From IMG/VR virus record IMGVR_UViG_3300025131_011243, positions 58,592 to 122,591 of that record: DNA of 64,000 nt; one strand, given 5' to 3'. Shown in pieces: positions 1 to 64,000 of the stretch; within the stretch, counting starts at the first letter, position 1; each line of letters opens with the position of its first letter. The notes beneath the pieces were generated by a model that was not told the origin of the DNA, made no database searches, and saw only the letters and a program-made list of their open reading frames with translations. This stretch comes from a virus. The translations under genes were made by a program, and so were the position numbers.

Positions 1-122
1 GCTACTTGGGCCTGTCCGAGACTGTCAAGCTGAGCCCAGTCACCCTCAGTAAAGTTGGGGTTCGTGGACGGATCAACGGGTACGCTGATCGGGATCACAT
101 GATGCAGTTCGATAAGAGCCAT
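1..122 (-). CDS. partial CDS (MALIELHHVIPISVPVDP...), possible head decoration/structural protein
   Basis: ATG at 122 with AAGGA RBS, open to the window edge, directly after the protease gene; function inferred from position only. Confidence 0.5.
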   Translation of the reverse strand, partial: MALIELHHVIPISVPVDPSTNPNFTEGDWAQLDSLGQAQV

Positions 123-140
123 AATTCTCTTTCCTTCGTT

Positions 141-3100
141 CTATTGGCGGTTATACGCCTGTTTCCATTGAGCGTCGTCGTCGGCTTGCGCCGCAGCCAC
201 ACGCTGTCCGAGCGTGAACAACTGCTGGAGTTGTGAGCTAAGCTCATTAGGCTTGGAAGCCTTATACAACTCGTCGCCAACTTCGCTACTAATTACAGGG
301 GCCTTACCTTCGATTCCCCTCGACGCCGTGTCGAATCCCTTTTGGCTTGCGAACAAAGACTTTTCATAGTCTTTGATCTGAGCAGGTTTGTAAGCCTGAA
401 GCTCTGCTACTTTTTGCTGAAGTTGTTCGGACTGGATAAGTCCAGCCTGAATCATTTTTCCAGCTACTCGATAAGCTTCATTCATACTTGCCTCGGATTC
501 CTGTGCATCGCTACTAGCGATGACGGTGCCTTTGTCTCTAGTTTGTTTCTCAGGGTCGATGTCATTTTCATCTTCATGCCCCAAGAGTTGGTTATCAGCC
601 GGAATTTCCGGATGATCTTCAGGAGAGTCAGGTTTATCGCCCATACTTTCCTGTTCATGTCCCATCATCGAAACATTACCTTCGCCCTTCACTCCTTCGA
701 GTGCTTCTTCGTCGCCGTCGCCTCTTGGCTTACGCTTCGAGCCTTCGGGGATACCGGCCAAGTCCTCATTTTTCTGGACTGGCTGAATATCTTCATCTTC
801 ATCAACGGGCTTAGGAGCTTCGAGTTTCTTATTTTGTGCCTCAAGGATTCTGTTTGCCAAAGCATTCATTCGATCCTTGGGGTTTCCAAATCCGTTCATT
901 GCGGCCAGTTCAGCTTCTTTCTGTAGATCTTCTTCGGATGCAGCCTGTGAAGTACCGGCTCCATCTTCGCCGCCTGTGTAGCGATCATCGCCGCCTGTGT
1001 ATCCCTGTTCCTCTTCATGTCCCATGGATGGGGAACCGACAGGAATTTCGGGCTGAGGCTTATCCTGAGGATTCAGGTCTGAAGGCTCTTGCCCGATAGT
1101 GGCGTTATCTCTTGGGACTTCAGGGTCGTTGGCCTTAGGAGGATCTTCATGCCCGATGGTTCCGGCATCTTCTCCGCCCGTATAAGGCTTAACTTCCTCT
1201 GAGTCTTGTACGTTTTCGTGTTGAATCTGAGTAACTTGAGCTTCTTTATTCTCGCCTTCGATTGCGGCGATGACATCTGAAAGATCCATATTAATCTTTC
1301 CTGTTTGTCCAAAATCTGATCGCATGTTCATGGCTTGAATAAACTCCTGTTCCTGTTCTTGTTCTTCTCCGAACAATCCCGTCTCTGCGGGACGTGCTTC
1401 TTCTTCCATCAAATCATCGTCGCCTTCTTTGAATTCATCGCCTACAGGAACTTCTGGGTTATCTTCTTCAATAACCTCATCTTCGATTCCTTCTTTTTCT
1501 CCAACAACGTCATCAATTACATCTTCAGCGGCATCTTCTACGACGCCATCTGGGTGATGATCTTCTGCTGCGATATCTTCAGGAGATTCGCCAAGAGCCT
1601 CATCGAGACCTCGGTCTACTTCTTCAGTTACGCCAGGTTCAGCCTTCTCAAGTTCTGTGATAAGGTCGATGACCTTTTGAGCAACACCTTCGCCTTCCAT
1701 CATTTCCACACCTTCGCCGCCGACTTCGTCGCCGCCGAATGGATCAACTTCATCATCCAGATCATCGATTCCGCCAACTTCGACTGGGATATCTTCAACT
1801 TCGTCAGTTTCCATCAATCCTGCGAGGTCATCGGCAAATTTATGAACTGGAGAAGCAAGAGCTTCCTTGAGGGAACCGCAACGAGAAACTGCTTCTCTGA
1901 TTGCGTAACCGCTGCGAACCTGATGCTCGACGCACTCTTCGTCGCCGTCTCGTTTGTCCTGCCAGATGCTGGCAAGCTTGACGGCCAATCCATCGGTATA
2001 AACGTCTGCGTTCTTCAACGAACTGCAAACGCAATCGTAAATTGGCTTACCTTCGCAAGGACCACTGAGGGCCAATGCATTTTCGCCAAAACGACGAGCT
2101 AGTTTTTCTCGGCAACTTTCGATTGGAAAAGTACCGGATACTGAGAATGCCTTCTTGTAATCGTCAACAACTGTACCAACCTTACTCGCCAGCTTGTTAA
2201 GGCCGGAGTTCTTGTCGGCTTTAACCTTCATGATGAGATCCGTCTTTTCACGGATGCTCATCTTATCGAAGTCAGCTTCAGCAACATTAAGGGCTTCTAG
2301 ACCCTTGAGCAGTTCTTTGCGTGCTCTGCTGCAAGACGGGCATTCATCGCCAGCGATCTTAGGAACCCAACGCCATTCGGCGTAGGCATTCTTAGGATTC
2401 TTGGCATCAACGGCATACTGAACCATATACTTGGTTCCGGTATCCATGCACATTCTCAAGCCATTTTCAAGCTTAATGGTGTTATTCTTACCTGTGGCAG
2501 GGCTAACGCTGCCAAGTTCGATTTCGCCTTCGGCCAATTTCTGAAGAGCTTCAGGAGTCAGACGAGTTGAGGCAGCGACCGGGATCTGAGGACCTTCGCC
2601 CTCTTCCGGAACCTCAAAGCCTTCGCCTTCGAATCCTTCAGCTTCTTCGGCACCCTTTTCATCAGAGGTAGTACCAGACCATTCCCAAACCTCGACATCG
2701 ATCTTGATCGTACCCTTCGAACCGCAGTTATTGCATTCGAACTTGCCGCTGATAACATCAACGTCTTCCGAACCGCAAACCGGGCAGATGGATCCAGGAG
2801 GCAGTGGGCTAAGGTCGCCTTCAAGACCTTCTTCGCCGCCCAATTCATCCGGAGTAGTGCTCAGGCTTTCGACAGGAGCAGCACCGGCATCAGGAGGCTG
2901 AGGTAGGGAAGCGCCAGCACCAGGTGCTTGTGCGGCTCCGCCTTGTCCACCCATTTCGCCGCCGAACATTTGAGCTTCTTTAGTTCGTTCTGCTCTTGCG
3001 GCGGTCTTGGTTTCGGCGTCGTCAGAAGCTACGGGCATTGCCCCACCGGCTCCGCCTCCGCCAGCGACTCCCGCACCCATCATGGGCTTGGGTTCGCCAA

Positions 3101-6100
3101 GAACATCATCAACAACATCATCGGCAGCGTCTTCGTCGCCAAGGTCGATGTCAGAGCAAGGGCCTTCGTCTTCGCCCATGAATTCAGGACCATCAACACC
3201 ATCGATAGCGAGCGAGCCTGCGGCTCCTTCGGGATCGATTTCGATAGTAATAACCTGAGCTTTCTTGTTACCAAGCTGAGCTTGTGCGAACTTGTTGCAT
3301 GCTTCGATGAACGGAGCCTTGTCGGCAGGATCAGCACCTACTTCTTTGATCGATGCGTAGATGCGAAATCGACCGTCAAGACCTGAGATAGCGTCGTCCA
3401 ACGCAGAAAACTTGTCAGTGATCGGTTCATCTTCATGAACTTCGCTGAGCTTAGTTTTGACAATTGTGTCAACTTCTTTCATGGCTTCCTTGGAACGAAG
3501 AACATGTGATACTGATTCGTAAACGTCTTCGACCTTAAGGCCATGCTGAGCGTTGTCGGCAACGGCGAAGATCATGGCATCGAGACTATCTGGAGTTTCG
3601 ACGCTCTTTGTAGCCATCTTACGGAAGTAAGAAACATTATTGGCTACGGCAATGCGGTCTTCGCCCTTATGAGGAAGTGCGTTAATCAAGGTTAAGTAAG
3701 CGGCCTTTTCTCGCATATCGTCGTTGTCCTGAATCTTGGAAGCGACTCTGGTCAACTCTGCGGGAGTTCGGTTGTACTTAGCGATTGCATCGGAGATAGC
3801 TCCGACAGCGACCTTAACAACGGCTTGAGCATATTCTCTTGAAGCCCAACGCTTGATGCCGTAATCCTGATTACGCAATTGATCTTCGGTAATCGTTTCA
3901 TAGGTTCCGACAAAGCGGTGGCTACTGAGCAGATCTTTAAGCTGAGCTTCGGTAATCCACTCTTCTTGATCTGTAGAAAGTTTAGAAGCAACGGCACGAG
4001 AAAAATCGTTCCATTGCTTTTCAGTGATGACATCTTGCATATCTTTCCAGCGAACAATGTAGCCTTCAGAGACTACGTCAAGCTGGTCTTCGGTAATCGT
4101 TTCATACGTACCTCGACGAGTTTGTGGACTTTCGCTGGTTGTGTCATTGACGGGTTCGTTATCTAGACCGAGTTGTTGATCACTCTCGGTAATACCTTCA
4201 TAGGTATCGCCTGTTCTTGGGTGAAGGTCTAGGTCATTGGCATCTCGTATTTGTTTTTCAGTAATAACTTCGCCTTGCGAAGCGTCGTCATCTGACGGAT
4301 TGCCAATAGATGCTGTTTTTTCCTGATCAGACATTGTTTCTGACTCCTTGGAATTCCTATTTTCTAATACTGTTTGGGCTGCCTTTTCGACATCCTGCCC
4401 AAACAGGCTTTGGATGTCCTCTGATAATTCAGAAAGGTGAGAGACCTTAAGGACCTCCTCACCTTTAGCTTCTGTTACATATGATCCGTCGAAGGTAACG
4501 GAATACCCGTTATCTCCAGAAACTGTTGTTGTTGACATATTCTTGTCTCTTAAGTTAGAAACAGTGTTACGGACCTCTTCGATCCTTCTTGTGACTTTCG
4601 ATGCTGCTTTTATAAATTCCTTCTTTGAATTCAGTAATTCGTTTGACAATTTCGGTTTAGTGATCGTACCGACCCCACCCAAGTCGCCCGTTTCTGACCC
4701 TGGCATAGATGTTGCCACAGGCTCAGGAGGTGCTTGCGGAGGTGCTTCAGGACCCGCTGGATCTATTAAAGCAGGACCTTCGGATTCGCTAACTACATCT
4801 GGAGAAGGTAGTTGTGAATAACCCATTTCGTTTAATTCGTCTACAAGATCTTGAACTTTCTCCATAGCTTCAACCAGGTCAGACACATACGCCATCGAGA
4901 TATGTTCTTTTTGAGACAACATAGAGCGAGTAACTTCTTCCATATTGGTCATTGCATTTTTTAATGCTTCAAGTTCATTAACTCCGGCCTCTTTTTCCAT
5001 AAGTTCAGAGTTTACTTTGACAAAACCCTCATCATTAACATTGGATGCCATCTTGACTACTTGAGCACTAAGTTCGGCAACCTTCTGCTGTACCGAAGGT
5101 TTATGAAGGATGCAATCAACCAAGCAATCATGACAAGCTGGATTAACAACGAACGAATCCTCAATGAACTTGAGTCCGAAGTTATGCTCAAATGCTTGTT
5201 GAGCCTGGTGAACCAGAGTTTTCTTATCGCCCTTTTCTGTTCCGCAAAGAGGGCAACTATCAGTTGGCTTATTGTTACTCTGGTGATATTCGCACTTGTA
5301 GTTACCGCTGAGTTTACGATTCTTCTTCTCTCGAATATGCGAGCAATAGTCTTCTGCTGTATGAGCATGGTTGTGGCATACTGAGCAGCAGCTATAATCC
5401 ACTGCGCAGTTGTGTACAGCAACTCCCTCAACGATAAACGAATTGTCCTCGGCCACTTCTAGGTTAAAAACTGGCTGATCATTGGCTATGGTTTCTATTG
5501 CTTTTACAGGCATCACCATAAAGTTATCAGCATGCCTAAACCATGACTGCCTATAATTGCCCTCCACCACTTTTTGGTCACATGTATATCCATTGAGCTT
5601 TTGAGACTCATTAGAACCTATGGATATGTGATATGATGTTCTGCGATTACTCGTTTCTTTTACATAAAGCGATGAATATATACCCAGTCTGGCAAGAACG
5701 AACCTTAATTGATGAGCCAGTTTTTCAGAACATGTCGATGCTGACAAATTGTCATATTGTTTCCCGATTCTCCAGTGGGTTATTCTCCTGCGGCACCCAT
5801 CTCCTGCAAAATATGCTCCCAACAAATGAGCTTGAACCTCTTTATCCCAATACAGAATAGAACCAGACAGTTCCTTGCCATAAGAATATTCTCCACAATT
5901 CATCATAAACCAAGCAGCAACATCTTTATCATGGAATTTGACTGTTATCGTATTTTTATTTGGTCTTTCGTAAATCTTGGCCGATTTTCCGGTATTAGAG
6001 AATTCCTCGTCCAGAAGATTCGATACTTCCTGTGCTAATGTTTTTTCTTCCAATCCGAATGTAAGTTCTACACCAGTCTTAGACCCTTTGTATTTAACAT

Positions 6101-7061
6101 AACTACCTTCGGCCAAGAAATACCCAATAAGGCGAGACTTGTTTACAGAAGCGTGTCGATGAGGAACAACCCTATTCGATACTGGAAAGCACAGCATATC
6201 GTCAGAAGTAAGATCTTCAGCCTTTTTCCACTCGAACTCAAAATCTGATTCTTTTTCTACTAATGCTGTAGCATATGATTCGGTCTGATACGCCCCACCT
6301 TTTTGACGTTTTTGAAATCTACCATACCCCTTAGGAACCTGAATGGGATCTTCAGTTACCCAGCATTTATCTTGTGTTTTTAAGGTCAAAAATGGATGTT
6401 CTTTTGTAACCTTGATATCAACAGGGTTGTTTTCGACACTTACTTTAAGTATGTCTTCATTCTCTTTGTCTAAGTGCCGTTGAACATTGATTACTTCTCG
6501 TATCTCTCCAGTATGGGAAATAACGAAATCACCAGCTTGCATTTCCGATATGGGGCGATAAGTTCCATCATTCATCAATACTCTCATATCGGGAGTAAAG
6601 CAGCCCATCGAAGAGCCATTGATATAGCCTTCTTCGATACCTCTGGCTAAGCGTGGATAGGCCAATTTGTCTATGCGGGATATAATGAAGATGCCATCTT
6701 TTTCAGTGTCATACCAAGCGTGAACGCATTCTCCCTTGGCTTTTTCGATGTCGTCATTCTGATGATTTGTGAACATCGGAACGCCGATAAATGTTTGATA
6801 AGACTTCTTCAATTCGGCAGTTGAAAAGAAGTCTCCATTATCATTGATTTCATTCGCCTTGATCGCAAAGATCTTGACGAACAGGTGATCTGGATGTTTT
6901 GCGATTGCCTCTTTAAGAGAGAACCCGCCCAGTTCTTGGTCCTTCTGGACGGAGGCAAACTTAACATTACTCATGTTGAAGATTTCCCAGCCTTCGGGTT
7001 TATTGAGAGCTTGGATATCTACTTTGGTATTTTCAGTTGTCGCCGTTTTATAAAAGGCCAT
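141..7061 (-). CDS. giant prohead protease/scaffold-like protein (2306 aa) with intein
   Basis: N-terminal NDNGDFF...MFTNH...GSSMG|C resembles phage capsid-maturation proteases; Cys/His-rich segment after the intein; long acidic C-terminal part; lies downstream of portal. Confidence 0.7.
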   Translation of the reverse strand: MAFYKTATTENTKVDIQALNKPEGWEIFNMSNVKFASVQKDQELGGFSLKEAIAKHPDHLFVKIFAIKANEINDNGDFFSTAELKKSYQTFIGVPMFTNHQNDDIEKAKGECVHAWYDTEKDGIFIISRIDKLAYPRLARGIEEGYINGSSMGCFTPDMRVLMNDGTYRPISEMQAGDFVISHTGEIREVINVQRHLDKENEDILKVSVENNPVDIKVTKEHPFLTLKTQDKCWVTEDPIQVPKGYGRFQKRQKGGAYQTESYATALVEKESDFEFEWKKAEDLTSDDMLCFPVSNRVVPHRHASVNKSRLIGYFLAEGSYVKYKGSKTGVELTFGLEEKTLAQEVSNLLDEEFSNTGKSAKIYERPNKNTITVKFHDKDVAAWFMMNCGEYSYGKELSGSILYWDKEVQAHLLGAYFAGDGCRRRITHWRIGKQYDNLSASTCSEKLAHQLRFVLARLGIYSSLYVKETSNRRTSYHISIGSNESQKLNGYTCDQKVVEGNYRQSWFRHADNFMVMPVKAIETIANDQPVFNLEVAEDNSFIVEGVAVHNCAVDYSCCSVCHNHAHTAEDYCSHIREKKNRKLSGNYKCEYHQSNNKPTDSCPLCGTEKGDKKTLVHQAQQAFEHNFGLKFIEDSFVVNPACHDCLVDCILHKPSVQQKVAELSAQVVKMASNVNDEGFVKVNSELMEKEAGVNELEALKNAMTNMEEVTRSMLSQKEHISMAYVSDLVEAMEKVQDLVDELNEMGYSQLPSPDVVSESEGPALIDPAGPEAPPQAPPEPVATSMPGSETGDLGGVGTITKPKLSNELLNSKKEFIKAASKVTRRIEEVRNTVSNLRDKNMSTTTVSGDNGYSVTFDGSYVTEAKGEEVLKVSHLSELSEDIQSLFGQDVEKAAQTVLENRNSKESETMSDQEKTASIGNPSDDDASQGEVITEKQIRDANDLDLHPRTGDTYEGITESDQQLGLDNEPVNDTTSESPQTRRGTYETITEDQLDVVSEGYIVRWKDMQDVITEKQWNDFSRAVASKLSTDQEEWITEAQLKDLLSSHRFVGTYETITEDQLRNQDYGIKRWASREYAQAVVKVAVGAISDAIAKYNRTPAELTRVASKIQDNDDMREKAAYLTLINALPHKGEDRIAVANNVSYFRKMATKSVETPDSLDAMIFAVADNAQHGLKVEDVYESVSHVLRSKEAMKEVDTIVKTKLSEVHEDEPITDKFSALDDAISGLDGRFRIYASIKEVGADPADKAPFIEACNKFAQAQLGNKKAQVITIEIDPEGAAGSLAIDGVDGPEFMGEDEGPCSDIDLGDEDAADDVVDDVLGEPKPMMGAGVAGGGGAGGAMPVASDDAETKTAARAERTKEAQMFGGEMGGQGGAAQAPGAGASLPQPPDAGAAPVESLSTTPDELGGEEGLEGDLSPLPPGSICPVCGSEDVDVISGKFECNNCGSKGTIKIDVEVWEWSGTTSDEKGAEEAEGFEGEGFEVPEEGEGPQIPVAASTRLTPEALQKLAEGEIELGSVSPATGKNNTIKLENGLRMCMDTGTKYMVQYAVDAKNPKNAYAEWRWVPKIAGDECPSCSRARKELLKGLEALNVAEADFDKMSIREKTDLIMKVKADKNSGLNKLASKVGTVVDDYKKAFSVSGTFPIESCREKLARRFGENALALSGPCEGKPIYDCVCSSLKNADVYTDGLAVKLASIWQDKRDGDEECVEHQVRSGYAIREAVSRCGSLKEALASPVHKFADDLAGLMETDEVEDIPVEVGGIDDLDDEVDPFGGDEVGGEGVEMMEGEGVAQKVIDLITELEKAEPGVTEEVDRGLDEALGESPEDIAAEDHHPDGVVEDAAEDVIDDVVGEKEGIEDEVIEEDNPEVPVGDEFKEGDDDLMEEEARPAETGLFGEEQEQEQEFIQAMNMRSDFGQTGKINMDLSDVIAAIEGENKEAQVTQIQHENVQDSEEVKPYTGGEDAGTIGHEDPPKANDPEVPRDNATIGQEPSDLNPQDKPQPEIPVGSPSMGHEEEQGYTGGDDRYTGGEDGAGTSQAASEEDLQKEAELAAMNGFGNPKDRMNALANRILEAQNKKLEAPKPVDEDEDIQPVQKNEDLAGIPEGSKRKPRGDGDEEALEGVKGEGNVSMMGHEQESMGDKPDSPEDHPEIPADNQLLGHEDENDIDPEKQTRDKGTVIASSDAQESEASMNEAYRVAGKMIQAGLIQSEQLQQKVAELQAYKPAQIKDYEKSLFASQKGFDTASRGIEGKAPVISSEVGDELYKASKPNELSSQLQQLFTLGQRVAAAQADDDAQWKQAYNRQ
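5409..6602 (-). mobile_element. intein with LAGLIDADG homing endonuclease (~398 aa) in protease gene
   Basis: starts CFTPDMRVLM, ends FIVEGVAVHN followed by Cys; LAGLIDADG-like blocks LIGYFLAEG and LLGAYFAGDG. Confidence 0.93.
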
Positions 7062-7149
7062 ATGGTTTTCCTATTCCATGCGGTACGGATACATACTCTC
7101 CTAGAAGAATGTTCAACAATGCTTTTCAATTATCCTGCAAAGAGTTACA

Positions 7150-7566
7150 TCAACCACGAACGTGGCGAGGGATTTCAACGTTTTCTAAATCTGTGACTGA
7201 AAAATTGGGCTGCCCCTTGGGGAACGGGATGGCCCATTTAGTGGAAGCATGAGACAATGCCGCCGTCAACGTGCTGAAATATTCTCCATAGGGAGCGTAA
7301 ATTTCAACCTTCTTATCTTTAGGATACCGCTTAATACCAGCGAAAAATCTCTTTTTCAACTCTTTCGTACGAGCAGGGCCAACAACCACAAAATAATCAC
7401 CATCAGAAGTATAATCATGACCTTCCCAACGGCGATAAGCCCCTGGCAACTGCTTGTCAAAACGGTTCTTCAACTTGACTGAACGTTCGTGATAATACTC
7501 TTTCCAGTTAATACCACGGTCTTTAATGCGTCGAGGACCGGCCTGTTTAGACAAGTTGAAAACCAT
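7150..7566 (-). CDS. hypothetical phage protein
   Basis: 138-aa ORF in operon, N-terminal FNLSKQA motif. Confidence 0.75.
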   Translation of the reverse strand: MVFNLSKQAGPRRIKDRGINWKEYYHERSVKLKNRFDKQLPGAYRRWEGHDYTSDGDYFVVVGPARTKELKKRFFAGIKRYPKDKKVEIYAPYGEYFSTLTAALSHASTKWAIPFPKGQPNFSVTDLENVEIPRHVRG

Positions 7567-7574
7567 ATCAGTTC

Positions 7575-9848
7575 CTATTCAGTATCAAAAAATACAACTT
7601 CGCCTAAACCATCTGGCATAGGCAGATAAGTAATGTTCAATCTATTCATGTCAATTTCCTCGAAAAAGTCTTCCGTCGATGAAACCTTGATGAACGGATT
7701 GTCAGATTCTGCCGCCTTGCGATATCTTTGCTTATGCTCTTCAGCCGCTTCGACGACATTCTCATAGACAATGTCCTGAATCATGTTTGCCTTATCCGTA
7801 ATTGCATCTTCTCTGAACCTTAAGATACGCCATCCTGCCCCAGCTAACTTGTTGTCCCTCTCATCATCTCTTTGCTTCATCTCTGCATTCTCATGCCACA
7901 TCTGTCCGTCAGCTTCAACACCAACGCCAACTTGAGGATAAGCAAAGTCAATAAGGAATGGCTGCTGTTCTCCCGGAAGAGCTACCTTGTATTGGGCAAA
8001 CAACCCGTAAGGTATGGGTGAAGACTGAAGCATCTTCATCATCTTTCGTTCCAATGATGTTAACTTAACAAGCTGAACTTGCGGAGACTGTTGCTCGTCT
8101 CCGGGCGCAGTACCTTTGCCTCTCTTGGAGATAAACGGAGGCTGACCACCAGCGGCTGCTCCCATGCCTCCGCCCATTCCTCCACCTGGGGCTCCGCCCA
8201 TGCCCATGTCGCCACCGGGGGCTCCGCCCATGCCCCCCATACCCATGTCTCCGCCCATGGCTCCCATATCTCCCGGAGGAGGGCCTCCGAAGCCGCTCAT
8301 GCCTCCCATGCCTCCGCCCATGCCCATATCGCCCATACCACCTTGGCCCATAAGCCCGGCAGCACCTTGAACGACTTGTTCTTCTCTTATTCGCTGAATT
8401 TCTGTGTCGTAATCAAGATTCATTTCCTCAAGAATAGACTGAGCACTAACCATGCCCTTGTCATATCCCTGCATCATGATCTGAACCTTGTTGCTGTTGT
8501 CTCGAAGGTTGAGGTCATTCCATTTGATGGTTGGATACAGGAAGACGGGTCTTCCCATCATGTTGGATTCTTCTTCATCAATGAAACCTTGCATCATAGC
8601 AATAGGCAAAAACAGATGTTTATGTACCCATTCCGCCAATTGATCTCGCCATGAATCCAAACGACTGATCAAGATTTCAACACCAACTGCTGCACTATTG
8701 TATCCAGGTGCTTCGCCGTTCAGAATTGCTTGGTTAAGCATCAAACCGTCGAGTATCTCTTTGCCGATTTGTTCCAGTTCAGTCGTGATGTTATGAATCT
8801 TGCCCGTTGCTCCGTACCATTCATAATCAAATGCATGGTGAGTAACAAGCGTTAAGTTCGGATCATTAGCAATCGTTGCCAATTGGTTCTGGATGTCAGC
8901 AATATCATCATCGGTTGCTGGACGATCTTTTTCACCAACCTTAACGACACGAATAGGCAGGATCATTCTTTCAGCCACGATCCAATTCGCCGTCATTAGT
9001 TTTGTTTTATAGGCAAGAATCGTAAACAAACGACGAAGAATAGAAGTTCCAAACGTACCATATGGACTTGCGTTAAGTCTTATATGACTAACGCTACGAT
9101 TAGACAATTGGATCGGATGACCCATCTGAATCAAGTCAATGATATGAGGTGGAATCTTTTCGAAAACTTCGGCTGGCCAACGTCTACTAATAACTGACTT
9201 CAGTTCTTCGTCGGGAACCAAACTGATTGTCGGATCGTTGCCAAGAACTGCGCCTTGAGCATCGATGTAATCAGGGTTGAGAATTACGACTCGATTGAAT
9301 GTGCCATCTGGATGGTTGCATTGGTCGTTAGTATCAGTATCGATGCCGCCGCCATGACATTTTGGACATGTGATTTCCAAGAATGGAAATACATCTCCAA
9401 GCAAAAAGTATTCATGAGCGATGTATCTAAGAATCTGCGACAGGTTAATGTCTTTGACGAATTGTTCGTAATATTTGAGGATGCGTCGGTTTTTACATTC
9501 AAGAGTGAACCCATTGAGTGGGAACTGGGCGTAGAAATCTACGCCTGCTGCAACTTTTGGTTCGTTCTCATAATAAAACCTTGCCCATTGATAAATTTCA
9601 CGACGCTTGGATGCAATTTGCCAGTTCTGGGGAGTATGCAGCGGCGAGAAAAACATTGGCTGCGTCATGATGACGTTCGACCCTGCTCCTAAAAGCTGAG
9701 CCGTCTTACTGAATGTATGTGAAATGGCGGTACTTTTGCCGAAAGAGCTACCGCTACCATCTGAGGAAGGAACGATACCTCCAGAGGCTATAGCCTTCAA
9801 ACGTCGGATCTGTTCCGACCCATCTCCACTTGTGAAGCGCAATACCAT
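7575..9848 (-). CDS. portal-like protein with Gly/Met-rich linker and C-terminal DUF559/Vsr-like endonuclease domain
   Basis: portal-like segments (EPKVAAGVDFYAQFP, PYGTFGTSIL, IKWNDLNLRD); C-terminal IDFAYP..GVEADGQMWH..RDDERD..L..AGWRILRF is PD-(D/E)xK DUF559-like; position between terL and protease. Confidence 0.75.
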   Translation of the reverse strand: MVLRFTSGDGSEQIRRLKAIASGGIVPSSDGSGSSFGKSTAISHTFSKTAQLLGAGSNVIMTQPMFFSPLHTPQNWQIASKRREIYQWARFYYENEPKVAAGVDFYAQFPLNGFTLECKNRRILKYYEQFVKDINLSQILRYIAHEYFLLGDVFPFLEITCPKCHGGGIDTDTNDQCNHPDGTFNRVVILNPDYIDAQGAVLGNDPTISLVPDEELKSVISRRWPAEVFEKIPPHIIDLIQMGHPIQLSNRSVSHIRLNASPYGTFGTSILRRLFTILAYKTKLMTANWIVAERMILPIRVVKVGEKDRPATDDDIADIQNQLATIANDPNLTLVTHHAFDYEWYGATGKIHNITTELEQIGKEILDGLMLNQAILNGEAPGYNSAAVGVEILISRLDSWRDQLAEWVHKHLFLPIAMMQGFIDEEESNMMGRPVFLYPTIKWNDLNLRDNSNKVQIMMQGYDKGMVSAQSILEEMNLDYDTEIQRIREEQVVQGAAGLMGQGGMGDMGMGGGMGGMSGFGGPPPGDMGAMGGDMGMGGMGGAPGGDMGMGGAPGGGMGGGMGAAAGGQPPFISKRGKGTAPGDEQQSPQVQLVKLTSLERKMMKMLQSSPIPYGLFAQYKVALPGEQQPFLIDFAYPQVGVGVEADGQMWHENAEMKQRDDERDNKLAGAGWRILRFREDAITDKANMIQDIVYENVVEAAEEHKQRYRKAAESDNPFIKVSSTEDFFEEIDMNRLNITYLPMPDGLGEVVFFDTE
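8150..8360 (-). repeat. low-complexity GGM/GGAP coding repeat in portal gene
   Basis: repeated ccgcccat/gcccat units encoding MGG; local GC spike. Confidence 0.8.
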
Positions 9849-9866
9849 AAGTCAATCAATCTCCTA

Positions 9867-10439
9867 TTAACCATCAATGGCAAGTGCTTCGGCTGCATCT
9901 TTGGTTTCATCGTCTTGACGCCCACCATGAATGGGATCCCATGTCCTATCTATATCTCGACTTATTTGGGTATCTTCCCTTGATTGGGGGCGTGCGTTTT
10001 TCAAATCCTGTTCTTCACTTTCAACTTCAGGATTCACTTTAGGAATTGCATCCAACTGATCTTCAGCCAATGGATTCTTCTTTTTCCTCTTTGCTTCAAT
10101 AAACCGTTTAGTTTTGGCGTCATACAATTCGCCAGAAGCAGCGACGGGAGCGTTTTTGCGTACAAACAGATCCTTAGGCACATAGCGATTCGTCGCCTGA
10201 CCTGGAGCATTCGGTTGATTGGGATGTATCTTGCCTGGTTCTAGCGTCTCATCTCCCCTGATAGGCATGCCACACTGACATACTGATCCGGGGTTTTTGT
10301 CGTCTAGATTAGAACCGCAATGAGGACATGTGCGAACAGCGGAAGAAATATCTTCGCCTCCGAAGAGGTCTTTTTTAGGACGCCCACCGATAGCGTTGTC
10401 TTCTCCGCCTTGATTAAGGTAAGCTTCTTTTAGCTTACT
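9867..10439 (-). CDS. probable -1 frameshift extension of 10430..11770 (zinc-ribbon CPHC..CQC); ORF track calls only 9867..10268
   Basis: frame stays open from the A10 run at 10439-10448 to the stop at 9867, with no start codon before 10268. Confidence 0.6.
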   Translation of the reverse strand, partial: SKLKEAYLNQGGEDNAIGGRPKKDLFGGEDISSAVRTCPHCGSNLDDKNPGSVCQCGMPIRGDETLEPGKIHPNQPNAPGQATNRYVPKDLFVRKNAPVAASGELYDAKTKRFIEAKRKKKNPLAEDQLDAIPKVNPEVESEEQDLKNARPQSREDTQISRDIDRTWDPIHGGRQDDETKDAAEALAIDG

Positions 10440-11770
10440 TTTTTTTTTGACCCTTGAGCCTCTTTCCAGTTGAACGGTTCCCCGCTGGTTTGAGGACCAT
10501 AGCCTCGCTCATCCTTTTCTCTCATGTCTTCGAGACGAGCTTCAGTTGAGGCGTATTCGGCCAAATAGGGCCTGCGACGTTGCCCAGGCTTGAGTTGAAT
10601 ATTATTAGTTTCAGGTATGTTCTTATCAGTTTCGAAACGTTTCTGAATGTATCCGCCAACCCATTCGCCGCTTTTATTACGATATGGGCGGCTATACTTA
10701 TCCATGATCGTGGAACGCCAGATGTTTTCCCAGTCAATGTTCCAGACATCATCAACAACAAGACCAAAGCCTTTGTTACGTTCAATGATATGCCAATCGG
10801 AAACAGGCTGACGAAGGAACGGATCGATCTTAGTCTGACCTGGTCCCCATAGGAAAGCGTTGTCCAAAGTCTTATGTTGAGCGGTCTTGCTCAAGTTGAA
10901 CGACTTAGGCGAATCCGGCTTATGCTTGTTCACCATGTCTTGAGCAATTTTCTTAATTGTGTCGTTTGGTGTTTGCATGGTTACTTTCTCTCGCATTTCA
11001 AAAGTGTCTCTATCGTTAGGTTGCTGTACTTTCAATGATTCTGCCAAGGCGTAGTCATACACTGCTTGGGCGATACGCATTCTATCTTCTGAAGATTCTG
11101 GATCCGACGCCCAATATTTATCCAACAACGTACCCAGTACATCGGTCTTATTATGTGTCTCACCTTCCATTTCGACGATTTCTTCTGGTCCGATTGGATC
11201 AAGCAAAGCATTTTTCGCATCTTCCGGATCTTGGCTTTTCCCTTCAAGCCAATCTCTAAGCTCGCTGGAATCATTAAACGCTACCGGCTCTTCTTGTATA
11301 AACTGGTCTTGTGCTAGTCCCTTTTCTGATTGCAATCCTTGCATTTCTATCTCATCTCCACCACCATAGTAGGGATCTACTTCATGAGCCTGCTTCAGGT
11401 TGAATGACTTTCTTGATGCCGTTGCCGCTGGCTGCATAGGTTGTATTGGAACTATTTGTTCCACATCTCCTTGTTGAATATTTTGAGCATTCACAAACTG
11501 CTGTACTGCCTGCACGATAAACTGCTCATACTTAACCGGATTCGTCGTCACTCCTGGAGGAGCACTGTCCAAAAGTTCTCTAATATTTTCAACTATGTTT
11601 TGTACATCTGATGGTGTTATCGTCGCCTGCATTTGGGACCCAAGGGTCCTAACTTTTTCAGCAATATACTTGGGATCGAACGGGCCTGTAGCCGGTGTCT
11701 GCCCTGGCATTGTTGCAGGGTTTACATTCGAAGGAGCTACATATCCAGTTTTCGTCCCATAGGTTTTCAT
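10430..11770 (-). CDS. hypothetical virion-associated protein (446 aa)
   Basis: long ORF, GGAGG RBS, FNLKQA/FNLSKTAQ motifs. Confidence 0.8.
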   Translation of the reverse strand: MKTYGTKTGYVAPSNVNPATMPGQTPATGPFDPKYIAEKVRTLGSQMQATITPSDVQNIVENIRELLDSAPPGVTTNPVKYEQFIVQAVQQFVNAQNIQQGDVEQIVPIQPMQPAATASRKSFNLKQAHEVDPYYGGGDEIEMQGLQSEKGLAQDQFIQEEPVAFNDSSELRDWLEGKSQDPEDAKNALLDPIGPEEIVEMEGETHNKTDVLGTLLDKYWASDPESSEDRMRIAQAVYDYALAESLKVQQPNDRDTFEMREKVTMQTPNDTIKKIAQDMVNKHKPDSPKSFNLSKTAQHKTLDNAFLWGPGQTKIDPFLRQPVSDWHIIERNKGFGLVVDDVWNIDWENIWRSTIMDKYSRPYRNKSGEWVGGYIQKRFETDKNIPETNNIQLKPGQRRRPYLAEYASTEARLEDMREKDERGYGPQTSGEPFNWKEAQGSKKKVS

Positions 11771-12564
11771 TTATCCTCCTGTCCAACGAGTCCGTCGAAC
11801 AGTTGACTAGTCATACCTTTTGTCGTTACAGGACCGCTTGCCATTCTGTCCTTTTTACCACGCTGTTCTCGTCTCGCATCAACCGCAAGTTCTCCTTCAG
11901 TCTTTTCTGGAACTTCGTTAAAGTCCATGTTGCCAGCCAATACATCAAATACGCTGATCTGAGATGGGCCGGTTCTACGACTTTCCTTACCAAGAGCAGG
12001 ACTGGCGGGAGCGATGCTGGATGGATTGCGAACATCAGTCGAAGCTTCAATTTCGCTGATTTCGTTTTGCTCTTTCACCTTTGCTTCTGCCCTGCGATCC
12101 TCAATCTTCCTCTTGCTGTCTTCGACCTGTTCTTTACTGGTTGGCTGTTCGGCCAGACGCTGTAGTTGTCCAGAGTCCCAGATCGAGTTGCCAAGACCGA
12201 CGCCCATCTCTCTTTTGGTTTCGCCATAGTGAGAGACGTTGCCGTCGTTGATTCTGCCAATGCTAGAAGCTTGAGACATGGCATTTTGATGACCGGAGCT
12301 TTGATCGAAACGATGAGGTCTTTGCGATTCCGCATCGGTTTCAGGACTGGCCTTCTTATCAGGAGCGGGAACTTCATTATCCAGGAATGGAATCATATTC
12401 TCCATAGCTGCTTTATGAGGATTTCCCGTCCTCTGAGGAACAAGGTCAATCTTTTCAGGTGGTCGGGCGTTATATTTCTCGTCGATGGATTTCACCTCTT
12501 CGGCGAGTTTTTCGTAATCGGCTTCTAGGAATCCGATCTTTTTCTCTCCAGATGTTCTATGCAT
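11767..12564 (-). CDS. hypothetical protein
   Basis: 265-aa ORF overlapping neighbours in operon. Confidence 0.75.
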   Translation of the reverse strand: MHRTSGEKKIGFLEADYEKLAEEVKSIDEKYNARPPEKIDLVPQRTGNPHKAAMENMIPFLDNEVPAPDKKASPETDAESQRPHRFDQSSGHQNAMSQASSIGRINDGNVSHYGETKREMGVGLGNSIWDSGQLQRLAEQPTSKEQVEDSKRKIEDRRAEAKVKEQNEISEIEASTDVRNPSSIAPASPALGKESRRTGPSQISVFDVLAGNMDFNEVPEKTEGELAVDARREQRGKKDRMASGPVTTKGMTSQLFDGLVGQEDK

Positions 12565-13222
12565 GTTTTTCTCCCAGCGATTTGAGTATTTTGATGATCA
12601 TTTGGCTCTTATTCTCCTTGATCATCTCTTTGAAGGAAGCGGCTTCAAGCTTTAGGCTGTTGTCGCTACCCTTTGGGGTGCCATATACCTCATCGAGCAC
12701 ATCTTGCTGAACAAGCTGTTCCTCATCTTGAGGATTCGATGATGTGAAGTCGAGTTCCACCTCTTTATTAGATCGACGGAATTTGAGAAAGTGCATTCCT
12801 GCGGTTGACTCAATGCCTTTAACTAGCCCTTTGAGTTTACTTTTAGGAATGGATTCTCCCGTATTTCCCATAGAGTCGGGAATCTTAACCTTGATGGTAG
12901 ATTCCCCGTCTGCCGATCCTTCTTCAGTTACAAATTGAGACTTGAATTCATGAAGACGTCTTGGTTCAAATCCCATCTGAGTAAGAAAGTCAAACACGAC
13001 CTTAGTAATATTGACATCTCCCGGCTCTTCAGCTTCTTCCTCACGTAACTCATGATCAACCTCATTACTGAGTTGATCTAGTTCAACAGCATCGGTATCC
13101 TCGGCAACACCAACCCCGCCTTCGCCATCGTAGGGGACAGCTTCCTGCTGGGGTTGAACCATAGGATCGTTGAATTGCTGAGCGAACACCGAACGCAGTT
13201 TACCGCTGGGGACGATAGCCAT
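12557..13222 (-). CDS. hypothetical protein
   Basis: 221-aa ORF with GGAGA RBS. Confidence 0.75.
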   Translation of the reverse strand: MAIVPSGKLRSVFAQQFNDPMVQPQQEAVPYDGEGGVGVAEDTDAVELDQLSNEVDHELREEEAEEPGDVNITKVVFDFLTQMGFEPRRLHEFKSQFVTEEGSADGESTIKVKIPDSMGNTGESIPKSKLKGLVKGIESTAGMHFLKFRRSNKEVELDFTSSNPQDEEQLVQQDVLDEVYGTPKGSDNSLKLEAASFKEMIKENKSQMIIKILKSLGEKHA

Positions 13223-13249
13223 AGTTTATCTCCGAAAGACGTAGGACAA

Positions 13250-13924
13250 TTATTTGTCTTGCAACATTGCGTCTACGTAAGCATCAGGATACAGTTGACC
13301 CCAATACGTTCGAAGTCTGGTCTCCTCCTCATCGGTAAGGTTGGCGATCTTCTTGAAGCGTCCTGAGGACAGCTTCTTCTGATCATCAGCCTCTTCATCG
13401 ATGCAATCAGTACCAGGGCCTTGGACTAGCTTTTCTTCAGCCTTGGACTGACCGTTGTCCGGACCTTCTTCGTCTTCCTTCGAATCGGCTTCCTTGACTT
13501 CAGCTTCTGCTTCGGCTTCACAAGGCTTGCAAGCCTTGCCGCACTCCTTGCAGTTGCCGTTGCCGTCTTCTTTTGCGTCATCGCAGGTGCAGCCAGAAGC
13601 TTCTTCGTCTTCGTCATCGTCTTTCTTCTCTTCGTCATCTTTTTTACCGAAGAGTTCTGCCTGATTGCCGCCGAAGTTTTCGACGCCAGCAGCTTCCTTT
13701 TCCTTATGGGGCTTAGGTGTAGACTCGCCCTCTTGGTGGAGGGGCTCTACATCAAGCTGACCACTGGAATCGGCCTCATCATCTTCAGCGGCTTGCTTAG
13801 GATGGTCATTGGCCTGAGCGGTTTTGACTTCTTGCTTCGGTTGGGTAAGCTTTTCAACGTAATCGTTGAATGAAATACCCTTTCCAACGTGGATCGAGTT
13901 CGTAACGAACTTGGGTAGCGACAT
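13250..13924 (-). CDS. acidic hypothetical protein with small Cys cluster
   Basis: 224-aa ORF, AGGAGA RBS. Confidence 0.75.
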   Translation of the reverse strand: MSLPKFVTNSIHVGKGISFNDYVEKLTQPKQEVKTAQANDHPKQAAEDDEADSSGQLDVEPLHQEGESTPKPHKEKEAAGVENFGGNQAELFGKKDDEEKKDDDEDEEASGCTCDDAKEDGNGNCKECGKACKPCEAEAEAEVKEADSKEDEEGPDNGQSKAEEKLVQGPGTDCIDEEADDQKKLSSGRFKKIANLTDEEETRLRTYWGQLYPDAYVDAMLQDK

Positions 13925-13982
13925 ATCTCTTTCTCCTATTGAAAGAAAAGAACTTTACATAAGTTCTGTTTATTTATGGAGT

Positions 13983-15842
13983 CTATACCGAAACTCCTTT
14001 GACTTTTTTAAGGAATTTTGCAGCAGAAACCTTTTTACGAAGATCCTGAGTGCTTGCTACAACCTCTTGATCGGAAAATTGGGTTCGATATCTTTTGCCG
14101 GTTTCCTCTTCGGCTGGAGCACCCTGCATCATCCCTAATATTTGATCTTTTAACGTAAGCAAAATAGGGCCACACAACCCCTTCTTTGCGGGATCTGAGC
14201 AAAAATCTTGTAACACTTTAACAAAACTTCCTCCAAACTGTTTGGGATTTCTCACCAGTTCCCTAGTCATTAATTTTTCAATACCTTCATTAGGGCTCTT
14301 CTTATCTTCCTCGACAACTTGCTGTTGCTCAGCATCAGGATTCCCGTCATTATCGTCATCTACGTCAGTGGCGTTAGGAACTCCATCTCCGTCTGGGTCT
14401 GCTTGAGGATCGGTAGCCGGATCTGCCGCCTGCGGACCAGCAGCCTGAATACCAAGTCCCTGCTTAAGAATAAGTGACGCTTCCGGGTCTTGCATCAACA
14501 TTTTTACTCTCTTGTAAACCAGATCTAAGAATTGCTTCTTAGTAGTGTTGTCAAGACCTGGAGTATTAAAAAGACCGTTAAGATCAATAGCCGCTGTCTT
14601 GGTGTAATGTGTATTGAAACTTGCAGTTGCAGGTACTGATAGTTTTTGCACAAATTGGTTTTTGATAGCTTCGGGTTGAGCATTGATAAAAGCAACCAAA
14701 GTTCCGGCATCAGCTTGATTAATCTGTGCCATTTCTGACTGACCGAGTCCACCACTTGCAGGACCTTTTTGTTTCTCCTGATCCCCCTCTCCCTGAGGAG
14801 CACCTTCTGGAGCAGCCTGAGGAGCTTGCGACTCTTCCTGTTGTATTTGAGGTAAAGCAGAACTGATTGAAGTTACGAGTTGATTCAAGATTTTCTTTCG
14901 AAGATTTCCGCTTCCTATTTGATTTGTAACTTGGGTATTAGATGCCTGTTGCATAACGCCGGAAACTTGATTAAAAAGTTTCTTTGCACCTTCACTTGCT
15001 CCCAAAAAACCACTACTGTTTGCAGAAGCATATAAATCAGTAAATTCTGTTTGAAGATCCTGCATCGTTTTGTTAAATGTTGCAGCAAGTGTATGATTCA
15101 ATGTCTGATCAACTTGACCATTAGCACCAACTAACTGGTCGTATTCAGAAAGACGTTGCTGCAAAACAGACACAGTATTCTGGAGACGATTTGCTATGTA
15201 TCCTTTTTTGCCTCTGACCTTATTGGCCATATCTTTGACGCCGCCCCAAAAACCCTTATCTCTTCCAGTCTGAGCTTCATGAACAAGATGATTAGCGATA
15301 TCAACTGCCTTCGCACTCATCTGTTCTTGACCAGCTTCTTTAAGGCTTTCAGCAACATGCATCATGCGATCTGCATTATCGATCAAAGCGACGGAATATC
15401 GTTCCATGCCCTCTTGTAAAGATTCGTGTACCGCATTTTCAAAAGGCATGCCCGCATCAACGTTCTTAGCAACTGCATATCTAAACACCTGCTCTTCATG
15501 ATCAACCATCTCTTTGTTTTCAGCAGTCTTGACAAAAGAGTTCTCGTCCGCATACTTGTTCCATGCGGCATCATCGTTGTTGATAGCTTCCGTATATTCT
15601 GCTTGGCATTCCCACCAAATGTCATGCACAGGTCGCTTGGGTTCACTCGCCCGTTTCTGACGATAACAATTCTGCCAGCATCGGCTGTTGCGAATCCAAT
15701 ATCCTTGAGCACCAACGTATTGGGCCTTCTTAACCCAAAGTGTTCTCTCGGCGACCTTGTCTACATTAGCCGCAAGCTTGGAAAGAGAAGCTCCCTCCAT
15801 CTCGTTGGCTAGTTGCGACAATTCTTGAATAACATTTTCCAT
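13983..15842 (-). CDS. hypothetical virion-associated protein with thrombospondin type-3-like Ca-binding motif
   Basis: DPDGDGVPNATDVDDDNDG motif; start moved to ATG at 15842 after a GGGG RBS. Confidence 0.7.
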   Translation of the reverse strand: MENVIQELSQLANEMEGASLSKLAANVDKVAERTLWVKKAQYVGAQGYWIRNSRCWQNCYRQKRASEPKRPVHDIWWECQAEYTEAINNDDAAWNKYADENSFVKTAENKEMVDHEEQVFRYAVAKNVDAGMPFENAVHESLQEGMERYSVALIDNADRMMHVAESLKEAGQEQMSAKAVDIANHLVHEAQTGRDKGFWGGVKDMANKVRGKKGYIANRLQNTVSVLQQRLSEYDQLVGANGQVDQTLNHTLAATFNKTMQDLQTEFTDLYASANSSGFLGASEGAKKLFNQVSGVMQQASNTQVTNQIGSGNLRKKILNQLVTSISSALPQIQQEESQAPQAAPEGAPQGEGDQEKQKGPASGGLGQSEMAQINQADAGTLVAFINAQPEAIKNQFVQKLSVPATASFNTHYTKTAAIDLNGLFNTPGLDNTTKKQFLDLVYKRVKMLMQDPEASLILKQGLGIQAAGPQAADPATDPQADPDGDGVPNATDVDDDNDGNPDAEQQQVVEEDKKSPNEGIEKLMTRELVRNPKQFGGSFVKVLQDFCSDPAKKGLCGPILLTLKDQILGMMQGAPAEEETGKRYRTQFSDQEVVASTQDLRKKVSAAKFLKKVKGVSV

Positions 15843-15855
15843 TACGGTTCCCCTG

Positions 15856-16425
15856 TCATTTGACGGCAAACTTAGGTTCAAACCTGTCGCCCATAAACAT
15901 GTGGTACATTATGTTCGGGACGATGAAGGCTCTAATATCTCCTACCGTTCTATCAAACGTAACCAAAATCTGGTTACCTGTCGTTTTTGCAAAAAACTCT
16001 CCATGCGGTTCTACTTCTCTTTCTACCGTCACTCCACCCTTCGTTTGGTAGTAGATCCTGACGGCTTCCTGATTCTGTTCTGCCCAAGCAATTGCTTCGG
16101 CAGAGTTTTCAAAATCTGGATAGTCTTTATCAGCTTCTGGTACGTCGGCTTCCGGGTCATGTGCCGGAACGGGTTCTTCGATGGGTGGCGTCTCTATCGT
16201 TGCTTCTGGAACTTCTTGTATATCCGGGAGTTCTTCTTCTCCCAAATTGTCTTCTAACACTTCGTCAAATTGGTCTTTACGAAAAATGGGTAGTTTTTCG
16301 TTCAACCAGTTGAAAAAACGAGACGATTTGTCTTTAAGCCAATCCTTTATCTGGGATTGCTTCTCCAAACGGCTCGCTAATCTAGCGACATCTCCTACAT
16401 ATCCGTGCGTATAAAACGTCCTCAT
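15856..16425 (-). CDS. WYL-domain protein
   Basis: C-terminal IYYQTK..EREVEPH..FDRTVGDIRAF. Confidence 0.65.
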   Translation of the reverse strand: MRTFYTHGYVGDVARLASRLEKQSQIKDWLKDKSSRFFNWLNEKLPIFRKDQFDEVLEDNLGEEELPDIQEVPEATIETPPIEEPVPAHDPEADVPEADKDYPDFENSAEAIAWAEQNQEAVRIYYQTKGGVTVEREVEPHGEFFAKTTGNQILVTFDRTVGDIRAFIVPNIMYHMFMGDRFEPKFAVK

Positions 16426-16463
16426 CTAACTCTATCACCCTTAAGCTTATAGGAAACGTATCG

Positions 16464-16838
16464 CTATTCCTTCTTTTTGAAGTTCAAAGTGCCTTTCTTA
16501 TTCTCCTTATTTACTTCTCCCAACTCGACCGCATCGCCTGCTTTTATGCCATGACGTTCAAAGAATCCTTGATTGGCTTCAATCGCAGCATGACAGGGAT
16601 GGTCGCTGGATACAGTTCTTTTGTCGAATCGATCTATCTTGGATATCTTCTGGATCTTCCCGCTTTCGCCGATAAAGGCGATATCCAAGGGGATATAAGT
16701 GTTCATTCCCCAGAAGTTAAGGACCTGAGCGCCGCCGAATACGAACAGCATACCCTCATCGTTTGCCAACGATTGACGGTACATTAAACCCCTCTCTTGG
16801 CTTGACGGAGTGTTCGCTATTTCGACCTTCAATTTCAT
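16464..16838 (-). CDS. DUF192 family protein
   Basis: VEIA.TP...RGLMYR..L....GMLFVF, FWGMNTYIPLDIAF, AIEANQG. Confidence 0.9.
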   Translation of the reverse strand: MKLKVEIANTPSSQERGLMYRQSLANDEGMLFVFGGAQVLNFWGMNTYIPLDIAFIGESGKIQKISKIDRFDKRTVSSDHPCHAAIEANQGFFERHGIKAGDAVELGEVNKENKKGTLNFKKKE

Positions 16839-17230
16839 CCTGCCACCTCATGTCGAAAACCTTTTCTACTCATGTTGTAAGTAAGATCTTCTAGTTCGTC
16901 TTCCGGAACGATGAAATACATTGCTGCATCAGAGCTTCTAACATCGTCTAAAACCGCTCTCGTATTGTTGTAGTTCTGATACTCTTCGAACCATTGATTG
17001 ATTTCATTCATATTGCTTTTCGGTACGGTTTTTACTTCGTACAGGTCTTCGACTGTTGGCATCATGCGATAGTTGCGAGTATAGGGATCAAACATGTACT
17101 TCATTTTTATCTGACCACCTCTGAATCGCCACATGCGTTTGATTTCAGAATCGTAATATGACAGGTCTCTCTCTACACGTTCCTTAACTCTATTGTTAGA
17201 CGAATCCACATGGACTACAACATCTATCAT
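16835..17230 (-). CDS. hypothetical protein
   Basis: ORF with ATGA overlaps on both sides. Confidence 0.7.
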   Translation of the reverse strand: MIDVVVHVDSSNNRVKERVERDLSYYDSEIKRMWRFRGGQIKMKYMFDPYTRNYRMMPTVEDLYEVKTVPKSNMNEINQWFEEYQNYNNTRAVLDDVRSSDAAMYFIVPEDELEDLTYNMSRKGFRHEVAG

Positions 17231-17661
17231 TTGAATTGCCCCCACCAAAGATCTTCAGTTTTTTGAGCGATCTTTGCCTTTTTGACGGTCTTGATCTTGG
17301 TGTTAGCCAACGCCTGTTGGAAGTTGACTTCAACCTGGATCTTGTCTAAAGAAGAAGAGTCGTCACCTAAGATCATAACTTTGATGACATCAGTTCCCTT
17401 CTTGGTTATTTCAATACGATCACCAATAGCCCGAACAAGATCCGCTTTCTCCAATGACTCAACATCGGATGCGGAGACTGTTACAGGACGACGATACGAC
17501 TTTTCGCTAATGCGATTGTTTTCATCTCTCCATATGGAAAATAGCTTGCGAGCAGTTGACTGGGGTACGGTTTCTTTCTGATGTATTTGAAACATGACGC
17601 CAGGCATTTGCGGCAAAAGATAATCGATCAATGATTGTGCATGTTTTTTCATAGGACGCAT
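17227..17661 (-). CDS. hypothetical protein (possible winged helix)
   Basis: 144-aa ORF; IEITKKG wing-like motif. Confidence 0.65.
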   Translation of the reverse strand: MRPMKKHAQSLIDYLLPQMPGVMFQIHQKETVPQSTARKLFSIWRDENNRISEKSYRRPVTVSASDVESLEKADLVRAIGDRIEITKKGTDVIKVMILGDDSSSLDKIQVEVNFQQALANTKIKTVKKAKIAQKTEDLWWGQFK

Positions 17662-17663
17662 AG

Positions 17664-17769
17664 TTAATTCCCCGTAAGCAATTTTCTTTCTGCGTATGGA
17701 GATTCGTTTCCTCTGTCATACCAACTAAACGACTCGTTCCTTAACTCTCTCCAATAATGGCATTCGCCA
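17664..17769 (-). repeat. diverged copy of the 3' end of gene 18572..19351
   Basis: ~105-bp direct repeat of 18572..18677; encodes GECHYWRELRNESFSWYDRGNESPYAERKLLTGN versus GEGHYWRELRNEPFSWYDRASESPYAERKLLTGN. Confidence 0.9.
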
Positions 17770-18471
17770 TTAACCGTCATCGAACTCCATATCATTGTCT
17801 TTACTTCTATCTTCGTGCAACCAATTCCTGTCCATTTCCCATCCGTCAATATGCTTTTCTAAATAATGCAGATGTTTATGGCAATTACCACACAGCACAA
17901 CACACTTATTGATTTCTCTTAGAATAGCCGTCCAACCATAACCTTGATTTACAGAATTTGCTATCCCGAACTTCTTCTGAGATGGATCAATATGATGAAA
18001 TTCCAAGCAGAACCATCTTATTTCTCCACACTTTTGACAACAGGCAGACTTCTTATATTCGATGATTTGCATCCTCTTTTGCTTCTTCCTGAACCTGTCC
18101 TTCTCGTTAACTTTACTGCGATTATTCTTTCTGTATCTTTTGCTTGTTTCTGCTTCACGCTTTTTGTTGCGTTTTTTGTGGTTCCTGCTATAGTACCTTT
18201 TGTTGGTCAGCCTACTGCGACGGCGTTTTTCCTTTTCCACGCATTCTTCTTGGCTACAACATTGTGCTTTATATAGTTTGCTAAAAGCATGCTTGGCACC
18301 GCAATGTCTACAAGTACATCTTTGATCGTATCTATCTTGCTGCTTCTTGTGTTGGTCGGCTTTTCTCCATAACTTAAAACAGTCATCACTACAGTAAATC
18401 CTGTGCTTATGACTACTTATAAACTCTTTCTTACAATACTTACACTCCCTGTGTCCATCCTTAACAGACAT
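17770..18471 (-). CDS. free-standing HNH homing endonuclease
   Basis: CQKCG..LEFHHIDP..KCVVLCGNCH; N-terminal Cys-rich zinc fingers; GGAGG RBS. Confidence 0.88.
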   Translation of the reverse strand: MSVKDGHRECKYCKKEFISSHKHRIYCSDDCFKLWRKADQHKKQQDRYDQRCTCRHCGAKHAFSKLYKAQCCSQEECVEKEKRRRSRLTNKRYYSRNHKKRNKKREAETSKRYRKNNRSKVNEKDRFRKKQKRMQIIEYKKSACCQKCGEIRWFCLEFHHIDPSQKKFGIANSVNQGYGWTAILREINKCVVLCGNCHKHLHYLEKHIDGWEMDRNWLHEDRSKDNDMEFDDG

Positions 18472-18571
18472 AAAACAACCCTCCAAATATAGATTACACA
18501 CAATCTAATTCGAAGGGCATCCGAAAAACACCTCTTTATTTTAAGCATAATTTTTGAACTATTTTGGATAA

Positions 18572-19351
18572 TCAATTTCCCGTAAGTAACTTTCTTTCTG
18601 CATACGGGGACTCTGAAGCCCTGTCATACCAACTAAATGGCTCATTCCTTAACTCTCTCCAATAATGCCCTTCACCTGTCCTTCCGTCATTGTTATAGTT
18701 CTCAAGACCTCTTCGATACCTACGTTGACGACGAATGTCTCTGTCTCTACCTCTTACTTCTTCATCGATAGACGACCATGGAAATGTTCTTTCCAACAAA
18801 GGCAAATCAAGGTTAGCCCAAGGGCCGGAAATCCCCCTAGCCATTTTTATGTTCATGCGATCAATAAGACGAGGACCAAGACTTGCGAATCTCAAAAGCT
18901 TGATAACATATTGAAGGCGACAGATGGATCTAAAAATCCAGTCGATAGATATCTTGTAATTAGGAACAGAATGAATAGTGTAATTTGGGTAAACCGATAT
19001 GTCTTGATTCAATGCGTCTTGTACAAGATTGGTTAGAACCGAATCGTCAAGATCTTCAAACATCCTGCTCATTTTGGCAAGATCTTTCAGAGCGCACACA
19101 AACATGGTGGTTGAGCCAGCGTCTGAGACGTTGTCTCCCCGATCTTGGAGAACCTCAGACATCTCGCCCCATAGTTCTCCGAACAGTTTTTTCCTGATTG
19201 TAATTTGCCCTTGGATTTGCTTAGCAGCGGGAATGACGGGCGCAGTCTCTAACTGACCATCCTTGTTTTTGAATTGACAAGTCTTGGAATCAATCAGGCG
19301 AATGCCATAGAAAGCAAGTTCTTTCTTTAGGGTATCCCAAACTTCAGCCAT
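18572..19351 (-). CDS. hypothetical protein (probable target gene of the adjacent HNH)
   Basis: 259-aa ORF whose 3' end is duplicated beyond the HNH. Confidence 0.75.
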   Translation of the reverse strand: MAEVWDTLKKELAFYGIRLIDSKTCQFKNKDGQLETAPVIPAAKQIQGQITIRKKLFGELWGEMSEVLQDRGDNVSDAGSTTMFVCALKDLAKMSRMFEDLDDSVLTNLVQDALNQDISVYPNYTIHSVPNYKISIDWIFRSICRLQYVIKLLRFASLGPRLIDRMNIKMARGISGPWANLDLPLLERTFPWSSIDEEVRGRDRDIRRQRRYRRGLENYNNDGRTGEGHYWRELRNEPFSWYDRASESPYAERKLLTGN

Positions 19352-20379
19352 TATTCAATTTCGCTGTTGTTCTTGGCGAGACGAGAGTGCTGAGATAATC
19401 TTTCTGCATCCTGCTCGTGGTCAACAAACGAAATAGCATCAGGGTCGGCAAGCCCGGTATCGATCATATCGATTGGACCAGACTCGTTCGGTAACTCTAC
19501 TAAAACTTCACCGCCATCAGCGGTAGGAGCAGGTCGTCTTCGCCCAACAGGCGATAATCCTTTCGCCTTTGGTTTCGATTTTTCAGAAGCTGCTACCTTT
19601 GTTGTTTTCTTAAAGACTTTTTTTTTGACTGGTCCTGATTTCTTCTTCTTAGCCTTTGGACCGGGCTTTTTCTTGGGTCCAGGCTTCTTGCCCGACTTCT
19701 TCCTTCGTGATTTGATTGTCTTCTTCGGACTCTCTTCTTCGGGTTCTTCGGTAAAATCGATATCACCTACCTTGATACCCTCAACTGAAGATTTGACGAA
19801 TCCTTCATCTTGACGATTTGTTTGCTGCCCCGTAGCTTCCATGCTCTCGTCAATATCCAGATTCTTTCTGTGATGGGGATCCCATGACTGCATCGTGGTC
19901 TCCAGATCTTTCTCATCAGATTCAACCGGCTCTACATTCTTGACGTTTGTCTTTTTCTTACCTTCTTTGGGGGCGGGGGCCTCTTCAGCTTCTACTTCCG
20001 CCTCTTCAACCTGAGGAACGCCTTCGGCGTCATAGACAACGACCAAGTTCCGTTCGATAGCTTGCTGAAGATGGTCGTCATGAAGCAAGTCTGAAGTGAT
20101 GTATCCTGACGAGCCTGTAGTGATGTTAAGTCCGACACTACCAATAGAGATGGGACCTCCGCTGGTATTGCTTACTCTGTGAACGATCTTGGATGGGGGC
20201 TTAACTTCCGGAGCTTTGCCTACGAGTTTCAAAAGGCCCTTCTTGATAGCCATTTGGACATCGTCTGTATAAAACTCTTCATCGCTAACATCAACCTCTG
20301 TCTTGGCGACAAGATTGCGAGGAATAGAGGGGAGCATAAGCTCTCCCTTGAAGGATTCCGGTACTCTAAGTTTAGGCAT
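19351..20379 (-). CDS. hypothetical protein with Lys-rich segment
   Basis: 342-aa ORF; KKPGPKKK repeats. Confidence 0.75.
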   Translation of the reverse strand: MPKLRVPESFKGELMLPSIPRNLVAKTEVDVSDEEFYTDDVQMAIKKGLLKLVGKAPEVKPPSKIVHRVSNTSGGPISIGSVGLNITTGSSGYITSDLLHDDHLQQAIERNLVVVYDAEGVPQVEEAEVEAEEAPAPKEGKKKTNVKNVEPVESDEKDLETTMQSWDPHHRKNLDIDESMEATGQQTNRQDEGFVKSSVEGIKVGDIDFTEEPEEESPKKTIKSRRKKSGKKPGPKKKPGPKAKKKKSGPVKKKVFKKTTKVAASEKSKPKAKGLSPVGRRRPAPTADGGEVLVELPNESGPIDMIDTGLADPDAISFVDHEQDAERLSQHSRLAKNNSEIE

Positions 20380-20392
20380 GGTATTTTACCCT

Positions 20393-20968
20393 CTAAAGTT
20401 GACTTTGGACTCTGCCAAATATATCGACAGATTTACCCCGATTTCGCCTGTGAACTCTGCTGGCCGCAGATTGCTCACTAAGGTCGCCTCGGGGGCTCAC
20501 TCCTCGGTCCAAGTCTCTTTGAGGATTTTGGTCATTAGCATCAGCCAACCAATTGCTGTCAATTCCTTCTTCTGAAACATTTTGATCGCCTTCATATTCT
20601 CTGAATATTTCTCTTTTATTCTTCTGCTGCTCTTTTCTATTATCCAAATCTGTTTCTGTTCCGTAAAAGTCTCCACCTACAACAGAGTCATCACGATCTT
20701 TAGGGCCAAATGCACTCTCTCCCATACCCCCTTCATCGCCTGGTCTGACTCGATGGAGATTCTTCTCCTTATACGGGTCAGTACGGTTGGGGCTATCGGG
20801 ATCATCTATCGTAGGAGTAAGAGTTCCTCGATAGGATATTTTCATGATTGAGCCACCGCATAGAGAGCAGCCTTTGGATGCTAATCTGAAGTTGGTTTCA
20901 CGACCACAATGATCACAAATGAATGCAACCTGATTATCGAATTGATTCAGATTGAATGTTTGCGACAA
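20393..20968 (-). CDS. hypothetical zinc-ribbon protein
   Basis: CDHC..CSLC; TTG start with GGAG RBS. Confidence 0.65.
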   Translation of the reverse strand: MSQTFNLNQFDNQVAFICDHCGRETNFRLASKGCSLCGGSIMKISYRGTLTPTIDDPDSPNRTDPYKEKNLHRVRPGDEGGMGESAFGPKDRDDSVVGGDFYGTETDLDNRKEQQKNKREIFREYEGDQNVSEEGIDSNWLADANDQNPQRDLDRGVSPRGDLSEQSAASRVHRRNRGKSVDIFGRVQSQL

Positions 20969-20971
20969 TTG

Positions 20972-21910
20972 TTATTCTCCAGGCATTGAGAACTCAAGTT
21001 CATCGATAGGAATAACTGCCGATGGAGTCATTGGGCCAGCTATTGCTGACTTAGCCTCTTCGTCTTCGTCTACATCTTCCTCATCAGCCTCTTCTTGCTC
21101 TGCTCCATCTCTCATCTCTGCCATTGCATCTTCGAATGATTCGTTTCTGCCTAATTCTTCCAGATCATCCGGCTCATCGGCTATAAAATCTTCTTCTCCC
21201 CAATGGGCGAAGATCTTCTTTTTTCCATCTTCAATTTCAGCCAAAATCTTGATCTCTTGTTCGTTTAGCTCTCTACCGGCGTTAGCAGCTACGGCATAAA
21301 CATGGAAGATCATGGCGTCTGCATCCTTCAAAGATGCCATAACCATCTCAGGGATTTTGTCCTTTTTATTCTGGGCCTTCTCGTTGTCCGCTCTGTCTAC
21401 AGAAACAGGATAAGTCTTATCTAGCCCCTTCATGCGGCTAGGATGGTTATGCAACTGACTACCTTGCTCGGGCACATTTTTGGGCACTCTCGTTCTCTTC
21501 TCATCAAGCTGTTGTCCAACAGAATTACTCTGAAGAGGAGTCTTGTCCTGATCTCCCTTTTGGGCTTTACGGAAAGCTTTAAGCTTTTCTTGGAAGAAAG
21601 CTTCGGCCAAGATATCTAGCGGCTTAGCGTCCACATCCCAGTATTTACTCAAACGCCTTTCGTTATAGCCCTTTTTAGCACTATTCATAGACGCTTCGGT
21701 TGTCTCTTCGTATGTACCGGTTCGAGCTTCTTCAAGCTGACCTTGGTACAGAACGGTATTGTCTTTGTTCTTCCGATTCTTACTCAACATCCAGTCGATG
21801 TTGCCAGGATCGGTTTCTGTATGCCATCCCCTGTCATCCCGATTGTCTATGAGATTGTTCTCTGGAGACTTAGGGGTATCTTCGGCATGTTTCTTTAGGT
21901 TAAAGGTCAT
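20972..21910 (-). CDS. hypothetical virion-associated protein
   Basis: 312-aa ORF starting MTFNLKKHA. Confidence 0.75.
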   Translation of the reverse strand: MTFNLKKHAEDTPKSPENNLIDNRDDRGWHTETDPGNIDWMLSKNRKNKDNTVLYQGQLEEARTGTYEETTEASMNSAKKGYNERRLSKYWDVDAKPLDILAEAFFQEKLKAFRKAQKGDQDKTPLQSNSVGQQLDEKRTRVPKNVPEQGSQLHNHPSRMKGLDKTYPVSVDRADNEKAQNKKDKIPEMVMASLKDADAMIFHVYAVAANAGRELNEQEIKILAEIEDGKKKIFAHWGEEDFIADEPDDLEELGRNESFEDAMAEMRDGAEQEEADEEDVDEDEEAKSAIAGPMTPSAVIPIDELEFSMPGE

Positions 21911-21940
21911 AGTTAAAGGCTCCCTTATGATTAGCTCTTA

Positions 21941-23881
21941 TTATCTTTGGCTAGGAGGATACAAATTCCTTCTTTCCATCATACGAGTTACTTGTTTTGC
22001 TCCGCCCACAGCTACGCCAGATCCTATCTGCCACATCTGGTTTCCGCTGCTAGGGACGACGCCAGTTTCCACTATCCTGCCATGAGGTAAACTATGAACA
22101 GCACTGGCAATAGTATTCCAAACGGCCCCAGCCAAGGCATCGCACAAGTCATCGGTTGTTACGCCATCTTTGTTCTGAGGCGGATAGACCTTGAATCCTG
22201 TTGAGTCATACTTGCGTTGCAGATGAAGCATTTCGTTTCTCAACTGCTCACAGGCCCTGTCCGTCCGTGGAATATGAAGACGACCGGAGTTAATCATGTG
22301 TTCCAGTTCTTTATAGATCGTCATCTTGTATTTTCTGGTATACTTCATTTCCTTGGCTCTGAGTCCTGCCTTCCTCATTTTCTGAATACTGGCAGCAGAG
22401 TTCATTTGGTCATAGGTTACTAAACCAAGATAGAACCTTCTCTTCAAACCTATTACATAGTCATCTATCTCTTCAATAGATATTGGCGTGTCATCATCTG
22501 GTTGCCAAAACTTAACATGATCAACAATAACAACAGGCTCAGCCTTTTTAGTTTCCGGATTGATTGCGTTCTCTCTATGTGTAATAACCAGTGCATAATT
22601 ATTGCTTGATGTAGCGGGGTCAAGGTGAGCAAAATATATCTTACCTGGTTCTCCGATTGTCCTGTTGTTAAGTTCTGGAAACTTGAAGCAAGATTCAACC
22701 GAGTCTCTATCAAAACAACTTTCACCGGCAGTACCTGAAAACATGGCTCCAAATTCCATCTGGAACTCTTCGTCATTCATTTCTGAATTAGCTTCTAACA
22801 GCGAGTATTTTGTTTGTTGAGTATTAACGTCCCAAGTAGGAAGGCGACACATCAATCTATGCTTGATGTTATGAGCGTTCTCATACATATCCCAGAAAAC
22901 ACCTTCCTTACCTCTGGGGGATGAGATGGATAGAATCTTACTGTCGAATATTCGGTTTATCTTTTGATTGCCTTCGTCGTCTAAAATCGGATTTCCGTCT
23001 TCGTCGAACGCATCAAAGTTACGTCCATACGTATTCAAAGAAGGGGTCAAGGCTGAAAGGATACGCTCACCCGATGACGAGCTTCCGGTACTCTTGTAAG
23101 ACGCAACTTCATCAAGAATAAGAACAAAAACACCCTTACCCAACAAGCCGTCAGAGTTACTGTTACCGACTTCGATAACAACTGACCCCTTCTTGGGTGG
23201 CAGCCTTTGTTCATTCATCTGTTTGTTGAATTCTACATCGGAAGGAGTTAGTAGATAAATAGCTCCTTCTTCAACACCTTCGGGGCCTATCTTGTCTTTG
23301 AAGTAAGGACTGAGCATTAGCTTATCACGAATTTCCTGGAAAGCGATACGAGCCTGATGCCTGGCTGAGGCTACCGTTAGGATACTAATTGGCATACCAG
23401 AAGCGATGTTATACAAAGCGTAAGGGTCTCCGCCCTCGCATTCCAACAGACGCATTGCTTCGTATAGAGCGACAATAGAAATCAGGAAGTCTTTCCCGCT
23501 ACGACGCCCCCAACACAAGACAAGCTCTCTAAAGATATCTTCGGAGTTGTATTTCCCCAGGATATCTCCGTTCTCTACCCATTCGTTTTCCTTTGCTTGA
23601 AATAGACCCAAACGTTCGCACATTTCTATCTCTTCAGGATTCAGTTTTAGGGTCTCGTTACCCATCGATCCTCTGTAGAAAACCTTGAGGATCATTTTTT
23701 GGACAGGATAAAGCAAAACAGGACTTGGTCGATGCGGCAAACCTAAATAAAACGGATCTTCCACAAATGCAATGATATCAGGTATATAGCCTCCGCCTTC
23801 GCCTGAAGTAATCTCATTTTTCAGGTCAGAAAGCAATGAGTTAACAGATTCTATTTCAGCAGACTTCTTCTTGCGGGCCAT
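21941..23881 (-). CDS. terL: terminase large subunit
   Basis: Walker A WGRRSGKD, Walker B LILDE, ISSPRG coupling motif, RNase H-like HLDPA and DDLCDALAG. Confidence 0.93.
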   Translation of the reverse strand: MARKKKSAEIESVNSLLSDLKNEITSGEGGGYIPDIIAFVEDPFYLGLPHRPSPVLLYPVQKMILKVFYRGSMGNETLKLNPEEIEMCERLGLFQAKENEWVENGDILGKYNSEDIFRELVLCWGRRSGKDFLISIVALYEAMRLLECEGGDPYALYNIASGMPISILTVASARHQARIAFQEIRDKLMLSPYFKDKIGPEGVEEGAIYLLTPSDVEFNKQMNEQRLPPKKGSVVIEVGNSNSDGLLGKGVFVLILDEVASYKSTGSSSSGERILSALTPSLNTYGRNFDAFDEDGNPILDDEGNQKINRIFDSKILSISSPRGKEGVFWDMYENAHNIKHRLMCRLPTWDVNTQQTKYSLLEANSEMNDEEFQMEFGAMFSGTAGESCFDRDSVESCFKFPELNNRTIGEPGKIYFAHLDPATSSNNYALVITHRENAINPETKKAEPVVIVDHVKFWQPDDDTPISIEEIDDYVIGLKRRFYLGLVTYDQMNSAASIQKMRKAGLRAKEMKYTRKYKMTIYKELEHMINSGRLHIPRTDRACEQLRNEMLHLQRKYDSTGFKVYPPQNKDGVTTDDLCDALAGAVWNTIASAVHSLPHGRIVETGVVPSSGNQMWQIGSGVAVGGAKQVTRMMERRNLYPPSQR

Positions 23882-23939
23882 AAAACAGTCCTTGTCAAAA
23901 CTTTCGTTACAACATATGTGTTCAACAAAAGTTAGAGAA

Positions 23940-24305
23940 CTACTCTATATTTCCAGCATTAATTTCGTATCCTGCCGTCGCAGACAAGGTAGCGAACGTT
24001 TGTGGGACCAATATATTGTTGTCTGAAAGAAAGGCATTCACATCACCATAATGATGAACAACATGAACTTGAAGAGCCTCAATTAGGCTTAACACCGTTT
24101 GGGCTTGAACGTATTCTCTTGTTATGGTCTGGCCCAATTTCTCAAGCCCTCGATCAAGATTGGTTCTTTCGATATCGGTCGCAGTCAAACTGGACGTAGC
24201 GATAGTATTACGCATGGCGGTTACTCGACCACCTGCACTGACTGAAGCATCTTCTGCCTCTGCTATCGATGAAACGATCACGCTATATTCGCTGGGACTA
24301 ATCAT
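23940..24305 (-). CDS. hypothetical protein
   Basis: 121-aa ORF. Confidence 0.7.
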   Translation of the reverse strand: MISPSEYSVIVSSIAEAEDASVSAGGRVTAMRNTIATSSLTATDIERTNLDRGLEKLGQTITREYVQAQTVLSLIEALQVHVVHHYGDVNAFLSDNNILVPQTFATLSATAGYEINAGNIE

Positions 24306-26068
24306 GTATACACAATATCGCTTAATGAGGTATAGTCATACCAAATCCCGCTCGCATCTCTTTGACGATAACGAACATAATATTCTTGACCCCTTACTAG
24401 ATACTCATCATCCTGACTTATGTATCTTACTCTTTTGCCAACAAAACCAGACTGCACCCCACCTGCTGGCATGTCGATAAACTCGTCGTCGTCTTCCTCT
24501 ACCATCCACCCTTCTTGCGACGAAAGGTTATTTACAGTGACAGTAATATCCGAAAAGTCCGATTCGGTGGAAATATCAATCTGGAAATGGTAGTTCGTAA
24601 ACGCAACTGCTTCGTCCGTGATCGTAAACTCAAAATCCCAGAACCCTTCGTCCAAGACATTAGCAGATGAGATGTTGGAAAAAGCTTCATTCAGATTTTT
24701 CAGCAGAACGCTAACTTTGAATTCACGATCTGTCAAATATTCATCCAACGTCTTAAATAGACTTGTGATACTTTCTGTCTTGAAGAAATTGACAGGGAAT
24801 CTGAAAAAAGCCCCAGCAAATGGGTTGAACAATGCAGTTATTCTTTCCGAATTATTGTGACCAATCAAATCATTGACTCTTGACATCATATCAACTGCCG
24901 TGGCAACATCTGTTGAAGAAACAACCGTATTCCTCACATTTGATATGGCATCAGATCTTACATTCATATATGCTACAGAACGTGCAAAGTCTCCAGATAT
25001 CAACCTCCACATTTCGTCTTCGCCTATCTTTGTTTCATCTTCAGCAACTGCATCAGGTTTTGGGAAGTCGAACGTTACCAACGGATCCCCGAAGAACGCT
25101 AGTGTCCAATCAACGTGAGGAACGCTGAATATATACGCCTCGCCAATTGTCGCTCCTCTTCGCAAAGCTTCAAAGAAAGGTTTAGGTCTAAGAAACCCGT
25201 CTATCGTTGGATCAGACATAGCTCCAGCCAACCCACTGTATCCGGCAGATATAGCCAACGGAACCCATCGTCCTTCTGTTGTGGATCTAACCAAACCGGC
25301 AGCGTCATAATCTGCATTATAGAAAAACGCACGCTTCGTATTGGTTACCCTAAAGAACGAAGAAGTAGTTCTGTCAGTAAACCACGACCACACAAACGAA
25401 TCTCCCTCAACCGAAGGAAGGACGGAATCAAAGTATGGATCTATAAATTGGGTTGTAAAGACATCAAGATTAAGACTGCCAAGAGTTGAGTTTAGGAATC
25501 CCACCAGATCATCAGTATATCTATCCGCATCAGGCCCTGCTCGATCAGAGTATGGATCAATGTAGAATTTTCCGTTGACGATAACCTGTTTAGAAAGTTT
25601 ATCTCCTTGATTCATCATGTTGACTACGGCGGCACTATTGGGGCCATCCATTCTTGCTGTAATCAAGCCAAAGTCAGCATCATCTCCGTCGTATCTGGCG
25701 AAGATCTGTCGGTTATACAAATAGTTTTCTGTTTTCTTGGAGAACGTGTGGTTAATTCTAGAGATTCGAGAGGAAGCAGATATGATGTCTGTCCCCTCCA
25801 TAAACCCGCCAGGTACGGTGAAACCCAGAATAATAACCCAAATAGTTCTGTTTGAAAGCGGGGCAGTAGCTAGAGCGGTCTTCAGAGGCGTCAGAACTTG
25901 GGTATTAAATTCATCCTCATCGTTCAGTATATCTACATCAGAACAAGGGACGCCTACTAGCTGCTCGTCAGCTAAGCCATGAATTGTTTGGTATCTATTG
26001 GCAATATCCAGACTAGCACCATCGCCAGACCGGTAAACAAAGACTACATTTTCACTTGATAACGCCAT
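24302..26068 (-). CDS. TIGR03790-like protein with beta-rich C-terminal domain
   Basis: VFVY....S..IA..Y, ITARMDGP, GATIGEAY..S...DW...FGDPL. Confidence 0.7.
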   Translation of the reverse strand: MALSSENVVFVYRSGDGASLDIANRYQTIHGLADEQLVGVPCSDVDILNDEDEFNTQVLTPLKTALATAPLSNRTIWVIILGFTVPGGFMEGTDIISASSRISRINHTFSKKTENYLYNRQIFARYDGDDADFGLITARMDGPNSAAVVNMMNQGDKLSKQVIVNGKFYIDPYSDRAGPDADRYTDDLVGFLNSTLGSLNLDVFTTQFIDPYFDSVLPSVEGDSFVWSWFTDRTTSSFFRVTNTKRAFFYNADYDAAGLVRSTTEGRWVPLAISAGYSGLAGAMSDPTIDGFLRPKPFFEALRRGATIGEAYIFSVPHVDWTLAFFGDPLVTFDFPKPDAVAEDETKIGEDEMWRLISGDFARSVAYMNVRSDAISNVRNTVVSSTDVATAVDMMSRVNDLIGHNNSERITALFNPFAGAFFRFPVNFFKTESITSLFKTLDEYLTDREFKVSVLLKNLNEAFSNISSANVLDEGFWDFEFTITDEAVAFTNYHFQIDISTESDFSDITVTVNNLSSQEGWMVEEDDDEFIDMPAGGVQSGFVGKRVRYISQDDEYLVRGQEYYVRYRQRDASGIWYDYTSLSDIVYT

Positions 26069-26111
26069 CCCTTTACATTATCGTCAGATGGCGTTTTTAC
26101 CTTCCCGAAAG

Positions 26112-26615
26112 TCAGGTTCCGGTAGATCCCAAACCAGCCTCGCCTCGCTGGGAATCTTCCAGTTCACTAACAACCATGATATTGAAATGCTCGGTTTTCC
26201 TCATAAGGATTTGACCGCACCTGTCGCCAGATTTGTATAAATCATACTTGAACTTCATCCATGAACAATCGACATCAGTAAGATACTTGTCGGGCATGAA
26301 TCCCAAAAAGTCTATTAGCTGGTATCGAAAAAGGATATCGCCCCTATATCCTTCGTCAACCAATCCTATGGAATTGCACAGCAACAAATCCTTCTTGGAA
26401 TTGCTTGACCTTGGCATGATTTCAGTATGGTATCCAGGTGGCGGCTCTATTGCCCACCCAGTGCTATACTCTATGTAAAGAAGTTTTCCATTTACAAATT
26501 TGAACTTACCATCATCGATAGCATACATATCGTACGCTGCATCTTCTCCGGGATGTCCTTGGGTTGGTGCAATCGCTCTTCCATCAAGCATCTTCATCTT
26601 CAAAACAGGCTTCAT
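26112..26615 (-). CDS. dut: dUTPase
   Basis: AAYD, PRSS, GLVDEGYRG, RCGQ, RGEAGLGSTG motifs. Confidence 0.95.
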   Translation of the reverse strand: MKPVLKMKMLDGRAIAPTQGHPGEDAAYDMYAIDDGKFKFVNGKLLYIEYSTGWAIEPPPGYHTEIMPRSSNSKKDLLLCNSIGLVDEGYRGDILFRYQLIDFLGFMPDKYLTDVDCSWMKFKYDLYKSGDRCGQILMRKTEHFNIMVVSELEDSQRGEAGLGSTGT

Positions 26616-26636
26616 CTTTCTCTCCTTCGAATTGTA

Positions 26637-29600
26637 TTAGAGACATTTGCTCCAGCCGCAGGATTTACAAGTAGAGCAACCTTGGTTTCTTTCTAAAGCT
26701 CCACCGCAAGTTGGACATTCCTCTCCCGTCACCGAAGTTCCATCTTCAACGTACTTTTTCAAAACTCTTGCCAAAGCTTTGGCTGGCGACTGAAGGTCAC
26801 CTCTTGTCTTCTCAAGTTGATGGACAACAAACGCCACGTCAGCACCGTGCCTAAGGCTTGTCGATATCATCCTTGTCAGCGATTCTTCTTCTTCAGTACA
26901 GAATTCGCCTACGTTTTCTACTTCAACTTCGGTATCATGGTCACGGAATATACCTCGATACTTACCTCTACCTACTCTAGACATCTTTCCTTGAAGAATG
27001 GCGTTCCTTTTATGGAACCCGTTCTTACCAATAAAGATTTCGTATGGATCGGAACCAAGTAATCCGACAACGATCAAATACAATTGTCCGGTCACTCTGG
27101 TAAAATGAAGTTCTGCGTCAAGATCTTCAGGTCGTTTGGGAGCAACAGTCTTCGTAATGTGGTTTCCATTTCTTTCGTCTTCTTTTTTGTCTTCAACCAA
27201 CACGCCAGTACGACAATTCTTACGATACACAGTAATGCCTTTGCATCCTTGTTTCCATGCAGTCTCATAAATCTCGGCTACTTGTTCAACCTCAACGTCT
27301 TCGGGAAGATTGATCGTACTACTAATGGAATGATCAACATGTCTAGTAGCGGTTGCTTGCAGATGGACCCTTTGTTTCCAATTTATATCTTCGGCGCAAT
27401 GCCCAAACCATGGGGATTCTTCTACATTGTCTTTGCCGGTGACTTCCATCCATTTCTGTATTTGCGGATGGTAAACCGTAAACTCTTCCCAACAATCTCC
27501 GTTAGGATCAGTGAAGTCAACTCTCACGTTTTCATCATTGGGGTTGATCTTCTTGCGCCTCTTGTATCCGATCATGAACAGAGGCTCAATGCCAGAAGTT
27601 GTTCTTGTAAGAATACTAACGCTTCCTGCCGGGGCGGTTGTTAGGATAGCGATATTGCGACGACCGTATCGCTTCATATCTTCGTACAGTTTGGGATCTT
27701 CGTCCTTAATTCGGCGAAGGAAAGGATTGCTCTTTTCAAACTCATGGTCCCAGATTGGGAAAGGTCCCAACTCTTTAGCCATATCAACAGAACTTCTATA
27801 GCACCCTAGTTTCAAAGTGCGATAAATTTCGTCTACGACTTCAATACACTTCTTGCTACCATAGGCATATCCCATAGCCGCAATTGTATCGCCAAGCCCA
27901 GTAATGCCTGTTCCCGTTCTTCGTCCCTGCTCGCACTTCGTACGTATGCCTTCCCATAATTCCAGTTCTCTCTGTCTGACATGAGCAGGTTCAGGATCGT
28001 TTTTGATCTTGGATATGATGCTGTTAACTTTCTCCAATTCGAGATCAACCATATCGTCCATAAGACGTTGGATAATCTGAGCATGTTTGGAAAATAACTC
28101 AAAATCAAAGTAAGCTTTTCTTGTAAACGGATGAACAACATAGTTCAACAGGTTAAACAACATCAAACGACAAGAGTCATTGGCACACAATGTTAATTCG
28201 CTGCACGGATTTGTGCTGATTGTCATGAAACCAAAATCAGCGTAACAATCGGCTGGGGACTCTCGCAGGATATTGTCCCAGAACAATAAACCTGGCTCAG
28301 CCATAGCGTGAGCGTTTTCAACAATCTTCATCCAAACTTCTTTTGCATTTACTTTCTGAACGATGGTTGGTTTTTCTGCATCGATTGGCCATCTCTGTTC
28401 ATATTCTTGGTCATTTTCAACAGCTTTCAAAAACTCGTCCGACAAACGTACTGAGATATTAGCTCCCGTTACTCTTTGAAGGTCTTTCTTAACATTTGCA
28501 AAATCCAGAATTTCAGGATGATGCACAGATAGAGTCACCATCAAAGCGCCACGACGACCCGCTTGCCCAACTTCACGTATGGAGTTGGAATACCTTTCCA
28601 AGAAGGGGATAATGCCTGTCGAGGTTCTGGCTGCGTTGCGAGTAGCTGAGCCACTGGGGCGTAAATGAGAGATGTCCATCCCGGTTCCACCACGACGCTT
28701 GGATATTTGTACAAGATGCTCGTCTGCTCTTGCAATATCTCCATAGCTGTCTAAAGGAGAGTCAACAACGTAGCAGTTCAGGCTGACAAGGCCCTCTACA
28801 GGGTATGAATGATGGTTCTCTACCCCAATAGTGTATACATATTTAGGAGAAGATGTATTTAGAGTCTTAGAATCTATGCGAACAAACTTCCGTCCTCCTA
28901 TGTCTTTTACATGCCATTCTACCTCTTCTTTCTCGGATAGCGAATGTATCCTGTTGTCGTCGTAATGTTTTAGACTAGAAGATATAAAACTAGAGCATTT
29001 TGGGAAATCCAGACGAGCATAATAATTCTTCGCCAACTCAACATTAACACTTCTAGTTATGCCAATTGGTATATTGAAACTACGAAGAAGATGGTAGAAA
29101 GATTCAACCAATCCATGATTAGAAAGAACCACTCTCAAATCGCCATCTTTTGTTATAGTCCCATCAGAGTCTATCAAGCCTTGTGTAAGTGCGAGTACGA
29201 GTTCCTTGCTCCAGGTGAACATAGTATCATATATTTTTTTACCTTCCGATTTTCTTCCGAACAATTTTTCAAAAGCCATACCGATTAACGTGGAATGATA
29301 GACTATTTGCACGGTCCCATCTATGTGCTCGTTGTTATTGACATCCGGTTTAATGCCGAATATCTTTTCACCATACGTTGTTACATAGTCGATGATTTCT
29401 TTTTCATCTGATCCAAATGTAAAAGTTATACCTCTCACTTTGGGTTCTGTAGTATGTTTTCTATTTCGCAGACCCTTAGCACCGTAATTATCAAAAACGC
29501 AACCGTCGCCATACCAGAGGCCGACAAAATAAGCAAAATGTTCATCTACTGTCCAAACAGACTTTACCGCTTGATGGGATCTTGTTAACAATTTCGTAGT

Positions 29601-30431
29601 TTGTTTAGTTCGATATTGAGTGGCAAGTTGAATAGACGAATCGTCTCTACTAACTGTATAAATATGCTCTCCCCTTTGGTGCATATCTTCTGGAAAAAGT
29701 TCATTCAGATCAATACTGGGGGTTTCGTTATCCCAGTCAGAGTCATGATCGGGTATGGCGATATAATCACCTTCTCGGAGATATTCAACAGAATTCCACT
29801 GAGGTTCTTCTTCCCATTTTTCTTGTTCACTGGATAGGGATAGGAATTTATGATTATCCGTAACTGTTACGTTAGGAGTACGAAAGCATTTCAAATCAAA
29901 CATACGCCTGTTTCCGAGCAAGTTCTTATGCACTTGGGAAACCAACTCAAATGTACCATTGTGAGTAACAACCCTATCCCCCACACATACACCTTCTATG
30001 TTCTTAACACCATTGTCAGTCAAAACTCTCGTTCCTGGAGAAAAGCAATTGGATAGGGTAATAAATTGATGATTATTCCCAATCCCATACATCGGACTGC
30101 CTTGGGGAACGACGTATTTGAAATGATCTAGATAGTTGAATATATCTTGAGCGGAAAGGGGTTCTTTGAACTTACCGGCCTCGATACGGGCGAATTCGTT
30201 GGCCAGACGCCAATGCATCTGATCGGGAGTTTCTTCTAGAAGATTCTTTTCATTGTCTCTGAGAGCGTACTTGTCAAGGAATACTTTTGCGGCTAAATCG
30301 TCGCCGTCAAAGTAGTCCGTGCATTTCTCTAATGATTGATCGTAGTCGTAAAATACGGATTCGGAAACTGGTTTCTCGCCATTATCTTCCTGTTCTTTGG
30401 TTTTCTCTATCGTTACTGATTCAGGGGGCAT
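26637..30431 (-). CDS. nrdJ: class II (B12-dependent) ribonucleotide reductase with intein
   Basis: SNC, GRRGALM, TNPCSE, TAPAGS, KGITVYR; C-terminal TSCPD-like domain and zinc ribbon; start placed at ATG 30431 after GAGGAG. Confidence 0.9.
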   Translation of the reverse strand: MPPESVTIEKTKEQEDNGEKPVSESVFYDYDQSLEKCTDYFDGDDLAAKVFLDKYALRDNEKNLLEETPDQMHWRLANEFARIEAGKFKEPLSAQDIFNYLDHFKYVVPQGSPMYGIGNNHQFITLSNCFSPGTRVLTDNGVKNIEGVCVGDRVVTHNGTFELVSQVHKNLLGNRRMFDLKCFRTPNVTVTDNHKFLSLSSEQEKWEEEPQWNSVEYLREGDYIAIPDHDSDWDNETPSIDLNELFPEDMHQRGEHIYTVSRDDSSIQLATQYRTKQTTKLLTRSHQAVKSVWTVDEHFAYFVGLWYGDGCVFDNYGAKGLRNRKHTTEPKVRGITFTFGSDEKEIIDYVTTYGEKIFGIKPDVNNNEHIDGTVQIVYHSTLIGMAFEKLFGRKSEGKKIYDTMFTWSKELVLALTQGLIDSDGTITKDGDLRVVLSNHGLVESFYHLLRSFNIPIGITRSVNVELAKNYYARLDFPKCSSFISSSLKHYDDNRIHSLSEKEEVEWHVKDIGGRKFVRIDSKTLNTSSPKYVYTIGVENHHSYPVEGLVSLNCYVVDSPLDSYGDIARADEHLVQISKRRGGTGMDISHLRPSGSATRNAARTSTGIIPFLERYSNSIREVGQAGRRGALMVTLSVHHPEILDFANVKKDLQRVTGANISVRLSDEFLKAVENDQEYEQRWPIDAEKPTIVQKVNAKEVWMKIVENAHAMAEPGLLFWDNILRESPADCYADFGFMTISTNPCSELTLCANDSCRLMLFNLLNYVVHPFTRKAYFDFELFSKHAQIIQRLMDDMVDLELEKVNSIISKIKNDPEPAHVRQRELELWEGIRTKCEQGRRTGTGITGLGDTIAAMGYAYGSKKCIEVVDEIYRTLKLGCYRSSVDMAKELGPFPIWDHEFEKSNPFLRRIKDEDPKLYEDMKRYGRRNIAILTTAPAGSVSILTRTTSGIEPLFMIGYKRRKKINPNDENVRVDFTDPNGDCWEEFTVYHPQIQKWMEVTGKDNVEESPWFGHCAEDINWKQRVHLQATATRHVDHSISSTINLPEDVEVEQVAEIYETAWKQGCKGITVYRKNCRTGVLVEDKKEDERNGNHITKTVAPKRPEDLDAELHFTRVTGQLYLIVVGLLGSDPYEIFIGKNGFHKRNAILQGKMSRVGRGKYRGIFRDHDTEVEVENVGEFCTEEEESLTRMISTSLRHGADVAFVVHQLEKTRGDLQSPAKALARVLKKYVEDGTSVTGEECPTCGGALERNQGCSTCKSCGWSKCL
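28776..30047 (-). mobile_element. intein with LAGLIDADG endonuclease (~424 aa) in nrdJ
   Basis: TLSN|CFSPGTRV...YPVEGLVSLN|CYVV; blocks VGLWYGDG and QGLIDSDG. Confidence 0.92.
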
Positions 30432-30611
30432 CCCTTTCTCCTCTCCCAATGAATTGCCTAAAGACTATCGGTTAAGCTTACTCACATTACTTAGGCAATC
30501 ACATCTTCCTCCTGCCTTAAATCGGGAAAACATTTCTTGTCTTGTAAGATGTTGGTCAGCATCAATTTCGCATCAATTCCGCATAAGAATATTCTTGCCA
30601 ATCCGAAGCGA

Positions 30612-31304
30612 TTACTTGCTTCTGTTGACAATTTTCTTATGCAACATCGCACGAGGATAGGCTTTCTCGCCTCCTATTTCGTCCAATGCTTCTTCTAAAG
30701 TATAACAATCATCGAACACTTTGCTGGGAGAGCAATTGATGATTTTCTTTTCTTCTGAGAACGTCTTGATCCATTTTAGTCCCTTGCCGCAATTTCTTAA
30801 GGTGTGTGGGTAGTGGAAATGATTTACGCCATAGAAGTCGGTTTTACCTTCTCTGTAACAACAATCCATGCCTACCAAAACGATGGGATTGCAACCCATT
30901 TTGTAAGCTAGTTGAAAGGCCAGAGGCCCGGTTGACCCCCGGCCATGCAAAACGGCTGGATGAGTAGGAATCTTATAGTCGCCAACTGTTAATCTATAAT
31001 GATAGAAACGACCTTGGGTCTCTGCGTTTTCACGACAAAACTTAATAGCTTTGGTTCGTACGATATGTTTTTTCTCAGTAATCCAAGTCTGTATATCCTG
31101 CCACATGAGTATGGTAGGATCTATTCGCATAAAAGCCCGGTTCATCCCTATAGTAAAATGGTCCCCCAAAAGACTGACATCAACGTCGTCTAATGAGGGA
31201 CCATTCCCGATCAAAAAGCATGGCACGTCGGTGAAAACGCCATTCCAACGTTTTGCACCCCAGTGATTCCCATACTTGTATGCTCTAACCCTTTTCTTGA
31301 TCAT
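30612..31304 (-). CDS. DUF115/MptE-like (Maf glycosyltransferase-related) protein
   Basis: CFLIGNGPSL, TIGMNR, AYKMGCNPIVLVGMDC. Confidence 0.75.
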   Translation of the reverse strand: MIKKRVRAYKYGNHWGAKRWNGVFTDVPCFLIGNGPSLDDVDVSLLGDHFTIGMNRAFMRIDPTILMWQDIQTWITEKKHIVRTKAIKFCRENAETQGRFYHYRLTVGDYKIPTHPAVLHGRGSTGPLAFQLAYKMGCNPIVLVGMDCCYREGKTDFYGVNHFHYPHTLRNCGKGLKWIKTFSEEKKIINCSPSKVFDDCYTLEEALDEIGGEKAYPRAMLHKKIVNRSK

Positions 31305-31311
31305 CAGCGAG

Positions 31312-31923
31312 TTATCCAGCCGCCAACGCAAGCTGCATACCTCGCATCAACTTAACGTCGCTGTCTCTCAAGAATTTCATCCACTCGTCAGGCATACTTC
31401 TCAACCTTCGAGCAAACAAAGGACTCCAAGAAGGCTTGAAAGGCTTACGAATAAGCTTCAATCCCATCTCTTCGGGAGTTTTATCTCCCTTTGCGTGGTT
31501 TAGACGTTTACTGGTCCAAACAACGTTCTGCCAGTCGTTTCCTCCGCCCCTGGACGTTGGGACGACATGGTCAACAGAACCATCTCTAATAGGAAAGATG
31601 TCTCCCGTATACTGGCATACACGGTCTCGCAAGTAGACGTTCCTCTTCGAGTACTGAATCTCGTAGATAGGAATGTCTCGGTAATTGATAGCCATGGCCA
31701 CCTTAGGAGCCCTGGCCTTCCTGTCTCTGGTCAGACGAATGAAGGTTTTATCTCCGACCGGAAGAGTTTCCCATGTCTCCCAATCGTAGGTAGTGTAATT
31801 ATCCTCATCAACGAATTGCATAGTGCCGATGAAAACTTTGGTAATTACGTCTTCAACGTTCATGACAGTTACAGGTGTGAAGTTTCTGTTCAGAATCAAT
31901 ACCGGATCTTGCAATACAGACAT
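31312..31923 (-). CDS. HNH endonuclease (McrA-like)
   Basis: VLILNRN, NVYLRD..CQY, SVDHVVPTSRGG..W.NVV, N..KGDKTP. Confidence 0.9.
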   Translation of the reverse strand: MSVLQDPVLILNRNFTPVTVMNVEDVITKVFIGTMQFVDEDNYTTYDWETWETLPVGDKTFIRLTRDRKARAPKVAMAINYRDIPIYEIQYSKRNVYLRDRVCQYTGDIFPIRDGSVDHVVPTSRGGGNDWQNVVWTSKRLNHAKGDKTPEEMGLKLIRKPFKPSWSPLFARRLRSMPDEWMKFLRDSDVKLMRGMQLALAAG

Positions 31924-31951
31924 TTTACTACTCCATTTCTCAAGGTTCCCC

Positions 31952-32467
31952 TTACAAATATTTGTTCCATTCGCTAATCATCCTTGGATTGATGTCAACG
32001 AACCTGATGTCAATTAGATGGGTGTAGTTTTTAGCTATCCCCATCATTATCCTTGCTACCGAACTTGCCTCTAATCCTCCGATGCCAGTCCCCAACCCAG
32101 GAAAAGCAATACTTTCCATCTCATCTTTAATCGCTTGGTTCAACACTTTTCGCATTGCCTTGTCTACAATATCAAGACTGGTAAAGCCTCCGGGGTATTT
32201 CATCGTTACCGCATGGTACACCCTTTTTACCCCTCGTCTTTTTAGCCGATGAGGTTCAGTCGAGTAACAGTCTCCTGGTTCGAACGGCTTACCATGAACA
32301 TCTACCTTGCCTTTTGCTTCTCTGCGAAAATTCTGCCCTCCTGCTTCGGCTATCGCTCCTGCCGCACCGGCTCCCATTATACCAACCCCATTCGCTGGAC
32401 TGACTAAAGCGTCGGTCTTGGGTTTGGTAATATTTGCTTTATCGCCTTCAACGATTTTAATCGCCAT
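31952..32467 (-). CDS. macro domain (ADP-ribose-binding/hydrolase) protein
   Basis: IVEGD...DALVSPAN..GIMGAGAAGAI, YHAV, SIAFPGLGTGIGG. Confidence 0.9.
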   Translation of the reverse strand: MAIKIVEGDKANITKPKTDALVSPANGVGIMGAGAAGAIAEAGGQNFRREAKGKVDVHGKPFEPGDCYSTEPHRLKRRGVKRVYHAVTMKYPGGFTSLDIVDKAMRKVLNQAIKDEMESIAFPGLGTGIGGLEASSVARIMMGIAKNYTHLIDIRFVDINPRMISEWNKYL

Positions 32468-32510
32468 GCCGGTCTCCCAATTGTTTATAGGATATCGAGA
32501 GAAAAGGCAC

Positions 32511-33356
32511 TTAATACGGCTGTTCTGCGCCTGTCTGGTCTTCAAAGATGCGCATAACATCCGTCCCGAAATAATCGGGGTTGCGCTCTATCTTATTTCG
32601 CAACCTTGAAAGGATATCTTTGTGCATCTGACTAACCCTCGACTCTGAGAGATTTACCTTATCAGCTACCTGACCCATTGTCAGGGATTCATAATAGTAA
32701 TAGTAAACGATTTTTTGTTCAACCCTAGAAAAGCTTTTTCCCATTAATTTTGAGAAAAATTCTCGCCTCATCAGACCATTTCCGGGCATTTCCGTATGAG
32801 TGTCCTTGAGCATATCGTTGTAATCCGAATGTCCCTCCCCCATACCCTCGCTCCCAGCTTCCTGAGAATGATTGTTGGAATGATCAAGACTAGCGACATA
32901 AACAGAAGAAAACTTCTTCAAACTATGATTGAGATTCTTATCCTCGATCCCCATCTTTCTAAGAACTTCGATGTCGGATACAAACTCTCCACTTTCCGTT
33001 TGCATATGCTGCTTGGTTCTTTCGAACACGGATATATTCATTCTAACCGTACGAGGAACGATATCCTCCCGCCTCAATCCATCGATCATGGCACCTTTGA
33101 TTCTAGGACGGGCATAGATTTCGAACTTGACGTTGCGATCAGGGTCGTAGCCATCGATGGCATTGTATAGACCGTCTACTCCGAATGAAGCCAGTTCAGT
33201 AGGATGGACTTTCCATCTCATTTTGGCCGCAAGTTTACCAGCTATCTTCTGGACATAGTTAAAGTAAAAGTCAACCAATTGCTGTTTGACTTTATCGTTC
33301 CTGGTCTCAAAATGCTGATCCCATAGCTGTTCAATTGAAACTTCAGTTTTCACCAT
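32511..33356 (-). CDS. FliA/WhiG-family RNA polymerase sigma factor
   Basis: YDPDRNVKFEIYARPRIKGAMIDGLR and LTMGQVA..NLSESRVSQMH. Confidence 0.9.
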   Translation of the reverse strand: MVKTEVSIEQLWDQHFETRNDKVKQQLVDFYFNYVQKIAGKLAAKMRWKVHPTELASFGVDGLYNAIDGYDPDRNVKFEIYARPRIKGAMIDGLRREDIVPRTVRMNISVFERTKQHMQTESGEFVSDIEVLRKMGIEDKNLNHSLKKFSSVYVASLDHSNNHSQEAGSEGMGEGHSDYNDMLKDTHTEMPGNGLMRREFFSKLMGKSFSRVEQKIVYYYYYESLTMGQVADKVNLSESRVSQMHKDILSRLRNKIERNPDYFGTDVMRIFEDQTGAEQPY

Positions 33357-33452
33357 TGTCTCTCCCTTCCATCCACACACACTAGCACCGATATAAACAC
33401 TATCGGTTTTATGGGCGAAATATGTCAAGGTTTTTAGTTGAAAAAAAATAGC

Positions 33453-33481
33453 TTGGCATCCTCTCCCATTTCTGGTATACT
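33453..33481 (+). promoter_or_regulatory. sigma70-type promoter of pncB-nadE
   Basis: TTGGCA-N17-TATACT with extended -10 TG. Confidence 0.65.
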
Positions 33482-33573
33482 CCCGTTGGATACATGGAGT
33501 TCGCCAGCCATTAATTTAGTCCCAAATGGCAGGATTCCTTTGATAAACTTAGGTTTTTTCAGGAGTTGCGACT

Positions 33574-34776
33574 ATGGCGATCATCCAGAGCATCATTGAT
33601 GACGACCTGTATAAACTGTCGATGCAGGCGGCTATCATGGCCCTTTACCCCAGAAACAAGGTTCGGTACAGGCTGTTCCTTAGAGACGACGTAGAATTCC
33701 CGGATGGGTTCGCAGCAGCACTCAGAGAAGAAGTCAACGCCATTGCGAAACTCGCATTGACTGATGATGAGAAACATTTCCTTTCTTTGTCATGTCCGTA
33801 TTTTCCGCCGCCGTACCTTGACTTCCTTCATGGGTACAGGCACGATCCCAACGAAGTCAAGATTTCCCAGAGCGATGGAAAACTCTCGGTAGAAATCGAA
33901 GGCTACTGGTATCGAACGGTTCTTTGGGAAGTTAAGCTCATGGCTTTGATCAGCGAGTTGTATTTTGATCTCATTGGCGGCGACATCAAAATGACAAGGA
34001 ATTGCATTGACGGACCCGGCTTCTGGAAAGAACGTGCCGAAGACAAAGGTACGATCATTTACGACAACCAACTTCGTACCGCCGAGTTCGGTTCCCGCCG
34101 ACGACGCTCATTCCGATGCCAAGACATTGTTGTCGAGAATCTCAAAAAGATGTCTGGAGAATACTTGATCGGGACATCCAATGTTTATCTCGCAATGAAG
34201 CATGGGTTGAAAGCCATTGGAACGCAGGCTCATGAATGGTACATGTTCCATGCCGCTAAGTACGGCGTCCTCATGGCTAACTCAATGGGCATGGGGAAAT
34301 GGGTAGACTTCTACCACGGAAGCTTGGGCATCGCTCTGCCCGATACATTCACGACTCAAGAATTCTTGCGAGTCTTTGATGGGTTCTACGCCAAGCTGTT
34401 CGATGGGACTCGACAGGATTCCGGAGATCCATATGGATACGGCGAGACTATGGTGAAACACTACGAAGGTTTGGGTATCGATCCCATTACCAAATCTGTC
34501 GTTTTCAGCGATGGCCTGACCCTTACTGAAGCGATTCAGATCAAAAACGTTTTCCACGATCAGGTCAAAGATTCCTACGGTATCGGAACCCATTTTTCCA
34601 ATGACGTTGGCGTCGTTCCTTTGAACATGGTGATCAAAATGGTTGGCATACATACCAATGGAGTCTGGGTTCCGACTTGCAAACTCAGCGATACCCCAGG
34701 CAAGCATACTGGTGACGAAGACACGATCAAACTCTACAAAGAAGAGATCCGGAGGATGAATGGTGTCGCCACATGA
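33574..34776 (+). CDS. pncB: nicotinate phosphoribosyltransferase
   Basis: DDLYKLSM, EFGSRRR, GTSNV, GTQAHEW, RQDSGDP, FSDGL, GIGT, KLSD. Confidence 0.95.
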   Translation: MAIIQSIIDDDLYKLSMQAAIMALYPRNKVRYRLFLRDDVEFPDGFAAALREEVNAIAKLALTDDEKHFLSLSCPYFPPPYLDFLHGYRHDPNEVKISQSDGKLSVEIEGYWYRTVLWEVKLMALISELYFDLIGGDIKMTRNCIDGPGFWKERAEDKGTIIYDNQLRTAEFGSRRRRSFRCQDIVVENLKKMSGEYLIGTSNVYLAMKHGLKAIGTQAHEWYMFHAAKYGVLMANSMGMGKWVDFYHGSLGIALPDTFTTQEFLRVFDGFYAKLFDGTRQDSGDPYGYGETMVKHYEGLGIDPITKSVVFSDGLTLTEAIQIKNVFHDQVKDSYGIGTHFSNDVGVVPLNMVIKMVGIHTNGVWVPTCKLSDTPGKHTGDEDTIKLYKEEIRRMNGVAT

Positions 34777-36821
34777 AAATTGCCCTCATTCAGCTTGATG
34801 TCAAAGCTGGAGATCCTGCTCGCAACGTAAAGCGGATGATCAAGTATATCGATAAAGCCAAAGCAGGCGGCGTCGATATAGTTGCCTTCCCTGAACTTTG
34901 CATAGGCGGATATCTCGTAGGCGATATGTTCAAACACCCATCGTTCTGCCAAGACTTAATGAGCTACAACGAAGATATCCTCAAGGCATCCGAAGGTATC
35001 GGAGTCATTTGGGGAAACGTCTACATGGACGAAACCAAACGGGGAGAAGACGGCCAACCCATGCTTTTCAATGCCGCCTTCTTCGCCATGGATGGCAAGT
35101 ACGTTCCGATGGTTGGCGGATGCGACTTCCTTCCCGGCATCATGTACATCAAGACGCTTCTTCCTAATTATCGGTTCTTCGATGACAAGCGGTACTTCAC
35201 CAGTTCACTGACATACGCAAGACATGTAGGATGTAAACTTCCTTCGCTGATTAAACCTTTCTTGTTTGAAGCTCCATCTCAAAAGGGATTGGGACTCAAG
35301 CCATATCGAATCGGCTTACAGTTGTGCGAAGACCTTTGGTGCGCCGACTATCAAGAAAGAAGAGAGTCCATCAACCCTGCTGGCATATTAACCAAACAAG
35401 GCGTTGACCTTATCATCAATCTATCTGCCTCTCCTTGGACCATGGGCAAGAATGAAGCCAGGGATCGGCGGATCGCATTCATTGCTAAGGAATGCGGCGA
35501 TGAATTTGTACCCTACTACTATGTTAACGCAACTGGCGCACAGAACAACGGCAAGAACATCGTGACATTTGACGGAGGATCAACCGTCTATGGAAAAGAT
35601 GGAAAGCCACGATGCCTCGCATCTGCTAACTTTGAAGAGAGTGACCACACCTATGTTCATGGATGTTTGATCGAGAACTCAAAAAGACTCGACATCATCA
35701 ATACGCTTCCCGCTGTTCCAAGGGACAGCGACGAAACTTCGATTGAACAAAAGAAAAACGCTATCGTTCGAGGACTTCGTCACGTTCGCCATATGATGAG
35801 GTCCCCAAGCAATCCCAATGCGGTCCTCGGTATCAGCGGAGGTATCGACTCTGCCCTTGTTGCCTGCTTGCTTGTTGAAGCTTTTGGCAAAGATAAAGTC
35901 ATCGGCGTTAATATGCCGACTGTCAATAGTTCTGAAGAAACCAAAAACGTATTCAATACGTTGGTTGATAATCTGGGCATAGAACATGCGATCATTCCTA
36001 TTAACGAAGTTGTCAAACATGTAAATCTCGCCCTGCGCATTACAGTGAATTCCAGGATTACTCGTCATCAAAAAGATGGAGAGATCATTCCTCCCATTGT
36101 TCAAGAAAACATCCAAGCCAAGATCCGTTCGACAGACATCCTTTCTAATCTCACCCAATCGATTGGAGAGGACAGAAAACAACCCACGATCTTCACCTGT
36201 AACGGCAACAAGGTTGAGATCGCTTTGGGTTACGCTACTCTGTACGGAGACTGGGGTGGAGCGGTGGCCCCTATCGGAGATCTGACCAAAGCTGAAGTCT
36301 ACCAAATGGCTCGTCTGTATCAAGCTATACCTCATCAACTTCTTCCGGATGATATTTACAAATTCGGCAAGGGAAAGATTCAACCCAGCGCAGAATTACA
36401 ACCCCTGGCAAACAAACAAGTTGATCCCATTAAAGTAGGCTATCATTGTGCTATCATCAGAGAATTGACCAACTATACGATCTCAACGCCTGAGAATCTG
36501 GTTGAATGGTGGCTGGACGGAACGTTGCATGAAAAGCTGGATATCCCCATCGAGTTGATGAGGCTCCACATGGTTGATGATCCAGTCGTCTTTATTGAAG
36601 ATCTACAATGGTTAATGAAAAGAATCAATGGAGCGGTATACAAGAGAGTTCAAAGCCCTCCGATTATCATTACAAGCAAGACGGCTTATGGATATGATCG
36701 CCGGGAATCTATTCCTCTGGGAGTCCCGGTGACTCGCCGTTTTAAACAAGATCTGGTCCCAACTCTGATGGACTGGCCTCGCCGTTATCAGGAAGGTAAA
36801 GCTGAGGATCAGAATCAATAG
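34773..36821 (+). CDS. nadE: glutamine-dependent NAD+ synthetase
   Basis: nitrilase domain (FPEL, KTLLPNY..FDD.RYF, CEDLW) plus synthetase domain SGGIDS, ENIQA, GYATLYGD, PSAEL. Confidence 0.95.
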   Translation: MKIALIQLDVKAGDPARNVKRMIKYIDKAKAGGVDIVAFPELCIGGYLVGDMFKHPSFCQDLMSYNEDILKASEGIGVIWGNVYMDETKRGEDGQPMLFNAAFFAMDGKYVPMVGGCDFLPGIMYIKTLLPNYRFFDDKRYFTSSLTYARHVGCKLPSLIKPFLFEAPSQKGLGLKPYRIGLQLCEDLWCADYQERRESINPAGILTKQGVDLIINLSASPWTMGKNEARDRRIAFIAKECGDEFVPYYYVNATGAQNNGKNIVTFDGGSTVYGKDGKPRCLASANFEESDHTYVHGCLIENSKRLDIINTLPAVPRDSDETSIEQKKNAIVRGLRHVRHMMRSPSNPNAVLGISGGIDSALVACLLVEAFGKDKVIGVNMPTVNSSEETKNVFNTLVDNLGIEHAIIPINEVVKHVNLALRITVNSRITRHQKDGEIIPPIVQENIQAKIRSTDILSNLTQSIGEDRKQPTIFTCNGNKVEIALGYATLYGDWGGAVAPIGDLTKAEVYQMARLYQAIPHQLLPDDIYKFGKGKIQPSAELQPLANKQVDPIKVGYHCAIIRELTNYTISTPENLVEWWLDGTLHEKLDIPIELMRLHMVDDPVVFIEDLQWLMKRINGAVYKRVQSPPIIITSKTAYGYDRRESIPLGVPVTRRFKQDLVPTLMDWPRRYQEGKAEDQNQ

Positions 36822-37125
36822 CGTTGAGAAACTCAACTATTGTCCAAGTGACTCCTAAAACAGCAAATCCGGATATGGGCCACAAGAAATAGAAGCCCGA
36901 ACAGGCATATAGGATAGAATCGACTATCAGAGCCGCCCAGAATGAGGAACAGACCGTACAATCCAGCATTCTGGGCAATTTCCAATGAAGCTTATGAAGG
37001 GCTATTTTAAGCCTTAGTTTTATAGGTCGAATAGGCCATTCAGAGCCCTTCTCAGCGATTGCTATAGCTAACCCATAAGATGCCATCATGGATATGATGA
37101 AATAGATTAGGAGCGATCCTAGCAT
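36742..37125 (-). CDS. small membrane protein (DUF1360-like)
   Basis: hydrophobic helices, LDCTVCSSFW. Confidence 0.6.
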   Translation of the reverse strand: MLGSLLIYFIISMMASYGLAIAIAEKGSEWPIRPIKLRLKIALHKLHWKLPRMLDCTVCSSFWAALIVDSILYACSGFYFLWPISGFAVLGVTWTIVEFLNAIDSDPQLYLPDNGEASPSELGPDLV

Positions 37126-37127
37126 GG

Positions 37128-37439
37128 TTACAGCCCCTTCTCCTTAAGCCTCTTCTGTACAACCTCCCATTTAGAGGGCTTTTTCTTATCTTCTTTCCTC
37201 TGAGACGACAATTTCTGGTATCGATGCATGGCGAGCATCAATCTAGTAGCGTCTTCTCCTGTCCCGCCATTTTCAAAAGGAAATAACTCAAACCACCCCC
37301 AAGATTCCAAAAACTTGTACAACTCAAGTTCGTCTTTATCCAACCTATGAGCGGGAGAAGAAGCCGCCAGGCACATGCGATGGTACACGCCTTCTGCCCA
37401 GTCTTTGACGATGTTTTTTAGTTTATCTTTCTTTGCCAT
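37128..37439 (-). CDS. hypothetical protein
   Basis: 103-aa ORF. Confidence 0.6.
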   Translation of the reverse strand: MAKKDKLKNIVKDWAEGVYHRMCLAASSPAHRLDKDELELYKFLESWGWFELFPFENGGTGEDATRLMLAMHRYQKLSSQRKEDKKKPSKWEVVQKRLKEKGL

Positions 37440-37514
37440 GTCTACACCTAACTTTATCGGAGTTCAAGCGTCAAAAACTAAAGGATAAAAACGTTCACAA
37501 TCGAAAGTACAGGT

Positions 37515-38219
37515 ATGAATTGGTATAAACAGGCTAGTTTCGACGAATTCGTGCAAGCTCTTAAATTCTTAGGGATTGCGGTTCCTGCAACGCTTTTAAT
37601 GGTTGTTCTTACCCAAAGTTTTGGAGGCAAAGAAGAAGCTATACAAGCTATCCAAAAAGATCCACAAGCCGCTGCCCAAGTAGTCCAACAAGAAATGCAA
37701 CAAAATCCCCCCACCCAAATCGAACAAAAACTGATTCAGCCTGAACCTAAGCCACAGCCAGAACCTAAAAAAAAGATCTCTGAAGATGAGAACTTTGTAG
37801 CCAGAGTAATCTTTTCTGAAGCTGCCGGAACTAGCAAAAAAGAAAGAGAACTAGTTGCCGCCAGTATGATCAACAGAATGAACCACCCAGGATTCGGTAG
37901 AGGAAAACTCTCTTCCATGAGAGATGTAGCTGAACAACCCAAAGCTTACTCAGCCATTAATGGCAACAAGCTGTGGTATAGATCTGAACATCCAGAACAA
38001 TTCGAGTATCAACCAGAAATTGATGCTTGGGAACACTCTTTACAACTCGCTACCGGAGGAGCTAGACCTTTGAATGGTCCTTCTGGTAATCCCATTGTAT
38101 ATTACCATGACGAAAGAGTCGATAAGCCTAGTAGTTGGGACAACAGTTGGTGGAATGCGAACTTGGAAATAGAAACGGATCAGTTCAAATTCTACAGTGT
38201 AACTCCTAATAGGAATTGA
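37515..38219 (+). CDS. SleB/Hydrolase_2 cell-wall hydrolase
   Basis: VARVIFSEA.G, VA...INR, V..QP.AYS, VYYH; N-terminal hydrophobic anchor. Confidence 0.8.
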   Translation: MNWYKQASFDEFVQALKFLGIAVPATLLMVVLTQSFGGKEEAIQAIQKDPQAAAQVVQQEMQQNPPTQIEQKLIQPEPKPQPEPKKKISEDENFVARVIFSEAAGTSKKERELVAASMINRMNHPGFGRGKLSSMRDVAEQPKAYSAINGNKLWYRSEHPEQFEYQPEIDAWEHSLQLATGGARPLNGPSGNPIVYYHDERVDKPSSWDNSWWNANLEIETDQFKFYSVTPNRN

Positions 38220-38226
38220 ATTCAAC

Positions 38227-38478
38227 ATGCCATGTGGATGTCGTCGCAAAAGCATAAAACAAAAAAACAAAACCATCAAAGCCAAAAAGCAAGAGGTGGA
38301 GTTTGAGACCCTGAAGCAACGCTTCAACGCCTGCAATGCTTGCAAATATGCGACAGACAAACATTACAAAGTAAAGACACTAACCAGGCGAAGCAAATGT
38401 AGAAAAACAGGTGAATTGATTTCCGTCAAAGCCAAAAAGAGGAAGCAGTCCTGTCCAATAAACAAGTGGCCTAAGTAA
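38227..38478 (+). CDS. small Cys-rich basic protein
   Basis: MPCGC...CNAC...C...SCPINKW. Confidence 0.6.
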   Translation: MPCGCRRKSIKQKNKTIKAKKQEVEFETLKQRFNACNACKYATDKHYKVKTLTRRSKCRKTGELISVKAKKRKQSCPINKWPK

Positions 38479-38538
38479 CTCGTTGCCAAATAGATTTCTT
38501 TTCAGACGTCGAGGTATGGCTCTGGGGACGGCGTGAAC

Positions 38539-39174
38539 TTAACTGTTTCTTTTTTGACCATTCTCCCCACTTTGTTCATTTCTACTCTCCAAATCGAGAT
38601 GAGGCTCTCTTGCGATTATGTTTCCGACATCCACAATAGCCCCCAAAGATGTTGTTATTGTTCCGTTCTTATCACATTTTTCGTATTTTGCGTTCAGAAC
38701 CTTTCCAGAACAATCGATAATAGGGGACCAATCCCCATCAACCTTTAGCATGTAGTCCGCAAGTCTTTTTACTTCTACATCAACAGAGTATTTTATTCTT
38801 TTGGCCTTATCGAAGACTCTAATAGCCACTCCGGTCTTTATCTTGACATTAGCTTCTCTGATCTTTGCTAATACGTCGTATAGATTCTTGACCCCAAACG
38901 CCTCTATGCCATCTTTTGCCAAAAATGCAAAACCTATATCATCTCCAGGCACCAAGTACTCCATAGACGACAAGGCACTTTCAGGTTTTCCAAAGCTGTC
39001 GTTGTCCCAGTATTTTACATTTTCTACTACATGTTTTATAAAAGATATGCTGGTGAGATCAAGGCAGATACTTTCCTTGTATCCTATGCGGATCATGTGG
39101 CTTTCCATTTTCGCCACACCATGATGATGAGAAGTTTTTGGAGGATTAGATGGATCAAAAACGTATAATGCCAT
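38539..39174 (-). CDS. hypothetical protein
   Basis: 211-aa ORF in operon. Confidence 0.65.
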   Translation of the reverse strand: MALYVFDPSNPPKTSHHHGVAKMESHMIRIGYKESICLDLTSISFIKHVVENVKYWDNDSFGKPESALSSMEYLVPGDDIGFAFLAKDGIEAFGVKNLYDVLAKIREANVKIKTGVAIRVFDKAKRIKYSVDVEVKRLADYMLKVDGDWSPIIDCSGKVLNAKYEKCDKNGTITTSLGAIVDVGNIIAREPHLDLESRNEQSGENGQKRNS

Positions 39175-39176
39175 AT

Positions 39177-39596
39177 TTACAGATCCAAGAAATTGAATCG
39201 GCTCATTTCTTCTGGTTCCTCTTCCTTTTCAGGAAGAGATTTGTTAGAGCCTTTTTTGCGAGGTGATTTTTTACGAGGCGTTTTAGCTCCAGCCTTTCCG
39301 GCTGCCTTCTTTTTCTTTTTCGTTATCTTTTTCACGCTCTGATCTTTAGCTTCCGAATAGATAAGTCCAACGAGAGACCCAACCGTCGTCGAGTTCGCCC
39401 CGCAAAACATAAGTATGTCGTTATCGCTCTCTTCCAGAGTAACGCCTATCTGATCTTCTAGTTTCATAATTAATTCAAGCACGTTTACGTCGTCAATCAA
39501 CTCTGCAACCTTCATATCAACGTCTGGCATGATACCAGAATAGTCTCGTATACAAAGCTTGATGATTTGCTCGATTTGCCTATAGAGTGGATTCAT
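39177..39596 (-). CDS. acyl-carrier-protein-like domain with Lys-rich tail
   Basis: DDVNVLELIMKLEDQIGV..TVGSLV resembles ACP helix 2-4; canonical DS serine absent. Confidence 0.55.
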   Translation of the reverse strand: MNPLYRQIEQIIKLCIRDYSGIMPDVDMKVAELIDDVNVLELIMKLEDQIGVTLEESDNDILMFCGANSTTVGSLVGLIYSEAKDQSVKKITKKKKKAAGKAGAKTPRKKSPRKKGSNKSLPEKEEEPEEMSRFNFLDL

Positions 39597-39946
39597 TATT
39601 CCTCACCTATCTCGTTCCCGTCTTCCAGCACAACGATTGTAGGATCTGTATTTCCTGCTTCTTTCCATGGAACCAAAGCGAATGCCATGATGATAACATG
39701 CTGACCGATCTCAACCTTTTGAGCGGCAGCACCATTGATGAAGATTGCGGTTTGGTCGCCCTCCGGTATGACGTAAGTTTCAAACCTTTCACCGGTTTCT
39801 ATGACTGCTACAAGAACTTTTTGATATGGTAGAATGTGGGAAGCATCCAGTATGGCTTGTCCTATACCTATGCTTCCTTCATAGTACGGAAATATTCCGG
39901 AGACCTCTGCTCCATGAATTTTGCTCTTGAGCATCTCTACTTGCAT
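39596..39946 (-). CDS. panD: aspartate 1-decarboxylase
   Basis: MLKSKIH, YEGSI autocleavage site, GERFETYVI, INGAAA. Confidence 0.95.
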   Translation of the reverse strand: MQVEMLKSKIHGAEVSGIFPYYEGSIGIGQAILDASHILPYQKVLVAVIETGERFETYVIPEGDQTAIFINGAAAQKVEIGQHVIIMAFALVPWKEAGNTDPTIVVLEDGNEIGEE

Positions 39947-40164
39947 GGCTATATCCTTACGGCTTGCCAGCTTCTTCGTCTATATTTGACACTTTTCTGC
40001 TACGACATCCTGTTCTTCTTCAGACATGTCGCCCCAACAATCGTCCATGCGATCTCTTATTTCATCGCCAGAGGGATCGTCGTCCGATTTGTTGTCCAAC
40101 AACTTGAAAAGTCGTATGTATTCTTTTTGATTATCATTCATCATAAATTCCCTTAGTTTTAAAG

Positions 40165-40255
40165 CGGAGACGCTGGGATTCGAACCCAGGAAGGAGCAAT
40201 TCAGCCCCTTAATTGATTAGCAGTCAATCGCCTTCAACCACTCGGCCACATCTCC
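40165..40255 (-). tRNA. tRNA-Ser(GCT)
   Basis: cloverleaf, ATTGA-CTGCTAA-TCAAT, long variable arm, G73, no CCA. Confidence 0.93.
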
Positions 40256-40304
40256 TAATTTACCTATCGTCATGAAATGAATTTTACCAGACATGTAAAC
40301 ACAA

Positions 40305-40395
40305 AGGAAGGTAAGGGAATCGAACCCTCGGACCCCATTTCTAGGACCACTGGTTTTCCAAACCAGCACGACTAACCAACATCCGTCTACCTTCC
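40305..40395 (-). tRNA. tRNA-Ser(GGA), non-canonical (U73)
   Basis: CTGGT-TTGGAAA-ACCAG, T-arm GTTCGATT, long variable arm. Confidence 0.8.
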
Positions 40396-40403
40396 AAGTA
40401 GAA

Positions 40404-40497
40404 AGGAAGGTAAGGGGATCGAACCCTTGTAACCCCTTGTTCAGGGGTTAACTGGTTTTCGAAACCAGCGCAACAAACCAACATTTGCCTACCTTCC
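40404..40497 (-). tRNA. tRNA-Ser(CGA), non-canonical (U73)
   Basis: CTGGT-TTCGAAA-ACCAG; paralog of the preceding tRNA. Confidence 0.8.
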
Positions 40498-40514
40498 AAG
40501 TTTTTCCAAACAAG

Positions 40515-40572
40515 AGGAGAGTATGGGATTCGTTACGGTTGCTTCGTTTTCCGAAGCTGTTCATAACTCTCC
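40515..40572 (-). pseudogene. tRNA-derived mini-hairpin
   Basis: acceptor GGAGAGU/ACUCUCC and 3' half of the T-arm retained; D and anticodon arms replaced by a hairpin. Confidence 0.5.
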
Positions 40573-40576
40573 TAAG

Positions 40577-40663
40577 CGGAAGGGACAGGAATCGAACCTG
40601 CATCACGCTTCTAACGTGAAACCGTTTTCAAGACGGCTTAGCCCGCCAATAGCAAGCCCTTCC
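40577..40663 (-). tRNA. tRNA-Ser(TGA), atypical D-arm
   Basis: GCCGT-CTTGAAA-ACGGT, long variable arm, G73. Confidence 0.8.
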
Positions 40664-40748
40664 TAAATATCTGTCGGGAATCCACGCTACTTGAGACCAT
40701 CTGCCCTTTTTTCAAAAAGCATTGTTTGTAGTAAATTTCCTTGGCCAC

Positions 40749-41075
40749 CTACTGCCCCCATCTCATTGCCAACATTCCTGCTACTACCAAACCCAAACCT
40801 GTCCATTGCCATCCGCTGAACTTGTCTCCCGCTCCCAAATAAAGCATAGTCAACGGAAAGACAAGAAAGATTATACTATCAAAAAGAAGCCCGTCAAACA
40901 ACTGCCTCTTTGAAATAATAGATATCAACACCCACCATTGACCTAAGGCTCCCCAAAGGAAAGCCGTCCATGCCCAGAGATGTCCGCCGTCCTGATTCAG
41001 CCTAAAGGTGAAGTAGTAGTAGACGGAATACCAAACAGCTATGCATGGGACCCACCATAAATAATGATACCACAT
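40749..41075 (-). CDS. small multi-pass membrane protein (SMR/DMT-like)
   Basis: four hydrophobic helices, QWTGLGLVVAG. Confidence 0.6.
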   Translation of the reverse strand: MWYHYLWWVPCIAVWYSVYYYFTFRLNQDGGHLWAWTAFLWGALGQWWVLISIISKRQLFDGLLFDSIIFLVFPLTMLYLGAGDKFSGWQWTGLGLVVAGMLAMRWGQ

Positions 41076-41111
41076 TTTGTTTCATCTCCGCCTCCTGTCG
41101 CTGCTTCAAAA

Positions 41112-41165
41112 AGGAAGGTAAGGGAATCAAACCCTTGGACCCCATTTCTAGGACCATTCGCTTCC
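41112..41165 (-). pseudogene. internally deleted copy of tRNA-Ser(GGA)
   Basis: 41110-41156 matches 40303-40349 with 2 mismatches; 5' GGAAG retained. Confidence 0.7.
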
Positions 41166-41176
41166 TGTTATTTAAG

Positions 41177-41268
41177 CGGATAGGGAGGGATTCGAACCCT
41201 CAGATCATCAAAGACGACCCCCTGATTAGCAATCAGGTGTCCCGCACCAGTGGGAATCCAGCCTATCC
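41177..41268 (-). tRNA. second tRNA-Ser(GCT), atypical
   Basis: CCTGA-TTGCTAA-TCAGG; 6-nt connector before the D-stem. Confidence 0.75.
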
Positions 41269-41360
41269 AAATTTACTTTAGTAAAAACTCCATCTTTTAT
41301 CATTTTACCTTCATCACTACCTTCCGTTATGGCCCGAAGGGCCACTTTTTGTTTATTCAA

Positions 41361-42158
41361 TTACTTGTCGTCATCTTCCTTTTTATTATCAACTACCGCC
41401 TTAAGTTTGTCAAGTGTTGCTTGAGCAACATCTTGGTCATCGTCCTGATCGTCGTCAAGCAGATGGTCGATCTTCGATGCCGCAATATCTGCTCCGGCAT
41501 CATACAGGGCAGCTTTCGTACCGACATATGACCCTCTGGACATGGATATATCGGCGAATGCCCGCCGAGTACCGACCTGATCCCCCTTATAGGCCATGGT
41601 ATTGCCTTGCGGGATATTCAGTCGATCAGCCGTAACAACAACATCGTGATTCGCCCCGATATAAGTAAACGTCCAGGTTCCATCCTGTTGCAGGTGCTTG
41701 AGAAGATCCGCAACCTGATTGCCATTGTACTCTCTCGAAGCATTTTCTTCGCCATCTGTCAGGATAGTAACCATCACTTCAACGTTGATTTTCTCGTCCT
41801 GAAGTTCTTCGTCGATCTCTGCTTTCAGACGATTACAGCTTTGCCCAATGGCATCGTAAAGAGCCGTCGTACTTTCGGGAGCATACTGTTCAGCGGTCAA
41901 TGGTTCGATGACATCGACGCCTTCTTTCCAGTGGATTGATTCGACCGAACTGTTGAAAGTTATCAGGCAATAACGATGCTCTTGATTCGGGTTCTCTCTT
42001 TGCAGTTTCTGGATGGTTGTGACATTTTCGTTAAAGCCATTGACTGTTGGCTTTATTACTGAACTCATCGAAGCACTACGATCTAATATGATCAGATGAT
42101 AGAACTTGATGGGGATGTTCTTGTCTCGCCCACCGACATCTAGGTTAGGGTTGGGCAT
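41361..42158 (-). CDS. vWA domain protein
   Basis: MIDAS ILDRSASM, TALYDAIG, ILTDGEEN. Confidence 0.9.
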   Translation of the reverse strand: MPNPNLDVGGRDKNIPIKFYHLIILDRSASMSSVIKPTVNGFNENVTTIQKLQRENPNQEHRYCLITFNSSVESIHWKEGVDVIEPLTAEQYAPESTTALYDAIGQSCNRLKAEIDEELQDEKINVEVMVTILTDGEENASREYNGNQVADLLKHLQQDGTWTFTYIGANHDVVVTADRLNIPQGNTMAYKGDQVGTRRAFADISMSRGSYVGTKAALYDAGADIAASKIDHLLDDDQDDDQDVAQATLDKLKAVVDNKKEDDDK

Positions 42159-42216
42159 AATTTGGTTCCTTTCTTATGGTAATTGTAAACTAAACACAAA
42201 CACTGAACCAAAAGAC

Positions 42217-42747
42217 CTACTCACTCTCATTTGTCTTTGGTTCTTGGTTATCTAATCTCATCGCTTCTGGAGAAAACTGATCATAAACGTTGATTCCTGC
42301 TGATTCCAATTCTTTCACAATGATATATGCAGCAAGTTCGTATTTATCTTTCAAGCTCCCCTTGTTGAGGTCTCGAAGATTATGGTTGATATCGGCTATC
42401 TTAACCAATGAGGCAGGAACGTTCGTCCTCAACCTCATGATGAAATCAAAGTAGCTTTCATCCTCATCTTTCCTTCTAGTCAGACAATCAACTGCTTCAA
42501 CGATTGCCATTGGGAATCCCTCTTGCCGCAAATCTACAAGAGTATATTCGCTATCCTCAACAACGTCATGCAACCATGCCACAACCTTATATAGAGGAGG
42601 AAGGACAGAATCTGCTACTGCCTTGGGGTGAGTAATGTATGGCTGACCTCCCCACCTTGTTTGGCCATAATGAGCCTCTGTAGCGATTTTCTCGGCCTTT
42701 TCAATCAGTCCATCAATCGATTCCATCGGATCCATGATCATTCCCAA
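42217..42747 (-). CDS. HD-domain hydrolase (RelA/SpoT HD_4-like)
   Basis: AHYGQTR..PYITHP, WLHDVVED, VKIADINHN. Confidence 0.88.
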   Translation of the reverse strand: MGMIMDPMESIDGLIEKAEKIATEAHYGQTRWGGQPYITHPKAVADSVLPPLYKVVAWLHDVVEDSEYTLVDLRQEGFPMAIVEAVDCLTRRKDEDESYFDFIMRLRTNVPASLVKIADINHNLRDLNKGSLKDKYELAAYIIVKELESAGINVYDQFSPEAMRLDNQEPKTNESE

Positions 42748-42955
42748 CTAGATTCTTCTTTCCCAAAAGATAGCCACCATTCTTATGTTCGACATAAAGC
42801 ATGATGATTGTAGCAAAAATCCATACACTCCATGACCAAATCGACAATTCGTAAATGACGATGATCAGTAACGAAATGACCCATAACATAGAAATCAAGT
42901 TATGGATACCCCTGTATATCGAACTGTAATCAGGAGTCACTTTCTTCGTCGTCAT
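42713..42955 (-). CDS. small membrane protein
   Basis: 80-aa hydrophobic ORF. Confidence 0.5.
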   Translation of the reverse strand: MTTKKVTPDYSSIYRGIHNLISMLWVISLLIIVIYELSIWSWSVWIFATIIMLYVEHKNGGYLLGKKNLVGNDHGSDGID

Positions 42956-43712
42956 CTTCTTGTCTTTTCTTCAATTCATCTCGGAGTTCTTCCCAAGGTC
43001 TGACTTGGCGATTATACTCTTCGGGATCGTTCTCCTTCATTTCCTTCAACTCTTCCACTTGTCCCGTCAGGTCTTCGAGTTTTTCGTCTCGATTTTCCGG
43101 GTATCCGTAGAAGGTAATGTCGTCCAAAATGGCACCGAAAACATCATATACAGTATAGCATGTTTCCGTTTTTATCGCAACCAAGTCCTCGGCTTTGAGA
43201 GATCTTTTTCCGTCGCTGTCCTTGGAGTAGTCCCTGATCTCCAGTTCCTTGTCCAATCTAACAGGATAATCCCTAAGCTCGCAGAGAGGCGAGAAGCTAA
43301 GCGAGACCCCACAGGTTTCTCCGGGCTTGTAGCCGTCCACGCTGCCGTCTGTATTGACGCCATGGAAGTCGGTCCAGTATTCGAACGCCTTCCCATACTT
43401 GCCGTAATCCCAATGCTCGGCAACCCGGTATATCTCGATGTATTCAATGGTCGGGTTCGTCTTGGTTCTCAACGGAACCTGATCCATATCATCGAGAAAA
43501 GGTTGGATAGAAAAACCCCCCAACTGAACATGGAAAACCTTCTCGTAGAATTCTATGTCCTGGCGAAGATGGCTCATCAGTTCTCCGAAGGTGATTTCTT
43601 CGGCAAACTCGATGACTTCGCCAAGGTAGTGGGTGAGAGAATCTACGACATCGTAGTCTCTGCTCTTGTCTGCATGTTCGAGAACGATGCAGTCCTTGTA
43701 CAGTTTAATCAT
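42930..43712 (-). CDS. hypothetical protein
   Basis: 260-aa ORF, AGGAG RBS. Confidence 0.75.
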   Translation of the reverse strand: MIKLYKDCIVLEHADKSRDYDVVDSLTHYLGEVIEFAEEITFGELMSHLRQDIEFYEKVFHVQLGGFSIQPFLDDMDQVPLRTKTNPTIEYIEIYRVAEHWDYGKYGKAFEYWTDFHGVNTDGSVDGYKPGETCGVSLSFSPLCELRDYPVRLDKELEIRDYSKDSDGKRSLKAEDLVAIKTETCYTVYDVFGAILDDITFYGYPENRDEKLEDLTGQVEELKEMKENDPEEYNRQVRPWEELRDELKKRQEDDDEESDS

Positions 43713-43802
43713 GGTCGGACTCCTGTTGTAAGTTACCTACATAAACATCGGTAACCTCCAACAGGAATCCTCAAAATGGAGATTTGCCTTTTCATGATTA
43801 AT

Positions 43803-43831
43803 ATGTTACCAGAAACCAAAATCCTTGTCAA
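43803..43831 (-). promoter_or_regulatory. sigma70-type promoter
   Basis: TTGACA-N17-TAACAT with extended -10 TG. Confidence 0.65.
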
Positions 43832-43834
43832 GTC

Positions 43835-44482
43835 CTACTTGTAACTCCGAACCGCAAAGTCCTTTAGAGTTACGGACCAACTCTTCCAACGAGGGTTGTC
43901 CGAAAGAACGTAGTCCAAAACTTCCTCAGCCACAACCGTAACGACTAGCATTACGATATTTCGGGCCAAAGGATAGTCACAGACATCTCCATCTTCCGAA
44001 TTTGCCGGAACTTGGTAAACGCTGTCCCAAACGACTTCTCCATAGTCCTCGAACAAACCGGAATGCAAGCAATCGATCTTGTTCTTAGAACAATAGTCGT
44101 GGAGAACCTGCCGGGCCTCGCTGTTGTCGAACGCATCGATAACAAGCTTAGCACCCTTGAGTAACTTCTTGACGTTTTTTTCTTCAAGCTTCTTGTTTAC
44201 AACGTCGATTTCCACGCCAACATCCCTCCAGATACGATTTTGCAAAGCCGTAACCTTCAAAGCTCCAACGTCGTTGTCGCCATAGACTTGAGTGTTGACG
44301 TTATGTTCGTCAACTCGGTCCATGTCGATGACGCAGATATCGCTTACGCCCTGACGGATCAGGGTCTCTACCAAGTTGCTACCCAAAGCACCCGCACCGC
44401 AAACAACGATACGAACGCCCTTGAGACGATCAATCAGACCTTCTCCACGGTAGGCGATTTCATGTGTGAATTTCTTGGCCAT
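43835..44482 (-). CDS. ThiF/E1-like ubiquitin-activating enzyme
   Basis: GAGALGS, DMDRVDEHNVNTQ, LKV, DAFDN..AR, candidate catalytic Cys in DVCDYP. Confidence 0.9.
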   Translation of the reverse strand: MAKKFTHEIAYRGEGLIDRLKGVRIVVCGAGALGSNLVETLIRQGVSDICVIDMDRVDEHNVNTQVYGDNDVGALKVTALQNRIWRDVGVEIDVVNKKLEEKNVKKLLKGAKLVIDAFDNSEARQVLHDYCSKNKIDCLHSGLFEDYGEVVWDSVYQVPANSEDGDVCDYPLARNIVMLVVTVVAEEVLDYVLSDNPRWKSWSVTLKDFAVRSYK

Positions 44483-44901
44483 TTTTTCGCTTTCTTCATA
44501 ATGGGTCTAACAACTGTCGGCATAACCCCCACAATTCTTTTCTTGATCATTCGAATATGTCCCTCAACGAAAGGTTGTTCGTCGTCAAAGAACCAGAAGC
44601 ATCTTAGCCCATCTGCTCCCTTAATGCAACATACAAACGGTCTTCCTTCGGCAACTATCCAAGCATTCATAGTTAAGATGTCGGTTGTGCTGGGACTTGC
44701 AATCATTGAAGGATGGGTATGAATCCAACCAATCACTCGATCAGGATCTCTCCTGACAAGTTCATGGTTGAATCCAACCCTAGCTGGGATGCCCAATTCA
44801 TAAGAGATAGCGCTCGTAACCCAAACGGGTCCGTACAGATCTCCTACCAAGATGTAGGACTCTTCGTCGCCAGTATTCATATTGAACATCAATCGCTCCA
44901 A
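44434..44901 (-). CDS. JAB/MPN+ metalloprotease
   Basis: N-terminal Glu plus WIHTHP....PS..D JAMM motif. Confidence 0.85.
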   Translation of the reverse strand: MERLMFNMNTGDEESYILVGDLYGPVWVTSAISYELGIPARVGFNHELVRRDPDRVIGWIHTHPSMIASPSTTDILTMNAWIVAEGRPFVCCIKGADGLRCFWFFDDEQPFVEGHIRMIKKRIVGVMPTVVRPIMKKAKKWPRNSHMKSPTVEKV

Positions 44902-45824
44902 TCTCCAGTGTAATCGTCGGTTCCTCTATCGTCTACGTCAAGATAGTTCCCGCCAACTCGGTAAATCTGGTTGCCCGTAATACCCTCTCGGATAACGCCA
45001 ACCAAACTCTGCAAGTCGAAGTTCCTATCTCCACCAGACAAACAGATGCCCGCCGATTGAACAGCAAGCGTTTTCTTATCAACAGTCGAACGATGAGTTT
45101 CACCATCGACAACATACTCGACAGTATACGACTCGCCTCGCTCAACGAAACTCCTGAATCCGCCACCAGCACGATTGATTGCCGACTTTACTCGACCTTC
45201 TGCCGTAAGAGCTTCCGCCTCGACAGCAAGCCTCTTGGCTTCCTTTTCGGCCTCAACAACATCGACCAAAGCAAGGTCGTAAGCACGTCTCTGTTCCTTT
45301 GACATACTTGAAAAATCAACGTCCTTCGGGGCAACGTTTTCTGACAAGGCATTTCTCAATACAGTTGCATGCTTGATGCTATGAGCGTCGTCGATCCTTT
45401 CGAACCAACAGTTGATGCCATCGAATCTAACACGCACTGCATCGAACAACTGCAATTCTTCCGGCAAAAGAATAGGAACAAATCCTTGAATCTTGAACCG
45501 GGAATCACCTTCGTTTGCAGGGATACCCCAGAAACGGTTGTCCTGTCGCCTGGTTGCGATCAACCTTAGAACAGGGAACAGGTTGAAGTACGTTCGCCTC
45601 TCGATCATCGTAGGCTCACGTACAAACTCTGCGAGCTTGTAGGAAGCGGGACGGAATACGCCCCAACCCTCAAAACCTCTCGGCTTTGAAACCCGCAATG
45701 ACATAACGATGTCAGCAATCTTAACCCTGATCGCCTTATTGCGCAGAACAGGGCTGAAGAATTCCGACTTGAGGAAAACATCTTCTTCCGCTGCCAACTT
45801 TTTCAAAAGCTCATTGACCTTCAT
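44889..45824 (-). CDS. uncharacterised protein of the Ubl/TROVE operon
   Basis: 311-aa ORF; C-terminal SAGICLSGGD..FDLQSLVGVIRE. Confidence 0.8.
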   Translation of the reverse strand: MKVNELLKKLAAEEDVFLKSEFFSPVLRNKAIRVKIADIVMSLRVSKPRGFEGWGVFRPASYKLAEFVREPTMIERRTYFNLFPVLRLIATRRQDNRFWGIPANEGDSRFKIQGFVPILLPEELQLFDAVRVRFDGINCWFERIDDAHSIKHATVLRNALSENVAPKDVDFSSMSKEQRRAYDLALVDVVEAEKEAKRLAVEAEALTAEGRVKSAINRAGGGFRSFVERGESYTVEYVVDGETHRSTVDKKTLAVQSAGICLSGGDRNFDLQSLVGVIREGITGNQIYRVGGNYLDVDDRGTDDYTGDWSD

Positions 45825-45839
45825 GGCCTTACTCCAATT

Positions 45840-45870
45840 AAAACAGGGTAGCAGAAGCTACCCTGTTTTT
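45840..45870. terminator. intrinsic terminator after the TROVE gene
   Basis: AAAACAGGGTAGC-agaa-GCTACCCTGTTTT perfect hairpin with A/T tails. Confidence 0.75.
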
Positions 45871-45896
45871 CAAGTCAAAATGTAGCTCCTTCCGGA

Positions 45897-47441
45897 TTAC
45901 GCAACTTTCCTTTGAGGGAGAGTATACGACATAATTTCCATCAACAGATCGATCTTCGACGGCTTCGTCAAAAGCGGGATCAACCCCGGCAACGAGTAAT
46001 AGTCGCCGTTGAAGATATACGCATCGTAGTCGATGTCGTTATTGCGACATCGCTGTTCCAGCGTATCCCGATGCGTCCCGCACTTAACGAACAGAACGTT
46101 CGGACGAGTGTCCATATCCTTCATGTAGTTCAATATGCTGGACAAGAACGACGGAGATCGGTTCTCACCTTCGTCCGTAATCATGATGATGTTCTCGACG
46201 TACTGCTTGTTACGTCGAAGCATCTCAATTCCGACGCCGCAGGAAGTACATCCGGTAGCAAAGATGCCATTCAGAGCCTTTTCCCACGATGCCAAATCCG
46301 TTCCGCTCGAAACAATCGGATACGCCATTTCGTCACAAGCATAGACGAACAAATCAGCGTCCATGATTGCCGAAGTCATAGCAGCAATCTGCTTACCAAC
46401 TTCAATGGCGATGTTCATCGAACCGGACTTATCGATGATGATTGCCGTAGGACGCTTGATACGTCCCTTCGACTTCAACTGAGCATCACCGATGTCCTCA
46501 AGCTGCTTGGCAACGTCTTCGTCAATATCAGTAGTCTTCTTGACCTGGGACGCTTTCATAGCCGCAACACGCTTGCCCGTCTTTGCCTTGTCAAGACGTT
46601 CCTGAATGAACGCCTTGAGGTCCGGGTTGTCGAATGCACCACGACGCTTCAACGAACCGATGTTGTTGATCAACTCTTGGTCACTCATGACCTGAACCAA
46701 AGCCAAAAGAACGGTCGGACTCATTGCCGAGATTACCGTCGATGCGATTCGGTACGGAACCTTGTTGGCGATGATGATCTCAGCCTGCTTTGCAGCCGAC
46801 TCAGTCTTACGCAGTTCCTTAACCGCCTTCAACTTGCTGTCATCAGGCGGATCTTCATCGAAGAGAATCTTTTGCGCTCGATCCGAAGGCTCAATGTGGA
46901 GAAGAGAGTAAACCCTCTTCAACGACTTTCGAGCCTGCAAAACGCAAGCGTCGAACCAAACCGGATCGTCTTCACGATCAGTCAGGTATCGCTTAACTTC
47001 CGTTGCAACAGATCGAGGAATATTCTTGCCCAGACCAGAATCCGTCAAAGCCGTTCGATGAGTCGTCTTCTGGTTGCGGCCAGTTCCAGTCGTAACCGGA
47101 GTACTGACCTTTTTCTTGCGACCGTGAATGAAGTCGATAACTCTCTCCACCTGATAAGGCGGCAGTTCACGGAGCATGGCCAGTCCAACGTCTCGGTGTC
47201 CTTCGAAGTTGCTCAGACACAGGTTGACGATGAACAGTTCCTTATGGTCACGGATCTCGCCATTGTCAGCATACCATGCGCCCAAACGAACGTAGAACAA
47301 CGGATCTTGAGCAATCATCTGTTCATGAACAGGATGACTTGCGCTCAGATTTCTGTGGGGAGTCATCAACAGCGTATTCAGCATCCCCAAACGAAGATCC
47401 TGTTCACTGGACGTATCAACTTGTGCAGTTCGTACAGCCAT
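45897..47441 (-). CDS. Ro60/TROVE-like helical domain plus vWA protein
   Basis: N-terminal DPLFYVRL..W....EIRD, ELINNIGSLKRRG, C-terminal MIDAS IDKSGSM, TSCG, ITDEGEN; adjacent Y-like RNAs. Confidence 0.75.
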   Translation of the reverse strand: MAVRTAQVDTSSEQDLRLGMLNTLLMTPHRNLSASHPVHEQMIAQDPLFYVRLGAWYADNGEIRDHKELFIVNLCLSNFEGHRDVGLAMLRELPPYQVERVIDFIHGRKKKVSTPVTTGTGRNQKTTHRTALTDSGLGKNIPRSVATEVKRYLTDREDDPVWFDACVLQARKSLKRVYSLLHIEPSDRAQKILFDEDPPDDSKLKAVKELRKTESAAKQAEIIIANKVPYRIASTVISAMSPTVLLALVQVMSDQELINNIGSLKRRGAFDNPDLKAFIQERLDKAKTGKRVAAMKASQVKKTTDIDEDVAKQLEDIGDAQLKSKGRIKRPTAIIIDKSGSMNIAIEVGKQIAAMTSAIMDADLFVYACDEMAYPIVSSGTDLASWEKALNGIFATGCTSCGVGIEMLRRNKQYVENIIMITDEGENRSPSFLSSILNYMKDMDTRPNVLFVKCGTHRDTLEQRCRNNDIDYDAYIFNGDYYSLPGLIPLLTKPSKIDLLMEIMSYTLPQRKVA

Positions 47442-47491
47442 GGTCTTTCTCCTTAGAAAGAGTTTTACAAATTATCGATTCGGATTCGGAA

Positions 47492-47701
47492 TTAACCGAA
47501 TACAGCCTGCGGACGAAGAGTCATGTCACCGGTTTCTGCGTTGCGGTCAACAACGAAACCATTCATCTTGGTGAGAGGAGCACTGAAGTGATTAGCTACA
47601 GCCTGCTTGACGTCTTGGTCGGTAGAGAGATCGCCCACATCGATATCCTCGAAGAGAAGATCGAACGATTCTCCATTGTATCTGACGTGAAGTACTGACA
47701 T
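47492..47701 (-). CDS. ubiquitin-like (beta-grasp) small protein
   Basis: 69 aa, beta-beta-alpha-beta-beta pattern, ends in Gly (QAVFG), co-operonic with E1 and JAB. Confidence 0.75.
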   Translation of the reverse strand: MSVLHVRYNGESFDLLFEDIDVGDLSTDQDVKQAVANHFSAPLTKMNGFVVDRNAETGDMTLRPQAVFG

Positions 47702-47746
47702 TTTTCATCTCCTTTCGTCTGCAAGCCTCAAGAGAGGCATAAAAAA

Positions 47747-47878
47747 AGCCTTGTCTAAGTTTCAGGACGGTTTCTTGGGTAACGTGCAAGATTTGAACTT
47801 GCGACCTTCACTTCCTAATAGTGACGCTCAACCTACTGAGCTAACGTTTGTAACGTCCAAATTGTTGGAGACAAGGCT
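47747..47878 (-). ncRNA. Y-RNA-like RNA with nested tRNA-like domain
   Basis: terminal stem AGCCUUGUCU/AGACAAGGCU plus U-tract; inner D, anticodon (loop AUUAGGA) and T arms; shared motif. Confidence 0.75.
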
Positions 47879-47881
47879 AAG

Positions 47882-48016
47882 TGGGAGAGGTAGGAGTCGA
47901 ACCTACGAGTCTTGCGTTTTCAGGGCAATGCTTTACCAAAAGTTTGTAAGCTACATCCCATTGGAGACGGACAAGCCGTCTAAGTCAGAATAGCTATAGC
48001 ACTAAGCTACTCTCCC
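47882..48016 (-). ncRNA. tRNA-like (GAA anticodon) RNA with ~60-nt motif insert in the D-loop
   Basis: acceptor GGGAGAG/CUCUCCC, T-arm GUAGG-UUCGACU-CCUAC; insert ACUUAGAC..GUCUCCAA..UACAAAC. Confidence 0.75.
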
Positions 48017-48041
48017 ATAATTATTCAGTTTTCAAAAAGCG

Positions 48042-48112
48042 AACGTCCAAGTTCAGGCAGCGGTCAAAGCATTCCGAAGATTGGTTTGTATGCTGTCCTT
48101 GTTGGGGACGTC
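48042..48112 (-). ncRNA. stand-alone minimal Y-like motif RNA
   Basis: ACGUCCCCAA..CAGCAUACAAAC..GCUGCCUGAACUUGGACGU. Confidence 0.65.
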
Positions 48113-48126
48113 AACTTAATTTCAAG

Positions 48127-48268
48127 TGGGGGAGACAGGACTCGAACCTGTAGTCTTTCGCTTATGAGGCAAACGCTTTTCCATTTGTTTGTAAGCTACG
48201 ACCTATTGGAGACGAACAAGCCGTCTAAGTTGGAATAGCTGTTTAACGTAGTTTTTAGCTACTCCCCC
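48127..48268 (-). ncRNA. tRNA-like (CAU anticodon) RNA with motif insert in the D-loop
   Basis: acceptor GGGGGAG/CUCCCCC, T-arm ACAGG-UUCGAGU-CCUGU; insert nearly identical to that in 47882..48016. Confidence 0.75.
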
Positions 48269-48273
48269 ATGGA

Positions 48274-48318
48274 GGTCCCGGTCGCCAAGTTTCCGAAGAA
48301 GCTTGACGAGTCAGGACC
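48274..48318 (-). other. stable hairpin within the RNA array
   Basis: GGUCCUG..UCGUCAAG..CUUGGCGA..GGGACC. Confidence 0.45.
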
Positions 48319-48349
48319 ATATAGTTTTCAAAGAACTCTTTGAAAAGTC

Positions 48350-48516
48350 AAGAAGAAACAGGCGTCCAAGTTCGAGCAGCGGTATGACATTAGTCACAGA
48401 TCTTAAATCTGTTGCCTTATCCACTTGGCTATACGTTCATGTTGGTGAACATAGTGGGATTCGAACCCACGTTGTTGTTTGTACGCTACGCCAGTAGGGG
48501 ACGCCGGTTTCTTCTT
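48350..48516 (-). ncRNA. Y-like RNA containing a circularly permuted tRNA-Leu(UAA)-like domain
   Basis: order T-arm, acceptor 3' strand + ACCA, loop, acceptor 5' strand, D-arm, anticodon arm, all within the motif stem. Confidence 0.75.
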
Positions 48517-48592
48517 CACTTGTCAAAGTCGAGCCTTACGACTCTGCCCTATCTTATCAGCTTCCCAGCCACTTTCAAGGGCAATATTCAAC

Positions 48593-48620
48593 TTATCGGC
48601 TTTTTCTTGAAATTCCTTTA
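48593..48620 (-). promoter_or_regulatory. sigma28-like promoter upstream of the RNA array
   Basis: TAAA-N16-GCCGATAA; a sigma70-like TTGAAA-N16-TAAGAT also lies just downstream. Confidence 0.55.
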
Positions 48621-48636
48621 ATGAATTCCGCAAAGC

Positions 48637-48945
48637 TCAGTTTTTCTTACCTCTCGCAGCTTCAGAGGGCATCTTACCATATCTTTTATGGCTGTCAACC
48701 CCTAAATCATCGTCGTCAAAATCATCTCCGTCATCCCAAACTTCTCCGTTCTCATCTTTGTAACGCTCGTCTTTCATCCAAGTTATCACAACAGGATCTT
48801 CGCCTCGATAAAACTTTTCCTGATGCTGCCCGTCATGATCCTGGGGGAGAGGACATCGGACGGTAGCAACCCCATCGCCAAAGTCGTCTCCGATATAAAG
48901 GTGAGCATTACATTCGCCTTCAACATCTTCTGGTTTTCCAAACAT
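48637..48945 (-). CDS. hypothetical protein
   Basis: 102-aa ORF, AGGAGA RBS. Confidence 0.65.
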   Translation of the reverse strand: MFGKPEDVEGECNAHLYIGDDFGDGVATVRCPLPQDHDGQHQEKFYRGEDPVVITWMKDERYKDENGEVWDDGDDFDDDDLGVDSHKRYGKMPSEAARGKKN

Positions 48946-48964
48946 TCGTTTCTCCTAAGTTAAG

Positions 48965-49046
48965 TGCGGAAGGAGGGACTTGAACCCTCAAGCCTTACGG
49001 CACTGGATTTTAAATCCAGCGTGTTTGCCAATTTCACCACTCCCGC
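48965..49046 (-). tRNA. tRNA-Leu(TAA)
   Basis: CTGGA-TTTAAAA-TCCAG, variable arm, A73. Confidence 0.93.
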
Positions 49047-49047
49047 T

Positions 49048-49518
49048 CTATTCATTCCAATCGCTGTCGATCATATCGTAAGGATCGAAACCCATTCTTT
49101 TCAACTTGTTCCAAAAGCGAATGTTATCTCGTTCTCTTTGTTCCTGTTTCTCCTCTTCCTTTCTAGCCCATTCTTCTCGATGCAATTTAATCTCTTCCAG
49201 CCTTGCCCTGCGACATTGGCTACACATGTTCCATAGGTATCTGCATCGCACATGAGGGTCAAGCTTCCGTCTTGCATGTTCGGTAAACTTGCTGCTATCC
49301 TTTTTGTTTGCCGTTTTCTTTACCTTGTACTGAGTCTTGCGATGCTTCTTCCAAGACCTTACGATGGTCGTTGAAACGTCGTCCCATGCGTCAGGCAACA
49401 TTCGGGGAGTCCTTTTCCCTCGAATCCTGTAACGCATTTCAGCATCTTCCATGTCCTCCAAGGACCCGTAGTAGCCACGACGTTCATTGGTCGTTGCGGG
49501 GGATCTGAAGTAACCCAT
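49048..49518 (-). CDS. hypothetical basic protein
   Basis: 156 aa, LPDAWDD..RSWKKHRKTQY. Confidence 0.7.
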   Translation of the reverse strand: MGYFRSPATTNERRGYYGSLEDMEDAEMRYRIRGKRTPRMLPDAWDDVSTTIVRSWKKHRKTQYKVKKTANKKDSSKFTEHARRKLDPHVRCRYLWNMCSQCRRARLEEIKLHREEWARKEEEKQEQRERDNIRFWNKLKRMGFDPYDMIDSDWNE

Positions 49519-49522
49519 TTTC

Positions 49523-49581
49523 GTATCTCCTATGCAAAGTTAAACACTTCACATAGGAGATACCGGCTTTGTCCTTTTCAT
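49523..49581 (-). promoter_or_regulatory. RBS-sequestering hairpin overlapped by a 10-aa uORF
   Basis: 12-bp perfect inverted repeat 49523-49534/49552-49563; uORF MKRTKPVSPM 49549..49581. Confidence 0.55.
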
Positions 49582-49597
49582 ATCTGTATCCTTTCAA

Positions 49598-49683
49598 TAC
49601 GGGCGAGAGGGGTCGAACCTCCATAGGATTTTACTCCCGCCAGATCCTAAGTCTGGTGCGTCTGCCAGTTCCGCCACGCCCGC
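49598..49683 (-). tRNA. tRNA-Leu(TAG)
   Basis: CCAGA-CTTAGGA-TCTGG. Confidence 0.93.
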
Positions 49684-49692
49684 TCTTTCAAA

Positions 49693-49778
49693 TACGGATA
49701 AGAGGAGTCGAACCTCCATGGGATTTTACTCCCGCTAGATTCTGAGTCTAGTGCGTCTGCCTATTCCGCCACATCCGC
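49693..49778 (-). tRNA. tRNA-Leu(CAG)
   Basis: CTAGA-CTCAGAA-TCTAG. Confidence 0.93.
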
Positions 49779-50270
49779 TCTTAAGTCATTTTTGTTCTTG
49801 TTCCTTCCTCCATATGTAGGAGTTTGACTATGACAATTTGGACATAGTAATCTAAGATTCCTTATGCGATTGTCTGTCCTGTCTCCGTTCTCGTGGTCCA
49901 AATGCATTGAAAGAGGTTCTCCATTCCACTCTGTTCCCATTCCGCATTTAGAACATTTTTCTTCCAGTTTGCCACATTCGATTAACCTTTTCTTAAGGTG
50001 GCAATTGTTGTATACGACTCCCTTTTTTAGGAGATCCCTTAACTCTCTCTTACTAGGTGGGCTCCATGTTTTATCAAGCTTTCTTCTAGATGCCTGCCCT
50101 AAAAAATGACTCGTATCTATCTTGAAGTTTTCAATCTTGCCCTTCAAGTGAGAATGATTCCCCCCTGAAGGAGCAAGCCCTATCTTCTCCAAAACCTGGC
50201 TAATGGAGAAAGAAGTAGCTACTGCCTCCTCCAGATCTTGGATAGAATACCTTTTCGACGTATGCTTCAT
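49761..50270 (-). CDS. HNH homing endonuclease in the tRNA cluster
   Basis: CSKCG..LDHENGDRTDNRIRNLRLLCPNCHSQT; stop codon lies inside tRNA-Leu(CAG). Confidence 0.92.
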   Translation of the reverse strand: MKHTSKRYSIQDLEEAVATSFSISQVLEKIGLAPSGGNHSHLKGKIENFKIDTSHFLGQASRRKLDKTWSPPSKRELRDLLKKGVVYNNCHLKKRLIECGKLEEKCSKCGMGTEWNGEPLSMHLDHENGDRTDNRIRNLRLLCPNCHSQTPTYGGRNKNKNDLRADVAE

Positions 50271-50333
50271 ATTGCACCTCCACTATTAGGTACAATATCT
50301 TATAGTAAACCTCCTTCACAATTTACCAATGAG

Positions 50334-50358
50334 GTTTGCCAGTTTCCGTCACCTGGGC
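50334..50358 (-). pseudogene. 5' fragment of a tRNA-Leu
   Basis: GCCCAGGTGACGGAAACTGGCAAAC, truncated in the D-arm. Confidence 0.55.
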
Positions 50359-50555
50359 TTTATTTTACCATGTTTGCCTCACGGATGCATCCTTTTTCTT
50401 GCCAAATTCTTTTTCTTCTGTCGAATTCAAAGGGATTCTATGATCCCGCAGGATGTCAAAGAGATTTCGTTTACCTTGCCGGTCTTCGGCTCTCTTACGG
50501 TCATAGTCGTCTCCTTCGTCGTTTGCTTGAGTTTTCATAGCAGTTCTCCTTTTAA

Positions 50556-50639
50556 TGCACCGGGTTGGATTCGAACCAACGTAGACTTTCGCCAACAGTT
50601 TGACAGACTGCTGCAACTCTCCAACTTTGCCGCACGCTC
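50556..50639 (-). pseudogene. degenerate long-arm tRNA with GTC anticodon
   Basis: D, anticodon and T arms fold but the acceptor stem has three mismatches. Confidence 0.55.
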
Positions 50640-50646
50640 TCAGTTA

Positions 50647-50684
50647 TTACAGCCTACCGGGCTCACCACCTGCCCAACTCGCCT
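50647..50684 (-). pseudogene. 5' half of tRNA-Tyr(GTA)
   Basis: AGGCGAG-TT-GGGC..GCCC-G-GTAGG-CTGTAA then breaks. Confidence 0.6.
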
Positions 50685-50697
50685 ATTAAGTTTCAAA

Positions 50698-50780
50698 TAC
50701 CCCTGACAGGAGTCGAACCTGTACGCCTTAATCGGCAGTAGGTTTTGAACCTACCGTGTCTGCCGTTCCACCACAGGGGC
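50698..50780 (-). tRNA. tRNA-Leu(CAA)
   Basis: GTAGG-TTCAAAA-CCTAC. Confidence 0.93.
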
Positions 50781-50791
50781 TCTGTTTCAAA

Positions 50792-50875
50792 AGGCCGCTG
50801 AGGGATTCGAACCCTCGATGGCTTAACGCCAGCGGATTTGCAATCCGCTCCCTTTGTCCGCTCGGGCAAACGGCC
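50792..50875 (-). tRNA. tRNA-Cys(GCA) with long variable arm
   Basis: GCGGA-TTGCAAA-TCCGC, U73, extra arm TGGC-GTTAA-GCCA. Confidence 0.85.
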
Positions 50876-51080
50876 ATACAGTATTCAGTTTTTGGTCGTA
50901 AGTATATGTTAGAGCGTACAGCATAAGCTGTCGCTCAAAATATACCATAGAGAGGTGCTAAGCAAGAAGCCAGAATGTTCGATTCTCTTAGTCATAACAG
51001 AAGTATCCTATCATACCATCGTCACATTTCAAGCCTTTTCTGAAGAATCCTGCAATAATTTTCGGCATAAAAAGGCCCCT

Positions 51081-51875
51081 CTAGTTAGTAAATCCGCCGC
51101 CAGTTGCAACCTGACTGAACGATTGCGAACCTTGGCTCGCCTGAACAGCAGACTGCGAAAAGACTTGGCATGCCTTTCTGATCGAAGAAGGATCACTTTT
51201 GGGAGTAAGAATCCATTCGTCACGGACTCCCATCTCGCCAAAAACCTGTTTGAAGTCAACCGATCCGTCGTCAACTCCCATCGCTGCGATGATATGGTTC
51301 TCGCTTTGCAGCATATCATCAACAATCGCCTTGACTTTCTTAGCCGTCATGACGTACGAATGTTGGTCTGCGCCATCGCTGATGATCAAGCTGATCGAGC
51401 GAGCGAAAACGCCGTTGTCCTTGAACTCTTGAGACTTGGCCAAGATCGTTGCGAGAAACGCAGCCGTTTGATCGTACAAGGGAGTACCTTGATTCGGATC
51501 ATAGTTGATGGTCGTCAGTTCCGAGACTGCATCGATCAGTCCGAACGGATTGATAATCTCGCCGTTGAGCAATTGAGTGAAGGCCAAGATATTATCCCGC
51601 TGCTTCGAATCCCTCAACGCTTGAATGACGAGATTATGTCCGTCCCGAACAGCTTGAGTATTGCCTTGGACAAATCGAATCGAACCACTATCGTCAGGCA
51701 TAATGCCTAAGAGGACAACTTCGCTCGCTTCGATATCGTCAACATCGACACCCATTGCTTCCTGAATCTGTTCGCCAACATCGAGGATTTCGATGGACTC
51801 CGCTCCCTCGGCAGACAGATCTCCTTGATCTTGGGCCGATTCGAAAAGCGTACCAATCGTAGCTGAAGTACTCAT
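51081..51875 (-). CDS. vWA (TerY-like) protein
   Basis: PDDSGSI, TPLYD, ISDGAD; start placed at ATG 51875 after AGGAG. Confidence 0.85.
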   Translation of the reverse strand: MSTSATIGTLFESAQDQGDLSAEGAESIEILDVGEQIQEAMGVDVDDIEASEVVLLGIMPDDSGSIRFVQGNTQAVRDGHNLVIQALRDSKQRDNILAFTQLLNGEIINPFGLIDAVSELTTINYDPNQGTPLYDQTAAFLATILAKSQEFKDNGVFARSISLIISDGADQHSYVMTAKKVKAIVDDMLQSENHIIAAMGVDDGSVDFKQVFGEMGVRDEWILTPKSDPSSIRKACQVFSQSAVQASQGSQSFSQVATGGGFTN

Positions 51876-51903
51876 TTTTGCAGACTCCTTTTCGATTCTT
51901 TGA

Positions 51904-52971
51904 TTAATCGATATCGACGCCGGGCCAATCAACGATGGGAGTGGTAGATTTAACGACATGCATCCCTGCGTTGACAAAACGTTCGAACGCTTCATCGGCC
52001 TGCGGAGTTGCATCGTAGATCGGAGGATCTCCCGGATACTGTCCAGGGATCACAACCGGCGACGTACAATCTTCAAGCAGATAGATCTTCTTCACCAACG
52101 ACGGGTCCTGTTGATTGATCTCATCCAGCAGATCGTTGATAAACCATGCGAAGCAGTGACTCTTGGCTTCTCCCAACCCGATGATGATATCGTGGTCGAG
52201 AATAAGCTTGAGGAATCCAACCTTCTTCTGGGCGATGGATGTCCCATCCTGATCAGCCAAAACATCAGGCTGAATCGGAGAGTAATTCTCCGTCAGCGGA
52301 TTCCCGCCCTTGATCTGAGTCTTGCGTTCATTGTGTCGGGCGACGGTATGGAAGAAGATCGCTTCATGGAGCAGGGGAATCAACGCATGTTCCAACCCGC
52401 CGAGAATGGCATGATAGGGCCATGGCGTCAATGCATATCGACGGTAAGCCGATGATCCCGTATTGAGGGTTTTCGAGTAATGCCTCAGATACGTTTCGAG
52501 ATACATATAGTTGCCGCCCTTGATGGTATGGGCAACGGCTGGATTGACTTTCCATTTGCCGCTTTGAATGTCAGCGTCCTCGATGGGAAGTCCCGGCGTA
52601 GGATGGTTGCCGTCATCATCAACGAGAAAGATTTGATGGAAGATCTGGATGACAGTATGCGTATCCATCGTCGGAGCAATGGATGTAATCAGGTGCATGT
52701 TTTCATAGATGAACTTACATGCTCTGACGCAGTCGTCATACGCACCGGCAACCGGAAGACCGCCCTGAGGATGGGCGAAGGTCAACTGAACGTCAATAGG
52801 AATGACGCAGATTTTGGTTTTGTCGATAGCGGCAGACTTGATGCCATGTTGTTTGGCCCAATCTTCCGCTTGCGGAGCCAGGTTTTCGTAGTCAACGAAC
52901 CAGAGATCGCCAACTCGACTTTCATCGAAATGGGCGGGAATCGGGAGCGTTGAAGCGGCTACTGAAGACAT
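51904..52971 (-). CDS. nicotinamidase/isochorismatase-like cysteine hydrolase
   Basis: IDVQ..F, TMDTH, WPYH, GEAKSHC, LLEDCTS. Confidence 0.85.
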   Translation of the reverse strand: MSSVAASTLPIPAHFDESRVGDLWFVDYENLAPQAEDWAKQHGIKSAAIDKTKICVIPIDVQLTFAHPQGGLPVAGAYDDCVRACKFIYENMHLITSIAPTMDTHTVIQIFHQIFLVDDDGNHPTPGLPIEDADIQSGKWKVNPAVAHTIKGGNYMYLETYLRHYSKTLNTGSSAYRRYALTPWPYHAILGGLEHALIPLLHEAIFFHTVARHNERKTQIKGGNPLTENYSPIQPDVLADQDGTSIAQKKVGFLKLILDHDIIIGLGEAKSHCFAWFINDLLDEINQQDPSLVKKIYLLEDCTSPVVIPGQYPGDPPIYDATPQADEAFERFVNAGMHVVKSTTPIVDWPGVDID

Positions 52972-52983
52972 TTGCTAACCTCC

Positions 52984-54804
52984 TTAGGTAATTGTGAGAA
53001 GCCTTATGGCTTTGTTATCTACTGCGTAGATCCCTTCTTTTGCCAGGAACAGGTGGCTGCTCGAATCCACAAAAGGCTCCGTATCAGGGTAGTCCTTTGT
53101 TTCAGCGATCATACTACCATGTAATTCGATGCGTTTCAACCCCTCATCTGTCGATGAGAAGAATAATTTTCCAGCCGCCGTTTTTCCCCTGATATTCTCC
53201 AGCCAAGCGACATGCTCGTTGCTATCGTCAATACTAGCTAAAACCTCGCCTTTTTCGCTGATTACGACGCAATGAGAGACGACGTTTGCCCCCTCTTTTG
53301 ACTTATATAGGAACCAGCAAATTTCATCTGCAAAATAGCAAGTTGAGTCCAAAAGCTGACCCCGAAACGGCGGCAGCTTGACTCTATCGTTGATTCCCTT
53401 GCTTGAAGTCCTGAAAGTGAAAGCTACCGACATTTCGCCAGCCCGATAGAATCCGAAACCGAACTTTTTCCCTGCCCAGAACAAAGTTTGACCAGACAAT
53501 ACGTCACCAATTCGTTCAATTCCCTCAACTCCGGAAACAGTTACTCGCTTCGTTAAGAATCCGTTGTTCAACCAGAACAAGTCTTTGCCGTTTGAATCAA
53601 AGACAGGAAGAACACCTCTATAACTATCAACCGTCAATTGATCAACAACTTGTCCGTCTTCCAAACAAAGAGCTTTTCCGCTCTTCCCAAAGAGAGATTG
53701 CTTACCATGAATGCGATACCGAACTTGAGGGTCAAGCTTGCTCCGATGAACAACCTTGTTCTCTTCTCTTCTATAAGCTCCATCTTCATGATACAAATAC
53801 TTCAACTTACCGCTTTGAAGGGCAGCAAACAAAATTACTCCGCTCGTTTCAAACATACGATCCGCCTTTACCGAACCTTTAATGGTAACGGTCTGAACGA
53901 TTCTACCAGAAGGAGGCTTCTGATATGAGTACGGAGACTGAAGAAGGATGGCAGGGAAAGCACCACGTTTGTCCTTGACAAAAACGTCATGAAAATGACT
54001 TCTCAACGAATCGGAGAGTTCATTCATCTTTCTGGCAGGCTTGGGATACTTAACGTCCGGATGAAAAACGCTAATACGATGCAAAGGTCTGTTGCCATGA
54101 GCAACCTTATGGGAACCTTTTTTGGGAATATATACTCCATCATACGGTCGAGTATACAGCAGACATTCAAACAACATAATGTTAAATGCATACCAGTCCG
54201 AATCCTCATTGTGAGGCTTGGTCAATTCAACTCGATCCGAATGACATACCAAAGGATCAACAAAGTTAGCAGTAAACATGGGACATAAATACTTACCATA
54301 TTGCCAACTGTCTGCATCGATAAAGTAAGCATCGGTCCCAACAATAAGACAATTCATGTCGTTGTTGTCGCCAATCACAGCGACCTTATGTATACCGCTC
54401 AAGGTTTCATGTATATTTTGGAAGATCGATGCGACCTGTTCGTCGTCCGCACCAGAACTTCTGAAGCTTTTTTCCGAATACCTGAATAAAAGGTCTGCCC
54501 CTGGAATCAGCTTCATTACATATCCGACAATCTGATTCTTGCTGTTTCTAACAAGACTCTCCGGAGAAACAACCTTGGCAGGAACCTGTTTGGGAAAGGC
54601 TGCAAGTTTTGTCTGATGAGCCTTAAGGCGAGCCGTTGCTGCTGACTGTTCGTGAGGTAAACCGGCATAGTCTTGGTGCTTAGGCCCTTTGAAAATTTTA
54701 ACAGCCTTGCCGCCATATTCGTAGACATCAGCCTCTCCGCCTTTTCCAATGGATTTAGACGGATCGAGTCTGACTTTTTTGTTATCAATATAAACGTCAG
54801 CCAT
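52984..54804 (-). CDS. Ser/Thr protein kinase-like protein
   Basis: IGKGGEADVY, AVKIF, IGDNNDMN, IDADS, DWYAF. Confidence 0.85.
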   Translation of the reverse strand: MADVYIDNKKVRLDPSKSIGKGGEADVYEYGGKAVKIFKGPKHQDYAGLPHEQSAATARLKAHQTKLAAFPKQVPAKVVSPESLVRNSKNQIVGYVMKLIPGADLLFRYSEKSFRSSGADDEQVASIFQNIHETLSGIHKVAVIGDNNDMNCLIVGTDAYFIDADSWQYGKYLCPMFTANFVDPLVCHSDRVELTKPHNEDSDWYAFNIMLFECLLYTRPYDGVYIPKKGSHKVAHGNRPLHRISVFHPDVKYPKPARKMNELSDSLRSHFHDVFVKDKRGAFPAILLQSPYSYQKPPSGRIVQTVTIKGSVKADRMFETSGVILFAALQSGKLKYLYHEDGAYRREENKVVHRSKLDPQVRYRIHGKQSLFGKSGKALCLEDGQVVDQLTVDSYRGVLPVFDSNGKDLFWLNNGFLTKRVTVSGVEGIERIGDVLSGQTLFWAGKKFGFGFYRAGEMSVAFTFRTSSKGINDRVKLPPFRGQLLDSTCYFADEICWFLYKSKEGANVVSHCVVISEKGEVLASIDDSNEHVAWLENIRGKTAAGKLFFSSTDEGLKRIELHGSMIAETKDYPDTEPFVDSSSHLFLAKEGIYAVDNKAIRLLTIT

Positions 54805-55582
54805 CGGTCTCCTCTTCCGGTTTGCGACGAATCACAACCAACCCTACGTCATCATGCATAAAACCAGGTTCGCCGTTGTAGTCTCTTGCGATCAGATGGA
54901 AACGACGACGAAGCATATCTTGGTTGTTGAAATATTTGTCTTCTGTCCAAATTTGAGACAAACTTCCGAACTGTTTTTGTTGACCGGGGACATTTTTGTC
55001 AGGCTCAAAGTAACTCAAGCCGTCTGTACTAATGACCAAAGACTGTAAGGCATCCGTGGGAATACAGGCTCTTTGAACGAACTGGTATTTCCCGTCCTCT
55101 TCGGGAAAGATGTGAGAATAAACCATATAAGGAGGCGCATTGCCGGGAAAAGGCCCGATTTCGGACATTTCTCCATTGACGCCAAAAAAACCATCTCCTA
55201 TGGAAAATACATAAGAGTTTCCTGGCATAACAACTGCGACAATAGTTGTACACAGAAAATTCCCATCCAACAGATGAGTCTCATCTCCTCTCATGTTTTT
55301 GACGATTGCTTTTACTGCTTTCAGCGCATTAATACGGACATCGTCCATTGCACAATCAACATTAAAATTGTAAGACAAATATAATCCGACATCTTGGGCG
55401 ACTATCCTAGAAATGATTTGAGCCCCAATTTCTGAATGATCGCTACTCCCGCATCCGTCGCAGACGACAGCGACAATCGTTGAACCGTCGTTGGTTACGC
55501 ATACGGCGTCTTGATTATTGCGGCCAGCATTGAGGTGATCTTTACCACAAACGGACGCCGAAGCGACTTGGAATTCATCCAT
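54797..55582 (-). CDS. PP2C-family phosphatase
   Basis: G..H....NNQDA, VCDGCGS, IGDG, STDGL, DDV. Confidence 0.88.
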   Translation of the reverse strand: MDEFQVASASVCGKDHLNAGRNNQDAVCVTNDGSTIVAVVCDGCGSSDHSEIGAQIISRIVAQDVGLYLSYNFNVDCAMDDVRINALKAVKAIVKNMRGDETHLLDGNFLCTTIVAVVMPGNSYVFSIGDGFFGVNGEMSEIGPFPGNAPPYMVYSHIFPEEDGKYQFVQRACIPTDALQSLVISTDGLSYFEPDKNVPGQQKQFGSLSQIWTEDKYFNNQDMLRRRFHLIARDYNGEPGFMHDDVGLVVIRRKPEEETDG

Positions 55583-55639
55583 CGTTATCCTATCTATAAA
55601 GCCCTCGCATTGTACAATATTTGGATTGAAATTCAAGGG

Positions 55640-55666
55640 AAAAGAAAAGGCGGCATTTCTGCCGCC
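55640..55666 (-). terminator. intrinsic terminator after the RNase P RNA
   Basis: GGCGGCA-gaaa-TGCCGCC-TTTTCTTTT. Confidence 0.85.
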
Positions 55667-55672
55667 GATAAA

Positions 55673-55874
55673 GACGTTTGGCTCCGTAAGCAGGATTCTG
55701 TTCTATGTCGTCATTTCTCTATTGGCCCTCTACCCGCCATCATAGTCATGCTCACCAACTCCGGCTGCTTGAGGTTGCTATCTCTGTGGTCCAAGCGGCG
55801 TTAGCCTCCCACATTAGAGCACTATAGTCCTGACTTTCCTCTGCGAATTGCAGCGACGACTCGAACCAAACGTC
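55673..55874 (-). ncRNA. rnpB: minimal RNase P RNA (~202 nt)
   Basis: CR-I GAGGAAAGUCAGGA and CR-V ACAGAAUCCUGCUUA form P4 with compensatory changes; P1, P2, P3, P5, P15 and L15 GGU fold. Confidence 0.88.
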
Positions 55875-56196
55875 AAATACCCTTTAGAGCTTGCACAATT
55901 TTACCAACTTCTTTGCCCCATTCTGTCCGCTTATTGCCTATGGCCAATATAGTCTTGGAAAACTCGGAAGCTGGAGCGTCTTCTATCTTACCCAATTCTA
56001 TTCTTCGAAGCAAGATCCTCATATCCTTGGACAATTCTTCGCCTCTCCTTTTCATTCCATCGAAATCATGGGACACAAAAATTACCAAAGAAGCATCGTC
56101 CGAAGAATCGTACAAGGATTCAATCTCGTTCAAAATCCTATGTATTTCTAATTGGCTTTCTCTGATAGTTGATTCCACCACATTGATGGGTATCAT
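55873..56196 (-). CDS. hypothetical protein
   Basis: 107-aa ORF; stop codon overlaps the rnpB 5' end. Confidence 0.65.
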   Translation of the reverse strand: MIPINVVESTIRESQLEIHRILNEIESLYDSSDDASLVIFVSHDFDGMKRRGEELSKDMRILLRRIELGKIEDAPASEFSKTILAIGNKRTEWGKEVGKIVQALKGI

Positions 56197-56621
56197 TTTT
56201 TCAACCCTTTCTCAGCCAAATATTCATCAACTCTGTTTTTTACCCTTTGTGCTGGAGTGGAAGTTTCAACTACATACAGAGCTTCTGTCTTTAGTTCCTC
56301 GCCCCATTGCTGAACCAAATCTGTGGCCCTGTCCCTGTAATCGTTGTCGGTGATGCTCTTGCCTACTGGAGACGAAAAGAATTCAATTGCTTTATTGATA
56401 TCTGTTTCGCTCAAATGGTTCGCCGCTAAAACTACCAAGCGATTGAACAAAACATCTTCCCCATATTTGTCTTGAAGTTTCTTCCTATCTTCTTCACTAA
56501 CCTCGGGAGCCGATCTCCAAAGATCGGCAAAAATACGATCTACCAATTCTCTGGTGATAACATTGCTTCCCATCAACTTCAACAACTGCATGGTTCGGCT
56601 AAGATATTGCGCTTCAGTCAT
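56193..56621 (-). CDS. DUF2059-like protein
   Basis: HLSETDINKAIEFFSSPVGKSI. Confidence 0.65.
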   Translation of the reverse strand: MTEAQYLSRTMQLLKLMGSNVITRELVDRIFADLWRSAPEVSEEDRKKLQDKYGEDVLFNRLVVLAANHLSETDINKAIEFFSSPVGKSITDNDYRDRATDLVQQWGEELKTEALYVVETSTPAQRVKNRVDEYLAEKGLKK

Positions 56622-57010
56622 GGCTGAACAATGCCTCCCGTTTTCTGAGTCTCTTCCATAAGGTTGTCAAGAACCTTGAGGTCATGCTCTGTTGCGGTCG
56701 TAATCCCTCCGCCCTGCTGTTTTGTCTGTTCTTGAACTTCCGCTTCCGCCTGTTGCCAAGCTGCGTTGAACTTATCAAATGCTTCGTTGATATTCAGGGC
56801 ATCAGCGATGACAAACTTGATACTAACAACACCTTGTCCGGTATCGACAGGTCCTATGCCTATAAAAATAGGCTCGTCCCCAGCTACAGGAACGTCCTCT
56901 CCGTCCGGAATATCTACTTCGAATTCGCCCTCCTTGGTCCACATTTCAATCCTGTGAAAACTGTCGGATTGAAATATGCTCCTACGACGAAAAGGAAGAT
57001 TGAACTTCAT
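56618..57010 (-). CDS. hypothetical protein
   Basis: 130-aa ORF, AAGGTG RBS. Confidence 0.65.
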   Translation of the reverse strand: MKFNLPFRRRSIFQSDSFHRIEMWTKEGEFEVDIPDGEDVPVAGDEPIFIGIGPVDTGQGVVSIKFVIADALNINEAFDKFNAAWQQAEAEVQEQTKQQGGGITTATEHDLKVLDNLMEETQKTGGIVQP

Positions 57011-57069
57011 AAAACACCTTTCATTTGAGTTATTGACTTTGGATATTGTACTCTAATGGCAATCACAAA

Positions 57070-57263
57070 GGTGGGGCTGGACGGTACATCGCAGAAAAGA
57101 AGTAAAAAACGAGAATGAGTCTTGCGTCTTAATCGTTAACTATTGAGCCATTGAATCTTGAATTCTGACCTTCTAGATCACGATCAGGTACGTTGGTCAT
57201 TCAAATGACCTAACATTTGTTTTCGCAGTTCACCTCTAGTCAACTTCTCCGCCCAACCCCATC
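57070..57263 (-). ncRNA. candidate structured ncRNA with ~7-nt periodic repeats
   Basis: 15-position closing stem (one mismatch) 57249-57263/57070-57084, internal hairpin, eight imperfect YCAA-type heptads at 57114-57170. Confidence 0.6.
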
Positions 57264-57279
57264 AACAGATCAGTCGAGA

Positions 57280-57738
57280 TCAGTCGAGATCAGGAATATC
57301 GATTGTCGTATTGTGATTGAAAGTGTCGAGTTCCGACTGGATGGTATCAATCTGTGTTTCCAGTCTGGCAGCATTCTGGTCCGCTTCTTGCCTACGGACT
57401 TCGGCCTCATAGACCGGAGCATCGCCAGAACCGTAATAGCTAGACGCCGAAGTTCCATGATTCGTGTTGATCCCATTCCAGAAATCTACTTCAGTCTTTG
57501 ATTCTGAAAGTCTGAAGATTTTGCCTACAATGGGGGCGTTAGCCTGAGCCACAGCAACCTTAAGATCGATCAGATGATTTACGAGAGCCTCTCGCCTTTG
57601 GACAAGGGCTCGGATATCCTCTTCTCGCTCTTCTCCCTGAACGGCAGAGTTTGAACTTTGAACCTTGTCGTTGACCTTCGCAATCCATCCGGCAACTCTT
57701 TTCTTGTAAGACAGTGCTTTTGCTAGTGTTAGTTTCAC
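57280..57738 (-). CDS. DIP1984/DUF6847-like coiled-coil protein
   Basis: LTLAKAL..K, LKVAVAQAN, IDTIQSELDTFNHNT. Confidence 0.6.
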   Translation of the reverse strand: MKLTLAKALSYKKRVAGWIAKVNDKVQSSNSAVQGEEREEDIRALVQRREALVNHLIDLKVAVAQANAPIVGKIFRLSESKTEVDFWNGINTNHGTSASSYYGSGDAPVYEAEVRRQEADQNAARLETQIDTIQSELDTFNHNTTIDIPDLD

Positions 57739-57749
57739 CTTGCAATCTC

Positions 57750-58355
57750 CTAGTATTCTTCGCTTAACAGGACTCTCTTAACTTCAACGCCCGAATAGCC
57801 CATTATATCCAACTGGGCTTTCACTTTTTTGTTTCTTACCCAAACCCGTCCAGCTTTCATAAGATCGAGTTCAGGAACGACGCATTGAACGGTTCCAGGA
57901 TTCTGGCGAGCCTTTCTCAACCATCGGCTTTTTGACCATGAAGGCTTTAATACCAATCTGCGCTCATAGTCAGATACATTATAGTCGTTATGCCCAGAGT
58001 TCAAAACAATATGCCAATAATCATAGTCGCTAAACATAAGGGTCGGAATCTGATCTTCCTCAAACGAGAACATGATGTAATTAGGAAACTCTCCCTTTTT
58101 ACAATATATGCTCTTGCCGTCCTTGCAGCCTATCCATCTTCTCCATTGATTCTGGTAACCAGTCATACCATGAGCATGCACGTTGTTGCCTACCGTCATG
58201 TATAGCGGAACAAAACCAGCGGCATCGCCCATCCATCGGTAAGCAGGTTCAAAATACTCATCAAATTCATCTTTATACGGACCATAAGAGGGGCGCAGAA
58301 TGCGAGCCTCAACTCCACGCATATCCGTACAATGATGGAAAATGAACTTCTTCAT
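57750..58355 (-). CDS. DUF3841-like protein
   Basis: AYRWM, FSDYDYWHIVLN, VQCVVPEL. Confidence 0.55.
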   Translation of the reverse strand: MKKFIFHHCTDMRGVEARILRPSYGPYKDEFDEYFEPAYRWMGDAAGFVPLYMTVGNNVHAHGMTGYQNQWRRWIGCKDGKSIYCKKGEFPNYIMFSFEEDQIPTLMFSDYDYWHIVLNSGHNDYNVSDYERRLVLKPSWSKSRWLRKARQNPGTVQCVVPELDLMKAGRVWVRNKKVKAQLDIMGYSGVEVKRVLLSEEY

Positions 58356-58371
58356 CCGTGAACTTTAGCAA

Positions 58372-58869
58372 CTACTTCGCTCGTTGAATCATCTGCTGCT
58401 GTTCTAAATACAACTCTGATCTTTCCCTTGTCCAAGGCTCAGTTTTAACGGGCTTATCTCTGGCGTCTACCCTTGGTCTTGCCTCTGGTCTTGCCTCTGG
58501 TCTTGCTGTTTCTTCTTTTGGCGGCTCTGGCTTTTCAGGAAGAGGGGCAGGCTCTTCTGCAACAGGCTCTTCCGTCTCTTCAGGATTGTCCCATGGAACA
58601 GAAGAAATGTCAAAAGGTTTCGTTGCGACTTGGGGATACAGTCTGGGTAACACAAAATCCTTGAAGTCCCCCTGATTCTCCTTCATAGCTCCAACTGTAA
58701 TACTTAAATTACGAACAAGCTCGTCTAGGGCTCCAACCGTACCTGCCAAAGCGTTGTTCTCAGCTTTAAGGTCAGAAATTTGAGCTTGTTGAGAAAAACT
58801 CCACGCTCCCCAAGCGATGATGATTGCCCCAAGAGCGGTATTCACGATATAAGGCTTGAGACCAGACAT
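58372..58869 (-). CDS. membrane-anchored coiled-coil/Pro-rich protein
   Basis: N-terminal TM helix, ARPE repeats. Confidence 0.65.
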   Translation of the reverse strand: MSGLKPYIVNTALGAIIIAWGAWSFSQQAQISDLKAENNALAGTVGALDELVRNLSITVGAMKENQGDFKDFVLPRLYPQVATKPFDISSVPWDNPEETEEPVAEEPAPLPEKPEPPKEETARPEARPEARPRVDARDKPVKTEPWTRERSELYLEQQQMIQRAK

Positions 58870-58903
58870 AAGTTGTTATTCTAACATTTGACCTGCATAC
58901 CCT

Positions 58904-59158
58904 TTATGCCACCGATCTGCTGAAGATGCGATCTACCTTCTTCCTCTTCTTCATAATATTTCCTGTTCGCTTTTTGTACTCTAATTCGCAATACGAATCT
59001 AGCATCTTTTCTACTTCTGGTTCCAAGTTGATGTTGCCACAAGAGCGGCATGTGAATACTTCTGAATTGATCCGAATTTCTATGTCGCCAACTTGTTTTG
59101 CTATTGCATGTATTCCTCTAGACTGACTTGTCTCTCGGTCGCAATGAATACAGTGCAT
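58904..59158 (-). CDS. YgiT-type zinc-finger protein
   Basis: CIHC...CRSCG. Confidence 0.65.
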   Translation of the reverse strand: MHCIHCDRETSQSRGIHAIAKQVGDIEIRINSEVFTCRSCGNINLEPEVEKMLDSYCELEYKKRTGNIMKKRKKVDRIFSRSVA

Positions 59159-59175
59159 TCATATCCCCTTACCCA

Positions 59176-59826
59176 TTACCAATGAAGTTCTGGAATTTCT
59201 AATAGACGATCATGGACTTCACCTCTAGTGTCAGCCAAACAAACGAACCTCGTACCATCGATTTCCTCGTCCATCTTGACATGGAAATGACCAAAGATCC
59301 AAATGTCAGGCTTGTGAATCTCGAACATGCTTTGTAGAGCATTTTCTGTCCTACTAGAAAACTCCCCCTTCCCTATGGGGGTAGCCAGTCTTAGAACTGT
59401 GGCCTTAGCTACAGTAGGGCATTCGTGAGAAACGACGATCTGAGGTTTTGTATCGGCGTACTGAACCATTACGTCTTCAAATAACTTCTGATAAGAAAGC
59501 TCTTCATCCTCCCACCAATCTATACCAATTGTTCTATTGTCAACATCGATAGAATAACCGCCACCAACCCAGAAGGCGTCCATACCTGGATGATAACCGA
59601 AGTCACCCAAATGGCTTGGATGAATCTGACATAATTCTGGGTTGTCGTGGTTACCTCTGATGAAACGATGGTCTTCAGAGTTTTCAACTAAAAGTAGATC
59701 TCGTTCTCGGAATATACCCATATCTCCGACTTGCCACGATTGGTCCAAACCAACAACACCCGAAGTAATGACCATGTTGTTGATCATCCATCTTCGGGTA
59801 GGGAATTCTCCATGAACGTCTCCCAT
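59176..59826 (-). CDS. calcineurin-like metallophosphoesterase
   Basis: GDVHG, VGDMG, RGNHD, SHECP, FGHFH; true start may lie a few codons upstream. Confidence 0.9.
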   Translation of the reverse strand: MGDVHGEFPTRRWMINNMVITSGVVGLDQSWQVGDMGIFRERDLLLVENSEDHRFIRGNHDNPELCQIHPSHLGDFGYHPGMDAFWVGGGYSIDVDNRTIGIDWWEDEELSYQKLFEDVMVQYADTKPQIVVSHECPTVAKATVLRLATPIGKGEFSSRTENALQSMFEIHKPDIWIFGHFHVKMDEEIDGTRFVCLADTRGEVHDRLLEIPELHW

Positions 59827-59848
59827 AAACCAGATAGTAATGCTCCAA

Positions 59849-60163
59849 TCATTGCTTGCTATTTACAAGCACTTCAATTTCAAACTCCAATGCAGTCGTA
59901 ACCTTTACCAATGAGGCTAACGATCTACCGTCATATGTTTTGCTTTCCATCCTAGCAATAACAGCTTGAGATACCCCGGACAGTTTAGCTAGTTGCTGTT
60001 GTGTTAGTTCTGACTTAACTCTTGCCCTATGTATCTTGGATGACAAATCGGAAACGATCTGTGCTATTTCCTTTTTCGCTATTTCAGCCGGTGACGACCC
60101 CCACTTACTTATGAAGTCATCTCGACGCTGACGTACTATTTCGTTCTTGCCTTTGACGGCCAT
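59849..60163 (-). CDS. XRE-family HTH regulator
   Basis: LTQQQLAKLSGVSQAVIARME. Confidence 0.9.
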   Translation of the reverse strand: MAVKGKNEIVRQRRDDFISKWGSSPAEIAKKEIAQIVSDLSSKIHRARVKSELTQQQLAKLSGVSQAVIARMESKTYDGRSLASLVKVTTALEFEIEVLVNSKQ

Positions 60164-60191
60164 AAACGCAATCCTTATTCAGGTTGAATCG

Positions 60192-60219
60192 ATTATACCA
60201 TATGACGCAATAAAGTCAA
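60192..60219 (-). promoter_or_regulatory. sigma70-type promoter
   Basis: TTGACT-N16-TATAAT with extended TG. Confidence 0.65.
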
Positions 60220-60226
60220 TATGGGC

Positions 60227-60763
60227 TTAATCGCTTCGTTTACTGTACAGACCGACGCCAGATCGATGACTAAATGAATCCAAACAATCGTAGTTGTCTT
60301 CCAAGTATCCTCTTGCCTTTTTGTAACCGCCTATCCGGCCTCGGCGATCATGATCATGAAGCATAACCAATGCCTCTGGGTTCATGAATTGTTCGGCAAA
60401 CAAAATCGCTTCGTAACGGAAGACTCCACTTCGATCTTTTGGCCCAAAGCCAGTACTCCCATCGACCAATACAAAATCATACTTATACAATCGGGTAAAA
60501 TCAGCCCATCGATCAGTATGAATTTCGACTTGGGGAAGAAAATGGTTAACCTGATCAATACAGGATTGAAAATTCTCTATGGATACATAGGACTCAGGCT
60601 CAACAGAACTCCATACGGCCCAGGTCGTAACTCCGCACCCGAATTCTAAAACAGAATGCACCCGTTCCTTATATGGCTGAAGAATATTATACATCCAGTC
60701 CAACTCTTCGCCTGTAGGGGCTAAAGCAGACGGTTTAAAATCTTTGGGCAATGAAAAACTCAT
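60227..60763 (-). CDS. class I SAM-dependent methyltransferase
   Basis: VLEFGCG, YDFVLVDG, LHD. Confidence 0.8.
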   Translation of the reverse strand: MSFSLPKDFKPSALAPTGEELDWMYNILQPYKERVHSVLEFGCGVTTWAVWSSVEPESYVSIENFQSCIDQVNHFLPQVEIHTDRWADFTRLYKYDFVLVDGSTGFGPKDRSGVFRYEAILFAEQFMNPEALVMLHDHDRRGRIGGYKKARGYLEDNYDCLDSFSHRSGVGLYSKRSD

Positions 60764-61665
60764 AACTCCCTCACCATATTCAGAAGCATTTTAGACATAC
60801 CTACAGGAGAGAAATACTTTTCGTAAACATCCATCGACGCCTCATGATAAGGGACAGGATCTATATCCCTTAGTTTCTCTAGATCCTCTGGCTTCGATAA
60901 AAGTACGTAGTGTTTTCCTGCCTCAAAGGGAAAGTCATAAGTAGGCTGATAATTCAAAGCCATTGGCATCCCGCATGAAGAGTATTCACATTCTCTTCTG
61001 TTTTTGCCGTCATGATTTCTTTGACGACCTTTGAGAGAAAGACCCCATTTGGTTCTTTTAAGCTTATGTATATACTCCTCCATCGGGAACCTAGCCAAAT
61101 AGTTTTCGAACGAAAAGAATCCTTTGTGCTTTACACAATAGTCTACCCACGGCTGTCTGCCAAATCTGTTGTTCTTTCCCGTAAGTATCGTGACATACTT
61201 ATGACGACCGTTCTTCCACTGAAATGGTTCTAGGGGAAAAAGGGCATTTGGCATAACCGTCCAAGACTTAACGGGTATCCCCAATGTGTCTGAAATAGTA
61301 CTCCACGTTTTATTCTTATACCATTGGATCTTGATTAGAAGGTCTACCCCAGATAAAGGCCCGTCTTCTTTCATCTTTTTCTTGTCCAAAGGACGTATTT
61401 GACCTTTCTTGTGAAAGTATCCCAACGCATAGAACCTGGTAGTCGGATGGAACGTGTCCCAAGTGTCGATGCCTATTGTTTTACCTTCGACCTCTATCAG
61501 GTTCCAATTCTGCTGACGGGCTCCAGGTTTTTGAGAATAGACCTCTGGCAAGTCTTTGTCCTGAACATCAAACAAACCACTATCACCCAGCAATCGGATA
61601 ATTGTCCGATTCCAACCAGCTAGAGATTTGTGTTCTTTCTGAACGTAAAGGGGGATCTTGCTCAT
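60760..61665 (-). CDS. putative glycosyltransferase (GT-B-like C-terminus)
   Basis: EYIHKL..TKWGLSLKG..NRRECE..GMP..FEAGKHYV. Confidence 0.55.
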   Translation of the reverse strand: MSKIPLYVQKEHKSLAGWNRTIIRLLGDSGLFDVQDKDLPEVYSQKPGARQQNWNLIEVEGKTIGIDTWDTFHPTTRFYALGYFHKKGQIRPLDKKKMKEDGPLSGVDLLIKIQWYKNKTWSTISDTLGIPVKSWTVMPNALFPLEPFQWKNGRHKYVTILTGKNNRFGRQPWVDYCVKHKGFFSFENYLARFPMEEYIHKLKRTKWGLSLKGRQRNHDGKNRRECEYSSCGMPMALNYQPTYDFPFEAGKHYVLLSKPEDLEKLRDIDPVPYHEASMDVYEKYFSPVGMSKMLLNMVREL

Positions 61666-63134
61666 AACATAGAGAACTGTTCAAAATTACTCAGTACCAT
61701 TGTCTCGGTAGGATAAACATCGCACCTGAATACATACTTGAATTCATCGACGACTTGTTCATAATGGTATCGGAAAGAGTGTTTTTCCTCCGAATCGTGA
61801 CATACTATAAACTTGGCAACATCTTTGATCTTACGAATTAAAGGAACTCTTGCTGCTGGAGGCTCTGCATCTACTAAAGCAACATCCCAGAACAAACCTT
61901 CTTTCCATTGGTCAAAATCGAACTCTTCCCATTTGTTAAAATAGATTAGCTTATGATGGTCATTGGCAAAACCTTCGAACAGCTTGAAATACTCCTTGCC
62001 TTTTTCGGGACTTTTGGGATTGCTCTCTATAGTCAGGAGTTGCCTGTTCAATGGAACGCAAAGGCTATGAAGCATGGGAGTGCTATAGTGTCCGCATCCC
62101 AACTCAAGGACGTTGCCCTTAGTCTGGGCGAAAGCAGACAAAAGCACGGGCAAATGAGTACCAGTTGACTTCATGGCATTGATTTTGGGCTTCTTTAGTG
62201 ACTGGGGGCCACTGTCTGTCTTGACTTCTTGTCTGGCTTTTTGTCTCTCTTCTCTATTGGCTTTGGCGACAGAACGACCAATGTAGTTTACCAATACTGT
62301 GGGATCTCCGCCAATAACAGGTTCTGATTCTTCTGGTTTTGGCTGGACTTTAGGAGTAAAGCTGTCTGGATCAACAATCATTTCATATTCGGGTAGTTCT
62401 TTAAGAGCAGCTACAATATTCGCCGTTCTATTCCCTTGCACCCACCCGAATTTCTTGAACTTAGGTCGTCTATATAACGATCCCAGTCTTTTGGCACAAT
62501 AAAACAGATAAGTATCTTGCGACGGAACGGGCAGCTTATACTGATCATCGATTTTGGCAGGACTAGTTACGTTTTTTGTCCATTCCGTATTGCCGAAATA
62601 TATGAACGAGATAATACGACTATGCTTGACCTTGTTGGACTTAGGGTCGTAAGGAATATTCAAAGGTTTTGAATCAGAGAACATGGGAACAGAATCCGCC
62701 CATGCATCCATCTTTTCAATAGCATTGTTCGGCTTGGTATATCCCCAAGGACTGCTAATAAAGGCTGGATTATCTTCAAACCATTCATCAAAGATCCATT
62801 GGTCACTATTGGTTGCGAAGACATCTGTATCTATCTTCAAATACCAAGGCGTCTTAACTCTTTCCCCCGGAATAACCGTCAACGCAGTGAGCATATTTTC
62901 ACGCTGAGTGTCGTACAACCCTTCTGGGGGATCCCAGAAATGAATCTGAAAATCGTCTCGATTGCGAAGCATCTTAAAGACAGGATGAGTAATCTTAATT
63001 TGCTTGGCATCGCAGATGGCAAGAACAGGACATGTCGCCAGTTCTGGTTTGAAATGAGCCCAACTAGGATAGGTTACCACCAACTGGTCCGCATGAGCTT
63101 CGTCCAAACCTAATACCATTGTAAAATCGATCAT
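61662..63134 (-). CDS. GT-A glycosyltransferase fused to methyltransferase-like domain
   Basis: YLKIDTD DxD motif; C-terminal VLELGCGHYST..VALVD..CHD. Confidence 0.7.
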   Translation of the reverse strand: MIDFTMVLGLDEAHADQLVVTYPSWAHFKPELATCPVLAICDAKQIKITHPVFKMLRNRDDFQIHFWDPPEGLYDTQRENMLTALTVIPGERVKTPWYLKIDTDVFATNSDQWIFDEWFEDNPAFISSPWGYTKPNNAIEKMDAWADSVPMFSDSKPLNIPYDPKSNKVKHSRIISFIYFGNTEWTKNVTSPAKIDDQYKLPVPSQDTYLFYCAKRLGSLYRRPKFKKFGWVQGNRTANIVAALKELPEYEMIVDPDSFTPKVQPKPEESEPVIGGDPTVLVNYIGRSVAKANREERQKARQEVKTDSGPQSLKKPKINAMKSTGTHLPVLLSAFAQTKGNVLELGCGHYSTPMLHSLCVPLNRQLLTIESNPKSPEKGKEYFKLFEGFANDHHKLIYFNKWEEFDFDQWKEGLFWDVALVDAEPPAARVPLIRKIKDVAKFIVCHDSEEKHSFRYHYEQVVDEFKYVFRCDVYPTETMVLSNFEQFSML

Positions 63135-64000
63135 TCGTACTTGCCCTCAAATTCTTTGTTCGAGTCAGCTACGATCTTCTTCCATTCTCTTGGTTTCAGT
63201 CGCCCAACTTGTTTGTCATTGGCCATCCATGTGTCCAAATGTTTCAGAAGACCAGAATCTATTAACTCTCCTGTACACTTCCACCACAGTCTTCCCGAAG
63301 GACGCTTGGTTGTTGCGTGTTTTCGGCCATGAAGATGCAGGATTTTAGCCTTCTTAATGTCGTCAAAAACAGCAGAACAATTCCAGACCGAATCCAACAC
63401 CTTTGTCTTATGGCGGAAGAACATGCATTGACAAGCGATCTCGTCAACGATAAAACGGCACTTACCTTTGTACGTTGTCTCGATCCAGTCTTTCATGAAT
63501 TCGTCAGACTCGCCTTTGGTTATGCCAAGGACCCCGGTATTGATTGCTGGACCAGCTACCAGGGCCTCCTCAATCTGTTTTTTAGGCAACACGTCGCCTA
63601 AACTGTTAATCCTCTTCTTCAACCTTTGCCCACTGGAAATCCAATTTGAGAACTGGGTAAGCAATGTAGGGGAGTCTTTGATCTGAGCAATAAGTGGATC
63701 TACATTGGTTAAGAAAACAACGTCGGTATCAACTGCCAAGGTTATGTCGTATGGTGTCTTGTTGATGATCTCAGGCTTGATGGTATACCCTGTATTCCTC
63801 TTGCACGGAGACTTCAAAGGGAAGTATGTAACGTCTACGCCCAAACGTCCAAGATCTTCTGTCATTTCACCAACATACTCATCTTCGGCCAAGCATACCG
63901 TAGCGTTGCCGCTGTAATGTTTTCGCAAAGTATAAGCCGCAACCATCATTCGCAAAGCGCATTTGTTACCGAAGTTAAAAAAGAAAACTCCCTTAGACAT
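63131..64000 (-). CDS. GT8-like glycosyltransferase (ATG at window edge)
   Basis: PYDITLAVDTD, INTGV, DE, WN, ILHLHG. Confidence 0.75.
   Translation of the reverse strand: MSKGVFFFNFGNKCALRMMVAAYTLRKHYSGNATVCLAEDEYVGEMTEDLGRLGVDVTYFPLKSPCKRNTGYTIKPEIINKTPYDITLAVDTDVVFLTNVDPLIAQIKDSPTLLTQFSNWISSGQRLKKRINSLGDVLPKKQIEEALVAGPAINTGVLGITKGESDEFMKDWIETTYKGKCRFIVDEIACQCMFFRHKTKVLDSVWNCSAVFDDIKKAKILHLHGRKHATTKRPSGRLWWKCTGELIDSGLLKHLDTWMANDKQVGRLKPREWKKIVADSNKEFEGKYE

What the first reader, a model, noticed from the sequence alone, without database searches (positions are those of the whole stretch)
55640..55874. Phage-encoded miniature RNase P RNA lacking most of the specificity domain
Seen: P1 GACGUUUGGUUC/GAGCCAAACGUC, P2 GUCGUCG/UGACGAC, short P3 CUGC/GCAG, P4 AAGuCAGGA/UCCUGCUU (two compensatory changes versus canonical CCGGG/CCCGG, bulged U kept), P5 CUAU/AUAG then CAA, P15 CCUC/GAGG with L15 GGGUA, possible P6 GUGC/GCAU, and its own terminator. 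Only ~45 nt lie between the P5 strands, so P9-P14 and P18 appear absent. Known: bacterial rnpB is typically ~350-400 nt and archaeal type T is similarly truncated. Inference: losing T-loop recognition may suit the atypical tRNAs and Y-like RNAs here, or it may titrate host RnpA.
Basis: partly seen in the sequence, partly recalled or inferred. Interest (0 to 1): 0.9.

Follow-up and report, generated by a model that had tools for sequence, protein, structure and literature searches.

The report
Phage-encoded miniature RNase P RNA
An uncultured marine giant phage carries a 202-base, half-sized gene for RNase P RNA, the ribozyme that trims new tRNAs; it keeps the whole catalytic half, has almost none of the half that reads the tRNA elbow, and belongs to a conserved phage family I could not find in print.

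Summary
Observation confirmed, and the headline reading is supported. On the minus strand, 55874..55673 is a 202-nt RNA that Rfam's bacterial class A RNase P model matches end to end (72.1 bits, E 6.9e-22). That is below the gathering score of 100, so routine annotation misses it.

It keeps P1-P6, P15-P17, the L15 GGU and conserved regions I, IV and V. P18 and the T-loop-reading module are absent; 42 nt lie between the P5 strands.

In 37 relatives of the same build, 94.9% of cells pair, against 73.1% when shuffled and 34-45% when slid. 36 of 47 pairs show compensatory changes, including both pseudoknots, P4 and P6.

A sister phage contig is 90.2% identical over 8.4 kb but 99.0% identical in this gene, and both differences keep pairing.

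The setting is phage: portal, terminase, tRNA genes without CCA, and a CCA-adding-type enzyme. No rnpA was found.

Most likely it is a working phage RNase P RNA that uses host RnpA. Activity and expression are untested.

This scan has already noted the same kind of RNA on other phage DNA. I found no paper describing it.

The parts
55673..55874 (-). Mature miniature RNase P RNA, 202 nt (5' end G at 55874, 3' end C at 55673)
   Evidence: Rfam RF00010 gives 72.1 bits, E 6.9e-22, model 1-367. My own model R1 gives a single hit in the window at 55676-55870, 150.2 bits; the window was part of that model's seed. P1 ends were set by complementarity.
55863..55874 (-). P1 5' strand, pairs with 55673-55684
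   Evidence: 12 pairs in the window. The 7 pairs counted in A4 all show compensatory changes, 95.4% paired.
55854..55860 (-). P2 5' strand, pairs with 55707-55713
   Evidence: 7 pairs, 6 with compensatory changes, 97.7% paired.
55841..55853 (-). Short P3 hairpin (CUGC-AAUUC-GCAG)
   Evidence: Read from the sequence and aligned to P3 of RF00010. Only the closing pair could be counted in A4: C-G in 35 of 37.
55828..55841 (-). Conserved region I (GAGGAAAGUCAGGA) with the P4 5' strand (55836-55828) and bulged U
   Evidence: Invariant columns in A4. P4 pairs with 55688-55695, 98.6% paired. The pair at columns 76/296 is A-U in 25, G-C in 8 and C-G in 3 sequences.
55824..55827 (-). P5 5' strand, pairs with 55778-55781
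   Evidence: 4 pairs, 3 with compensatory changes, 99.3% paired.
55817..55822 (-). P6 pseudoknot 5' strand (GUGCUC), pairs with GAGCAU at 55748-55753 in the P17 loop
   Evidence: 6 pairs, 5 with compensatory changes, 91.4% paired. Entirely different pairing sequences occur in L023, L010 and L019.
55782..55823 (-). 42-nt remnant of the specificity domain: helix GUGG/CCAC (55812-55809 with 55789-55786) enclosing the hairpin GGC-UAAC-GCC (55806-55797), with conserved unpaired purines
   Evidence: The helix was predicted by RNAalifold and is 93.2% paired with 3 of 4 pairs compensatory. The A before its 3' strand is present in 37 of 37. The stub is 40-61 nt in the family, and CR-II/III-like motifs occur in 0 of 37.
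55727..55774 (-). P15 (CCUC/GAGG), P16 (GCCG/UGGC), P17 (GUU/GAC) and the L15 strand GGGUA (55735-55731)
   Evidence: Aligned to P15-P17 of RF00010. P15 is 88.3%, P16 91.0% and P17 95.5% paired, and 8 of these 9 pairs show compensatory changes. G, G and U of L15 are invariant in 37 of 37.
55714..55723 (-). J18/2, conserved region IV (AAUAGAGAAA, then UG opening the P2 3' strand). No P18 lies between it and P15.
   Evidence: Aligned to the model's CuAGAugAAUG. Only 6 nt lie between P15 and this region in the window; 32 of 37 relatives have 3-6 nt there.
55687..55701 (-). Conserved region V (ACAGAAUCCUGCUUA), including the P4 3' strand (55695-55688)
   Evidence: alignment. 13 of these 15 positions are invariant in 37 of 37.
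55639..55666 (-). Intrinsic terminator-like hairpin GGCGGCAGAAAUGCCGCC plus U tract, 6 nt after the RNA's 3' end
   Evidence: The hairpin is also in the minimum-free-energy fold.
55873..56196 (-). Upstream 107-aa ORF whose stop codon (55875-55873) overlaps the RNA's first base. No promoter-like site lies between it and the RNA.
   Evidence: The ORF has no Pfam or PHROG family.
54797..55636 (-). Downstream gene, a PP2C-type protein phosphatase, with a promoter-like site at 55636..55609 after the terminator
   Evidence: PF13672, E 1.1e-19. Promoter scan.
40164..50875 (-). Phage tRNA gene region on the same strand, the presumed substrates. It holds 11 ARAGORN tRNAs (5 Ser, 5 Leu, 1 Cys) plus 2 found only by Rfam. 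None encodes a 3' CCA.

Best explanation
55874..55673 (minus strand) is a functional, phage-encoded gene for a miniaturised RNase P RNA of bacterial type A ancestry.

Shown here:
- It keeps every element of the catalytic domain.
- These elements are under selection as a folded RNA.
- It sits in a giant-phage genome that also carries its own tRNA genes and a CCA-adding-type enzyme.

Inferred:
- The RNA is probably transcribed through from the upstream gene, ends at its own terminator and is trimmed to about 202 nt.
- It folds into the P1-P6/P15-P17 core.
- It binds the pre-tRNA acceptor stem, and through the L15 GGU the 3' CCA once that has been added.
- It cleaves off the 5' leader by the usual metal-ion mechanism, most probably helped by the host's RnpA protein, because no phage rnpA is found.
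- Having lost the module that stacks on the tRNA T/D-loop elbow, it should bind substrates more weakly and with less shape-checking than the host enzyme. A phage flooding the cell with its own pre-tRNAs may tolerate or even prefer this.
- The 42-nt stub, with its invariant unpaired purines, probably braces the core or gives a reduced contact to the substrate.
For: Homology:
- RF00010 matches end to end, E 6.9e-22, with conserved regions I, IV and V and the L15 GGGUA aligned.

Structure under selection, in 37 same-architecture relatives:
- 47 pairs are 94.9% paired, against 73.1% in 500 shuffles (0 of 500 reach the observed value) and 34-45% when slid.
- 36 of 47 pairs have compensatory changes.
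- The covariation score is 0.582, against 0.170 shuffled and at most 0.126 slid.
- RNAalifold independently recovers P1, P2, P5, the stub helix, P15, P16 and P17.

Purifying selection at close range:
- Contig L159 is 90.2% identical to the window over 8.4 kb.
- It has only 2 differences in the 202-nt gene. Both turn a Watson-Crick pair into a wobble pair.
- 0 of 159 flanking 202-nt windows are as conserved (mean 90.2%, maximum 97.0%).

Phage setting:
- Portal, large terminase and ribonucleotide reductase.
- Spanin-like and phage-type phosphoesterase genes on the far side.
- The nearest structural relative, L002, lies in a complete phage genome with terminal repeats.

Link to tRNA:
- 23 of 28 relatives' loci scanned hold at least 1 tRNA gene, and 18 of 28 hold at least 3, up to 34.
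- The window's phage has 13 tRNA genes without an encoded CCA.
- It has a PolyA_pol/CCA-adding family gene, 80.6 bits.

Plausibility of activity:
- A review states that type A and B catalytic domains lacking the S-domain cleave pre-tRNA with and without the protein, with weaker binding (PMC11143913, passages of section 5 seen).
Against: - No activity or expression data exist. No RNA run holding this DNA was listed, so expression is simply unknown.
- The Rfam score is below the family's gathering score (72.1 against 100).
- This copy is not inside a tRNA array; the nearest tRNA gene is 4.8 kb away. Five of 28 relatives' loci show no tRNA gene at all.
- No promoter-like site was found directly upstream.
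- No rnpA was found in the record or in 5 relatives' records, 3 of them complete. A protein partner is therefore assumed from the host.
- The record is estimated only 26% complete.
- The 37 sequences were picked by eye for a shared architecture, and many are close kin. Cell counts therefore overstate the number of independent events.
Confidence: 0.72

Rival explanations
1. It is an RNase P-like ribozyme with shifted substrate choice. Freed from elbow recognition, its main targets would be non-canonical phage RNAs rather than ordinary pre-tRNAs. Candidates are tRNA-like or Y-like RNAs, permuted tRNA-like elements, and junctions in polycistronic transcripts.
For: - The T-loop-reading module is missing.
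- Two tRNA-like genes at 47882-47959 and 48134-48199 are found only by Rfam, with low scores of 33-35 bits, and are missed by ARAGORN.
- An S-domain deletion of the E. coli RNA was reported to cleave pre-4.5S RNA but not one pre-tRNA (PMC11143913, passage seen).
Against: - Most relatives sit in arrays of ordinary tRNA genes.
- The window's tRNAs have standard T arms.
- The L15 GGU that pairs with the tRNA CCA end is invariant.
- No specific alternative substrate was identified.
Confidence: 0.12
2. It is a decoy. The RNA keeps the protein-binding core so as to soak up host RnpA (or another RNase P-binding factor), slowing host tRNA maturation or evading a defence, without needing to be catalytic.
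For: - No phage rnpA was found.
- The conserved core around P2-P4, J18/2 and J2/4 is kept. That this is the protein's binding neighbourhood is recalled knowledge, not tested here.
Against: - A decoy would not need the invariant L15 GGU, the P6 pseudoknot or the P15-P17 arm, all of which are conserved and covarying.
- Starving RnpA would also harm the phage's own tRNA maturation.
Confidence: 0.1
3. It is a decaying, non-functional remnant of a host rnpB picked up by the phage (or of host flank in a 'provirus' record).
For: - IMG/VR labels the record 'provirus'.
- Large internal deletions relative to RF00010.
- Full-size rnpB genes do occur in some viral-collection records.
Against: - It is the most conserved 202-nt stretch in 8.4 kb against the sister contig.
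- The same deletion architecture, with compensatory changes, recurs in 37 sequences.
- Phage genes lie on both sides.
- A relative lies in a complete terminal-repeat phage genome.
Confidence: 0.04

Closest known systems
Bacterial class A RNase P RNA (Rfam RF00010; E. coli M1 RNA / rnpB)
   Same: It is the best Rfam match, end to end. The same P1-P6 and P15-P17 core is present, with the same conserved regions I, IV and V, the bulged U in P4 and the L15 GGU.
   Different: - It is 202 nt against a 367-position model.
- It has no P18 and no P9-P14.
- It has no CR-II/CR-III-like motifs and P3 is very short.
- Two P4 pairs are A-U where the model consensus has C-G and G-C.
- It scores below the family's gathering cut-off.
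- It is encoded by a phage, not a cell.
[quoted passage not shown]
   Same: It is a natural RNase P RNA that keeps the catalytic domain, has nearly the whole S-domain missing, and remains active (PMC7191817 passages; PMC13462272 passages). It shows the same evolutionary solution.
   Different: - Type T is archaeal and works with four archaeal proteins including L7Ae.
- The RNA here matches the bacterial class A model best within the clan and sits in a phage.
- Type T is modelled with one T-loop motif in its stub. Whether this stub has one is unknown.
Engineered C-domain-only versions of bacterial RNase P RNA
   Same: They show that a bacterial catalytic domain without the S-domain cleaves pre-tRNA with or without the protein, with lower affinity (PMC11143913, section 5 passages). 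This RNA looks like nature's version of that construct.
   Different: - Those are laboratory deletions.
- This one is a natural, conserved gene.
- It keeps a small covarying stub with invariant unpaired bases.
Theta (HDV-like) ribozymes next to phage tRNA genes
   Same: This is another case of phage-borne ribozymes tied to tRNA maturation (PMC10879173; search listing and abstract only).
   Different: Theta ribozymes are small self-cleaving RNAs acting in cis, unrelated in fold. This RNA is a trans-acting RNase P homologue.

Membership tests
Bacterial class A RNase P RNA (RF00010) | Significant end-to-end covariance-model match | tested here: met
   72.1 bits, E 6.9e-22 on 701 bases, model 1-367. 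E 2.9e-23 in the whole record.
Bacterial class A RNase P RNA (RF00010) | Reaches Rfam's curated gathering score (100 bits) | tested here: not met
   72.1 bits against 100. The match is absent from the gathering-threshold scan.
Bacterial class A RNase P RNA (RF00010) | Conserved regions I, IV and V and the P4 pseudoknot with a bulged U | tested here: met
   Alignment. Invariant columns in 37 sequences. P4 is 98.6% paired, with A-U, G-C and C-G exchange at one pair.
Bacterial class A RNase P RNA (RF00010) | P1, P2, P3, P5, P15, P16, P17 and the P6 pseudoknot | tested here: met
   Each helix is 88-99% paired with compensatory changes. P3 is only a 4-pair hairpin.
Bacterial class A RNase P RNA (RF00010) | L15 GGU able to pair with the tRNA 3' CCA | tested here: met
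   GGGUA at 55735-55731. G, G and U are invariant in 37 of 37. Actual pairing is not testable here.
Bacterial class A RNase P RNA (RF00010) | Specificity domain (P7-P14) with the T-loop-binding CR-II/CR-III module | tested here: not met
   Only 42 nt lie between the P5 strands. 0 of 37 family members carry either motif, while 11 other model hits do. The motif labels are recalled.
Bacterial class A RNase P RNA (RF00010) | P18 hairpin | tested here: not met
   6 nt lie between P15 and J18/2 in the window. P18 is absent in 32 of 37 relatives and present in 5.
Bacterial class A RNase P RNA (RF00010) | Cleaves pre-tRNA 5' leaders; forms a holoenzyme with RnpA | not testable with these tools
There is no rnpA (PF00825) in the record or in 5 relatives' records.
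[quoted passage not shown] | Catalytic domain kept, S-domain nearly absent | tested here: met
   Family description from PMC7191817.
[quoted passage not shown] | Archaeal lineage and sequence type (best match to an archaeal model; archaeal protein partners) | tested here: not met
   Within the RNase P clan, the best match kept by cmscan is bacterial class A. The context is a tailed phage. This is analogy, not membership.

The most novel reading that the evidence does not exclude
Large phages carry their own stripped-down RNase P ribozyme as part of a private tRNA-maturation kit: tRNA genes without CCA, a CCA-adding enzyme and the P RNA. Because it no longer checks the tRNA elbow, it works on host RnpA or with no protein at all. 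That lets the phage mature its own, sometimes aberrant, tRNAs and tRNA-like RNAs independently of host RNase P RNA supply or of host shut-down. If so, it would be the first natural bacterial-type RNase P lacking a specificity domain, and the first virus-encoded RNase P.
Probability: 0.35. Interest if true: 0.9.

Novelty: new variant of a known kind. Interest (0 to 1): 0.8.

Why it matters
RNase P RNA is one of the two universal ribozymes. In bacteria, its two-domain design (catalytic plus specificity) has been treated as fixed. The only natural form with almost no S-domain in the papers I read is the archaeal type T.

A conserved, covarying, roughly 200-nt bacterial-type version in phages would matter in three ways:
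- It gives a natural minimal ribozyme for asking what the specificity domain is really for.
- It shows that viruses can bring their own tRNA 5'-end maturase, extending the known list of phage translation genes (tRNAs, tmRNA, ribosomal proteins).
- It offers a compact ribozyme for structural work and for engineering.

It also shows a gap in annotation. The gene scores below Rfam's cut-off, so genome pipelines miss it.

Tried and rejected
- An exact 20-base search for the window's CR-I region found nothing in the viral collection.
- Protein-based searches for sister phages with the neighbouring PP2C gene and the large terminase found no relatives in viral contigs.
- No RNA holder was listed for the region. 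All 24 listed runs are DNA, mostly marine metagenomes.
- Laying contigs of four partial holders gave only short identical pieces and no informative variants. Two pieces matched only the conserved CR-V region and belong to other RNase P RNAs.
- The single-sequence fold is not significant by itself (z -1.72).
- My first column mapping of the stub helix, hairpin, P15 and P17 from the window row gave poor pairing. The window row is shifted by one column in the MAFFT alignment and one offset was wrong. I replaced it with the RNAalifold columns.
- The inner hairpin of the stub could not be counted, because it is not aligned.
- I considered a CUCU/AGAG helix inside the stub and dropped it, because those bases are used by the covarying P6.
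- Whether the stub corresponds to P7-P8 or to P10-P12 of the full RNA could not be decided.
- Of the 30 hits of the first spaced pattern, I read 21 as chance matches in coding DNA.
- The pseudogene and chance readings were rejected (see rivals).
- Literature: searches found no paper on a phage- or virus-encoded RNase P RNA.
- Term look-ups in the main texts of PMC13282480 and PMC7162821 found no mention of RNase P.
Rfam hit tables in the supplements of huge-phage surveys could list such matches, and subscription journals are not searched.

Full report
**What is there**

The finding lies on the minus strand. Rfam at gathering thresholds reports only tRNAs in the 64-kb window.

An E-value scan of 55400-56100 gives bacterial class A RNase P RNA (RF00010) at 55671..55872 (-). 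The score is 72.1 bits, E 6.9e-22, and model positions 1-367 are matched end to end with large internal deletions. It is the only such match in the whole 122,591-base record.

Complementarity of the ends sets the RNA at 55874..55673, 202 nt. A terminator-like hairpin with a U tract follows 6 nt later. That hairpin, P1, P2 and P3 also appear in the single-sequence fold, though the fold's energy alone is unremarkable (z -1.72).

**Anatomy**

Numbering the RNA from its 5' G:
- P1: 1-12 with 191-202.
- P2: 15-21 with 162-168.
- P3: a 4-pair hairpin, 22-34.
- Conserved region I and the P4 5' strand (39-47, bulged U42), pairing with 180-187 inside conserved region V.
- P5: 48-51 with 94-97.
- P6 pseudoknot: 53-58 (GUGCUC) with 122-127 (GAGCAU) in the P17 loop.
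- P15: 101-104 with 145-148.
- P16: 110-113 with 136-139.
- P17: 116-118 with 128-130.
- L15: GGGUA at 140-144.
- J18/2: at 152-161.

Only 6 nt separate P15 from J18/2, so there is no P18.

Between the P5 strands lie 42 nt. They hold the P6 strand and a 4-pair helix (GUGG/CCAC) that encloses a small hairpin (GGC-UAAC-GCC).

The motifs I recall as the T-loop-binding CR-II and CR-III are absent from this RNA and from all 37 same-type relatives. They are visible in 11 other, mostly larger hits.

**Family and covariation**

Spaced patterns built from conserved regions I and V found short versions in IMG/VR:
- 9 of the 30 hits are real; one search returned the same 9.
- One search found 7 still shorter ones.
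- A looser 3' pattern gave 113 stretches.

A covariance model built from 17 of these (R1) matched as follows:
- 64 times in 100 loci. These range from full-size RNAs of 330-376 nt, mostly host-type genes in provirus records, down to minis.
- 35 times in 37 sources, with exactly one hit in the window.
- 40 times in 39 metagenome and genome loci.

After removing 6 exact duplicates, I chose by eye the 37 sequences that share the window's architecture and aligned them (A4). Rows left out:
- the 147-160-nt ultra-minis;
- other sub-types (L013, L014, L018, L027, L100, L176);
- RNAs of 258 nt or more;
- fragments;
- low-scoring or N-masked genome hits.

RNAalifold on A4 recovers P1, P2, P5, the stub helix, P15, P16 and P17. 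Of its 36 predicted pairs, 28 show compensatory changes.

I then added P4 and P6 as pseudoknots and counted 47 pairs:

| Measure | Observed | 500 shuffles | Slid by 1-3 columns |
|---|---|---|---|
| Cells paired | 94.9% | 73.1% (0 of 500 reach it) | 34-45% |
| Covariation score | 0.582 | 0.170 | at most 0.126 |
| Pairs with changes on both sides | 36 of 47 | – | – |

- P6 uses wholly different sequences in L023, L010 and L019.
- One P4 pair is A-U in 25, G-C in 8 and C-G in 3 sequences.

Caveat: the rows were selected and many are close kin, so cell counts exceed independent events.

**Close-range selection**

Metagenome contig L159 aligns with window 55631-64000 at 90.2% identity.
- In the 202-nt gene there are 2 differences (99.0%).
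- One is at 55681 in P1 (G-C to G.U) and one at 55746 in P17 (U-A to U.G).
- None of 159 overlapping 202-nt windows of the flank is as conserved (mean 90.2%, maximum 97.0%).

**Context**

The record is an IMG/VR virus record, labelled provirus, with CheckV completeness 26. The window's gene content is phage-like:
- It encodes a portal, a large terminase and a ribonucleotide reductase.
- Beyond the RNA lie a spanin-like DUF2570 protein and a phage-type metallophosphoesterase among unknown small ORFs, all on the same strand.
- Neighbours of the RNA are an unknown 107-aa ORF, whose stop codon overlaps the RNA's first base, and a PP2C phosphatase downstream.

The tRNA side of the picture:
- The same strand carries 11 ARAGORN tRNA genes (5 Ser, 5 Leu, 1 Cys) and 2 more seen only by Rfam.
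- None of the 13 encodes a CCA, and their T arms look ordinary.
- The record also encodes a PolyA_pol/CCA-adding family protein (80.6 bits).

On a protein partner:
- There is no rnpA in the record.
- There is none in 5 relatives' records either, 3 of which are complete with terminal repeats.

Among relatives and cellular genomes:
- Of 28 relatives' loci scanned, 23 hold at least one tRNA gene and 18 hold at least three.
- In 3 of 5 cellular genomes that hold a mini version, a full-size RF00010 match above cut-off is also present. This includes an Achromobacter isolate whose mini copy sits in a 32-tRNA array.

**Reading**

The simplest account is a working phage RNase P RNA. Homology, covariation of every core helix including two pseudoknots, invariance of the catalytic-core and CCA-binding nucleotides, and stronger conservation than neighbouring genes all point to a folded, selected RNA.

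Published work (review passages) says that bacterial catalytic domains without the S-domain still cleave pre-tRNA, with weaker binding. The archaeal type T RNA shows that nature has made this reduction once before.

Whether the phage RNA uses host RnpA, works alone, or prefers unusual substrates is inference. The decoy, altered-specificity and relic readings are weighed under rivals.

**Novelty**

Eight full-text searches and term look-ups in a 2026 jumbo-phage review and the 2020 huge-phage survey found no description of a virus-encoded RNase P RNA.

Limits on that statement:
- Supplements were closed.
- Subscription journals are not covered.

This scan's own notes already record the same kind of RNA on other phage DNA, with the same verdict. 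This is therefore a further, well-supported member of an apparently unpublished family, not a first sighting.

Noticed in passing
window 40164-50875 (-): The tRNA genes in this part of the phage are almost all long-variable-arm types. There are 5 Ser and 5 Leu, plus an 84-nt tRNA with a Cys GCA anticodon and a long extra arm. None of the 13 genes read encodes a 3' CCA. Two (47882-47959 and 48134-48199) are seen only by Rfam, at low scores.
   Followed up: partly
L179 (G000:C1:17353-17787, minus strand; left of the window): The same phage record encodes a PolyA_pol / CCA-adding enzyme family protein (80.6 bits) in a 562-aa open frame. This fits with tRNA genes that lack CCA.
   Followed up: partly
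L032-L038 (e.g. L032:9729-9875): An even smaller class of phage RNase P-like RNAs, 147-160 nt, has only about 113 nt from conserved region I to the end of region V. Pieces of the same type appeared as loose ends in two hydrothermal-vent runs.
   Followed up: partly
L014:681-882 and L170:2050-2254: An opposite route of shrinkage. One viral RNA and one from a Shapirobacteria (candidate phyla radiation) assembly are about 200 nt, but they keep the CR-II/CR-III-like motifs and instead appear to have lost most of P15-P17.
   Followed up: no
L175 and L168 (genomes G001, G002): In two Gemmataceae assemblies only a mini RNase P RNA was detected (about 82 bits) and no full-size one. The mini copies lie on contigs of 367 kb and 198 kb with 0-1 tRNA genes nearby. 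They could be binned giant-phage contigs, or the assemblies could be incomplete.
   Followed up: no
L176:6079-6290 (Achromobacter anxifer isolate): A cultured bacterium carries a mini RNase P RNA of another sub-type inside an array of 32 tRNA genes, alongside its normal full-size rnpB elsewhere in the genome. This is a possible experimental handle.
   Followed up: partly
L023:2543-2928: A phage tmRNA gene lies about 400 nt from that phage's mini RNase P RNA, within its tRNA cluster.
   Followed up: no
window 45897-47441 (-): Another note of this scan calls this 514-aa ORF Ro60/TROVE-like. It matched no Pfam family at E <= 0.001 and no PHROG at E <= 1e-5.
   Followed up: partly

What the first reader, a model, noticed from the sequence alone, without database searches (positions are those of the whole stretch)
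57070..57738. Structured ncRNA candidate with heptad repeats directly downstream of a DIP1984-like coiled-coil gene
A ~195-nt region is closed by GAUGGGGUUGGGCGG/CCGUCCAGCCCCACC, where G-U pairs favour the minus strand. It contains a hairpin GGUCAUU-UG-AAUGACC and a ~7-nt periodic run: GGUCAGA AUUCAAG AUUCAAUG GCUCAAU AGUUAAC GAUUAAG ACGCAAG ACUCAUU. Inference: repeated binding sites for the oligomeric helical protein upstream, forming an RNP or a type III toxin-antitoxin-like pair.
Basis: partly seen in the sequence, partly recalled or inferred. Interest (0 to 1): 0.72.

Follow-up and report, generated by a model that had tools for sequence, protein, structure and literature searches.

The report
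Heptad-repeat RNA behind DIP1984-like gene
Right behind a small helical-protein gene of unknown function, this large uncultured phage encodes a folded RNA of about 194 bases carrying a row of 7-base units; the same uncatalogued gene-plus-RNA pair recurs in dozens of other phage contigs, so the two probably work together in a way not yet described.

Summary
Window 57263-57070 (minus strand) is a 194-nt element closed by a 13-14-bp stem. It folds far better than shuffles on the minus strand only, and it carries a 7-nt periodic CAA/UAA track. It starts 17 nt after the stop of a 152-aa gene with the DIP1984 (3KDQ) fold.

Of 45 metagenome loci with a homologous gene, 41 could be judged. Thirty-three carry one conserved, covarying ~200-nt RNA starting at the stop codon. 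That RNA has a long closing stem, invariant AGUAG opposite GCGAAA, UGAU repeats and Y-U-Y-A-A-R-A heptads. The other 8 carry divergent stem-closed versions. RNA-first pattern scans led back to the gene in 8 of 8 evaluable cases.

The window copy is a divergent member. A profile of the main group puts its best hit in the whole window exactly here (E 0.028). No Rfam family matches, and my paper searches found no description.

Best reading, about 0.55: a two-part protein-RNA module, made as one transcript, with the predicted dimeric protein reading the heptads. Binding is inferred, not shown. A type III toxin-antitoxin reading is not supported.

This scan's earlier notes report the same module on other DNA, in at least 30 genomes.

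The parts
57280..57738 (-). 152-aa DIP1984-fold gene (three long helices plus a small sheet); stop codon TGA at 57282-57280
   Evidence: ORF list. NF038048 E 3.5e-6, 27.2 bits against a cut-off of 70. Pfam DUF6847 E 0.0039. AlphaFold2 pLDDT 96.7. Foldseek top hit 3KDQ, TM 0.75, prob 1.00. 1731 cluster representatives at E<=1e-3.
57070..57263 (-). The whole structured RNA element (194 nt), on the gene's strand, read as the 3' extension of the gene's transcript
   Evidence: Strand-specific fold, z -3.48 against -0.46. 184 of 192 aligned bases identical to L015, against 88.8-91.8% in the flanking ORFs and 47 of 59 in the next spacer. Best hit in the window of a profile of the main-group RNAs.
57249..57263 (-). 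5' strand of the closing stem (GAUGGGGUUGGGCGG)
   Evidence: Sequence; paired in the MFE and centroid structures; my stem scan.
57070..57084 (-). 3' strand of the closing stem (CCGUCCAGCCCCACC)
   Evidence: Sequence.
57229..57237 (-). 5' strand of the inner helix AGAGGUGAA, pairing with UUUACUUCU at 57106-57098
   Evidence: Paired in the MFE. The covariance model R1 aligns this helix to the main group's P1.
57098..57106 (-). 3' strand of the inner helix (UUUACUUCU)
57195..57210 (-). Hairpin GGUCAU-UUGA-AUGACC
   Evidence: Sequence; MFE. Reduced to 4 bp in L015.
57176..57186 (-). UGAUCG UGAUC repeat, counterpart of the main group's UGAU/UUGAU repeats
   Evidence: Sequence; aligned to the UGAU block of the main-group profile.
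57114..57170 (-). Heptad track: eight units of 7-8 nt, six with CAA or UAA in phase
   Evidence: Lag-7 statistics. Identical to L015 apart from one A to G change. Aligned in register with the main-group heptads.

Best explanation
A two-component protein-RNA module. The DIP1984-fold gene and the ~194-nt structured RNA are made as one transcript, with the RNA as its 3' end. The RNA folds into a stem-closed scaffold that displays a single-stranded or weakly paired track of 7-nt units (U-Y-A-A core). I infer that dimers of the protein bind these units side by side, giving a defined ribonucleoprotein.

The 5' strand of the closing stem begins 0-20 nt after the stop codon, so a terminating ribosome must open it. 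This would favour loading of newly made protein onto its own RNA, and possibly feedback on its own translation.

What is shown: the RNA is real, strand-specific, conserved, covarying and periodic; gene and RNA co-occur in both directions; a dimer is supported by the model. What is inferred: direct binding, one protomer or dimer per heptad, co-translational loading, and any cellular role. In the main group the module sits inside phage tRNA arrays. In this window it sits in an operon that ends in an RNase P RNA-like gene. That hints at a tRNA- or translation-related role.
For: (1) Strand-specific fold.

(2) The RNA is more conserved than its neighbours between the window and L015. RNA identity is 95.8%, the ORFs are 88.8-91.8% and the next spacer is 79.7%.

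(3) Of 45 metagenome loci with a homolog of the gene at 27-90% identity, 4 have no downstream DNA. Thirty-three carry one RNA family: 28 distinct loci were scored at E<=4.1e-20 by model R1, and 5 more have the same downstream sequence. The other 8 carry divergent elements.

(4) Main-group structure: 26 pairs, 89.1% of cells paired against 30-56% when slid, 17 pairs with changes on both sides, and 0 of 500 shuffles as high on four of the five measures (5 of 500 on pair types).

(5) G-U pairs are frequent in P1, for example GU 14 and AU 11 at one pair. This fits RNA on this strand, not duplex DNA.

(6) Heptad phase is conserved column by column. U is invariant at columns 139, 146, 154, 177, 184 and 191, with AA two columns later. 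Lag 7 is the best lag in 12 of 15 elements, and in 12 of 15 at most 11 of 500 shuffles reach the observed value.

(7) RNA-first scans. Of 12 pattern hits, 10 carry the RNA. Eight of those have enough upstream DNA, and all 8 have the gene at E<=7.7e-51. In an earlier scan 5 of 10 hits were true, and all 5 lay behind the gene.

(8) Apart from one syntenic relative (L016) and close kin, the only protein shared by the loci is the DIP1984-like one.

(9) Two huge phages, LR756511 and LR756500, have the gene followed by a stem-closed heptad RNA.

(10) Homodimer test: score 0.70, best of 3 controls 0.00. The mark was reached by 20 of 30 proteins solved as pairs of one chain and by 1 of 23 solved as single chains. 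The runs agree in at least 96% of contacts, and the partner pLDDT is at least 89. 3KDQ was solved with four chains, so this pass may come from likeness to that entry.

(11) The 3' end is well defined. A tRNA starts 1-5 nt after the RNA in 15 of 23 main-group loci with room to judge. Hairpin-plus-U-run sequences that I read by eye as intrinsic terminators follow at once in L018, L020 and L022 (no terminator scan was run on those loci).
Against: There is no direct evidence of binding and no expression data.

The window protein is acidic (pI 5.25, net charge -5). The family median pI is 6.75 with net charge 0, and only helix 1 is basic at +6.

Several of the most conserved residues (N30, S31, K60, E79, G95; I74 itself is not among the listed contacts, though its neighbours 75-76 are) lie in the predicted dimer interface. 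So conservation does not point to an RNA-binding face.

The window RNA is only weakly like the main group. Model R1 gives 10.6 bits, E 0.01, in a 501-nt search and nothing with default filters over 222 kb. nhmmer gives 8.9 bits, E 0.028.

The heptads might instead pair with the upstream UGAU repeats. That pairing is compatible, with 86.6% of cells paired, but it shows no covariation.

One divergent locus, L022, shows no lag-7 signal (407 of 500 shuffles reach it), and L024 is marginal (55 of 500).
Confidence: 0.55

Rival explanations
1. A cis-acting 3' UTR element of the gene's own mRNA. It would be a 3'-end stabiliser and/or a translational control element whose basal stem holds or abuts the stop codon, with no stable particle formed with the protein.
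For: The covariance-model match starts at the stop codon in 26 of the 28 distinct metagenome loci (27 of them matched over the whole model, L053 being cut at the contig end), and 5 and 7 nt before it in L045 and L058; L007 and L014 have no ORF coordinates. There is no promoter or terminator between gene and RNA in the window. In tRNA arrays the mRNA would be cut out between a tRNA 14-58 nt upstream in 20 of 28 loci (26 of 28 within 208 nt) and a tRNA 1-5 nt downstream, and would need a protected 3' end. The protein is not basic.
Against: A 3' stabiliser needs only a stable stem. It does not explain an invariant AGUAG/GCGAAA internal loop, UGAU repeats and phase-conserved heptads kept while the protein diverges to about 30% identity. 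In LR756511 a small extra ORF lies between the gene and the RNA, so the RNA is not tied to that stop codon.
Confidence: 0.2
2. The RNA acts on a host or other phage partner, and the DIP1984-like protein is only co-expressed or acts in the same pathway. The RNA could be a sponge or decoy for a host RNA-binding protein, ribonuclease, or tRNA-acting enzyme or nuclease.
For: The main-group heptad consensus Y-U-Y-A-A-R-A equals the general 7-nt anticodon-loop pattern Y32-U33-NNN-R37-A38 with anticodon YAA; that pattern is recalled, not tested. The module sits in tRNA arrays. In this window it lies 1.2 kb upstream of an RNase P RNA-like gene in the same orientation.
Against: The strict two-way linkage to one gene is not needed for a free-standing decoy. 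The window's own heptads fit the anticodon-loop pattern poorly, with only the CAA/UAA core kept. No partner was identified.
Confidence: 0.15
3. A type III toxin-antitoxin-like pair, with a protein toxin neutralised by a repeat RNA.
For: Only the general picture of a small protein gene next to a repeat-bearing RNA in a phage.
Against: No ToxN/AbiQ-type family match. The fold is the helical 3KDQ fold. The RNA lies downstream with no terminator in between. The units are 7 nt inside a closed scaffold, not tandem units of about 36 nt.
Confidence: 0.03
4. A DNA-level element (protein-binding iterons, origin or packaging signal), or chance.
For: Short periodic A-rich repeats can be DNA-binding sites or curvature signals.
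Against: The fold energy is strand-asymmetric. G-U pairs and two-sided compensatory changes occur in the stems. The orientation relative to the gene is fixed in every locus.
Confidence: 0.03

Closest known systems
DIP1984 family / DUF6847 (NCBIfam NF038048, Pfam PF20935; crystal structure 3KDQ from Corynebacterium diphtheriae; often annotated 'septicolysin')
   Same: Same fold (Foldseek prob 1.00, TM 0.75). Same length. Weak but specific HMM matches. 127 of 150 family representatives match NF038048 at E<=1e-3.
   Different: Scores are below the curated cut-offs: 27.2 against 70 bits, and 17.6 against 27. Identity to 3KDQ is 13-14%. No function and no RNA partner is on record for the family in the papers my searches listed (listings only).
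VIPR systems: Vipr (RAMP) protein plus vrRNA (bioRxiv 10.64898/2026.04.26.720920; abstract, Results part 1 and passages read)
   Same: Phage-encoded. A small protein gene lies next to an RNA with a track of short tandem units, part constant and part variable, capped by a structured region. According to the abstract start of 10.64898/2026.04.26.720927 in a search listing, protomers oligomerise along the RNA.
   Different: Vipr is an RRM/RAMP protein; here the fold is helical 3KDQ. vrRNA units are 5 nt (YNNGG, 9-16 copies) with hypervariable NN. Here the units are 7 nt with a U-Y-A-A core, and the other positions vary mostly by transitions and stay similar among relatives. No DNA target is known.
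TRAP with the trp leader and HutP with hut mRNA (Bacillus subtilis); recalled, no call
   Same: Homo-oligomeric proteins that read evenly spaced short triplets (GAG/UAG; UAG with 4-nt spacers, that is a 7-nt period for HutP) on one RNA.
   Different: The folds are unrelated. Those RNAs are 5' leaders that control termination. Here the RNA is a stem-closed 3' element linked to the protein's own gene.
Ro60/Rsr with Y RNA (YrlA); recalled
   Same: A protein gene with an adjacent structured, stem-closed RNA partner, also found in phages.
   Different: No TROVE domain and no Rfam Y RNA match at this locus.
Period-7 'beads-on-a-string' cluster #156,623 in bioRxiv 10.64898/2026.10.21.760802 (section 7 read)
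   Same: [quoted passage not shown] Here the UUGA repeats could pair with the UYAA units (86.6% of cells paired).
   Different: That cluster is mostly from Patescibacteriota and has no co-localised protein. Its sequences were not visible to me because supplements are closed. My pairing model shows no covariation.

Membership tests
DIP1984 family (NF038048 / PF20935) | HMM score at or above the curated cut-off | tested here: not met
   NF038048 27.2 bits against 70. PF20935 17.6 bits against 27. This is a sister branch, not a member by the curated rule.
DIP1984 family (NF038048 / PF20935) | Fold of 3KDQ: three long helices plus a small sheet, about 150 aa | tested here: met
   Model pLDDT 96.7. 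3kdq_C E 2.7e-4, prob 1.00, TM 0.75; the next hit has TM 0.30.
   No hit with default filters. With filters off on 501 nt: 10.6 bits, E 0.01, at the right place and strand. A sequence-only profile over the whole window gives its best hit at 57186-57117 on the minus strand, E 0.028.
   The window has UAGAGG and CUGCGAUG at the corresponding places. A CUUUUC-N-GCGA resemblance is kept on the 3' side only.
Type III toxin-antitoxin (ToxIN, CptIN, TenpIN) | Toxin of a ToxN/AbiQ-type endoribonuclease family | tested here: not met
   The Pfam scan lists only DUF6847, DUF7902 and PGDH_inter, all weakly. The fold is 3KDQ.
Type III toxin-antitoxin (ToxIN, CptIN, TenpIN) | Antitoxin is an array of tandem repeats of about 34-36 nt upstream of the toxin gene, separated by a terminator (feature recalled) | tested here: not met
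   The RNA lies downstream, the units are 7 nt, and no terminator lies between.
VIPR | Vipr RAMP/RRM protein | tested here: not met
   All-helical 3KDQ fold. Definition taken from the preprint.
VIPR | vrRNA with 9-16 YNNGG pentanucleotide repeats | tested here: not met
   The period is 7 and there is no GGY motif.
Any Rfam 15 family | Covariance-model match | tested here: not met
   No match in 57011-57279 at E<=10. None on the element in L003 or L004 at E<=1. None recurrent in 10 further loci at E<=5.

The most novel reading that the evidence does not exclude
The module is a new class of RNA-scaffolded particle. DIP1984-fold dimers would line up on the heptad track and present the bases between the fixed U..AA positions, or the YAA triplets themselves held in anticodon-loop-like U-turns, to read another nucleic acid or to decoy a tRNA-acting enzyme. 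This would be a 7-nt counterpart of the VIPR 'constant plus variable' repeat code. Large phages would use it in tRNA or translation takeover, or in conflicts between mobile elements.
Probability: 0.12. Interest if true: 0.92.

Novelty: categorically new. Interest (0 to 1): 0.76.

Why it matters
A protein family with more than 1,700 cluster representatives and a solved but unexplained structure (3KDQ) would gain a first functional handle: an obligatory RNA partner.

The RNA family is absent from Rfam 15. It has an unusual anatomy, a closed scaffold carrying phase-conserved heptads. It sits in phage tRNA arrays, where stable RNAs of unknown function have been known since T4 (recalled).

After VIPR, a second unrelated phage protein-plus-short-repeat-RNA system would suggest that periodic-repeat RNPs are a wider principle. 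The pair is small (a 152-aa protein and about 190 nt of RNA), so binding, structure and phenotype tests are simple.

Tried and rejected
**Searches that found nothing**
- Nucleotide search of 55600-58400 in GenBank phages: no match.
- Single-protein locus search in viral contigs: none confirmed.
- Closing-stem pattern in viral contigs: 0 hits.
- Alignment A6 in viral contigs: none confirmed.
- tblastn of the window protein against GenBank phages found only two uncultured huge phages. T5 was not recovered by this query, so the T5 membership named in earlier notes was not tested here.
- tblastn of P0002 against plasmids: no match.
- Sequencing runs: no RNA holder was listed.
- Paper searches for DIP1984, septicolysin, DUF6847/PF20935/3KDQ/NF038048, heptanucleotide or heptamer repeat RNAs in phages, and T5 ncRNA listed nothing on function or on an RNA partner. 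I saw listings and abstract starts only. Supplements are closed, so tables of the two preprints that might list period-7 families could not be seen.

**Models and structure tests that did not help**
- Model R1 with default filters does not find the window element.
- RNAalifold on six divergent elements gave 0 pairs, because the MAFFT alignment lines up only the heptads.
- Pairing of UUGA repeats with UYAA units: compatible, but only 2 cells change on both sides and the shuffles are nearly as good. Left open.
- A VIPR-like hypervariable code: the non-core heptad positions vary mostly by transitions and stay similar among relatives. Not supported.

**Readings rejected**
- A coding reading. The mechanical ORFs 57217-57501 (+) and 57270-57476 (-) overlap the gene and the element, and the family alignment has indels that are not multiples of 3.
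- Type III TA and VIPR membership (see Membership tests).

**A slip in a script**
- In one search the script printed a stale HMM line for L063 and L070, where only 100 nt lie upstream. I disregard those two lines.
Full report
**What is there**

All genes around the finding run on the minus strand. The 152-aa ORF 57738-57283 ends with TGA at 57282-57280. Seventeen nucleotides later the element starts. GAUGGGGUUGGGCGG (57263-57249) pairs with CCGUCCAGCCCCACC (57084-57070), and the next gene starts at 57010. The stem has 13 contiguous pairs, two of them G-U.

The minus-strand RNA of 57050-57280 folds at -72.7 kcal/mol (z -3.48, 0 of 200 shuffles as good). The plus strand gives -51.4 kcal/mol (z -0.46).

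Inside the stem lie four features:
- an inner helix, AGAGGUGAA pairing with UUUACUUCU;
- the hairpin at 57210-57195;
- a UGAUCGUGAUC repeat;
- the heptad run at 57170-57114.

Lag 7 is the best lag. It gives 25 of 49 matches, reached by 8 of 2000 shuffles, or by 21 of 1000 if any lag from 4 to 12 is allowed. The consensus scans found no promoter or terminator signal beyond chance between gene and element. The window is part of a 122.6-kb virus record rated 26% complete, and the element occurs once in it.

**The gene**

It matches NCBIfam DIP1984_fam (E 3.5e-6, 27.2 bits, cut-off 70) and Pfam DUF6847 weakly. A profile of five relatives finds 1731 cluster representatives at E<=1e-3, and 1341 at E<=1e-10. 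Of the best 150, 127 match DIP1984_fam, the best at E 8.7e-15, which I take (not checked per member) to be below the 70-bit cut-off.

The AlphaFold2 model (pLDDT 96.7) has three long helices and a small sheet. Its only real PDB neighbour is 3KDQ, with TM 0.75 and prob 1.00.

A homodimer is supported by the model. The score is 0.70 and the best of 3 controls is 0.00. The mark was reached by 20 of 30 proteins solved as pairs of one chain and by 1 of 23 solved as single chains. The runs agree in at least 96% of contacts, and the partner pLDDT is at least 89. 3KDQ has four chains, so the pass may reflect that entry.

The protein is acidic (pI 5.25). The family median net charge is 0, and only helix 1 is basic.

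**Relatives**

Of the 45 metagenome loci:
- 4 have no usable downstream DNA (L038, L052, L056, L059);
- 33 carry one clearly homologous RNA that begins at the stop codon;
- 8 carry divergent elements (L015-L020, L022, L024).

The 33 break down as 28 distinct loci, all scored at E<=4.1e-20 by model R1, plus 5 whose downstream sequence is the same (L023, L026, L028, L033, L044).

Searching from the RNA side gave the same link. Of the 10 hits of the first pattern, 5 were true and 5 were chance, and all 5 true ones lie behind the gene. Of the 12 hits of the second pattern, 10 carry the RNA and 2 (one sequence seen twice) are chance. Eight of the 10 have 700 nt upstream, and all 8 encode the protein at E<=7.7e-51. 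The other two are cut 100 nt upstream but end with the family's C-terminal codons.

Two huge phages in GenBank, LR756511 and LR756500, have the gene followed by a stem-closed heptad RNA. In LR756511 a small Lys-rich ORF lies in between.

Across 15 sampled loci and the window, the DIP1984-like protein is the only protein shared. The exceptions are close kin and L016, which also shares the window's upstream 201-aa gene and its DUF2059-like gene.

**The main-group RNA**

The alignment is 25 sequences in A4. The RNA contains, in order:
- an outer stem that includes the stop codon;
- a 14-bp P1;
- invariant AGUAG opposite (C)AGCGAAA, flanked by a 2-bp GC/GC helix in which C to U goes with G to A in two sequences;
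- one or two variable hairpins, often closed by UUCG;
- a block (A)UGAUGC-UUUGAUA-UUGAUA-UUGA;
- four heptads, a purine-rich spacer (AGGAAAA), two or three more heptads, then ACUUUUCAGC.

I recall AGUA opposite GAA as the loop E (sarcin-ricin) motif. That is a lead, not a test.

The 26 pairs I annotated are 89.1% paired, against 30-56% when slid. Seventeen pairs have changes on both sides, and 0 of 500 shuffles reach the observed values on four of the five measures, with 5 of 500 on pair types. RNAalifold on its own finds 11 of these pairs, 9 with two-sided changes.

In the heptads U is invariant at columns 139, 146, 154, 177, 184 and 191, with AA two columns later. The consensus is Y-U-Y-A-A-R-A.

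Lag 7 is the best lag in 12 of 15 elements tested. In 12 of 15, at most 11 of 500 shuffles reach the observed value. L018 gives 24, L024 gives 55 and L022 gives 407 of 500.

The UUGA repeats could pair with the UYAA units as four short helices (86.6% paired), but nothing covaries.

**Is the window copy the same thing?**

It shares position, size, closing stem, UGAU repeat and heptad track. It lacks the AGUAG/GCGAAA loop.

R1 misses it with default filters. With filters off on 501 nt it gives its best hit at 57242-57093 on the minus strand (10.6 bits, E 0.01), with the heptads in register. A sequence-only profile of A4, run over all 64 kb on both strands, puts its best hit at 57186-57117 on the minus strand (8.9 bits, E 0.028); the next hit has E 0.23.

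Against its nearest relative L015 (protein 90% identical) the RNA is 184 of 192 identical. The four ORFs are 88.8-91.8% identical and the following spacer is 47 of 59. The heptad track differs by one base.

I conclude that the window element is a divergent homolog in a small clade (window, L015, syntenic L016, perhaps L017 and LR756511). In that clade the track reads two units, a G-rich spacer, then four units.

**Context**

Twenty-six of the 28 distinct main-group metagenome loci have a tRNA within 208 nt upstream of the ORF. In 15 of the 23 with at least 100 nt of room downstream, a tRNA starts 1-5 nt after the RNA; the other gaps are 27-229 nt. RNase P cleavage at the tRNA 5' end would therefore make the RNA's 3' end; that inference rests on established knowledge. 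In L018, L020 and L022, hairpin-plus-U-run sequences that I read by eye as intrinsic terminators follow directly (no terminator scan was run on those loci).

The window copy is not in a tRNA array. Its operon ends 1.2 kb further on with an RNase P RNA-like gene and a terminator-like hairpin.

**Mechanism**

The best-supported reading is a protein-RNA pair made from one transcript, in which the dimeric protein reads the periodic units. Because the closing stem starts 0-20 nt after the stop codon, a terminating ribosome must open it. That would favour loading in cis, or feedback. Binding, stoichiometry and role are all inferred. The protein's charge argues for caution.

The rivals are a purely cis-acting 3' UTR element, an RNA that acts on another partner, a type III TA-like pair, and a DNA element. 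They are weighed in their own sections.

**Known systems**

No Rfam 15 family matches.

VIPR is the nearest concept but fails both membership features. It has a RAMP protein and YNNGG units (preprint 10.64898/2026.04.26.720920: abstract, Results part 1 and passages read).

A language-model survey reports one period-7 cluster without a protein partner in Patescibacteriota (preprint 10.64898/2026.10.21.760802, section 7). I could not compare sequences.

My searches for DIP1984, septicolysin, DUF6847 and related terms listed only annotation mentions (listings only).

**Earlier notes of this scan**

A word search returned 31 findings in at least 30 genomes that describe a DIP1984-like gene followed by a heptad-repeat RNA. 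They cover T5-like and Bacillus phages, giant viruses, megaplasmids and an archaeon. One related claim was checked later, with odds of 94/100 for what was seen and 1/100 for its bold reading.

These notes gave me the VIPR lead, which I read and tested. The rest I did not test, and my tblastn did not recover T5.

**Limits**

- There are no expression data.
- The window clade has only four or five members, so its internal helices beyond the closing stem are predictions.
- E-values of R1 are rough because its calibration was shortened.

Noticed in passing
window 55671-55872 (-), with 55649-55666 (-): Sub-threshold but strong match to bacterial RNase P RNA class A (72.1 bits, gathering score 100, E 3.4e-21). 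It spans model positions 1-367 in only about 200 nt: the conserved core strands are kept and most of the specificity domain is missing. A terminator-like hairpin follows directly. This would be a phage-encoded minimal RNase P RNA-like gene at the end of the operon that holds the finding.
   Followed up: partly
window 40164-50875 (-): Eleven tRNA genes, all on the minus strand: five Ser, five Leu and one Cys.
   Followed up: no
window 57266-57295 (-): The 10-nt unit CUGAUCUCGA occurs 2.8 times in tandem across the stop codon. The close relative L015 has one unit fewer. The extra copy lies after the stop and lengthens the gap between stop and closing stem from 7 to 17 nt.
   Followed up: partly
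window 57043-57053 (-); L015; L060 1990-1999 and 2275-2284: GAGUACAAUAU is kept between the window and L015 in an otherwise diverged spacer just after the RNA. GUACAAUG also sits on two gene starts in LR756511. It may be a phage promoter or start signal.
   Followed up: no
L060 (LR756511) 1990-2076: A 28-codon Lys/Pro-rich ORF lies between the DIP1984-like gene and its heptad RNA.
   Followed up: no
L004 842-903: Sub-threshold match to the freshwater-1 RNA motif RF02979 (59.2 bits, gathering score 72, E 9.6e-12) inside a phage tRNA array.
   Followed up: no
L016 1206-1445 and 2609-3013, against window 57750-58355 and 56193-56621: L016 shares the window's upstream 201-aa gene (53% identity over 72 aa) and its DUF2059-like gene (30%), so it comes from a syntenic relative of this phage.
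   Followed up: partly
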